Assembly: GCA_041497675.1 (NCBI GenBank) | Contig: JBGQGY010000020.1 | Location: forward strand, 1 to 39,140 | Length of the DNA: 39,140 nucleotides | Reading direction: 5' to 3' | DNA from: a bacterium | GTDB lineage: Bacteria > Sysuimicrobiota > Sysuimicrobiia > Sysuimicrobiales > Humicultoraceae | Part shown: piece after piece, positions 1 to 39,140 of the stretch | Layout: each line of letters opens with the position of its first letter | How positions within the stretch are numbered: the stretch's first letter is position 1 | Position numbers and translations under genes: made by a program | The notes under the pieces: model-generated | Seen by the model: only the letters and a program-made list of their open reading frames with translations | Database searches by the model: none | Told to the model about the DNA's origin: nothing

Positions 1-588
1 AAACACGCCCAACTGCGCGGTCGTTCCAAAGATCTGTAGGGTGGCCTGCACGACCTCGGCCTTCAGCGGCGTCCAGACCTGGGCATCACGCCGGAAGATC
101 TCATCGGAATGCACCGGGTAGCGCAGGATCACCGACGCCGCCTGGCGGAGCGCGACCGGCCGCCCGGAGGGAACGTACACTGCCTCGACACGGTAGGCGT
201 TGCCGTCATAGCGAAAACCAGACGGTGGCGCGCCGATCGTCCCGGGATCGACCGGGACAATCCTAACGTCGATGCGCGACTCCCCCGCCCTGGATTCGAT
301 AGCGCCCCCGGGGAACACGGCGACCGCCTGGGCGTCATCCGTGGCGATCGATGCCGGACGCGAACCGGTCGGCGTCAACTCAATCCGTCCGCCGCCGGCG
401 GGTGCCGGCTGGTTGCCGGCCGCCAGATTCGCGGGTGGGCGCACCCAGTGATAGGGTGGTGGCGGCGAGTCACCCTCATAGAGGATGCGAACAGGTACGG
501 CCGGCCAGGTGGCGGCCGCGATGACAAGATACGTCACCGCCGCAGCGACACCAGGGATAAAGACCCGAGGGCGCACCACTCCAGTCAA
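1..588 (-). CDS. Hypothetical exported/membrane-anchored protein, runs off the left edge (not in the supplied ORF track)
   Basis: Manual translation: TTG at 588, immediately after the TAG of the upstream gene, open to base 1: MTGVVRPRVFIPGVAAAVTYLVIAAATWPAVPVRILYEGDSPPPPYHWVRPP...GNAYRVEA...QLGVF. It has an N-terminal hydrophobic helix and GC3-rich codons. Start could be GTG at 579 or 576. Confidence 0.75.
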   Translation of the reverse strand, partial: MTGVVRPRVFIPGVAAAVTYLVIAAATWPAVPVRILYEGDSPPPPYHWVRPPANLAAGNQPAPAGGGRIELTPTGSRPASIATDDAQAVAVFPGGAIESRAGESRIDVRIVPVDPGTIGAPPSGFRYDGNAYRVEAVYVPSGRPVALRQAASVILRYPVHSDEIFRRDAQVWTPLKAEVVQATLQIFGTTAQLGVF

Positions 589-1821
589 CTACGGGAACTT
601 GATCGGATGAGTCGCAAAGGCCGGTGGCCAGACGACCGCCCGCGTCTTTGGTTGTACCCACTCCCAGATCACGCTCGTGGCGAACGCGTTGGCGCCGGCG
701 TCCGGGTGCCCAGGAGCGATGACGCTCAACCCGCTGCCGTTGGGCAGCCCACCCGGCGCGAGCCGGACGGCGAGCGCGGCCTTCGCCACCGCGTCGGACG
801 AGAGTTCACCAGCCCGAGGCAAGACATGCTGGAACAGCGCCAGCCCTCCGGCGAATCCGGACAGCGCCGGTGAGAGCATCACCTCACCGTACCGGCGTTG
901 GTACACGGCGCGCCCCCACTCCAAGGCTTTCGCGGCCTCGGGCGTGAGGCTGTCCGTTCGGAGGAGGTCGCCGTCCGGCTTATCGGATGCGAACAGGCCC
1001 AACGCGTCCTCACCGAGGATCTGCCCGAACGCGGGGTGGCAATACGACGAGCTGGTGCCGATGGTAGCGACCAGCGGCACCTTCGCGCGGACGATGGCGC
1101 GGCGAAGCGCCACGCCATCCTGCAGGTAGGCGGCGACGACCAACACATCGGCGCCCGACTGACCGATGCGTCGCGCCAGATCATCGTAGTCGGCCCGGGC
1201 AAGATCATAGGGCAACACCGCGACCAGCGGCAGCCCGGAGCGTTTGACCTCCTCCACGGCCCCGAGTCCCACGGTCTTCCCGTAGACGTCATCGACGTAC
1301 GTGATCGCAAATCTCAGCGGCCGCACGTCGTTCATCCGCGGCGTCAGTCGGTCTCTGACGAACGCCACGGCCGCGCGGCCCAACCCTGCGCCGGTCGGCG
1401 CGAAGCGAAACACACGCGCCCCCTCGGCGGCGCCCATCCCAAACTCGCCCACCGCGCCCGTCTCCCAGAAGACGAGCCCAAGACGCGATGCGGTCTGCGC
1501 AGCCGGGCGAGAGATGGTGCTGCCGTGACTTCCAATGATGACCGTGACACCTTCGTGCGCCAGTTGCTCGACCGCACCCGGCGCGGCATCGTACGAGCTG
1601 GCGCTAACCAGCCTCAGCCGGATCGGCCGCCCACCCAGACCGTCCTGCCGGTTGACGTACTCGGCAGCAAGGATCACGCCGCGATACTCCTCAATGCCGC
1701 CGGGCCCCTGCCCGCCGGCCGTAGGAAACACGGCGCCGATGGTCACCGGGCGGAACGCATCGATCGGGGTCCAGCCCGCCGTCAACAGGACCGCGACGAC
1801 CAGCACGACCGCGTAGCGCAT
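589..1821 (-). CDS. ABC substrate-binding protein, LivK/branched-chain amino acid (type 1 PBP) family
   Basis: Signal peptide MRYAVVLVVAVLLTAGW, then IGAVFP, AAEYVN..GLGGRPIRL, IIGSHGS, DDVYG, ending VVWPP. The track ORF (to 2184) over-extends into the CPBP gene; ATG at 1821 has GGGGTG upstream (alternative GTG 1830). Confidence 0.85.
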   Translation of the reverse strand: MRYAVVLVVAVLLTAGWTPIDAFRPVTIGAVFPTAGGQGPGGIEEYRGVILAAEYVNRQDGLGGRPIRLRLVSASSYDAAPGAVEQLAHEGVTVIIGSHGSTISRPAAQTASRLGLVFWETGAVGEFGMGAAEGARVFRFAPTGAGLGRAAVAFVRDRLTPRMNDVRPLRFAITYVDDVYGKTVGLGAVEEVKRSGLPLVAVLPYDLARADYDDLARRIGQSGADVLVVAAYLQDGVALRRAIVRAKVPLVATIGTSSSYCHPAFGQILGEDALGLFASDKPDGDLLRTDSLTPEAAKALEWGRAVYQRRYGEVMLSPALSGFAGGLALFQHVLPRAGELSSDAVAKAALAVRLAPGGLPNGSGLSVIAPGHPDAGANAFATSVIWEWVQPKTRAVVWPPAFATHPIKFP

Positions 1822-1826
1822 GTCGA

Positions 1827-2372
1827 TCACCCCATCTGCAACAAGTTCGCCACCGCGTGGGTGAGAGCAGGAGCCGACCATCCGCCGCTCGCCCAACGCT
1901 GCCAGCTGAGCAGCAGACCCGCCGCGATGTTGAGCGGCACCACGCGCGTCCCATAGCCGGGGATGTGCACCAGCGCAAATACCAGCGCGGCGCCCACAAC
2001 CGCAGGCCCCGCACCCCACTGCGCCAGCCAGCCATATGCCAGCCGGCGGAAGAACGCTTCTTCCGCGACGGCCGCCAAGACCGTCGCGCCCGCGGCCACG
2101 ATGGTCGCCGGTGGATGCACCGGCGTCGCGAGGGCACGGGCCACCGCAAACGCGCCGATCCCGATGGCGATGACCAGCAGCCACCGCGCGGTCGTCGGCC
2201 GATCCGTGACCGTTCCGGCGGCGTCATCGGCGCTCGGCCGCACCGGCACGAACGCCCCGGCGATCCCTACGGCCACGATCACAAGCAACCCTGCCAACGA
2301 CGCAGCCGGACGTACTGAGAGCGCCACGCACCCCAGCGCGATGATCAGCGGCGCCGCGAGCCCGTTGGTCAC
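1827..2372 (-). CDS. CPBP (CAAX/Abi/Rce1-like) intramembrane glutamic endopeptidase
   Basis: Hydrophobic 181 aa with the family motifs EExxFR (AEEAFFR), FxxxH (FALVH) and HxxxN (THAVAN). Confidence 0.85.
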   Translation of the reverse strand: MTNGLAAPLIIALGCVALSVRPAASLAGLLVIVAVGIAGAFVPVRPSADDAAGTVTDRPTTARWLLVIAIGIGAFAVARALATPVHPPATIVAAGATVLAAVAEEAFFRRLAYGWLAQWGAGPAVVGAALVFALVHIPGYGTRVVPLNIAAGLLLSWQRWASGGWSAPALTHAVANLLQMG

Positions 2373-2803
2373 TTCACCACGATCGTCGCGGCGACGATCA
2401 CGCGTGGATTGAACGGAGAATGATCGGCGGCCACGTATTCCGCCTGGAGCAGGTGCGGACCCTTGGTGACCGCGACGTCCTGCTCGAGCCCGTAGGCCAT
2501 CGACACCGTCTTCCCATCGAGCAGCACGTGGATGTGTCCTTCATCGGGCCGGAGCGCGATCTTCGTCTCAAGGATGATGCGGCCACCGGTCAACTCCAGG
2601 CGGACGTGCAGCCGGTCGCCCGTGATCACGGTGCCGGGCGCCGGCTCGATCATCGCGAGCTTGGCCGCTGACCGGGGCCGTGCCATGATCGTAGGCGTGG
2701 CCGACGGCTCTGACGATCCCCTGGGTCTGGACGCGCATCCGGCGCCCGCGGCCAGCATGATGGTCAACAGCACCACACGTATCGCCCGCACACTACGAAT
2801 CAC
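2369..2803 (-). CDS. Putative lipoprotein with His-rich beta domain (DUF4399/DUF6130-like)
   Basis: Lipobox-like LAAGAG-C, Ser/Pro/Thr linker, then GHIHVLLDG...GPHLLQAEYVAADHSPF. It has a GTGA overlap with the CPBP gene. Domain name is from recollection only. Confidence 0.7.
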   Translation of the reverse strand: MIRSVRAIRVVLLTIMLAAGAGCASRPRGSSEPSATPTIMARPRSAAKLAMIEPAPGTVITGDRLHVRLELTGGRIILETKIALRPDEGHIHVLLDGKTVSMAYGLEQDVAVTKGPHLLQAEYVAADHSPFNPRVIVAATIVVK

Positions 2804-5093
2804 TCCGCTGGGTTTCGGCGGAGGGTTCCCGCGCCCTTCGCGGGCGTCCGGTCGCGTCCTGGATCGCCATCCACACGGTTCTTGGCGTCAGGGGCATGTC
2901 CAGATGGCGCACGCCGAACGCGCCGAGCGCATCGATCACGGCGTTCGCTACCGCGGGCGTAGCGCCCACGGTACCCGCTTCACCGACCCCTTTCGCGCCG
3001 AGCGGATTGTGCGGCGAAGGCGTCTCCGTCCGCAGGGTGACGATCGCCGGCAACGTCGTCGCGCGCGGCACGGCATAGTCCATCAATGTGGCGGCCAGCG
3101 GCTGTCCGGAGGGATCGTAGGCCGCCTCCTCGTACAACGCCTGACCCACCGCCTGCGCCACGCCGCCGTGGACCTGCCCTTCCACCAGGAGCGGATTGAT
3201 CACGACCCCGCAGTCGTCCACAGCGGTGTGCTGCAAGAGTCGCACTTCGCCGGTGTCGGGATCGATCTCAACAACCGTCACATGAGTCCCAAAGGGAAAC
3301 GTAGATTCCTTCACCACATATCGCCCGTTCGCCGACAGCCTCTTGCCGCGCGCCCGCGCGGCCAGGGCGCCCAGCGTCACGCTCCGGCCGGGTGCGCCGG
3401 CGACGTGGACACGCCCTCCGGTCAGCACCAGATCGTCGACGCGCGCCTCGAGGTGCTGAGCCGCGCGCTCGAGGATCTTTTTCTTCAATGACTGCGCCGC
3501 GCGGTACAGTGACGACCCGCCGACGACCAGCGTCCGGCTCCCGGCGGTCCCATCACCGCTCGGGATCAATGCCGTGTCGCCGTGTACCACCGTGATCGCG
3601 TACGGATCCAGCCCGAGCACGTCGGCGATGATCTGCGCGAACCCCGTGGCGCCGCCCTGGCCGTGTGGGGACGTCCCCGTGAATGCGGTCACCTTGCCTT
3701 GAGCGTCCACCTGCAGGCGCGACCGATCTTCACCGTAGGTGCAGGTTTCCACATAACTCGATAGGCCGATGCCGATGTAGCGGCCTTCCGACCGACCCCG
3801 CGCCTGGCGTGTCCGCCAGCCCGCGTAGTCCGATGCGTCGAGAGCGCGGTCGAGCGCGCGGGCATATTGACCGCTATCATACGAAATCCCGGAGATCGCT
3901 CGGAACGGAAACCGCTCGGGCGCAATAAAGTTGCGACGCCGGACGTCCGCCGGGTCCAGACCGAGTTCGGTCGCGAGGATGTCGACGGCGCGCTCGAGGT
4001 AGAAAGCCGCCTCGGGTCGACCGGCGCCGCGGTATGGACCTGTGGGAACCTTGTTCGTGTAGGTCTCCAACAGGTCGACCTGGACGTTAGCGATGTCGTA
4101 CGGGCCCTGCGCCATGTCCACGGTCAGCGGGGGCACCTCGGCGGTGAACGACAGCGCGTAGGCGCCGAGGTCCGCCACAATCCTCAGACGCAACGCGAGC
4201 ATGCGCCCGTCTCGCGTGGCGGTCACGCGCACGTCGGCACACTGGCCGCGGCCGTGGTTCATGGCCAACAGATTTTCGCGGCGGGTCTCTACCCACTTCA
4301 GCGGCCGGCCCAACTTCAACGCAAGCAACGGCAGGAGAACTTCCTCGCTGTAGATGGCACCCTTGGCCCCAAACCCGCCGCCCACGTCGGGCGCGATGAC
4401 CCGCACCCCAATATCGTCTTCTGACGTCAGTTTCTGCAGTTCATCACGCAGGCCGTGGGCCGACTGTGTCGAGGACCAGACCGTCAGGGTCCGATCGGGG
4501 CCCGCCGGCGGCACGGCAATCACACCGCGCGTTTCCAACGGTATCGCCGCCAGCCGTTGGTGGCGGATACGCTGTTCGATCGTCACGGCGTTCCGCGCCG
4601 CTTCGCGCACAGACGCGCCGCGGCGCCACGTGACACGTTTCGCCAGGTTCGACGACAGCTGCGGGTGTACACGCGGCGCGTCCTCGCGAAGCGCCTCTTC
4701 AGGATCGATCACCGCGGGCAGTGGATCGTAGTCAACGAGCACCTGCTCGGCGGCGTCGGCGGCGTGGTACGGTGTGTCGGCCAGCACCACGGCAACCGGC
4801 TGACCGACATAGCAGACCCTTTCTGTCGCCAGCAGCGGATGGAGGGCCGCCGAGCCGTTGCTGACGAGACCGGGCAACAGGACTGGTTCGCCCAGGTCTT
4901 TCGCCGTGATGACCTCGACGGACGCCGGCGCCGAGATGCTGCCAATCCTCGCGTGCGCGTGAGGGCTCCGCACGACGGCCACATGGCGAAGACCGGGAAA
5001 CGTAAGATCGTCGACAAACGCCCCACGACCGATCAAGAGCCGTGGGTCCTCGATACGCTTGACCCGAGTACCGCGGTACTGCGAGGTGCTCAC
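2793..5093 (-). CDS. Xanthine dehydrogenase/CoxL-family molybdopterin-binding large subunit (form II-like, not a form I CO dehydrogenase)
   Basis: RIEDPRLL.G.G.FVDD, VGGGFGAK, PYRGAGRPEA (form I has AYxCSFR), PHGQG, GTAGSR and AKGVGE motifs; 766 aa. Confidence 0.93.
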   Translation of the reverse strand: MSTSQYRGTRVKRIEDPRLLIGRGAFVDDLTFPGLRHVAVVRSPHAHARIGSISAPASVEVITAKDLGEPVLLPGLVSNGSAALHPLLATERVCYVGQPVAVVLADTPYHAADAAEQVLVDYDPLPAVIDPEEALREDAPRVHPQLSSNLAKRVTWRRGASVREAARNAVTIEQRIRHQRLAAIPLETRGVIAVPPAGPDRTLTVWSSTQSAHGLRDELQKLTSEDDIGVRVIAPDVGGGFGAKGAIYSEEVLLPLLALKLGRPLKWVETRRENLLAMNHGRGQCADVRVTATRDGRMLALRLRIVADLGAYALSFTAEVPPLTVDMAQGPYDIANVQVDLLETYTNKVPTGPYRGAGRPEAAFYLERAVDILATELGLDPADVRRRNFIAPERFPFRAISGISYDSGQYARALDRALDASDYAGWRTRQARGRSEGRYIGIGLSSYVETCTYGEDRSRLQVDAQGKVTAFTGTSPHGQGGATGFAQIIADVLGLDPYAITVVHGDTALIPSGDGTAGSRTLVVGGSSLYRAAQSLKKKILERAAQHLEARVDDLVLTGGRVHVAGAPGRSVTLGALAARARGKRLSANGRYVVKESTFPFGTHVTVVEIDPDTGEVRLLQHTAVDDCGVVINPLLVEGQVHGGVAQAVGQALYEEAAYDPSGQPLAATLMDYAVPRATTLPAIVTLRTETPSPHNPLGAKGVGEAGTVGATPAVANAVIDALGAFGVRHLDMPLTPRTVWMAIQDATGRPRRAREPSAETQRSDS

Positions 5094-5099
5094 GACAGC

Positions 5100-5105
5100 A
5101 TTCTA
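5100..5105 (-). promoter_or_regulatory. Putative -10 element (TAGAAT) of a leaderless transcript for the CoxL-like gene
   Basis: Minus strand reads TAGAAT-gctgtc-GTG: 6 nt to the start codon, with no SD. Confidence 0.5.
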
Positions 5106-5180
5106 CACTCCCAGGACACCCGGTAGGCGCGTGGAAGCCTAGAGACACCGGGGTTCACATCTGACGGGAGCGCTTGATCC

Positions 5181-6005
5181 ATGGGTACAGACCCGCCCAC
5201 CTGCAACGTCTGCCTGACCTTTGACTTCGACGCCGAAAGCATCTGGCTGCGCAAGGACCGGCAGTCTCCCAGCGTACTCTCGCGCGGCACGTACGGGGCC
5301 AAAGTCGCCGTGCCGCGAATCCTCGATCTGCTCAGCCGTTACGACATCACCGCCACCTTCTTCACGCCCGGCTGGGTGGCCGAGCAGCACCCGCGCGAGG
5401 TCGACTCGATCCACCAGGCCGGTCATGAGGTGGCTCATCACGGCTATCTGCACCAGGTGAAACCCTACGACATGAGCCCAAACGATGAATGGGACAACCT
5501 CGAGCGTGGCGTCCGCGCCCTGCAGGCCGTCACGGGTGAACGTCCCGTCGGGTACCGCTGCCCCGGCGCCGTGATCAGCCCTGAGACACACGGATTTCTG
5601 ATCAAGGCCGGCTTTCTCTATGATTCCAGCATGATGGACGACGAACGACCGTATCTGATCCGGGTGCCCGGGCAGGGCGGCGCGCTGGTGGAACTCCCCT
5701 GTTCTTTCGAGCTGGACGACGCGCCCTACTTCATGTTCTCGTTCAGTCCGGTGTACATGACCGGCAACTCCGATCCTGACAAAGTCTTGCGCATCTGGCA
5801 GTCGGAGTTTCGCGGCGTCTATCGTGAGTCGGGCTTCTTTATGATCATGTTTCACCCCCAGGTGATCGGCCGGCACCACCGCATGGAAATCCTGGAGGAA
5901 TTGATCCGCTACATCCGGGGCTTTGCGGGCACCACGTTCCGCCGCTGCGATCACCTGGCGCGCGAGTTCGTGGAAGGAAGGCGTGACGCGTCCTTGAAGC
6001 CCTGA
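5181..6005 (+). CDS. Polysaccharide deacetylase family (CE4, HpPgdA/PuuE-like) hydrolase
   Basis: TFDFD, HEVAHHGYLH, GYRCPG, FLYDSS and FHPQVIG motifs; no signal peptide; GGGAG upstream. Confidence 0.9.
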   Translation: MGTDPPTCNVCLTFDFDAESIWLRKDRQSPSVLSRGTYGAKVAVPRILDLLSRYDITATFFTPGWVAEQHPREVDSIHQAGHEVAHHGYLHQVKPYDMSPNDEWDNLERGVRALQAVTGERPVGYRCPGAVISPETHGFLIKAGFLYDSSMMDDERPYLIRVPGQGGALVELPCSFELDDAPYFMFSFSPVYMTGNSDPDKVLRIWQSEFRGVYRESGFFMIMFHPQVIGRHHRMEILEELIRYIRGFAGTTFRRCDHLAREFVEGRRDASLKP

Positions 6006-6051
6006 GCAAGCCAAATCGAACTCTGGAAATCCGTGGGAGGAGGACTGTCTA

Positions 6052-7653
6052 ATGTCAGGGCACGTTCGCCTTGCCGCACTGGGTCTCGTGATCCTCGCGC
6101 TCGCCCTGTCCACGGGCACTTCGGTGCTCGCCCAGGGCCCGTCATCGCAAACCGGCGGGACGCTCGTCTACGGCATCCGGCAAGAGCCCAGCACCACCGA
6201 TCCGCACGGCTCCGCGGCCGCGGTCGCGCAACGCGTGCTGGCCAGCATGTACGACAGCCTGGTCTTCATGACCCCGCGCGGTCAGATCCTCCCGTGGCTG
6301 GCCGAGTCGTGGGAGGTCACTCCCGACGCGAAGATCTACACGTTCAAACTGCGCCGCGATGTGAAGTTCCACGACGGCACGCGCTTCAACGCGGCCGCGG
6401 TCAAGTTCAACCTGGACCGCATCCTCGACCCGGCGACCCGATCGACGTCAGCGATCTCCGCGCTGGGGCCATACGATCACACCGATGTCCTCGACGAGTT
6501 TACGGCCCGCGTCGTATTCAAGGAGTCCTACGCCCCGTTCCTCTATGCGGCGAGCACGGCATTCTTGGGGATTGTCTCCCCCGCCGCCGCCCGAAAATGG
6601 GGCATCGACTTCATTAAACACCCCACCGGCAGCGGGCCGTTCAAGTTTGAGTCGATGGTGCCCACCGACAATATCACGATGGTGCGCAACCCTGACTATC
6701 GCTGGCCGCCCAAGGGGTTCTTCAAGAACACCGGGCCGGCCTACCTCGACAAGATCATCGTCAAGACCATCTCCGAGGCGTCGACCCGTCTGGCCACCCT
6801 GCAAAACGGCGAGACAAACGCCATCGAGCCCGTGCCCGAAAAGGACGTGGCGTCGCTGGCGCAGTCGAAGGGCTACCGGGTGCTGAAGGCCCCCTACCCC
6901 GGTGGGCCGCGCATGGTCTTCCTCAACACGAAGAGGTTCCCGACCGACGACCTGGCCGTGCGCCGCGCCATCCTCTACGGGTTCAACGCCGACCAGATGG
7001 TCAAGACGCTGCTCTTCAGCGTGCATACGGCCGCCAAGACACCGTTGACGCCGGGCAGCGTCGGGTACGACAAGTCGCTGGAAGGCATGTACGCGTATGA
7101 CCCCGAGAAGGCCAAGAGCCTGCTGACCGAGGCCGGCTGGACGCCCGGCGCCGACGGCATCCGCACGAAGGGCGGCCGGCGGCTGGTGATGGAACAACAC
7201 ATCATCGCCAACATCGGACTTGACGGGCCGGCCGAATTTCTGCAGGGGCAACTGCGCGACGTCGGGATCCAGGCCGACATCAAGTCCCTGGCCCGCGCGG
7301 CCTGGTACGAGGGCATCAACAGGGGTGATCACAACCTCGTGCCCTTGTTCTACATCTACGGCGATCCGGATCTGTTGCGCGGACTCTACCATTCGACGCG
7401 CATCCCGTTCAACTGGTCGCATGTGAGCGATGCCGGCCTCGATCGTGACCTCGAAGAAGCCTATCGATCGGCCGATATCAACAAGCGGATCCCGATCTAC
7501 AAGCGGGTACAGCGGAGGGTGATGGAACTCGCGCTCTTGCTGCCACTTTACAACGAGTTCAACCTGGTGGGCATCCGGACCGACGTGAGAGGGATGCTGT
7601 TCGATCCCACGGCGTACCCGCTCTTCTACGACGTGTGGATCGAAAAGAAGTAA
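6052..7653 (+). CDS. Peptide/nickel ABC transporter substrate-binding protein (SBP family 5)
   Basis: Signal peptide ending VLA-Q; PWLAESWE, FKLRRDVKFHDGT, PTGSGPFKF; strong SD GGAGGAGG. Confidence 0.93.
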   Translation: MSGHVRLAALGLVILALALSTGTSVLAQGPSSQTGGTLVYGIRQEPSTTDPHGSAAAVAQRVLASMYDSLVFMTPRGQILPWLAESWEVTPDAKIYTFKLRRDVKFHDGTRFNAAAVKFNLDRILDPATRSTSAISALGPYDHTDVLDEFTARVVFKESYAPFLYAASTAFLGIVSPAAARKWGIDFIKHPTGSGPFKFESMVPTDNITMVRNPDYRWPPKGFFKNTGPAYLDKIIVKTISEASTRLATLQNGETNAIEPVPEKDVASLAQSKGYRVLKAPYPGGPRMVFLNTKRFPTDDLAVRRAILYGFNADQMVKTLLFSVHTAAKTPLTPGSVGYDKSLEGMYAYDPEKAKSLLTEAGWTPGADGIRTKGGRRLVMEQHIIANIGLDGPAEFLQGQLRDVGIQADIKSLARAAWYEGINRGDHNLVPLFYIYGDPDLLRGLYHSTRIPFNWSHVSDAGLDRDLEEAYRSADINKRIPIYKRVQRRVMELALLLPLYNEFNLVGIRTDVRGMLFDPTAYPLFYDVWIEKK

Positions 7654-7669
7654 TCGCGACTCGTCTTTG

Positions 7670-8596
7670 ATGGCGCAGTACCTGCGGCAGCGGATCACGG
7701 CTTCGCTGCCCGTGATCGTCGGCGTGTCGATGTTGGTGTTCCTCATGCTGCACCTCGTCCCGGGGGATCCGGTGATGCTCCTCATGGGCGAGCATTCTGC
7801 CGTGGATAAAGTGGCCCTGGAACGGCTCCGGGTCACGCTCGGGTTGAACGATCCGCTGCCGGTGCAGTACGGCCGGTTTGTCTGGCGCGCGGTCCACGGC
7901 GATCTGGGCCGGTCGATTCGCCTGAACCTGCCGGTCACCGAACTCGTGTTCCAGGCGCTGAATCCCACGGCCAGCCTCGCGCTGGCAGCCATGGCGCTGG
8001 CGCTCGTCGGCGGGTTACTGCTGGGGGTCATCGCGGCCGTTCACCGCGGGCGGCTGCTGGACAACCTGGCGATGTTCTTCGGCCTGATCGGCGTCTCGAT
8101 GCCCAGTTTCTGGCTGGGGTTCCTGCTGATCTTCCTGTTCTCGGTCAGGCTCGGTTGGTTTCCGGCCATCGGGCAGGGCGGGTGGAACCGTCTGGTGCTG
8201 CCCGCCCTGGCACTGTCCCTGGCGCCGCTCGCGGTGCTGGCCAGACTGGTACGATCGAGCATGCTCGAGGTCTATCGCCAGCCCTACGTCACCACCGCAC
8301 GCGCGAAAGGGTTGACGGAGCGGGTCGTCGTGTACCATCACGCCCTCAGAAACGCCCTGGTCCCCGTGGTGACGCTGGTCGGGCTCGAATTCGGGCGCCT
8401 GCTCGCCGGCGCATTCGTCATCGAGACGGTGTTCTCACGCGTGGGTCTGGGCCGCCTGGCCATCACGGGCATCCTCAATAAGGATTTCCCGGTCGTCCAG
8501 GGTGTCGCGCTGCTGGTGGCCGTCATCTACGCGGGCATCAATTTGCTCGTCGATCTTTCCTATGCATATCTCGATCCGCGAGTCCGCTACGCGTAA
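7670..8596 (+). CDS. Peptide ABC transporter permease (DppB/OppB-like)
   Basis: PGDP, GDLGRS, PSFWLG, EAA-loop region YVTTARAKGL, IETVF, DPRVRY. Confidence 0.93.
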   Translation: MAQYLRQRITASLPVIVGVSMLVFLMLHLVPGDPVMLLMGEHSAVDKVALERLRVTLGLNDPLPVQYGRFVWRAVHGDLGRSIRLNLPVTELVFQALNPTASLALAAMALALVGGLLLGVIAAVHRGRLLDNLAMFFGLIGVSMPSFWLGFLLIFLFSVRLGWFPAIGQGGWNRLVLPALALSLAPLAVLARLVRSSMLEVYRQPYVTTARAKGLTERVVVYHHALRNALVPVVTLVGLEFGRLLAGAFVIETVFSRVGLGRLAITGILNKDFPVVQGVALLVAVIYAGINLLVDLSYAYLDPRVRYA

Positions 8597-9455
8597 CCCC
8601 TCCGGCGTCCCGGCGATCAGACCCGGGCTGGGCGCGCTGCGGAGACTCTCGCGCAACACGGGGGCCACCGTGGGCGCGTTGCTCCTGGTGGCGCTGATCG
8701 CCGTCGCGCTGCTGGCTCCGGTCCTGGCGCCCCGCGATCCGGTGAGGATCAATCCGCCGGACGCCCTCAAACCGCCGGGCAATGACTTTTGGTTCGGGAC
8801 CGATCAGTTTGGCCGAGATGTTTTCAGCCGGGTGATCTGGGGGGCCCGCATCTCGCTGCGGGTAGGCGTGATTGCGGTGCTCATCTCGGTCGGCGGCGGT
8901 GTCCCGCTGGGTCTGGCGGCGGGCTACTACGGTGGCTGGCTCGACATGGCGGTGATGCGGCTGATCGATCTCCTGTTGGCCTTCCCCGGCATCCTCCTCG
9001 CGCTGGTGGTGGTGACGATCCTCGGGCCGGGGCTGAGCAACGTGATGCTGGCCGTGGGGATCTACGGCATCCCCTCGTATGCGCGGGTCGTCCGAGGATC
9101 AGTCTTGGTGGTCCGGGGACAGCCCTTTGTCGAGGCCGCACAGGCCCTCGGATGCCCGACCGTCCGCGTCGTGGTACGACACCTGCTGCCAAACGTGGTG
9201 GCGCCGATCATCGTGCTCTCGAGTCTGAACGTGGCCGGCGCCATCCTGACGAGCGCCGCGCTCTCGTTCCTGGGTTTGGGCGCGCAACCGCCAACCCCCG
9301 AATGGGGAGCGTTGCTCAACGCCGGGCGCGACTGGGTGCGCGACGCCTGGTGGCTCACGACGTTTCCCGGGCTGGCGATTATGCTCACGGTGCTGGCGAT
9401 CAACATGCTGGGAGACGGCCTGCGGGACGTGCTCGACCCGCAACTGCGAGATTAG
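8562..9455 (+). CDS. Peptide ABC transporter permease (DppC/OppC-like)
   Basis: GTDQFGRD, FVEAAQALG, HLLPN, LSFLGLG.QPPTPEWG, GDGLRDVLDP. Start is uncertain; ATG 8562 overlaps the previous gene. Confidence 0.9.
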   Translation: MHISIRESATRNPSGVPAIRPGLGALRRLSRNTGATVGALLLVALIAVALLAPVLAPRDPVRINPPDALKPPGNDFWFGTDQFGRDVFSRVIWGARISLRVGVIAVLISVGGGVPLGLAAGYYGGWLDMAVMRLIDLLLAFPGILLALVVVTILGPGLSNVMLAVGIYGIPSYARVVRGSVLVVRGQPFVEAAQALGCPTVRVVVRHLLPNVVAPIIVLSSLNVAGAILTSAALSFLGLGAQPPTPEWGALLNAGRDWVRDAWWLTTFPGLAIMLTVLAINMLGDGLRDVLDPQLRD

Positions 9456-9510
9456 CGGGGCGTCGCGTGAGAAGGTCGTCTTCGCACGTCGTTGAACCTC
9501 GGTTCCAGTT

Positions 9511-10776
9511 ATGAGCATTTCCGCGGCAGAGCAGAGAGTGCTGCAGGAGATCGAACGCGGAGAGGGCCAGATCATCGAGGACCTCAAGGAACTCGTCCGC
9601 GTCCCCAGCGTCGTGGGCCACGAAGGTCCTTGCCAGGATCTCATGCGGCGCAAGCTCACCGAGCTGGGCATGACGGTCACGGTGTTTGAAACTCGGCTGG
9701 ACGACGTGCGAGCACACCACGCCTACGTCACCGTCCCGTGGCCGTATGCCGGTCGACCGAATGTCGTCGGGCGCCTCAAGGGAAGCGGCGGTGGAAAGTC
9801 GTTGGCGCTCAACGGGCATGTGGATGTGGTGTCCGCTGAGCCCGTCGACGCCTGGACGGTGGATCCGTGGGGCGGGATCGAGCGTGACGGGCGCATCTAT
9901 GGCCGCGGGGCGCTCGACATGAAGTCGGGGCTCGCCGCCATCCTGGGGACCGTGCGGGCGATTCGCGACGCCGGCATCACGCTGCGGGGAGACCTGACGG
10001 TCCAAAGCGTCATCGAAGAGGAAGCCGGCGGTGGGGGCGGGACGCTGGCTTGCTTGCTCAAGGGGCACACCGCCGACGGGCTGATGATCCCGGAACCCGG
10101 CGGGCTGTCCATCGCCCATGCCGGTGTCCTGTATTTCCGCGTGCGCGTCACGGGCAAGACGGCCCACGCGGGTCTGGCGCACACAGGGGTGAACGCGGTC
10201 GGCAAGATGAATGTGGTGTATGACGCGCTCATCGCACTCGACAAGAAGCGGGCGACGGAACACACGTACGAGCTCTTCGAGCGCGGTGTGGGCCGCTCGT
10301 GCCACCTCAACATCGGCACGTACCATGCAGGCGACTGGCCCTCGACGGTGGCCGGGATGGCCGTGATGGAGTGCCGTATTTCATTTGTTCCCGGTGAGCG
10401 GATGGAGGACGTGCGGGGCGAGGTCGAACGCACGGTCGCCACCGCAGCCTCTCGTGATCCCTGGTTGGCCGACCATCAGCCCGTGGTCGAGTGGTTTGGC
10501 TGGCACGGCGAAGCGTGGACGCAGGACGAGCATCACCCGCTCGTCCAGACGGCCAAGGCGTCGGTGGAGGCCGTCACCGGCAGTGCCGCGCCCCTGTACG
10601 GCAAGGCCGCAGGAATGGACACACGGTTCGCAATGTACTTCAACATGCCGGCGCTGTCCTACGGGCCGTGGGGGGAGAACTCGCACGGGCTCGACGAGTG
10701 GGTGGACAACAGCACCGTCGTGCGATGCGCAAAGGTCATGGCCCTGACGACATTGAGATGGTGCGACGCAACTTGA
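9511..10776 (+). CDS. M20 family ArgE/DapE-like deacylase
   Basis: LNGHVDVV, GRGALDMKSG, EEE, EP and terminal HGLDE metal-ligand motifs. Confidence 0.9.
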   Translation: MSISAAEQRVLQEIERGEGQIIEDLKELVRVPSVVGHEGPCQDLMRRKLTELGMTVTVFETRLDDVRAHHAYVTVPWPYAGRPNVVGRLKGSGGGKSLALNGHVDVVSAEPVDAWTVDPWGGIERDGRIYGRGALDMKSGLAAILGTVRAIRDAGITLRGDLTVQSVIEEEAGGGGGTLACLLKGHTADGLMIPEPGGLSIAHAGVLYFRVRVTGKTAHAGLAHTGVNAVGKMNVVYDALIALDKKRATEHTYELFERGVGRSCHLNIGTYHAGDWPSTVAGMAVMECRISFVPGERMEDVRGEVERTVATAASRDPWLADHQPVVEWFGWHGEAWTQDEHHPLVQTAKASVEAVTGSAAPLYGKAAGMDTRFAMYFNMPALSYGPWGENSHGLDEWVDNSTVVRCAKVMALTTLRWCDAT

Positions 10777-10813
10777 GGGGTCGAAGAAGGTCCATCAGAC
10801 GGAGGGAATAATA

Positions 10814-12397
10814 ATGAAGCGGCGCAGCCTGCGAGTATTGGCCCTCTCGACCGTTCTGGCCCTGGTGATGATCGTGTTTGCCGGAACGCCGGCGAGGGTG
10901 GCGGCCCAGCGCGAGAGCGTCCTTGGGATCGCCATTCAGGATGAGCCCGCCGGGTTGGATCCCCAGCGGATTATCCAGCTCACCGCGCACCAGACGATGC
11001 TCCACATCTACCAGCGGCTGGTGTACATCGACGACAAGCAGCAACCACAGCCGTATCTGGCGGAATCGTGGCAGGTTCAGGACGGCGGTCGGATCATCAC
11101 ATTTAGAATCCGGCGCGGTCACCGGTTCCACGATGGGACGCCGGTGGATGCCCGGGCGGTCGCCTTCACGTTCAATCGCGTCCTCGATCCGGCGACGCGA
11201 TCGCCTCATCGCGGATCGCTCGGGCCCGTCCGGGCGATCGAAGCCCTTGATGAGACCACCGTGCGGTTCACGTTCGACCGGCCGTTCGCCCCGATCCTGA
11301 CCAACCTGTCGCTGGCCTACATGGGCATTGTCTCGCCGACCGCCGTCCAGCGCCTGGGGGATGGCTTTTCGCGCAACCCGGTCGGATCGGGCCCGTTCAA
11401 GTTCGATCGCTGGGTACCCGGCAGCGAGATTCACATGGTGCGCAATGAGAACTACATCCCGACCCGCGCCGATGTGAAGATCAAGGGGCCGGTGGCAATC
11501 GACCGCCTGCTCTTCCGGATCGTGGCCGAGGAGGGGGCCCGGGTCGCCGCCCTGGAGACCGGGGCGCTCCAGCTTGGCGACGCGCCGCTCGAGGACGTCT
11601 TCCGGATGCAGAAGGACAAGCGATTCAACATCGTCATCAACAAAAACGTGACCAACCTGTCGATGATCGAAATGAACCCGAAGCTGCCGCCGACGAACGA
11701 TCTCCGAGTGCGGCAGGCCATCGCCTACGCGGTCAACGTCCGCGACATCGCCGGCGCGGCGTACTCGGGGCTCGCCACGCCCAACCCCGGTCTCATCCCT
11801 CCGGCGCACCTGGGCTATGATCCGAAGCTCGGTGAAAAGTACGGCTACTCGTACAACCCCGCCAAGGTGCGCGAACTGTTGACGGCCGCGGGCTATACGC
11901 GCCAGGGCGCGGGGCTCTGGGAGAAAGATGGGAAGCCTCTCACGATCGTGTTCTGGACCTATTCGCTGCCAAACGGTCTGAAGGGCGGCACCGTCATCCA
12001 ATCCTATCTCCGTCGGGCCGGGTTCGACGTGAAGATGGAAGTGTTCGAGGTGGCCACGGTCCTGGCCCGGCTGCCGGAGGGCCGGCACAACATCAACTTC
12101 ATGTGGTGGGCGTGGCCCGATCCCATTATGCTCTCCCTGGTTTTCAAGTGCCCGGGATGGAAGAACGGCTACTGCAGCCCCGAACTGGACAAGCTGCTCA
12201 CCAGGGCCGACGAGGAGCTCGACGTCAACAAGCGCCGTACGGCCATCCAGGAGGCGGCGGCGTTCCTGCTCAAAGACGCGGGCGTCATCCCGATCTGCTA
12301 CAACTGGGGCGTGTTTCTCACGCGTTCCGACACCGAAGGCATCCGCGTGGACGGCGCCGGCTTCCTGGTTTTGGAGGACGCCCGCCTCAAACGGTAG
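10814..12397 (+). CDS. Peptide/nickel ABC transporter substrate-binding protein (SBP family 5)
   Basis: Signal peptide; PYLAESW, FHDGTP, PVGSGPFKF, VRQAIAYA; SD GGAGG. Confidence 0.93.
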   Translation: MKRRSLRVLALSTVLALVMIVFAGTPARVAAQRESVLGIAIQDEPAGLDPQRIIQLTAHQTMLHIYQRLVYIDDKQQPQPYLAESWQVQDGGRIITFRIRRGHRFHDGTPVDARAVAFTFNRVLDPATRSPHRGSLGPVRAIEALDETTVRFTFDRPFAPILTNLSLAYMGIVSPTAVQRLGDGFSRNPVGSGPFKFDRWVPGSEIHMVRNENYIPTRADVKIKGPVAIDRLLFRIVAEEGARVAALETGALQLGDAPLEDVFRMQKDKRFNIVINKNVTNLSMIEMNPKLPPTNDLRVRQAIAYAVNVRDIAGAAYSGLATPNPGLIPPAHLGYDPKLGEKYGYSYNPAKVRELLTAAGYTRQGAGLWEKDGKPLTIVFWTYSLPNGLKGGTVIQSYLRRAGFDVKMEVFEVATVLARLPEGRHNINFMWWAWPDPIMLSLVFKCPGWKNGYCSPELDKLLTRADEELDVNKRRTAIQEAAAFLLKDAGVIPICYNWGVFLTRSDTEGIRVDGAGFLVLEDARLKR

Positions 12398-12435
12398 CGT
12401 GCTCGGCGCCATCGCACACGCCGGCGAACAAATCC

Positions 12436-12469
12436 GAGGCGGGGGGGGACACCGGTCCCGCCCCGCCTC
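12436..12469 (+). terminator. Intergenic GC-rich stem-loop after the SBP gene (mRNA stabiliser or partial terminator)
   Basis: GAGGCGGGGGGGGAC-accg-GTCCCGCCCCGCCTC: 15-bp stem with one mismatch; no U-tract. Confidence 0.55.
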
Positions 12470-12484
12470 ATCCGTGAGGGGACG

Positions 12485-13408
12485 ATGCAGCGGTACGTCG
12501 CGAGACGCCTCCTGTTGATGGTGCCGGTGCTGCTTGGCGTCACCGTGTTCACGTTCCTCATGCGCGTGATGGTGCCCGGTGATCCCATCGAGGTCATGAC
12601 CTTTGGGCAGTTCGCCACCCCGGAGTCCAAGGCCGAGCTCCGGCGCGAATACGGCCTGGACAAGCCGATCCCCGAACAGTACGGGATCTACATGGTCCGC
12701 CTGCTCCACGGTGACCTTGGTAAATCGATCCGGACCCGTCAGCCGGTGACCTGGGAACTGGCGGTGCTGTACCCGCGCACGCTGCGGCTGGCGCTCACCT
12801 CGATGGCCGTCGCGCTCGTCTTGGGGGTGACGCTGGGTATTCTGGCTGCCGTCAAACGCGACTCTTGGCTCGATCTGGGCGCCATGCTCCTGGCCACCCT
12901 GGGCGTCTCGGTGCCGTCGTTCTGGTTGGGGCTCGTGCTCATCCGCACGTTCGGCGTACGGCTCGGCGTTCTGCCGGTGATGGGATCGGAAACGTGGGCG
13001 CATCTCGTGTTGCCGTCGGCGACGCTCGGGTTGATCTTCTCAGCGATTCTCGCGCGGCTCACGCGCTCAAACATGATCGAGGTGCTCGGGCAAGACTACA
13101 TCCGCACCGCGCGGGCCAAAGGGTTGCGGCAACGCATCGTCATTTGGCGGCATGCGCTCACGAACGCCGCCATTCCCGTGCTGACGGTAGCCGGGCTGCA
13201 GTTTGGGTTCCTGCTGGGGGGCGCCGTGATCGTCGAGACGGTGTTTTCCTATCACGGCGTCGGTGAGCTGGCGATCAAGTCGATTTTGTTTCGCGACTTC
13301 CCCTTGATTCAGGGCATTACCCTGGTCGTCGCCATGACGACCGTCGGTGTCAATCTCGCCGTCGACCTGCTCTATGGGCTGCTCAATCCGCAGGTCCGAT
13401 ATGAGTAG
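12485..13408 (+). CDS. Peptide ABC transporter permease (DppB/OppB-like)
   Basis: PGDP, GDLGKS, PSFWLG, DYIRTARAKGL, VETVF. Confidence 0.93.
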   Translation: MQRYVARRLLLMVPVLLGVTVFTFLMRVMVPGDPIEVMTFGQFATPESKAELRREYGLDKPIPEQYGIYMVRLLHGDLGKSIRTRQPVTWELAVLYPRTLRLALTSMAVALVLGVTLGILAAVKRDSWLDLGAMLLATLGVSVPSFWLGLVLIRTFGVRLGVLPVMGSETWAHLVLPSATLGLIFSAILARLTRSNMIEVLGQDYIRTARAKGLRQRIVIWRHALTNAAIPVLTVAGLQFGFLLGGAVIVETVFSYHGVGELAIKSILFRDFPLIQGITLVVAMTTVGVNLAVDLLYGLLNPQVRYE

Positions 13409-14252
13409 TGGCACGATGCCCTCGGTGAGCGTCCGGACCCGTTTGTTCCGTCATCGGAGCTTTCGCGCCACCGCCGGTGTCGTGGCAATCCTGCTCGTGC
13501 TGGCCGTGATTGGGCCTCTGCTGGCGCCGGCCGACCTCTTCGACATCGACGTCGGCAACCGCCTCCAGCCGCCCGGACGCGGGCATCGGCTCGGGACGGA
13601 CGAGTTCGGGCGCGACATCTTGGTGCGGTTGATCCATGGCACACGTATCAGCCTGGCCGTCGGCGCCATCTCGGTGAGCATCGCCTTGGGAATCGGCGGC
13701 ATGATCGGGCTGGTGGGTGCGTATGCGGGCGGCGTGGCCGATCTCGCCACTGTGGCGCTCGTCGACATGCTGCTGGCGTTCCCAACGCTGCTCCTGGCGC
13801 TGGCGGTCGTGGCCGCGCTGGGCCCGAGCCTCGAGCACACGATGCTCGCCGTGGGGGTCAGTGGCGTGCCGGGCTTCGCCCGCCTGACTCGCTCGATGGT
13901 GCTCGTCACCAAGCAGCAGGGATATGTCGAAGCGGCCCGCGCGAGCGGCGCCGGCCACGCCAGGATGCTGCGGCGGCACATCCTCCCCAACATCGTGGCA
14001 TCGATTATCGTGCTGGCGACACTCGCGTTCCCGGCGGCGATCCTGAGTACCGCGGCCCTCGGGTTCGTCGGTCTCGGCGCCCAGCCGCCGACTCCCGAAT
14101 GGGGGACGATGCTGTCGGGCGCGCGCACCTATATGCTCCGCGCGCCCTGGTTGGTGAACTTCCCGGGCCTCGCCATCGTGATCACCATGCTGACCTTCAA
14201 CCTGTTGGGGAACGCGTTGCGGGACGTGTTGGACCCGCGGTTGAGGACCTGA
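13401..14252 (+). CDS. Peptide ABC transporter permease (DppC/OppC-like)
   Basis: HRLGTDEFGRD, YVEAARASG, HILPN, QPPTPEWG, LRDVLDP; ATG 13401 overlaps the previous stop. Confidence 0.92.
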   Translation: MSSGTMPSVSVRTRLFRHRSFRATAGVVAILLVLAVIGPLLAPADLFDIDVGNRLQPPGRGHRLGTDEFGRDILVRLIHGTRISLAVGAISVSIALGIGGMIGLVGAYAGGVADLATVALVDMLLAFPTLLLALAVVAALGPSLEHTMLAVGVSGVPGFARLTRSMVLVTKQQGYVEAARASGAGHARMLRRHILPNIVASIIVLATLAFPAAILSTAALGFVGLGAQPPTPEWGTMLSGARTYMLRAPWLVNFPGLAIVITMLTFNLLGNALRDVLDPRLRT

Positions 14253-14270
14253 CCTGAGGGGGCGAGAACA

Positions 14271-15215
14271 GTGCTCACCGACATCCCAGGTATTCGGGTC
14301 GGCCACGTCACGCATCTCGACAGCGCGACCGGGTGCACCGCCGTTCTCTGCCCTTCCGGGACCCTCGTCGCCGGCGAAACGCGAGGCGGATGGCCGGCGC
14401 TGCGAGAGGAAGGCATGATGAGTCCGTTCCACACCAGCCCGTACGTGGACGCCGTCGTCCTGGCCGGCGGCAGTATCTTCGGGCTGGCGGCGGCCGATGG
14501 CGCGGTCGGCTGGCTCGAAGAGCATAGAGGACGCGATGGGATCAACGACTACGTCCCCCAGGTATGCTCAGCGGTCATCTACGATTTGCGCGTGGGCACT
14601 TCGAAGAAACGCCCACGCGCCGAAGACGGCTACGCGGCCTGCCAGGCGGCCGCACCGGGGCCGTATGCCCTCGGCTCTGTCGGCGCCGGGACGGGCGCGA
14701 CTGTGGGGAAGTGGTATGAGCGCCGCGGCGTGATGAAGGGCGGCGTGGGATCGGCGAGCCTCAAGCCGGCGAGCGGGGTGGTGATTGCCGCGCTCGCGGT
14801 CGTGAACGCCATTGGCGACGTCTATGATCGCGACGGCGCGATCCTCGCCGGCGTACGCAGGCTCGTAGCCGACGCGCCCACGTTTCTCGACCACTCCGTT
14901 CACCTCCTCGAGCATCCCGACGCCGCCAGGATGTCGCGGGGCACAACGCTGGTGGTCGCCGCGACCAACGCTCGGTTGAACAAAGGTGAGCTCGGTATCT
15001 TTGCGAGGATGGCGCAGGCCGGCGTCCCGCGAGCCGTGAATCCCGTCTACATGGCTGGGGACGGCGACACGCTGTTCGCGCTCGCCACGGGAGAGGTGGA
15101 CGCTCCGCTCGCGGTCATTGGCCCGCTGGCCGCCGAGGTGGTTGCGGACAGCATCCGAAGCGGCGTGCGTGAGGCATCCGATCTGGCCGGCTATCGCGCG
15201 CTTCGAGACCTGTGA
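14271..15215 (+). CDS. P1/S58 (DmpA-like) self-processing amidohydrolase
   Basis: LTDIPGIRVGH, TGCTAV, LAGGSIFGL, GSVGAGTGA, KGGVGSAS, VNAIGD, TTLVVAATNA, DGDTLFA. Confidence 0.9.
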   Translation: MLTDIPGIRVGHVTHLDSATGCTAVLCPSGTLVAGETRGGWPALREEGMMSPFHTSPYVDAVVLAGGSIFGLAAADGAVGWLEEHRGRDGINDYVPQVCSAVIYDLRVGTSKKRPRAEDGYAACQAAAPGPYALGSVGAGTGATVGKWYERRGVMKGGVGSASLKPASGVVIAALAVVNAIGDVYDRDGAILAGVRRLVADAPTFLDHSVHLLEHPDAARMSRGTTLVVAATNARLNKGELGIFARMAQAGVPRAVNPVYMAGDGDTLFALATGEVDAPLAVIGPLAAEVVADSIRSGVREASDLAGYRALRDL

Positions 15216-15225
15216 GGAAGCCTGA

Positions 15226-16218
15226 TCAACCCCGCCAGCCCTGAAGCACCCTGATGTAGTTTGCCCGTTCGAACGCCCCCGGGTTCGGTGAGCGCGCGAG
15301 ATTCATACTGCCCCGCATTTGCGCGATCGACTCGTACTCGTGTTCCTCCATCCATTGTCTGAGGTCGTTCAAAACGACTTTCAGATGGCCGGGTCCTCTA
15401 TGAAGCAGGCCCGAGACCATCTGCACCGCACTTGCGCCGGCCATGATGGCTTTGACGGCGTCCGTTGCCGTGTGCACGCCGCCGGTAATGGCCAGATCCG
15501 CCCGCACCTGGCACGACAGCACAGCCAGCCAGCGTAAGCGAAGGAGTAGTTCCGAGCTCGTCGACAGATCAACCCGCGGGACAACCTCGAGGTTTTCGAC
15601 GTCGATGTCGGGCTGGTAGAACCGGTTAAAGAGTACCAGCCCGTCCGCGCCGGCGGCGTCCAACGCCGCCGCGAAGTGGCCAAGGGAGGAGAAGAACGGT
15701 GAGAGTTTCACTGCGACCGGGATGGTGACAGCGTGCTTGACGGCCACGAGGATGTCGAGCGTCCGCTGCTCGACCGCTGCGCCGGGTTCCTGTGGGTCAG
15801 TGGCTAGGTAGTAGATGTTGAGCTCGAGGGCGTCCGCACCCGCGTCCTGGATCCGCCGCGCGTATTCCACCCATCCTCCCATGGTCGTGCCGTTGAGCGA
15901 CGCGATCACCGGCACTGCCACTGCCGCCCTAATGCGCTCGATGTGCGCCAGGTACTGACCCGGCCCCAGTGCGTACTCGCCTGGGCGTGGGAGGTATGTC
16001 AACGCTTCTGCAAACGACTCGGCGTGTGGCTCCGTATGGCTGAACGTCGCGAGCTGATCCTGGATGATCTGTTCCTCAAACAACGAGTGCATGACAATGG
16101 CCGCCGCCCCCGCCTCCTCCAGGCGCCTGACGGTATCCAGGTCGTCCACCAGCGGCGACGCACCCGGCATAAGCGGATGGGGCAACCGAAGTCCGAGGTA
16201 GGTGGTCGACAGGTCCAT
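15226..16218 (-). CDS. Dihydroorotate dehydrogenase-like flavoprotein (PFOR-associated)
   Basis: MDLSTTYLGL, SLFEEQI, ADALELN, VKLSPF, LFNRFYQPD, FERANY. It lacks the catalytic SCPN/SSPN loop and lies directly downstream of nifJ. Confidence 0.88.
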   Translation of the reverse strand: MDLSTTYLGLRLPHPLMPGASPLVDDLDTVRRLEEAGAAAIVMHSLFEEQIIQDQLATFSHTEPHAESFAEALTYLPRPGEYALGPGQYLAHIERIRAAVAVPVIASLNGTTMGGWVEYARRIQDAGADALELNIYYLATDPQEPGAAVEQRTLDILVAVKHAVTIPVAVKLSPFFSSLGHFAAALDAAGADGLVLFNRFYQPDIDVENLEVVPRVDLSTSSELLLRLRWLAVLSCQVRADLAITGGVHTATDAVKAIMAGASAVQMVSGLLHRGPGHLKVVLNDLRQWMEEHEYESIAQMRGSMNLARSPNPGAFERANYIRVLQGWRG

Positions 16219-16229
16219 GGGCGGCCCCC

Positions 16230-19847
<3,618 letters not shown>

Positions 19848-19853
19848 GGCCCT

Positions 19854-19859
19854 AACGTA
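19854..19859 (-). promoter_or_regulatory. Possible -10 element (TACGTT) of a leaderless nifJ transcript
   Basis: Minus strand reads TACGTT-agggcc-ATG: 6-nt spacer, no well-placed SD. Confidence 0.35.
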
Positions 19860-19941
19860 TGTCGGCGCCAGGTCCAGGAATATCGGGTAGAGACCCGATT
19901 GGGCGTCGGGTCAGGAGCCGATCGGCGGATCGTGGGATAGA

Positions 19942-21018
19942 CTAACGGATGTCGGAACCGACGGCGTCGCGGACATTCCGCCAACCGTCGCGTTGCAGCA
20001 TCGCGGCCAGGCCGCGACAGAGGCGCCCGGCCATCGCGACACCTTCAAAGACAAACCCCGTGTAGACCTGCACCAGGGACGCGCCGGCGCGGATCTTCTC
20101 GTATGCGTCTGCGGCGGTGAACACACCGCCGACACCGACGACCTCCGCGCGCCCCCGCAACCGGCGGTAGAATTCGCGCACCAGCGCCGTCGTCATCGCG
20201 CGGATTGGCGCGCCGGACAAGCCTCCACCTCTAAGGTTTGCCCGGTCAATCAATGGTGACGCCACGGTCGTATTCGCCACGATAACCCCGGCCACACCGT
20301 GGCGGACTACGGCGTCCGCAACCGTGTCCAGGTCCTCAAGGGGGAGCTCCGGAGACACTTTCAGCAGGAACGGCTTCGGCGCGCCCGCACTCCCGGCCGC
20401 CTGTGTCGCGATTTCGCCGCGAAACGCGGAGAGGAGCTCGTGCAAGAGGTCGCTTCGGTGGAGATCGCGCAGACCGGGTGTGTTCGGTGAGCTGATGTTG
20501 ATCACGAAGTAGTCACCGGCCGGATAGAGGACTCGAAGCGCTTCGACGTAGTCACCGGCCCACCGTTGGGGCGGCGTCGCCCGATTCGGCCCGATGTTGA
20601 TGCCCAACGGGCCGCGGCCAACGCGGCGGGCCAACCGCGCGGCCACAGCCCGCGCCCCATGGCTTGGAAAACCCAGCCGGTTGACCACCGCCCGCTCTGC
20701 GACCAGGCGCGCGATGCGCGGACCTTCGTTCCCCGGCTGCGGCATCGGCGTGACCGTGCCGACCTCGACGAACCCAAACCCGAGACTTTCGAGCGCAGCC
20801 ACGGCCCGGCCGTCCTTGTCGAACCCCGCAGCGACCCCAACCGGATTCGGAAAGCGCAGGCCAAAGGCGGTCGTCTCAAGACTCGCGCCGGCAAACGCCA
20901 GCCGTTTACGCAGCACTGCGCAGAGACGCGGCCGGGCGGCGACCATCTCGAGGGTCCGCATCGCCAACGTGTGCGAGGATTCGGGCGGCAGCAGAAACAA
21001 CGGTCGATGCAACGCCAT
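19942..21018 (-). CDS. pyrD: Quinone-dependent (class 2) dihydroorotate dehydrogenase
   Basis: PESSH, NPVGVAAGFDK, GTVTP.PQPGN..PR, NRLGF, NISSPNTPGLR (catalytic Ser), NTT, GGLSG, ASLVQVYT. Confidence 0.92.
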   Translation of the reverse strand: MALHRPLFLLPPESSHTLAMRTLEMVAARPRLCAVLRKRLAFAGASLETTAFGLRFPNPVGVAAGFDKDGRAVAALESLGFGFVEVGTVTPMPQPGNEGPRIARLVAERAVVNRLGFPSHGARAVAARLARRVGRGPLGINIGPNRATPPQRWAGDYVEALRVLYPAGDYFVINISSPNTPGLRDLHRSDLLHELLSAFRGEIATQAAGSAGAPKPFLLKVSPELPLEDLDTVADAVVRHGVAGVIVANTTVASPLIDRANLRGGGLSGAPIRAMTTALVREFYRRLRGRAEVVGVGGVFTAADAYEKIRAGASLVQVYTGFVFEGVAMAGRLCRGLAAMLQRDGWRNVRDAVGSDIR

Positions 21019-22253
21019 CAGGGCGCCGCCTCAACCACGGCCGCGCCCACCTGCGTGGCGCGCTGCGGCTCGGCAACCAGCAGCGCGAGGACAATGGCGA
21101 CCACCAGTGCCGCCGCGATCGCCGCCCACGCGGTCGGGTAGCCGTGATATTCCGCGATCAAACCCACAAGTGGTGGTCCGGCGACACCGCCAAACGATCC
21201 CAGCGTGTACGCGATGCCGGTGGCCGCCGCGGTGGCCTCCGGCACAACGAGCTCAGCGCGTACCAGCTCGATCATGCCAGCATACGCCATCAGTCCGAGC
21301 CCCAACAGCACCGAAACCGACGCCAGCATCCAGCCCGGTGCCGCCTCGGGGAGCACGGCCAGCGCGGCGACGCCGACCATCGATGCCGCGACCGCCGACG
21401 CCAGCGCCGGTCTGCGACGGTTGTCGAAGACATGATCGGCCAGCACCCCCCACAACATCCGGCCGCACACACCGGTCAACTGCAACAGCGCCATGTAGCC
21501 CGCAGCCACGCCGAGGGGGACGCCTCGCCCAACCAGGAACACCATCAGATACGCCAGCATGCTCACCTGAGCGCCCATCATGATCGCCTGGAGCGCCGTC
21601 ATCATCACGATGGGCCGGTGTCGGAGCAGCCCCCACGGCGTCGTTCGTTGCGGGCGGGCCACCGCCGTCGCGGCGCCGTCCCCAGCGCCTTCTGTGTAGA
21701 GGACCCAGGTGACCGCCGCCGACACGAGCGACAGTCCTGCGACGACCACGAAGGCGCCCCGCCACCCCACGATGGCGCTCACCGCCGGCAGGATGAGGGC
21801 GGCCAGCAGGGTGCCAAGCGGTACACCCATCTGTTTGGTATTCATGGCCTGTGCGCGCATGAACATCGGAAACCGGACGACGACCGCGGTGGTCGTCGCG
21901 GGATTTACCGCGGCGAAAAACGCGCTGCTCGCAGCCACGGCCAGCAGCGCCGTCATCGGTCCTGACGCCGCGGCCAGCGCCGCGGTCGTGAGGCCGAACC
22001 CGACCTGGAGGAACACGACCGACCGCCGCAGCCCCAGACGGGTGACCATCGCCGCGGCCGGGATCGATAGGGCGATGAGCCCCGTGAAGCGCGCGCCGGC
22101 CAGCACGCCCACCTGCACCGTCGACAGCCCCAAATCTCGCTGCAAGAGCGGCATGAGCACGCTGAGACCGCCCGAGCCCAGCGACACGGTCAGGTGCGGG
22201 ATCGTAACGGCGGCCAGCAGCGCCAGCCACCCCGCACGCGCCGTGGCACTCAT
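21018..22253 (-). CDS. MFS transporter
   Basis: About 12 hydrophobic segments, KQMGVPLG and GRMLWGVLAD motifs. ATG 22253 is preferred over the track start; TGATG overlap with pyrD. Confidence 0.88.
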   Translation of the reverse strand: MSATARAGWLALLAAVTIPHLTVSLGSGGLSVLMPLLQRDLGLSTVQVGVLAGARFTGLIALSIPAAAMVTRLGLRRSVVFLQVGFGLTTAALAAASGPMTALLAVAASSAFFAAVNPATTTAVVVRFPMFMRAQAMNTKQMGVPLGTLLAALILPAVSAIVGWRGAFVVVAGLSLVSAAVTWVLYTEGAGDGAATAVARPQRTTPWGLLRHRPIVMMTALQAIMMGAQVSMLAYLMVFLVGRGVPLGVAAGYMALLQLTGVCGRMLWGVLADHVFDNRRRPALASAVAASMVGVAALAVLPEAAPGWMLASVSVLLGLGLMAYAGMIELVRAELVVPEATAAATGIAYTLGSFGGVAGPPLVGLIAEYHGYPTAWAAIAAALVVAIVLALLVAEPQRATQVGAAVVEAAP

Positions 22254-22263
22254 CCTATACGCC

Positions 22264-23136
22264 CTAGGAGAATCGCGCGGCCGCGGCGTGAAACGCACGG
22301 CGCACGAACACCTTGATCATCTCCCGCTTGTACTCGGCCGACCCATGCAGATCATCGACCGCGTCGGCGGCGTCCCCGGCGATCCGCGCCGCCGCGTCGA
22401 GGTGCGGGCCGATCTCCGACAGCGCCCGGCCTGTCAACATGGCCTCGGCGTCGCCGACCCGGACCGGCGCGGGTCCCACGCAGCCGACGGCCACGCGCAC
22501 GTCCTCGATGCCGCGACGACCGGCATCCAAGGTGAGCGCGAGCGCGACGCCCAGCGTCGGTCGCTCATGAATCCCAAACTTCATGTAGGCGCCGCGCGTG
22601 TGCGGCCCCCACGGACGCACGCGGATGCGCGTCAGCACCTCGTGAGGTCGCCGCGCCGTCTCGAACGCTCCGGAGAAAAACTGACCGATCGGCACCACCC
22701 GTGTCTCTTCATGCGATGCCAGGTCGATCTCGGCATCGAAGGTCAAAAAGAGCGTCCCAGGATCGGCGTGGGGCTCGGCAAAACACAAGTTCCCGCCGAT
22801 GGTCCCGACGCTGCGTACCCTGAGGTTGGCGACACCGCGCTCGACCTCGGCAACGATCGGAACGTGCCGGCGGATGACCGGGTGCCGCTCGAGCGCGTGG
22901 TGCGTGGCGGTGCCGCCGATCGACAGCCACCCTGTGTCTTCGTCATACGTGATCTGGCTCAACCCTGAAATCGTTTTGAGGTCAATCAGATGACGATACG
23001 CCGCCAAACCTTCTTTCATGATCAGCAGCAGTTCAGTCCCGCCGGCATAGAAGGTGGCCGCGTCGCCGTACCGGTCGACGAGCGCGCTCGCCGTCCTGAC
23101 GTCGTCCGGCTGATGAAGCTCAAAGGGTGGGAGCAT
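22264..23136 (-). CDS. CoxM/XDH-family FAD-binding medium subunit
   Basis: MLPPFELHQP, YAGGTELL, LIDLK, GTIGGNLC.AEP.AD, D..GSAEYK. Start set at ATG 23136, overlapping the coxG-like gene. Confidence 0.92.
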   Translation of the reverse strand: MLPPFELHQPDDVRTASALVDRYGDAATFYAGGTELLLIMKEGLAAYRHLIDLKTISGLSQITYDEDTGWLSIGGTATHHALERHPVIRRHVPIVAEVERGVANLRVRSVGTIGGNLCFAEPHADPGTLFLTFDAEIDLASHEETRVVPIGQFFSGAFETARRPHEVLTRIRVRPWGPHTRGAYMKFGIHERPTLGVALALTLDAGRRGIEDVRVAVGCVGPAPVRVGDAEAMLTGRALSEIGPHLDAAARIAGDAADAVDDLHGSAEYKREMIKVFVRRAFHAAAARFS

Positions 23137-23590
23137 CCGCCTGCGGCTGCTCCAGTTCGCGCTTGAGCGACTGCGCGAACGCGGCCATGATCTCTCCCGC
23201 TTTGCGCGCAATCATGCTGTGCCCCAAGACGGCCAGCCGGCCCGTCACGGCCACATTCGAGTGCACGCGCAGCACCGTCTGGTTGCCGGCGGGACTGATG
23301 GCCAGATCGAGCTGCATCTGCAGGCCGCTGCCCATACCGGCGTCGCGCCCGCTCGCCCTGGCGCGCAGCCGGACAGGCGCCGACGCTTCCACGACCTCGA
23401 TGTCGAGCGGAATCTGGACCTTGAACGGCCCAACGCGCTCAACAACCAGCGCCTCATACCGCTGTCCGGCGATGACCGTGCGCGTCGACTGGCAGCCGGG
23501 AATGCAGCGCGCCATCCGCTCAATGTCCCAGAGAAACGCCCACACGTACTCAGGCGATGCCGAGACGGTGATGTCTTGATCAAACTCCAT
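23120..23590 (-). CDS. coxG: CoxG/SRPBCC-domain protein
   Basis: MEFDQDITV...VWAFLWD...ARCIPGC...VGPFK...GRLAVLG. Start at ATG 23590; the track ORF is over-extended. Confidence 0.82.
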   Translation of the reverse strand: MEFDQDITVSASPEYVWAFLWDIERMARCIPGCQSTRTVIAGQRYEALVVERVGPFKVQIPLDIEVVEASAPVRLRARASGRDAGMGSGLQMQLDLAISPAGNQTVLRVHSNVAVTGRLAVLGHSMIARKAGEIMAAFAQSLKRELEQPQADAPTL

Positions 23591-23604
23591 GCGTGATCGA
23601 ACCC

Positions 23605-25392
23605 CTACCAGGCCATCGCGTAGTTCCGCTCGCCGCGCGAACTCGCTCCCCCTTCGATCACACCCCGCCCGCCGTGGTACGCGACCGCCGTGGTGAAGTT
23701 GAGTGACCATCCGGCGACGGTCCGCACAACGTGGCCGCGGGCCGCCAGATCGTCCCGCACCGCGGCGGGGACGCGCGCTTCGACGACGATCTCCCCGGGG
23801 CTCGGCCGGCGCGGATAGAACGAACTCGGGAAGTGGTTCGTGTGGAACGAAGGGGCATCGATCGCGTCCTGGAGATCCATCCCGAAGTCGATGACGTTCA
23901 GGAAGAATTGCAGCGTCCATTGGTCCTGCTGGTCGCCGCCCGGCGTGCCAAACACCATGTACGGTGCGCCGTCCTTCATCACCAGCGACGGTGTGAGCGT
24001 GGTGCGCGGGCGCTTGCGCGGGCGTAGCGCGGCGGGGTGGTCCGGATCGTCCAGCCGGAACATCTGGCCACGCGTGCTCAGACAGAACCCCAGTCCGGGG
24101 ATGATCGGCGACGAGCGGAACCACGCGCCACTCGGCGTCGCGGAAAACATGTTGCCCTCCTCGTCGACCGCGCGTGTCCCGGTCGTTCCCGTGTCCCAGG
24201 CCCCACCGCTGACTTCCGCGAGATCGGGTTCGCGCGCTTCATCTTGGTACGGATAGGGATTCCCAGGTCGCTGCTCGAGCGAGGCCTTGTCTCGGTCGAT
24301 GAGTCCACGACGCGCCGCCGCATAGGCTTTCGAAAGCAGACCGGCCAGCGGGACGCGGGCAAACTCGGGATCGCCATAGTATCGGTCGCGGTCGGCAAAC
24401 GCGAGCTTGGCAGTCTCCGTGACCACGTGGATATAGTCGGCAGAATTGAGCCCCAAGGCGTTGAGGTCATAGCCTTCCAAGATATTCAACTGCTGCAGGA
24501 ACACCGGCCCCTGCGTCCATGGCCCGCACTTGCAGACATCATATCCCCGGTAATGGACGGAGACCGGAGCTTCGATCTGTGTTTCAAACTCGGCGAAGTC
24601 CTCTTCGGTCAGCAGCCCGGACGACTCGAAGCCATTGGCGTCTCTCACCCGCGTCTCGCGTTGGAACGCCACGATCTCGTGTGTGATATCTCCCTTGTAG
24701 AAGCGGTCGCGGGCGGCGCGCAGAGCCGCGTGTCGGCCGCGCGCCTTCGCGTTGTGCTCGGCCTCGACCAGCCGCTCGAACGTGCGGGCCAGATCGGGAT
24801 TCCGCCAGACGTCTCCCAACGCGGGAACGTCGCCGCCGGGGAGCAGCAGCGCCGCAGACGACGGCCACTCGGCGCGAAACCGGGCCGCGTGGAGTACGAT
24901 CTGGTTGCGCATCGTTTCGTAGATTGGAAACCCGCCGGCAGCCAGCTCAATCGCGGGGCCCAGCACGACCTTGAGGGAGAGACGCCCATAGCGGTCGAGG
25001 GCGGTGATGAGGGCGTCGGCGACCGCGCACACACCCGCCGGCAGGAAGCCGTCGTCGGGGATCAACTCGATCCCACGCTCCCGAAACCACTCGATCGTGG
25101 CGGCCCGCGGCGCCCGCATGTTGCCGTTGATCGCCACGACCCGGCGGTCGCGCGCCGAATAGATGAGGATCGGGACTTCGCCCCCAAACCCGTAACTTTG
25201 GGATTCGAGCACGGCCTGGCAGAAGGCCATCGCCACCCCGGCGTCGATGGCGTTGCCTCCGTGATCACGCATCCGCATGCCGGCAAGGGCCGCCAGATAG
25301 TGCCCGCAGGAGACCACCAGGTGTCGCCCCCGCACGACCGGCCGGGTCGAACTGCCTTCCATCTCGAGCCCGTGCTGCTCTCCCTGCCGCAT
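23605..25392 (-). CDS. ggt: Gamma-glutamyltransferase family Ntn-hydrolase (cytoplasmic)
   Basis: GGNAIDA, GFGGEVP, WTQGP, KLAFADRD.YYGD, processing site G/TTG.RAVD..GN..SATPS, KRPRTTLTP, FGTPGGDQQDQW; SD GGAGG before ATG 25392. Substrate is not determinable. Confidence 0.9.
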   Translation of the reverse strand: MRQGEQHGLEMEGSSTRPVVRGRHLVVSCGHYLAALAGMRMRDHGGNAIDAGVAMAFCQAVLESQSYGFGGEVPILIYSARDRRVVAINGNMRAPRAATIEWFRERGIELIPDDGFLPAGVCAVADALITALDRYGRLSLKVVLGPAIELAAGGFPIYETMRNQIVLHAARFRAEWPSSAALLLPGGDVPALGDVWRNPDLARTFERLVEAEHNAKARGRHAALRAARDRFYKGDITHEIVAFQRETRVRDANGFESSGLLTEEDFAEFETQIEAPVSVHYRGYDVCKCGPWTQGPVFLQQLNILEGYDLNALGLNSADYIHVVTETAKLAFADRDRYYGDPEFARVPLAGLLSKAYAAARRGLIDRDKASLEQRPGNPYPYQDEAREPDLAEVSGGAWDTGTTGTRAVDEEGNMFSATPSGAWFRSSPIIPGLGFCLSTRGQMFRLDDPDHPAALRPRKRPRTTLTPSLVMKDGAPYMVFGTPGGDQQDQWTLQFFLNVIDFGMDLQDAIDAPSFHTNHFPSSFYPRRPSPGEIVVEARVPAAVRDDLAARGHVVRTVAGWSLNFTTAVAYHGGRGVIEGGASSRGERNYAMAW

Positions 25393-25422
25393 CAGTTCCG
25401 GCCTCCGTCGTCCAGATCTCAC

Positions 25423-25442
25423 GTCATATATGACCGTCATAT
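25423..25442. promoter_or_regulatory. Putative transcription-factor operator (nested palindromes)
   Basis: GTCATATATGAC (25423-25434) is a perfect 12-bp palindrome overlapping ATATGAC-c-GTCATAT (25428-25442); an AT-rich patch in the divergent ggt/ligase gap. Confidence 0.6.
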
Positions 25443-25536
25443 CTTCGACGCCGCAGCCGTTCCACCCCGTCCCGCCGGGTGCCGCCGGCGGCTTCAGAGG
25501 AGGCGAGGTAGGCCGCGCGGAACGGATTATCCGCCG

Positions 25537-26358
25537 GTGAATATTGCGCAGCACGTCGAACGGGCGGCGAGATGGCTCCCCGCGCACCCCGCGATCATCT
25601 TCGAGGGCTTCGGTGTGCCCACCGTCTTCATCGCGCTCCTCAATATGGATCTTTCCGGCCACGACCTGTCGTCGATCCGATATGAGTTCTCTGCGGCGGC
25701 CACCATGCCGCAGGAGATCTCGCGTCGCTGGGCGGAGCGGTTCGGGCGCCCAGTCTACGAGGGCTACGGTCTCACCGAGTGCTCGCCGTTCGCCTGTTAC
25801 AATCACGACTTCCGTCACAAGATCGGAAGCATCGGCACCGCCGTCGAGAACACCGAGCTGAGAATCGTCGATCCCGATGACCGGCCCGTGCCTCCAGGCG
25901 AGTGGGGCGAAATCGCCATCCGCGGCCCCGGCGTCATGAAGGGGTATTGGAACAAACCTGACGACACCGCCGAGGCCCTGCGTGGCGGGTGGCTCCATTC
26001 CGGTGACATCGGCACCATGGACGATGAAGGATACATCTTCATCGTGGATCGTTTGAAGGATATGATCAACGTCGCCGGCTTCAAAGTGTGGCCCGCCGAA
26101 GTCGAGCAGGTGTTGTACCGGCATCCGGCGATCCAGGAGATTGCGGTCTACGGCGCGCCCGATCCCCTCAAGGGAGAATCGGTGAGGGCGGCGATTATCC
26201 TCAAACAGGGCGTCAGCGCGACGGCCGACGAGATCCAGGTGTACTGTCGCGAGCGCATGGCCGCCTACAAGGTGCCCGCGGCGATCGACATCGTCCGCGA
26301 GCTGCCGAAGAGCGCTACCGGAAAGATCCTCAAGCGGGTTCTGAGAGCGCAGCCGTGA
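25537..26358 (+). pseudogene. Acyl-CoA synthetase (AMP-binding) with a large in-frame internal deletion
   Basis: 24 N-terminal residues (..PAIIFEG) are joined directly to FGVPT. It retains YEGYGLTE, GEIAIRGP, GWLHSGD, DRLKDMI and PKSATGK but has no YTSGTTGxPKG loop; only 273 aa. Confidence 0.8.
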
Positions 26359-26374
26359 GCCGTCGCAGTAGCGG

Positions 26375-27085
26375 TTAGCTTCTGCGGCTGCGCCGCACCA
26401 GGTACGCCCACGCCTGACCGACGAGTTCGGGCGAGTAGCAGTGCCCTCGCTTAGCCAGGGCTTCTTCATCACTCGACCAGGTCTTGAGCTCGCCGGCGGC
26501 CATCGCCAGCAACTGCTTCGCGCAGGCGCGCTCGAGCAGGATCGCCCCTAGCACCGCCGTTTCGATATCCTCCCCCGCCGTCACAATGCCGTGGTGGATC
26601 ATCAGCGCCGCGTTACGCTGTCCCACCGCTGCCGCCAGCGCCTGACCGAGCGGTTGCGTCAGGATGAGATCACCGGTCTGCGTGAAGCGCGCGATGTCGG
26701 GGGGAACGAAGAACGTCCCTTCGTGTGAGATCGGACGGAGCGGCTGATCGAGCGCCGCGAATGCGACGGCGTGCGGCGCGTGCGTGTGGACGACGGACAC
26801 GACGTCCGGCCGCGCCTGCATGATCTCGGTGTGAATCGGGTACTCCGCGTGACGCCTGCCGTCGCCGGCGAGGACCTGTCCGTCCCACCCCACGAGGAGC
26901 ACTCGCTCCGGTGTGATCTCCTCGAACCCCCACGTGGAGGCCTTCATCCAGACGCCGCGTCCCTGCGGGTCGCGCAGGGATACGTGCCCCCATATCATGT
27001 CGCCGTGGTCCTCGTGGGCGAGTACCTGCGATGCGGTCGCTACCAACTCGCGGATATCGTCAGCCACTTCTTCCCGTGGGTTCAT
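26375..27085 (-). CDS. Class II aldolase/adducin family protein
   Basis: WGHVSLR, E..IH.EI...RPDV.SVVHTH, ALM.HHG (Zn-binding His set). Start is ATG 27085 or GTG 27067. Confidence 0.9.
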   Translation of the reverse strand: MNPREEVADDIRELVATASQVLAHEDHGDMIWGHVSLRDPQGRGVWMKASTWGFEEITPERVLLVGWDGQVLAGDGRRHAEYPIHTEIMQARPDVVSVVHTHAPHAVAFAALDQPLRPISHEGTFFVPPDIARFTQTGDLILTQPLGQALAAAVGQRNAALMIHHGIVTAGEDIETAVLGAILLERACAKQLLAMAAGELKTWSSDEEALAKRGHCYSPELVGQAWAYLVRRSRRS

Positions 27086-28283
27086 CGGCGTGTGCGGGGC
27101 GCCGATAGAACGCGTCCTCCATGCGGCTGTCACCGCCTTCCGCACGCAATGCCGGCTCCCACTCCTTTCGGATGTGCGGATCCTCGTCCCAGTAGGGAAC
27201 GGCGTTCCCGCCTTCCTCCAGGTGCATCGCGTTCTTGTCCAACACCTGCTCGCCCGGCCGGCCGGGTTCGCGGCCGGTCCCCCGCCCAAAGGGACCAAAC
27301 CACGCCATCAGGCGAAGCGGTCCCTGGCTGACCCCAAAGTGCTGGTGGAACCATTGACCACCCATCGGTGCCGCGCTCACCATCCCCACAGGTTCGTAGT
27401 CCTGGCGCACGATACGCTCGGCCTGTCCCGTCGCCCAGGGCCGGGGACCCACCTCGCGCGGCCACGCATACGTGTAGCCCTTGCCCCTGATACAGATCAA
27501 CACCGCCGCGGACCCATGCGCATGCGCCTTCGAATACCGACCGCTCTCGTGCTGGCCGATCCACAGATAGAAGACATTCTTGTCGAGCCCCGGTTCCAGC
27601 CGTCGAAAGCCCGGTGAGCGGCGGTTGTCCAGGGGCAGCGGACAGTTGACCGCATCGGGGACGATGTTCGTGCGCACCATCGCGAGGCCGCGGTGCGGGT
27701 CGGGTTCGATATCCTGAAGATTGGCCTTGAAGTAGCCTTCACGGCCATCATAGCGATCGCGAAACGCGTATGGACAGTTGAAGACGAAGTCTGCGGTGCC
27801 AAAGAGATTCATCACCGCCGGAGCCGTCGTGCCGACGAGCAGCAGCGCGGGCCCGGATGACATCGAGTTGATCAGCCTGTGATGCGTGTTGATCGGGATC
27901 GTAAACAACGATCCGGGCTGCCACTCAAACACGTCGCGGCCGTCACCGTCCTCCGACCAGACCTCCGCGGCGCCTCGCCCCTCGACGACAAAGATGACCT
28001 CTTCGTACAAGTGACGCTCGGGATTCAGCGCGTGCGCGGGAGGAATCTCGACGACATAGCCCCCCCAGATGCCTTCGGTTCCGTACAGCTGGATGAACGT
28101 CCCCCGGCCGCCCAGCCGCCGCCACGCGCCCATGGGGAGATCTTGCACCCTGCGCACCCCGACGCCCCGATAAACCGGAATTCCCTCCGACTCCATAAAC
28201 ACGTCGTAGGGCGCGGGTGGGCGCTTCCACTTGCCGTATCCGGCGCGATCGTACCCGGACGGCTCACGCCACTGTTTGGCCAT
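27060..28283 (-). CDS. Bicupin protein (gentisate dioxygenase-like architecture), paralogue B
   Basis: Domain 1 ERHLYEE...IPINTHH; domain 2 KAHAH...WFHQHF; SD GGAGG before ATG 28283. Confidence 0.85.
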   Translation of the reverse strand: MAKQWREPSGYDRAGYGKWKRPPAPYDVFMESEGIPVYRGVGVRRVQDLPMGAWRRLGGRGTFIQLYGTEGIWGGYVVEIPPAHALNPERHLYEEVIFVVEGRGAAEVWSEDGDGRDVFEWQPGSLFTIPINTHHRLINSMSSGPALLLVGTTAPAVMNLFGTADFVFNCPYAFRDRYDGREGYFKANLQDIEPDPHRGLAMVRTNIVPDAVNCPLPLDNRRSPGFRRLEPGLDKNVFYLWIGQHESGRYSKAHAHGSAAVLICIRGKGYTYAWPREVGPRPWATGQAERIVRQDYEPVGMVSAAPMGGQWFHQHFGVSQGPLRLMAWFGPFGRGTGREPGRPGEQVLDKNAMHLEEGGNAVPYWDEDPHIRKEWEPALRAEGGDSRMEDAFYRRPAHADEPTGRSG

Positions 28284-28362
28284 CAGAACCTCCAGAGAAC
28301 CCCGTCGGCGATTGGGGTGTGCAGCAATCTGACGAACAACAGATCGACCTGCATGCCGCATC

Positions 28363-29181
28363 TCACCTCCGTCGCGCGCTCGTAGGATCGTACGCCGTCA
28401 CGTGCGGGCCATCGATCGAGATCTTCCCCGCCGAGTAGCCGCCGTCGACGTATATCGCCTGCCCGGTCAGGAACCGCGCCCGCTCGGAGGCGACAAAGAG
28501 CACCATATCGGCGATCTCCTGCGGGTCGGCGAGCCGGCCCAGCGGCACCTCGCGGACGAATCGTTCCGTGTACTCTGCTGTCGGATAGGACTTCGAGAGC
28601 TTGCGGACGTCCGTCAACCCTGGCGCCACGACATTGACCGTGATTTTGTGTGGCCCCAGTTCGAGCGCCAGCACCTTGGTCAACTGGACGACGGCCGCCT
28701 TCGAAGCGCAATGGGGTGCCGCGCGTACCCGGGCGACCGCTCCGGCAGTGGAGCCGAAGTTGATGATGCGCCCGCCGCGGCCCTGCGCGATCATCTGCCG
28801 GCCAGCGGCGCGGCACGTCAGAAAGACCGCCCGGAATTGCGTGTCGACCTGGAAGTCCCACTCGTCGTCGGTCATCTCGACGACGGTTTTGTGCACGCCC
28901 ACACCGGCGCAATTCACCAGGATATCCAAACCGCCGTAGGCCGCAACCGTCTGCTCAACCAACCGGTTGACCGATGCGCTGTCGGTGACGTCAGTACGGA
29001 TGAACATCGCCTCGCCACCCTCGCTTCGCAACTGCGTGGCGACCTGCTCACCCCACTCCTGGTTGATATCCGCAATCACGCTGCGCGCCCCCGCACGCAC
29101 GAACGACATGAGCGTCACCCGGCAGATTCCCGACGAGGCGCCGGTGACGATCGCGATCTTGCCGTCGAACTCTCCGCTCAT
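28363..29181 (-). CDS. SDR family oxidoreductase, atypical (HxxxK)
   Basis: TGASSGIC, TDV, VNCAG, INFGS, HCASK, VAPG, PLGRL, TGQ.IYVDGG. Confidence 0.9.
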   Translation of the reverse strand: MSGEFDGKIAIVTGASSGICRVTLMSFVRAGARSVIADINQEWGEQVATQLRSEGGEAMFIRTDVTDSASVNRLVEQTVAAYGGLDILVNCAGVGVHKTVVEMTDDEWDFQVDTQFRAVFLTCRAAGRQMIAQGRGGRIINFGSTAGAVARVRAAPHCASKAAVVQLTKVLALELGPHKITVNVVAPGLTDVRKLSKSYPTAEYTERFVREVPLGRLADPQEIADMVLFVASERARFLTGQAIYVDGGYSAGKISIDGPHVTAYDPTSARRR

Positions 29182-29253
29182 CCTATGCTCTCCCTTCGTG
29201 AGATGTCCATTCGGCGGGTGGGGCCGCCGGTCGTTCGCGCCGAACCACGTCTT

Positions 29254-30063
29254 CTACACCGCAGGCCGGAAGACCGAGGTTTCACCCGTGACCCCCAACT
29301 TCCCCGCGCCGTACCCGCCGTCCACGTAGACGACCTGGCCGGTGACGTACCGCGCGCGATCCGAAGCGAAGAACAGCACAGCGTGGACCATCTCCTCGTA
29401 GCGCCCGAGGCGTCCCATCGGGACCTCCCGCAGGAAGTTGCGCGTGTATTCCTCCGACGTCGGGCCCTTCCGTGAGGGACCCTCGACGTCGGTCAGTCCA
29501 GGCGCCATCACATTCGCCGTGATATGATGCTTGGCTAGCTCCATCGCGAGCACGCGTGTCAGCATCACGACGCCCATCTTGGACACGGTGTGCGCGGCCG
29601 ACCCTACCCGCGGGACCAACCCGCCGGTGGACCCGATGTTGATGAGGCGGCCGCCGCGCCCCTGCCGTATCATGCGGCGCGCGCCCTCACGGCAGATCAG
29701 AAAGGCGCCCTTCAGCACCACGTCGAGCTTCTCGACCCACTCGTCCTCAGAAGTCTCTGCCACCTCGTTCTTCACCCGGATGTCGGCGCCGTGGATGACG
29801 ATATCGACCCCGCCAAAAGCGGTCTCTGCCTGGTCGAACAACCGAGTCACCTGTGCGGCGTCGGCGACGTTGGTTCGGACAAACCGCACTTGGTGTCCGG
29901 ACGTCTGCAGGTCGCGGACCGCAGCCGCCCCATACTCATCGTCCACGTCGGCAATGACGCCGCGGGCTCCTCGTTCGACGAACGCGGTCAGGATCGCACG
30001 GCAGATCCCAGACGCGCCGCCGGTGACAATCACAACCTTACCATCGTACTCGTGATCTCGCAT
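29254..30063 (-). CDS. SDR family oxidoreductase, atypical (HxxxK)
   Basis: TGGASGIC, IHGAD, INIGS, HTVSK, MAPGLTD, PMGRL, TGQVVYVDGG; SD AGGAG. Confidence 0.9.
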   Translation of the reverse strand: MRDHEYDGKVVIVTGGASGICRAILTAFVERGARGVIADVDDEYGAAAVRDLQTSGHQVRFVRTNVADAAQVTRLFDQAETAFGGVDIVIHGADIRVKNEVAETSEDEWVEKLDVVLKGAFLICREGARRMIRQGRGGRLINIGSTGGLVPRVGSAAHTVSKMGVVMLTRVLAMELAKHHITANVMAPGLTDVEGPSRKGPTSEEYTRNFLREVPMGRLGRYEEMVHAVLFFASDRARYVTGQVVYVDGGYGAGKLGVTGETSVFRPAV

Positions 30064-30077
30064 CGCATCACTCCTTG

Positions 30078-30923
30078 TCAGGTGTCTCTGAGTCGAGGGT
30101 CTAGCAGGTCCCGCAGGAAGTCACCGACGACGTTGACCGACAGCACCGTGAGAAAGATTGCCGCACCCGGCAGCGTGGAAACCCACCACGATGTCATGAT
30201 CCAGTTGCGGCCATCTGCCACCATACCGCCCCAGGTGGCCGTTGGCGGTTGGACGCCCAACCCCAGATACGAGAGTGAGGCCTCAGCAATGATAAGCCGC
30301 GCAATCTCTAGGGTCGAGATCACGAGCAACGATGACAACACGTTCGGCAGGATGTGACGGAACATGATGCGCGCGCTGCTGCTACCCAACGCCCTCGTAG
30401 CCTCGACGTACTCATTCACTTTGATCGCGAGGACCTCGCTGCGGATCACCCGCCCGTAGATCACCCAGCCGCTGATGCCCAGCACGAAGATCACATTGCG
30501 CAGCCCTGCGCCGAGGACTGCCATCACCGCAATGGCCAAAACCAGGAAGGGGACCGCGAGTTGGATGTCGGCGATTCGCATGAAGAGCGCGTCCAACCGC
30601 CCGCCGTAGTACCCGGACGCCAACCCAAGCACGCATCCCACGCCGGCCTGAACGGTGACGGCAGCGAAGCCGACAATCATCGAGATGCGCGCCCCGTAGA
30701 TGATCCGGCTCAGCATGTCGCGCCCGAGCGCGTCTGTGCCCAGGAGGTAGTCGGGCATCCCGCCCGCCTGCCACGATGGAGGCAGTAGACGGGCCGTCAG
30801 GTCTTGCTCATCCGGGTCGCGCGGCGCGAGGCGCGGCGCGAGCACCGCGCACAGGAGAACTGCGAGTAGCACGCCGGCAGCGAATGGCACCGTCCACTTG
30901 CGACGCGCTGCTCGGACGATCAT
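30078..30923 (-). CDS. Peptide ABC transporter permease (DppC/OppC-like)
   Basis: LGTDALGRD, YVEATRALG, HILPN, EASLSYLGLGVQPP, GDFLRDLLDP. Confidence 0.93.
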   Translation of the reverse strand: MIVRAARRKWTVPFAAGVLLAVLLCAVLAPRLAPRDPDEQDLTARLLPPSWQAGGMPDYLLGTDALGRDMLSRIIYGARISMIVGFAAVTVQAGVGCVLGLASGYYGGRLDALFMRIADIQLAVPFLVLAIAVMAVLGAGLRNVIFVLGISGWVIYGRVIRSEVLAIKVNEYVEATRALGSSSARIMFRHILPNVLSSLLVISTLEIARLIIAEASLSYLGLGVQPPTATWGGMVADGRNWIMTSWWVSTLPGAAIFLTVLSVNVVGDFLRDLLDPRLRDT

Positions 30924-30938
30924 GCGCGGGGACCCCGG

Positions 30939-31862
30939 TTAGCCCGCGTAGCGCACGCGTGGATCGAGGTAGACATACAGCAGATCCACGATCAGGTTGA
31001 CGGCCAGCACGACGATCGCCGCGACGATCACAAACGCCTGGACCACCGGCATGTCACGGTTGCGAATCGCCTGGATGGCCAGCAAGCCCATCCCCGGGTA
31101 CGCAAAGACTGTCTCGGTGATGATGGCACCGCTGAGCAACTGCCCCATTTGTAGGCCGATGACCGTCACGACGGGCAAGGCGGCGTTCTTGAGGCTGTGC
31201 CGGCGGATGACGACCGTCTCCGACAACCCCTTGGCGCGCGCTGTGCGGATGTAGTCGCGGCCGAGCACCTCGATGAGACTTGATCGGAGTAATCGCGCTG
31301 TGATCGATCCTGAGTAGGCCCCGAGGGTAAGCGACGGAAGGATCAGCCGCTCGACCCCGCCCCGGCCGGACGCCGGTAGCCACTGGAGCCAGACCGAGAC
31401 CGTGAGGATCAGTACAATCCCCAGCCAGAACACCGGCATGCTGTTCCCGGCGACGGCCGCGGCGGTCACAAGAGCGTCCTGCGCGCTGCCCCGCTTTACG
31501 GCGGCGATGATGCCAACCGGCACCCCGATTGCCAGAGAGACGAAGAGCGCAGCAAAAGCGAGTTCGAGGGTGGCCGGCACCCGTTCGAGTACCAGGGCCG
31601 CGGCCGGCTGCTGGTGGCGGAAGGAGAAGCCCAGATCGCCGCGTACGGCACGGCCTAGATAGCGTAGGTACTGTTCGTACACTGGGCGGTCGAAACCCAT
31701 CGACCTGCGGAACGCTTCGATCTCTTCCTTGCTGATATCGTCGGCGGGTAGTAGCAGCGCGACCGGGTCACCCGCCAAGAACATCAGGCCGAACACAATC
31801 ACCGACACGCCCAGAATGACCAGAACCGAGTGGAGCAGCCGCTGGAAGAGATACCGACCCAC
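30939..31862 (-). CDS. Peptide ABC transporter permease (DppB/OppB-like)
   Basis: GDP, GDLGFS, PVFWLG, DYIRTARAKGL, TETVF, DPRVRY. GTG 31862 is chosen because the track start runs through the intergenic hairpin. Confidence 0.92.
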   Translation of the reverse strand: MGRYLFQRLLHSVLVILGVSVIVFGLMFLAGDPVALLLPADDISKEEIEAFRRSMGFDRPVYEQYLRYLGRAVRGDLGFSFRHQQPAAALVLERVPATLELAFAALFVSLAIGVPVGIIAAVKRGSAQDALVTAAAVAGNSMPVFWLGIVLILTVSVWLQWLPASGRGGVERLILPSLTLGAYSGSITARLLRSSLIEVLGRDYIRTARAKGLSETVVIRRHSLKNAALPVVTVIGLQMGQLLSGAIITETVFAYPGMGLLAIQAIRNRDMPVVQAFVIVAAIVVLAVNLIVDLLYVYLDPRVRYAG

Positions 31863-31921
31863 GGGCGCGCTAGACCCGTCGCCCGTTCGCTGCCCGGCCG
31901 CACAGGTCGCCAAAAGCGACA

Positions 31922-31954
31922 AGAGGCCAGGGTCCGGTCAAGACCCTGGCCCCC
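31922..31954 (-). terminator. Intergenic stem-loop after the SBP gene (mRNA stabiliser or partial terminator)
   Basis: Minus strand AGGGGCCAGGGTC-ttgaccg-GACCCTGGCCTCT: 13-bp stem with one G-U pair. Confidence 0.55.
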
Positions 31955-31991
31955 TGCGCGTCACGAACACCTCAGGCGCCCGGCGGTCGCC

Positions 31992-33539
31992 TCACTTGAC
32001 GATCGTACCGGCGCTGAAGAGATCGACTAGTTCGTCCGGTCGCGCCACGAAATTCACACCATCGCGAACTGCGTAGATCTCGACCAGATGGTGGAGGAAC
32101 AGTACCGGCGCTTCTTCCCGGATCATTGCAGCGGCCCGGTACAGCGACTCCTGCCGGACCTTCGAATCGAGACTGGACCGAGCCCGATCGACCGCGCGGT
32201 CGATCTCGGGGCGGGACCAGTACGGACCGACCCCCCACGGCTGGTTCGTGACGAAGAGACTGTGGTAGATGCCGGCGGCGTCGTATGGCCCCGCGAAGGC
32301 GAACAGGTTCAAGGAGTTGAGCTTCTTCTCGAGCTGTGCCTTTGCGTACACGCCCCATTCGAACGGCGTCACTCGTGCCTGCACGCCGACCCGCGCCAGC
32401 TGCGCTGAGATCACTTGTGCGATTTCCTTGTCGAGCGTGTACCGACCCGCCGGCGTCCACAGATCGATCGTGAACCCGTTCGGGTACCCGGCCTCAGCGA
32501 TCAGTTGCTTGGCCTTCTCTTGATCAAACGGGTACGGCTTCATGTCCGGGTTGTAACCAAAGAACACCGGTCCCACGACCTGGGACTTTGCCACTACACC
32601 GAAACCGCGAAGCAAGTTCTTGACGATGCTCTCCTTGTTCACGGCGTAGTTGAGGGCCTGCCGGACCCGCTTGTCATCCAGCGGCGGCCGATCCGGCCGC
32701 ATGATGAGGAACATCGTGCGCAGCGTGGGCGTTGTGACGATCCGGATGCCCTTGTCGCGTCCGATGGCCTCGGCCTGATCGGGCACCACCGCCGGGATCA
32801 GATCCACCTCGCCGGTCCGCAACAGCGCCACGCGCGTTGCATACTCGGGAATGGGGCGGAAGGTGACCCGTTTGACTTTTGGCGCCCCTCCCCAATAGTT
32901 CGGGTTGGCCTCCGCCACGATCCGGCCGTCCTTGACCCATTCCTTGAAGACAAACGGCCCGGTGCCGTTTGGTTTCAGGGCGAACTGCGCCTCGCCCACC
33001 TGTTTGAAGTACTGCGGCGGGATGATCGCCTGCCGGAACAGCGTGGCCGATGCCAGTGTCGGATCCGGCGCTTTCGTGATGAAGTGCACCGTGAGCGGGT
33101 CGATGACCTTGACTTCCTGGATGGTGGAGATCTGCCCGCGGCCGGGAATCTTGTTCGCGGGGTCGAGGACGCGGTCGTACGTGAACTTCACCGCGTCAGC
33201 AGTCAGCGGCTCGCCGTTATGGAACTTGACGCCCCGGCGGAGCTTGACCTCCCACGTGGTCTCGTTGACGTTCCGCCATGACTCGGCCAGCCGCGGGGCG
33301 AGTTTCCCGTCCACAGTCCGCCACAGGAGGTAGTCATAAAAGTAGTTCGCAATGACCGTGTCGTTCGTCACGGTGGGCCGCGCGGGGTCCAGCGTCGTCG
33401 CGTCCGTCGTCAGGGCGACCGTCACTTCGGTCTTCATGGCCATGGGCGCCGCCCATGAGAGGTCCTGGGGCCCACCAACAAGCGATGGTATCAGAAGCGC
33501 CGCCACTGCGATGACCACCGTCAGCCGTACTCTAATCAT
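31992..33539 (-). CDS. Peptide/nickel ABC transporter substrate-binding protein (SBP family 5)
   Basis: Signal peptide; PRLAESW, LRRGVKFHNGEP, PNGTGPF, RVRQALNYA; SD GGAGG. Confidence 0.93.
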   Translation of the reverse strand: MIRVRLTVVIAVAALLIPSLVGGPQDLSWAAPMAMKTEVTVALTTDATTLDPARPTVTNDTVIANYFYDYLLWRTVDGKLAPRLAESWRNVNETTWEVKLRRGVKFHNGEPLTADAVKFTYDRVLDPANKIPGRGQISTIQEVKVIDPLTVHFITKAPDPTLASATLFRQAIIPPQYFKQVGEAQFALKPNGTGPFVFKEWVKDGRIVAEANPNYWGGAPKVKRVTFRPIPEYATRVALLRTGEVDLIPAVVPDQAEAIGRDKGIRIVTTPTLRTMFLIMRPDRPPLDDKRVRQALNYAVNKESIVKNLLRGFGVVAKSQVVGPVFFGYNPDMKPYPFDQEKAKQLIAEAGYPNGFTIDLWTPAGRYTLDKEIAQVISAQLARVGVQARVTPFEWGVYAKAQLEKKLNSLNLFAFAGPYDAAGIYHSLFVTNQPWGVGPYWSRPEIDRAVDRARSSLDSKVRQESLYRAAAMIREEAPVLFLHHLVEIYAVRDGVNFVARPDELVDLFSAGTIVK

Positions 33540-33542
33540 CCC

Positions 33543-33785
33543 TCACCTCCTCGTAGTCTTACCGCGGGTTCTACGCGGTCGAGCCCGACGCACGGAGCGT
33601 CTATCGGAGTGCAGAACGCCGGCAAAGGCGATCTCGTGGGATGCTCCGTGGGTGTAGAGGTAGATCGTCACATCGTCCGGGAGCTTGTCGACCGACTGGC
33701 ACACAGCCTCGGTCAGGCGCTGCACCAATGTACGCCGTCGAGCTCGGGTCGGCTTGCCGGTCACGTGCACGTGCAGTGTCGGCAC
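33543..33785 (-). CDS. Tautomerase superfamily (4-OT-like) small protein with Pro-1
   Basis: SD GGAGG then GTG-CCG gives (M)PTLHVHVTGKPTRARRRTLVQRLTEAVCQSVDKLPDDVTIYL...IAFAG; beta-alpha-beta pattern; 80 aa. Confidence 0.75.
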   Translation of the reverse strand: MPTLHVHVTGKPTRARRRTLVQRLTEAVCQSVDKLPDDVTIYLYTHGASHEIAFAGVLHSDRRSVRRARPRRTRGKTTRR

Positions 33786-33801
33786 GGATGCCTCCGGGTC
33801 G

Positions 33802-34032
33802 CTATCTGCGGCTCGGCTCCGGACGGAGCCGGTCAGAGAGGAGCCTGCCGCCGCGGGCCATGTTCTCATAGGAGAGGATGCGGAACCTGACGCTGACGGC
33901 CTCCGGATCGGCTCCGAGCACCTGAACACAGGCTTCGGTGAGCAGGCGTGCCAGCCTGCGCTTCTGGTCGACAGTTCGTTTGTCGTTAATCTCTACGTAC
34001 AGGGTCACGACCGGGTAGCTGGACACCGACAC
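33802..34032 (-). CDS. Tautomerase superfamily (4-OT-like) small protein with N-terminal extension before the Pro
   Basis: SD AGAGGAG 8 nt before GTG 34032 gives MSVSSYPVVTLYVEINDKRTVDQKRRLARLLTEACVQVLGADPEAVSV...ENMARGG; RTxDQK and N...GG signatures; 76 aa. Confidence 0.8.
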   Translation of the reverse strand: MSVSSYPVVTLYVEINDKRTVDQKRRLARLLTEACVQVLGADPEAVSVRFRILSYENMARGGRLLSDRLRPEPSRR

Positions 34033-34170
34033 CGGACAAACTCCTCTCGTGACTGGTGGGGACGTGCCAGATCGCTCCATCCAGCTTCTACGACGCGTTT
34101 GGCACTCCTCTCGGGGTCGCGGGCCACCTAGCCGGCTGGGCGGCTCCTGCCGTGCCGCGGATCATCGATG

Positions 34171-34176
34171 TATACT
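34171..34176 (+). promoter_or_regulatory. Putative sigma70-type -10 element for the cupin-eutA-like unit
   Basis: TATACT in the divergent intergenic gap, 30 nt upstream of ATG 34207; -35 is weak. Confidence 0.45.
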
Positions 34177-34206
34177 CTGACGGTAGAACACAGCAGGGAG
34201 GCGGCG

Positions 34207-35313
34207 ATGCAGAAAGAGACCCTCTCGCTCCCTGAACACTGGGGGAGCACCGGCTACAAGGCGTTCCTCGAACGCGAGCACCTCCCGGTGGTCGGCGGCC
34301 TCGCCGTGGACGACCTGGCCACGGTCGACGTCGTGCCGTGGTCCCGACTCGACGCCCGCGGTGTCTACATCCAGCTGATCGGCGCAGAAGACACCGACAA
34401 CGCCTACGTCCTCGAGATCCCCGCCGCCGGCTCGACTGCGCCCGAGCGTCACTTGTTCGAAGAAGTCTTCTTTGTCATCGCCGGGCGCGGGTCGTGCGAG
34501 GTCTGGAACCAGGCCGGCGCCAAACGGGTCTTCGAGTGGCAGCGTGGCAGCCTCTTTGCCGTACCGCTCAACACCTTTCACCGGATGCACAACGGCTCGG
34601 GGCAGGAGCCTGCGCGGCTCCTGGCCGTGACGACGGCCCCGCTGATGATCAGCCTCCTGCGCAATCTCGATTTCGTCTTCGACTGCCCCTTCGACTTCAC
34701 CGACCGTTTCAGCGGCCAGGAAGATTTCTTCAACGGCGAGGGCCCGCTCTACGTGCGGCCACAGAGCACACAGCGCATCTGGGAAACAAACTTCGTCGCC
34801 GACGTCTACAAGCTCGCGCTCCACGAGTGGAAGGAACGAGGCGCCGGCGGCAAGCACATTAAGTTCGAGCTGGCGAACAACACGCTCGTGGCACACAGTT
34901 CGGAGTTCCCGATCGGCACCTACAAGAAGGCGCACCGCCACGGGCCGGGCGCCCACGTGATCATCCTGCACGGGCAGGGTCACACGCTGATGTGGACCGA
35001 CCAGCATGAGACCTTCGACGAGGTCCCCTGGAGACCGGGCACGATGCTTGTGCCGCCCGGGATGTGGTGGCATCAACACTTCAACACCGGCCCGACGCCG
35101 GCGCGCTACCTCGCCATCCGCTGGGGCAGCACCAAGTGGAAGCTCACCCGCTACCTTGACCACCAGGGTGTCGACAAGAGCGCGAAGGCGGGCGGCCACC
35201 AGATCGAGTATGCCGACCAAGACCCCCGGATCCACCGCATCTTCGTCGAGCACTGCCGCGCGAACGGGGTCGAGGTCAAGATGGACGAGTTCTTCGCCCG
35301 GACCGCGACATAG
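34207..35313 (+). CDS. Bicupin protein (gentisate dioxygenase-like architecture), paralogue A
   Basis: Domain 1 ERHLFEE...VPLNTFH; domain 2 KAHRHGPG...WWHQHFN; SD GGGAGG before ATG 34207. Confidence 0.87.
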   Translation: MQKETLSLPEHWGSTGYKAFLEREHLPVVGGLAVDDLATVDVVPWSRLDARGVYIQLIGAEDTDNAYVLEIPAAGSTAPERHLFEEVFFVIAGRGSCEVWNQAGAKRVFEWQRGSLFAVPLNTFHRMHNGSGQEPARLLAVTTAPLMISLLRNLDFVFDCPFDFTDRFSGQEDFFNGEGPLYVRPQSTQRIWETNFVADVYKLALHEWKERGAGGKHIKFELANNTLVAHSSEFPIGTYKKAHRHGPGAHVIILHGQGHTLMWTDQHETFDEVPWRPGTMLVPPGMWWHQHFNTGPTPARYLAIRWGSTKWKLTRYLDHQGVDKSAKAGGHQIEYADQDPRIHRIFVEHCRANGVEVKMDEFFARTAT

Positions 35314-35317
35314 CCTG

Positions 35318-36808
35318 ATGCACGAGTTCGACGAAGACCACATCCACCTCGAGGGCGAGGACAGCGCGGCCGTCTACGTCGGCGATCGCGTCAAGCTGCT
35401 GAGCGTGGGCGTCGACATCGGGACGTCGACCTCGCACATGATCTTCTCCCGGCTCTTCCTCGAGCGGCAGGGGCAGCGGCTCTCCAGCCGGTTCATCGTC
35501 ACGCAGCGCGAGATTCTCTTCCGCTCGCCCGTGATCTTCACGCCGTACACGTCCGCGGGATTGATCGACGCCTCGACGCTGGCCAAGTTTATCAACGCCT
35601 CGTACAACGACGCGGGCGCGCTGCGCGAACACATCGACGCCGGCGCGGTGATCACTACCGGCGAGGCGGCGCTGCGGGAGAATGCGCGGGCCGTGGGCGA
35701 CTTGTTCTCGCAAGAGGTCGGCAAGTTCGTGTGCGCCACCGCGGGGCCCAATCTCGAGAGTCTCCTGGCCGCGCATGGCTCCGGTGCGGTCGAGCTGTCG
35801 CGCGACGGTGAAGAGCCCCTGCTCAACATCGACATCGGCGGCGGGACGACCAAGTTTGCGATCTGCCGCGCCGGTAAGGTCGAGCAGACGGGAGCGATCC
35901 ATCTCGGCGCCCGGCTGATCGCGTGGGATTCGAGCGGAAGACTCAACCGCGTCGAAGAGGCGGGCCGGCGTCTGGCGGCCGCCGCCGGCGTTCGCGGCGG
36001 CCCGACCGGCGTCCTGACTACAGGCGAGCGTGTGCCTTCTGAAGACCTCGACCGCCTCGCCGCGCACATGGCCGAGACCGTGATTCAGATCGCCGGGGGG
36101 ACGCGCGACAGCGATCTTTGGATCACCCCGCCGCTATCCCCGGCGCCGCCCTTTCGCCGCATCGTCATCTCGGGAGGCGTCGCCGAGTACGTGTACGACC
36201 GCGAGAAACAGGATTTTGGCGACCTCGGCCCCCGCCTCGCCGCGGCGCTGCGGCGGCGCGCCACCGAACTCGGTGTCGACCTGCTGGAACCGCGCGAGGC
36301 GATCCGCGCCACCTGTATCGGTGCGTCGCAATACACCGTGCAGTTGAGCGGCGACACGATCTTCCTGTCGGACCCGGAGGTCCTGCCGCTGCGCAGCGTG
36401 CCGGCGGTCAGGCTCAACGCGACTCCATCCGCCCCCGCGGTCGCCCAGGCCGTGCGGCAGGGCATGGCGCGGCTCGACCTCAACGGCGGCGACGACGGCG
36501 CCGAGGGCCGGTTTGCGCTGGCGGTCCACTGGCATCACGGAGCCGACTACGCGTCTCTGCGAGAGCTGTGCGCGGGGATCGTCGCGGCGCTACCCGGGGT
36601 CGGTCACGGTCACCCGTTGCTCGTCGTCATCGACGCCGACGTCGCCGGGCTGGTCGGCGCCCTCTTGCAGCAAGAGTTCGGCGTCAAAGGCGACATCGTG
36701 TGCATCGACCAGGTGCTCCTGCGGGAGTTCGATTACATCGACATCGGCAAACCGCTGCCGGACCAGGGCGTGGTCCCGGTGGTCGTCAAGAGTCTCGTCT
36801 TCCGCTGA
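35318..36808 (+). CDS. eutA: EutA-family (ethanolamine ammonia-lyase reactivase-like) ASKHA ATPase, with no eutBC in the window
   Basis: LSVGVDIGTSTS, SP.IFTP, GAVITTGEA..RENA, ATAGP.LES, NIDIGGGT, SGGVA, IRAT.IGA....LSG.TI, CID...DYIDIG.P, VPVVVKSL.F all match EutA consensus as I recall it. ATG 35318 is 4 nt after the cupin stop. Symbol denotes family only. Confidence 0.88.
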   Translation: MHEFDEDHIHLEGEDSAAVYVGDRVKLLSVGVDIGTSTSHMIFSRLFLERQGQRLSSRFIVTQREILFRSPVIFTPYTSAGLIDASTLAKFINASYNDAGALREHIDAGAVITTGEAALRENARAVGDLFSQEVGKFVCATAGPNLESLLAAHGSGAVELSRDGEEPLLNIDIGGGTTKFAICRAGKVEQTGAIHLGARLIAWDSSGRLNRVEEAGRRLAAAAGVRGGPTGVLTTGERVPSEDLDRLAAHMAETVIQIAGGTRDSDLWITPPLSPAPPFRRIVISGGVAEYVYDREKQDFGDLGPRLAAALRRRATELGVDLLEPREAIRATCIGASQYTVQLSGDTIFLSDPEVLPLRSVPAVRLNATPSAPAVAQAVRQGMARLDLNGGDDGAEGRFALAVHWHHGADYASLRELCAGIVAALPGVGHGHPLLVVIDADVAGLVGALLQQEFGVKGDIVCIDQVLLREFDYIDIGKPLPDQGVVPVVVKSLVFR

Positions 36809-36810
36809 CC

Positions 36811-37397
36811 TTGTCGGTGGAAACGCCGCGGGACCCGCTCCTCGAGCCTCTCGTCCGGAGGTTGGGGCCGTGGGGATTTCCGTTCTCGGGCCTCGCCTGG
36901 TCGTTGGTGTGGGAGCTCGCCGCGCTTCTCATCCTCCGCTCGCTCGGATTGAGCGGCAGATTGTTCGATCAATCCGACCCGGCGCTGCGCGGTAGCGTTA
37001 GAGCGTCTACATGGCTGCTCGACGTCGTCGGGCCATCAATCATCTGGGCGTTCTTGGGCCCCTGCACGTCTACATTCGGACCCTCATCTACTTCATTCTG
37101 GCGATCTCGGGCCTGCTGGCCATCGCCGTCGCACTCGCGACGGTCACGGCACAGCTGTCCGCCACGAAGATCGACCGCATCCTGGTCATCTACGTGTTCG
37201 GCTTCTTCGTGGTAGCCCCCACCGCGGATCTCGATCGCTTCGATGTGGCGCGACGAGCGCAGCAACTCCTGCGCGCCTTTCCGACGTGGCCGGTCAATCC
37301 CGTCGGGTTGCGTGGCGTGATGGTGGGTATCTTCAGTCCCCTCTTTATCGGTATCCTCACGGACATCGCCATTCGCCTGTTCCTCCGCGGACGGTGA
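36811..37397 (+). pseudogene. Frameshifted/degenerate membrane protein gene
   Basis: One frame is protein-like from 36811/36817 (ETPRDPLLE...VVGPSIIWAF). Hydrophobic coding sense continues in the -1 frame from about 37053 (LGPLHVYIRTLIYF...PTWPVNP...LRGR*). Confidence 0.6.
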
Positions 37398-37406
37398 TCC
37401 GGTCGA

Positions 37407-39125
37407 TCACCCTGCGGGGACGATCGTCCGAGCGAAGAAACGGAGGGCGATGGCGCCCAACGTCAGAGTCATGACGATGCGCAGCACACTGATCTGCCCG
37501 TACGCGACGCTCATGAACAGATACCACAAGATGTACGCCCCGACTCGCAGCCGCTGACCATACGAGACGATCAGCGCGATCAGCGCTAAGAAGCCCGCGG
37601 CAATGAGCACTGCGTTCGCGGCCTTGCGGAACCGCGACTGGCTCGGCTCGATCCAGACCCACAGAAGAGCCGGACAAATCAAAAACGTCACCGCTCCGAA
37701 CGCATTGTCCACCAGCGCGACGACGGCCAAGCCCAGGAGCCAGCCGCGCAGGACCGTCACAGCTGCCCGCGCATCGCCCGCGCCGGCAGCCTTGTGCGTC
37801 GAACGCATGATCCGCCACGCCAACCACGCGAGGCCGCCGACGGCGATGAGCGGCACCGCGACAGCCGTCCAGTTCACGTCGGTCAGCAATGGATGCCGCG
37901 GCGGTGGCGGGTACAAGGCGAAGTCGAGCATGAGCCCAGCCCGGGGGAGGGCCTTGAGGATGCTGAGGCCTGCGACGAGAACGATCAGAACTGCTCCAAC
38001 ACCCCGCGACTCGTCGAGCACCATCCGAGAGAAGCCTCTCTGCCTCGCGCCACCGAGCACGGACACCAGCAGAGGGAGGAATACGGCAACCTGGACGGCC
38101 AGGAGTCGCGGCGGTCGGACGAGCCGGCCAGGCGCCGTACGAAGATACACCTGCGACTCACGTGGCGTCTCAGGCATGGTGTCAAGCGCACGCAGGATGC
38201 GCTCCTGGGTGCGGCCGTAGATCTCCATCGATCGCGGCCGCAGTGTATCCATCGTGTCGCCTTCGAGATGGTAGATACGGTTCTGCGTCGCTCGATCGGC
38301 GGTCCGCCCGCCGAGGTCAATCGCCGGGACCCCCGCCGCGACAAATGGCCCTTGGTCGGTGAACGACACGAGCAGCGACCGCTGCAACCACTCGAAGAAC
38401 GGGGTGACCTCAGCGGTGGCCAGGCCCTCGTGGCGGGCCGCATCAGCGGCCAGCTCACGAAGCCACATCGGCGCGAAGCCGCGAAACTGGCCTACGCCGT
38501 CGACGCCGAGGGCAGCGATCTCGCTGGCATCGAGATCCTCAATGCTAATCGCCGCAACGATACCCTGCCGATCCGGAAACGTCCGAATGAAGTGGCGGGC
38601 GCCCAGCATGCCCCACTCCTCCCCATCGGGGAAGAGGAACAAGAACGTCCGGCGATGGGGGGTGTTGTGGAGTACGCGGGCCAGCTCGAGGATCGTACCG
38701 ACATGCCCCGCCGTGTCACTCGCAGCCTGATAACTCGTGGGCGCCATATCATAGTTGCCAAGCACGACGATGATCTCACCGGCGCGTTCGGTCCCGTGGC
38801 TGATGCCCCAGACGTTTTCGAGAGTGGTCGGACGGTCCTCTCCCAGCGCGACGTCGACCCGCGACCGGTGGACCTCCAGTCCCCAGGCTTCCAAGGTGGT
38901 GACGATCCACTCAGCCGCCGCCCGGCGGTCGGCCGAACCCGACCATCGTCGCGGGTACTTCGTCGCGAGCGTTTCGGCGTGCGCCCAGGCCCTGCGCACC
39001 GAGAACTGCGGCGTCCCCGACCATGCGCTCGGACCTGCATACGCCTCGCCGAGATCAGGCAGGCGCCACAAACCGGCCAAGGCCGACGCAACAAGCAGGA
39101 ACAGCCACACCCTAGACCTTGGCAT
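37407..39125 (-). CDS. M28-family peptidase-like protein with multi-pass C-terminal membrane domain
   Basis: N-terminal signal anchor, NVWG, GNYD, ASD, DGEEWGMLGA, TDQ.PF...GVPAI, YH...DT, then about 8 hydrophobic segments. Confidence 0.85.
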   Translation of the reverse strand: MPRSRVWLFLLVASALAGLWRLPDLGEAYAGPSAWSGTPQFSVRRAWAHAETLATKYPRRWSGSADRRAAAEWIVTTLEAWGLEVHRSRVDVALGEDRPTTLENVWGISHGTERAGEIIVVLGNYDMAPTSYQAASDTAGHVGTILELARVLHNTPHRRTFLFLFPDGEEWGMLGARHFIRTFPDRQGIVAAISIEDLDASEIAALGVDGVGQFRGFAPMWLRELAADAARHEGLATAEVTPFFEWLQRSLLVSFTDQGPFVAAGVPAIDLGGRTADRATQNRIYHLEGDTMDTLRPRSMEIYGRTQERILRALDTMPETPRESQVYLRTAPGRLVRPPRLLAVQVAVFLPLLVSVLGGARQRGFSRMVLDESRGVGAVLIVLVAGLSILKALPRAGLMLDFALYPPPPRHPLLTDVNWTAVAVPLIAVGGLAWLAWRIMRSTHKAAGAGDARAAVTVLRGWLLGLAVVALVDNAFGAVTFLICPALLWVWIEPSQSRFRKAANAVLIAAGFLALIALIVSYGQRLRVGAYILWYLFMSVAYGQISVLRIVMTLTLGAIALRFFARTIVPAG

Positions 39126-39140
39126 CAGGAAGCCGCGTTG

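Follow-up and report, generated by a model that had tools for sequence, protein, structure and literature searches.

A EutA-family ATPase encoded beside a bicupin in a genome without ethanolamine ammonia-lyase points to an ATP-driven helper of cupin enzymes

Background

As summarised in PMC5821096, EutA strips damaged cofactor from ethanolamine ammonia-lyase (EutBC) in a step that requires ATP. The reactivases of diol and glycerol dehydratases (DdrAB, PduGH) are also ASKHA-type ATPases that repair a cofactor enzyme. Activators of the BcrAD/BadFG type have a bridging [4Fe-4S] cluster, to which each monomer contributes two conserved cysteines. Gentisate and salicylate 1,2-dioxygenases are ring-cleaving cupins with a 3-His Fe(II) site and two cupin barrels per chain; no bicupin of this class is known to need an ATPase partner.

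The window considered here is the whole stretch of 39,140 nucleotides that was analysed. It encodes a EutA-like ATPase directly downstream of a bicupin. No published account of such a pair was found in the literature searched, which comprised sources other than subscription-only papers. Within the same scope, no papers were found on EutA-like proteins, on EutA in SAR202 or on metallochaperones in combination with cupins and ASKHA proteins, and the identifiers PF06277, COG4819 and IPR009377 led to Listeria only. Papers retrieved for EutA together with cupins dealt, judging mostly by their titles and abstracts, with the eut microcompartment, ectoine genes and other topics. The ATPase is a fixed partner of the uncharacterised bicupin in a genome without the lyase, which suggests that cupin enzymes have a so far undescribed helper driven by ATP.

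The gene pair and its genomic context

The pair consists of the following genes:
34207..35313, + strand: bicupin A, the directly upstream partner; two Cupin_2 stretches; 368 aa from the ATG
35318..36808, + strand: EutA-family ASKHA ATPase of a non-canonical, cupin-linked clade; 496 aa; PF06277 match

The open reading frame of bicupin A spans 34168-35313 (+), and homologues suggest that its true start is the ATG at 34207. Its stop codon (TAG, 35311-35313) is separated by 4 nt from the ATG of the ATPase at 35318, the spacing given in the initial annotation. That annotation had also described the downstream product as a full-length EutA-family protein with the motifs DIGTSTS and DIGGGT; both loops were found, and PF06277 matches over its full length, profile positions 2-474 of 475 aligning with residues 26-495 (409 bits, E = 3.7e-122). 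The upstream partner was correctly called a bicupin, as judged from its two Pfam Cupin_2 stretches and from the bicupin fold of its predicted model.

Upstream of the pair, and divergent from it, lies a catabolic operon:
26375..27057 (start approximate), - strand: class II aldolase/adducin-family gene, immediately following bicupin B; PF00596, 136 bits
27060..28361, - strand: bicupin B, a 433-aa paralogue; Pfam Cupin_2
28363-29181 and 29254-30063, - strand: two short-chain dehydrogenase genes; adh_short, adh_short_C2
30078..33539, - strand: family-5 solute-binding protein and two permeases; SBP_bac_5, BPD_transp_1

Bicupin B is about 35-38% identical to bicupin A, is the second-best match of bicupin A in the genome, and is of the type that precedes EutA-like genes in most other phyla. 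The aldolase/adducin-family gene scores below all NCBIfam cut-offs; it adjoins bicupin B in related loci too, and it is found in a Phyllobacterium cluster. In close relatives, a TctABC transporter takes the place of the solute-binding protein and permeases. The 667-bp spacer and the whole window contain no Rfam RNA, riboswitches included, at gathering scores, and no RNA family was detected in 33300-34400 even at E values up to 1.

The initial annotation had noted the absence of eutB, eutC, microcompartment and cobalamin genes from the window. This was confirmed with Pfam (none among 36 ORFs) and holds beyond the window: EutB, EutC and the BMC shell domain have 0 matches in the genome (98.62% complete, 272 contigs). 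The ATPase is the only PF06277 gene of this genome, and two MM_CoA_mutase-family genes and two B12-binding domains are located on other contigs.

ATP-binding motifs and fold of the ATPase

Three ATP-binding motifs were located, and the invariance of their residues was read from a 51-sequence alignment:
35414..35434, + strand: phosphate-1 loop DIGTSTS, residues 33-39; D33 and G35 invariant, as in canonical EutA
35831..35848, + strand: phosphate-2 loop DIGGGT, residues 172-177; D172, G174-176 and T177 invariant
36170..36190, + strand: adenosine-binding motif SGGVAEY, residues 285-291; S285, G286 and G287 invariant, as in canonical EutA

Canonical EutA and the cupin-linked clade have 57 conserved positions in common, all ATP motifs among them, and 11 positions are specific to the non-canonical clade. 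Just past the phosphate-2 loop, K179 is found in 76/76 non-canonical rows, the canonical rows having N in 7/7.

With its two RNase-H-like subdomains and its phosphate-1, phosphate-2 and adenosine motifs, the predicted model (pLDDT 87.9) has the features of an ASKHA protein. Its fold matches are generic for this superfamily (Ppx/GppA, 3cer, Z = 16.4; PilM; activators; FtsA; kinases), and sequence and profile searches of the PDB returned no relative. DdrA (2d0o) is a distant match (Z = 11.2, rmsd 5.5, 255 aligned, rank 46); apart from the common fold, the ATPase has no specific likeness to DdrAB/PduGH. Scanning of 5 long representatives revealed no cupin fusion; in one representative (P0268), a EutA-like protein is joined to an MFS transporter, either by a true fusion or by a merged gene call.

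The cysteines highlighted earlier in FVCATAG and RATCIG are present in the ATPase, but they are not conserved in the family, whose consensus is KFVAVSAG and IRATVIG; only C183 is nearly invariant. The ATPase thus lacks the conserved cysteine pair of the BcrAD/BadFG-type activators, and a function as iron-sulfur activase was rejected.

Relation to canonical EutA

The ATPase is 37% identical to E. coli EutA (b2451) over 478 residues and belongs to the same PF06277 family over its full length, but it misses the NCBIfam cut-offs of canonical EutA (NF007991-NF007994), with 323, 293, 238 and 224 bits against 598, 769, 799 and 952. Like EutA, it is encoded beside the enzyme that it presumably serves. 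The client EutBC is absent from the genome, however, and the neighbour is a bicupin instead.

In a FastTree phylogeny, the seven eutB-adjacent EutAs and 2 unplaced representatives were separated from 225 others, the window ATPase included, with an SH-like support of 96; the same split between canonical and cupin-linked proteins was obtained with IQ-TREE (SH-aLRT 92 and 87). The eutB-linked EutAs, bacterial and haloarchaeal alike, group together, and every cupin-linked protein falls outside that group. The ATPase has co-diversified with the type of its partner: a tree of 54 rows shows a single switch between A and B bicupins as partners, with a support of 99 for the B side and 100 for the canonical group. 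A separate, cupin-linked clade had been proposed as a check on the idea of repurposing, and the window ATPase lies outside the canonical EutA group in the FastTree, IQ-TREE and 54-row trees. The opposite case, a genome with eutBC and no other eutA, does not apply, as eutB is missing from this genome and from the whole phylum (0/94 genomes).

Candidate orphan EutAs in B. subtilis, Caulobacter, Thermus and Deinococcus were discarded: their PF06277 matches vanish at E = 1e-20 or stricter, where only that of E. coli stays, and are weak ASKHA cross-hits.

The N-terminal tail of the ATPase

The core of the ATPase is preceded by the following segment:
35318..35380, + strand: N-terminal tail, residues 1-21, MHEFDEDHIHLEGED..., a candidate metal-binding peptide; predicted disordered (pLDDT below 50 for residues 1-16 of the model)

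The acidic, histidine-containing tail reported at first inspection (MHEFDEDHIHLEGED) is a conserved motif of the subfamily that is absent from canonical EutA (0/7 have an N-terminal tail), which favours a metal-handling role. Its MHE...HxH pattern is kept in the subclade of the window and in distant A-type members. Tails rich in histidine (at least 3 His) occur at 15/43 cupin-linked loci and in 51/129 family representatives, and 15/129 start with xH[D/E]. Poly-His/Asp/Gly tails are present in many members of the family. In ATPases with B-type partners, the tail is of the GGRIFFS or GF..RH kind and has no more than 1-2 His, and the fact that His-rich tails are not universal across the clade counts against the metal-centre reading.

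An N-terminal MHE also opens the nickel metallochaperone HypA, where it is described as binding Ni(II) via the N-terminal amine and His2 (PMC7055735). The window ATPase likewise begins with MHE, and HxH and acidic residues come after it in the predicted disordered tail. This is a match of motif only: its fold is ASKHA and not that of HypA, with another nucleotide chemistry, and its sequence has no CxxC and hence no CxxC...CxxC zinc domain. The resemblance to HypA, or to His-rich metallochaperones such as UreE and HypB, amounts to a three-residue motif and composition.

Bicupin A and its putative metal site

Conserved cupin motifs were found in both barrels of bicupin A (residue numbers counted from 34168; conservation among 36 bicupin sequences):
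34450..34464, + strand: N-terminal cupin motif HLFEE; H95 invariant, E98 and E99 nearly invariant
34933..34956, + strand: C-terminal cupin motif 1, HRHGPGAH; H256 and H258 nearly invariant, H263 in A-type bicupins only
35071..35079, + strand: C-terminal cupin motif 2, HQH; H302 and H304 invariant

The best structural matches of the predicted model (pLDDT 86.8) are gentisate and salicylate 1,2-dioxygenases, which also have two barrels per chain; the closest structures are 3bu7 (Z = 21.4, rmsd 3.1, 257 aligned) and 2phd (Z = 21.2), and oxalate decarboxylase and seed globulins score about 2 Z units lower. Bicupin A has a conserved His cluster in one of its barrels; its putative His-rich metal site lies in the C-terminal barrel, a difference from these dioxygenases. 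The sequence likeness is marginal, with 20.5 bits against a cut-off of 442 for gentisate 1,2-dioxygenase (TIGR02272), 37.4 against 650 bits for 5-aminosalicylate dioxygenase (NCBIfam) and E = 0.0018 for the profile of bicupin A against 3bu7. No close solved relative emerged from PDB sequence and profile searches, in which cupin matches were marginal. The surroundings of the pair in other genomes include families of aromatic catabolism.

Conservation of the pairing

A bicupin is encoded directly upstream, on the same strand, at 43/71 loci with enough upstream DNA. These 43 loci belong to MAGs labelled Sysuimicrobiota or Armatimonadota and to Chloroflexota, Alpha- and Betaproteobacteria, Binatia, Acidobacteria and Myxococcota. 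The other 28/71, which tell against the unit proposed below, have no same-strand bicupin directly upstream; for 27 of them, the whole fetched locus is free of bicupins. Most of these unpaired loci form one Dehalococcoidia group, in which aldo-keto reductase, histidine phosphatase and amidase genes come next and the genomes encode many bicupins elsewhere.

In the phylum of the window (94 genomes, unpublished genomes G017 and G024 included), the ATPase is present in 35 genomes, all of which (35/35) have the bicupin, and 55 have neither. The bicupin occurs by itself in 4 genomes; the bicupin A match looks truncated in two of these, and three are 59-83% complete. Among 251 genomes of Alphaproteobacteria, 4 have the ATPase, with a bicupin beside at least one copy in 4/4. 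One further genome has a bicupin without the ATPase, which counts against the helper function proposed below. Cultured carriers include Phyllobacterium zundukense, with its genes at 469795-472597 of plasmid NZ_CP104971.1, and Sinorhizobium terangae, with pCB3126_1. Cupin adjacency had been proposed as a point on which the initial annotation would fall if it were not conserved; it held up at the 43 loci above, and in two lineages every genome with the ATPase also had the bicupin. The ATPase diversified along with the type of its bicupin, too.

The neighbour genes of 80 loci were grouped by all-ORF clustering, and annotation was restricted to multi-locus clusters, many ORFs having none. They differ greatly among loci (Tct or ABC transporters, UbiD, amidase, Rieske, Amidohydro_2, FAA hydrolase), which suggests that the pair travels as a self-contained unit. 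Neither eutB nor eutC occurs in the annotated clusters of the 80 loci, and no nickel/cobalt transporter or regulator was found among 33 + 74 annotated representatives of clusters present in at least 2/80 loci, a point against the metal-centre reading. Two alphaproteobacterial loci without a cupin have genes for a P-type ATPase and for cation efflux in their vicinity.

Proposed function and alternatives

The proposed repurposing of a EutA-like ATPase is supported by the absence of eutBC, the separate clade and the conserved pairing with a cupin. Bicupin A and the ATPase would form one two-gene functional unit, unrelated to ethanolamine or B12. Bicupin A would be a catalytic metalloenzyme with its His-rich metal site in the C-terminal barrel, probably acting in the breakdown of an organic acid or aromatic compound that the cell imports. 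To the whole ATP-binding core of EutA, the ATPase adds a flexible N-terminal peptide, here MHE...HxH. By analogy with the action of EutA on ethanolamine ammonia-lyase, ATP could be used to open the bicupin, and its active-site metal, be it Ni, Fe or another, might be loaded, exchanged or restored. Physical binding of the two proteins, the handling of metal and the direction of the effect between them are all presumed in this mechanism. We give about an even chance to the view that the ATPase, driven by ATP, serves the bicupin as an activase or as a chaperone of its metal centre. A more tentative proposal, somewhat short of even, takes in all non-canonical members, which make up half of the EutA family. 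They would be metal-centre chaperones or reactivases of a new, actin-fold class driven by ATP, whose flexible metal-binding tail peptide (in one branch MHE/HxH or poly-His) would load or repair the active-site metal of a large and uncharacterised family of bicupins resembling gentisate dioxygenase.

The strongest competitor, to which we would give roughly half the credence of the activase or chaperone, is an obligate two-component enzyme, in which bicupin and ATPase are subunits of one catalyst that spends ATP at each turnover, for instance by activating the substrate through phosphorylation inside the complex. Hydantoinase-type ATPases drive acetone or acetophenone carboxylases in this manner. 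Strict co-occurrence and co-diversification with the bicupin type agree with such an enzyme, as do tight and often (near-)overlapping gene junctions, a possible start being found between -20 and +30 nt from the stop codon of the bicupin in 26/41 pairs by an estimate that takes the nearest start codon and is biased to short gaps. Several dedicated pairs also coexist in single genomes: Limnohabitans G094 has one A-type and one B-type pair, and Dehalococcoidia G399-G402 have 4-5 ATPases each, several of them directly downstream of a bicupin. Yet bicupins outnumber ATPases (2 to 1 in the genome of the window, 15-35 to 4-5 in Dehalococcoidia), which fits a helper better than an obligate subunit. 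Moreover, bicupin B has no ATPase of its own type here, adjacency is lost in one monophyletic ATPase group, the nearest characterised relative is a repair factor and no catalytic subunit, and His-rich tails are typical of metal delivery.

Less probable still is a pathway kinase or ligase that would phosphorylate or activate a small metabolite for further conversion by the bicupin, acting as isomerase or oxygenase, and by the class II aldolase-family enzyme; we consider it unlikely. The fold matches of the predicted ATPase, which include ROK, pantothenate and sugar kinases, speak for it and to that extent against a metal-centre chaperone. The class II aldolase family often acts on phosphorylated substrates, a member is encoded in the clusters of the window and of Phyllobacterium, and in the Dehalococcoidia group the next gene after the ATPase encodes a histidine phosphatase. 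Outside the phylum of the window, however, the aldolase gene goes with the pair at one Rubrivivax locus and in Phyllobacterium only, and the other pathway genes change from phylum to phylum while the bicupin stays. The full EutA architecture is kept, including the C-terminal domain, and a conserved disordered N-terminal peptide would not be expected of a kinase. We infer that the ATPase is more probably a chaperone or activase than a kinase or ligase.

Reactivation in trans of another adenosylcobalamin enzyme, such as the methylmalonyl-CoA-mutase-type proteins on contigs C21 and C4, is very improbable: the two mutase-family genes, the two B12-binding domains and the homology to a B12-enzyme reactivase would allow it, but the annotated neighbour clusters of the 80 loci contain no B12 enzyme, nor does the window, the presence of the ATPase follows the bicupin and not a B12 enzyme, and mutases of this type normally use G-protein chaperones.

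Conclusions

Hundreds of public sequence clusters are named 'ethanolamine ammonia-lyase reactivating factor EutA'; the family has roughly 780 representatives in all. The best 150 family representatives each score above E. coli EutA against the window ATPase, and this label is misleading for a large share of the family, because the clade never adjoins the lyase in the loci examined. If the ATPase serves the metal site of a cupin, the principle of the reactivase would reach from B12 to simple metal-centre enzymes, and an actin-fold ATPase would join the known types of metallochaperone, which are mostly GTPases. The partner bicupins are a family without a solved or characterised member, and some Dehalococcoidia of marine type have 15-35 copies of them per genome; if the metal-chaperone reading is true, this expansion may be of importance for how recalcitrant organic matter is broken down. 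The chemistry of the bicupin can be tested in cultured carriers (Phyllobacterium, Sinorhizobium).

The bicupin/EutA-like gene pair

The pair and the second bicupin gene of the window are as follows:

34168-35313, + strand: bicupin A ORF, 381 codons, with its TAG stop at 35311-35313
35318-36808, + strand: EutA-like ATPase ORF, 496 codons, with its ATG at 35318, four bases past the bicupin A stop
27060-28361, - strand: bicupin B, in a divergent operon that also encodes a transporter, two short-chain dehydrogenases and a class II aldolase-family protein

The true start of bicupin A is probably the ATG at 34207 (the start position of its homologues), and the protein contains two Cupin_2 stretches (Pfam). 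The initial annotation described a full-length EutA-family protein with both phosphate loops, encoded 4 nt after a bicupin gene, and this is borne out by the ORF coordinates and by the Pfam EutA profile PF06277, which spans the whole ATPase (409 bits, profile positions 2-474 of 475). In an alignment of 51 sequences, the DIGTSTS, DIGGGT and SGGVAEY motifs are invariant columns and C183 is nearly invariant. The cysteines pointed out in FVCATAG and RATCIG are present, but the same alignment does not show them to be conserved (consensus KFVAVSAG and IRATVIG). The tail MHEFDEDHIHLEGED was found in the protein.

Conservation of the bicupin adjacency

Loci were sampled from the best 80 of 346 relatives, using contigs from one genome per species, and were considered testable when at least 1300 bases of upstream DNA were available (n = 71). 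A same-strand bicupin homologue lies immediately upstream in 43 of these 71 loci, labelled Sysuimicrobiota/Armatimonadota, Chloroflexota, Alpha- and Betaproteobacteria, Binatia, Solibacteraceae and Myxococcota, so that the adjacency is indeed conserved. The 28 testable loci without a directly upstream same-strand bicupin fall mainly into two groups, both nested within cupin-linked clades: one monophyletic group of Dehalococcoidia, where the ATPase gene is followed by aldo-keto reductase, histidine phosphatase and amidase genes, and a few Alphaproteobacteria, where it lies behind TctABC. The pair occurs in a cultured carrier, on a plasmid of Phyllobacterium zundukense (locus L089), where a gene annotated as EutA comes after one for a 409-aa "hypothetical protein" (45% identity to bicupin A), with TctC, a TPP enzyme, an oxidoreductase, a LysR regulator, TctCAB and a class II aldolase-family gene as neighbours. 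Sinorhizobium terangae has a B-type pair (bicupin resembling bicupin B).

Some further neighbourhoods were recorded. In L089, a "YjbE family putative metal transport protein" (7502-8143) is encoded two genes downstream of the EutA-like gene, a single case. In two alphaproteobacterial loci with no adjoining cupin (L047 and L049), the EutA-like gene lies a few kb from a P-type (E1-E2) ATPase, a response regulator and a cation-efflux (CDF) gene, a metal-homeostasis neighbourhood seen in just two or three related loci. The cluster representative P0268 (892 aa) joins an EutA-like domain (21-469) to an MFS transporter domain (484-869), which may reflect either a true fusion or two genes called as one; the Dehalococcoidia group without cupin is likewise flanked by MFS genes.

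Co-occurrence across genomes

Among the 94 genomes of the window's phylum (including the unpublished G017 and G024), a strong PF06277 match was found in 35, all 35 of which carry the bicupin family, while 55 have neither gene; related genomes in these tallies are not independent, and the trait is patchy among genera. The remaining four have a bicupin without the ATPase, three of them being 59, 69 and 83% complete, and in those at 83% and 94% completeness the match to bicupin A seems to be cut short, possibly by the end of a contig. EutB was detected in none of the 94. In an even sample of Alphaproteobacteria (n = 251), four genomes encode the ATPase and in all four a bicupin adjoins at least one copy; in one more, an unrelated ORF in convergent orientation follows the bicupin and the ATPase is absent, and 246 have neither gene. 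Of five further cupin-linked genomes, four are without EutB and one carries it on a different contig. The family occurs in 3 of 300 Gammaproteobacteria, among them G292, which is canonical, and Limnohabitans G094, which has three ATPase copies, two of them behind bicupins. Four Dehalococcoidia genomes (G399-G402, 2.4-3.2 Mb) contain 34, 28, 35 and 15 bicupin-family matches respectively and 4-5 EutA-like paralogues each, several immediately downstream of a bicupin (for instance on G399:C1).

Bicupin and ATPase could together form an obligate two-subunit ATP-dependent enzyme, a possible though rather doubtful reading of this joint occurrence; the excess of bicupins over ATPases (2 to 1 here, 15-35 to 4-5 in the four Dehalococcoidia genomes) favours a role of the ATPase as activase or chaperone.

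Two bicupin types

Bicupins A and B are paralogous (about 35-38% mutual identity), and in other phyla the bicupin upstream of the ATPase is usually of the B type. On a 54-row ATPase tree, with 48 ATPases labelled by their upstream bicupin, partner type changes a single time (support of 99 for the B side and 100 for the canonical group). Limnohabitans has one A pair and one B pair, and its ATPases cluster by partner type, not by genome. The C-terminal metal motif is HRHxxGxH plus HQH in the A type; the B type is without the third His.

Structural models and conserved residues

The bicupin A model is confident (pLDDT 86.8), and its top structural match is gentisate 1,2-dioxygenase (3bu7; Z 21.4, rmsd 3.1, 257 aligned), followed by salicylate 1,2-dioxygenase (2phd; Z 21.2) and by oxalate decarboxylase and seed globulins (Z ~19), an order that differs in Foldseek. 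Sequence relatives in PDB and NCBIfam are marginal only, and the Atlas clusters resembling bicupin A are all unnamed cupin proteins. In the first barrel the conserved residues are H95, E98 and E99; in the second they are H256, H258, H302 and H304.

The ATPase model (pLDDT 87.9) matches generic ASKHA proteins only: Ppx/GppA (3cer; Z 16.4, rmsd 4.1, 256 aligned), PilM, BcrAD-type activators, FtsA/MreB, kinases and EutJ, with DdrA (2d0o) at rank 46 (Z 11.2). No EutA structure was found in PDB by sequence search. With kinases among the fold matches, a pathway kinase or ligase may be envisaged, but it is unlikely; the pair persists while neighbouring pathway genes vary, which argues for an activase or chaperone.

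Separation from canonical EutA

With the four NCBIfam EutA equivalogs the ATPase reaches 323, 293, 238 and 224 bits, all under their cut-offs (598-952); its identity to E. coli EutA is 37% (219 bits). Among 1.84 billion cluster representatives searched, 781 proteins matched at E 1e-30, the top 150 of which each reach at least 292 bits and are thus nearer to the window ATPase than E. coli EutA is. The canonical reference set consisted of seven EutAs encoded beside eutB (E. coli K-12, Clostridioides difficile, Listeria monocytogenes, Cetobacterium somerae, two haloarchaea and gammaproteobacterium G292). In a FastTree phylogeny of 234 rows, a branch with SH-like support of 96 splits these seven and two context-less representatives from all 47 cupin-linked, 28 no-cupin, 5 short-flank and 1 unclassified rows and 144 representatives, which places the window protein, like every cupin-linked row, outside the eutB-linked EutAs. 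A 64-row IQ-TREE analysis (short search) was concordant, with supports of 98 for the six canonical rows minus G292, 92 with the two representatives added, and 87 for the non-canonical side; the placement of G292 is unsure because of its very long branch. Being unrooted, the trees establish separation but do not tell which form is ancestral. Canonical EutA and the window ATPase have 57 conserved positions in common, all nucleotide motifs among them, and 11 clade-specific positions set the ATPase apart (e.g. H40/Q, K179/N, C183/F, G444/K).

None of the seven canonical EutAs has an N-terminal tail (they begin 0-3 residues ahead of the first strand); the non-canonical proteins have tails of ~15-60 residues. 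In the A-type subclade the motif M-H-[D/E]...[D/E]-H-x-H is conserved (window, close relatives, Phyllobacterium, the Limnohabitans A pair and many representatives); of 129 representatives, 15 start with xH[D/E] and 51 have at least three tail His, some with long HG/HD repeats. In B-type tails the conserved peptides are different ones (GGRIFFS..R or GF..RH) and contain few His. Residues 1-16 of the ATPase model have pLDDT <50. According to a review, HypA uses its first three residues (MHE) to bind Ni(II), via the N-terminal amine and His2, the latter being essential (PMC7055735); the likeness to the A-type tail is at motif level, without homology.

Genome content and other features of the window

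Pfam scans of 36 ORFs confirmed the absence of eut, microcompartment and cobalamin genes from the window, whose content includes peptide-type ABC transporters, peptidases, dehydrogenases, a Mo-hydroxylase and PFOR. The genome (98.62% complete, 272 contigs, the window being one entire contig) has no match for EutB, EutC or BMC domains, and its sole PF06277 gene is that of the window, in agreement with the proposed orphan status. Two methylmalonyl-CoA-mutase-type genes and two B12-binding domains are encoded on other contigs; that the ATPase, whose gene adjoins a bicupin gene, is a reactivase acting in trans on these mutases is highly improbable.

Three paralogous sets of a family-5 solute-binding protein and two permeases lie within 6052-15215 (+) and 30078-33539 (-), with no ABC ATPase gene beside them; peptidases follow two sets (M20 at 9511-10776, S58 at 14271-15215). 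A 667-bp spacer (33540-34206), which has neither an Rfam match nor any ORF matching Pfam, separates the divergent transporter operon from the pair. A xanthine-dehydrogenase/CO-dehydrogenase-type enzyme has its large molybdopterin-binding and FAD-binding subunits encoded 17 kb apart (2793-5093 and 22264-23211, both -), with a PFOR gene (16230-19847) and two dihydroorotate-dehydrogenase-family genes between them. An AMP-binding (acyl-CoA synthetase-type) C-terminal fragment (25609-26358, +; Pfam profile positions 261-384 plus AMP-binding_C) sits between a gamma-glutamyltranspeptidase gene (~23605-25266, -) and the aldolase-family gene, and looks like a truncated remnant because its N-terminal half would overlap the former.

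Proposed role of the pair

No mention of the EutA-like/bicupin pairing was found in searches of the openly accessible literature, and public pipelines annotate these proteins as EutA. We give about an even chance to the reading that the ATPase is an ATP-driven activase, reactivase or metal-centre chaperone of the bicupin, a mechanism that we infer from several features: the sole characterised relative, EutA, removes damaged cofactor from its neighbouring enzyme with a requirement for ATP (PMC5821096), the nucleotide site is intact, and the clade acquired flexible, often His-rich tails. Two observations speak against the metal variant: the B-type tails have few His, and no genes for transport or sensing of nickel/cobalt were found among annotated neighbour clusters. 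Whatever the mechanism, the bicupin and its EutA-like ATPase constitute a conserved, co-inherited and co-diversifying pair without a link to ethanolamine.
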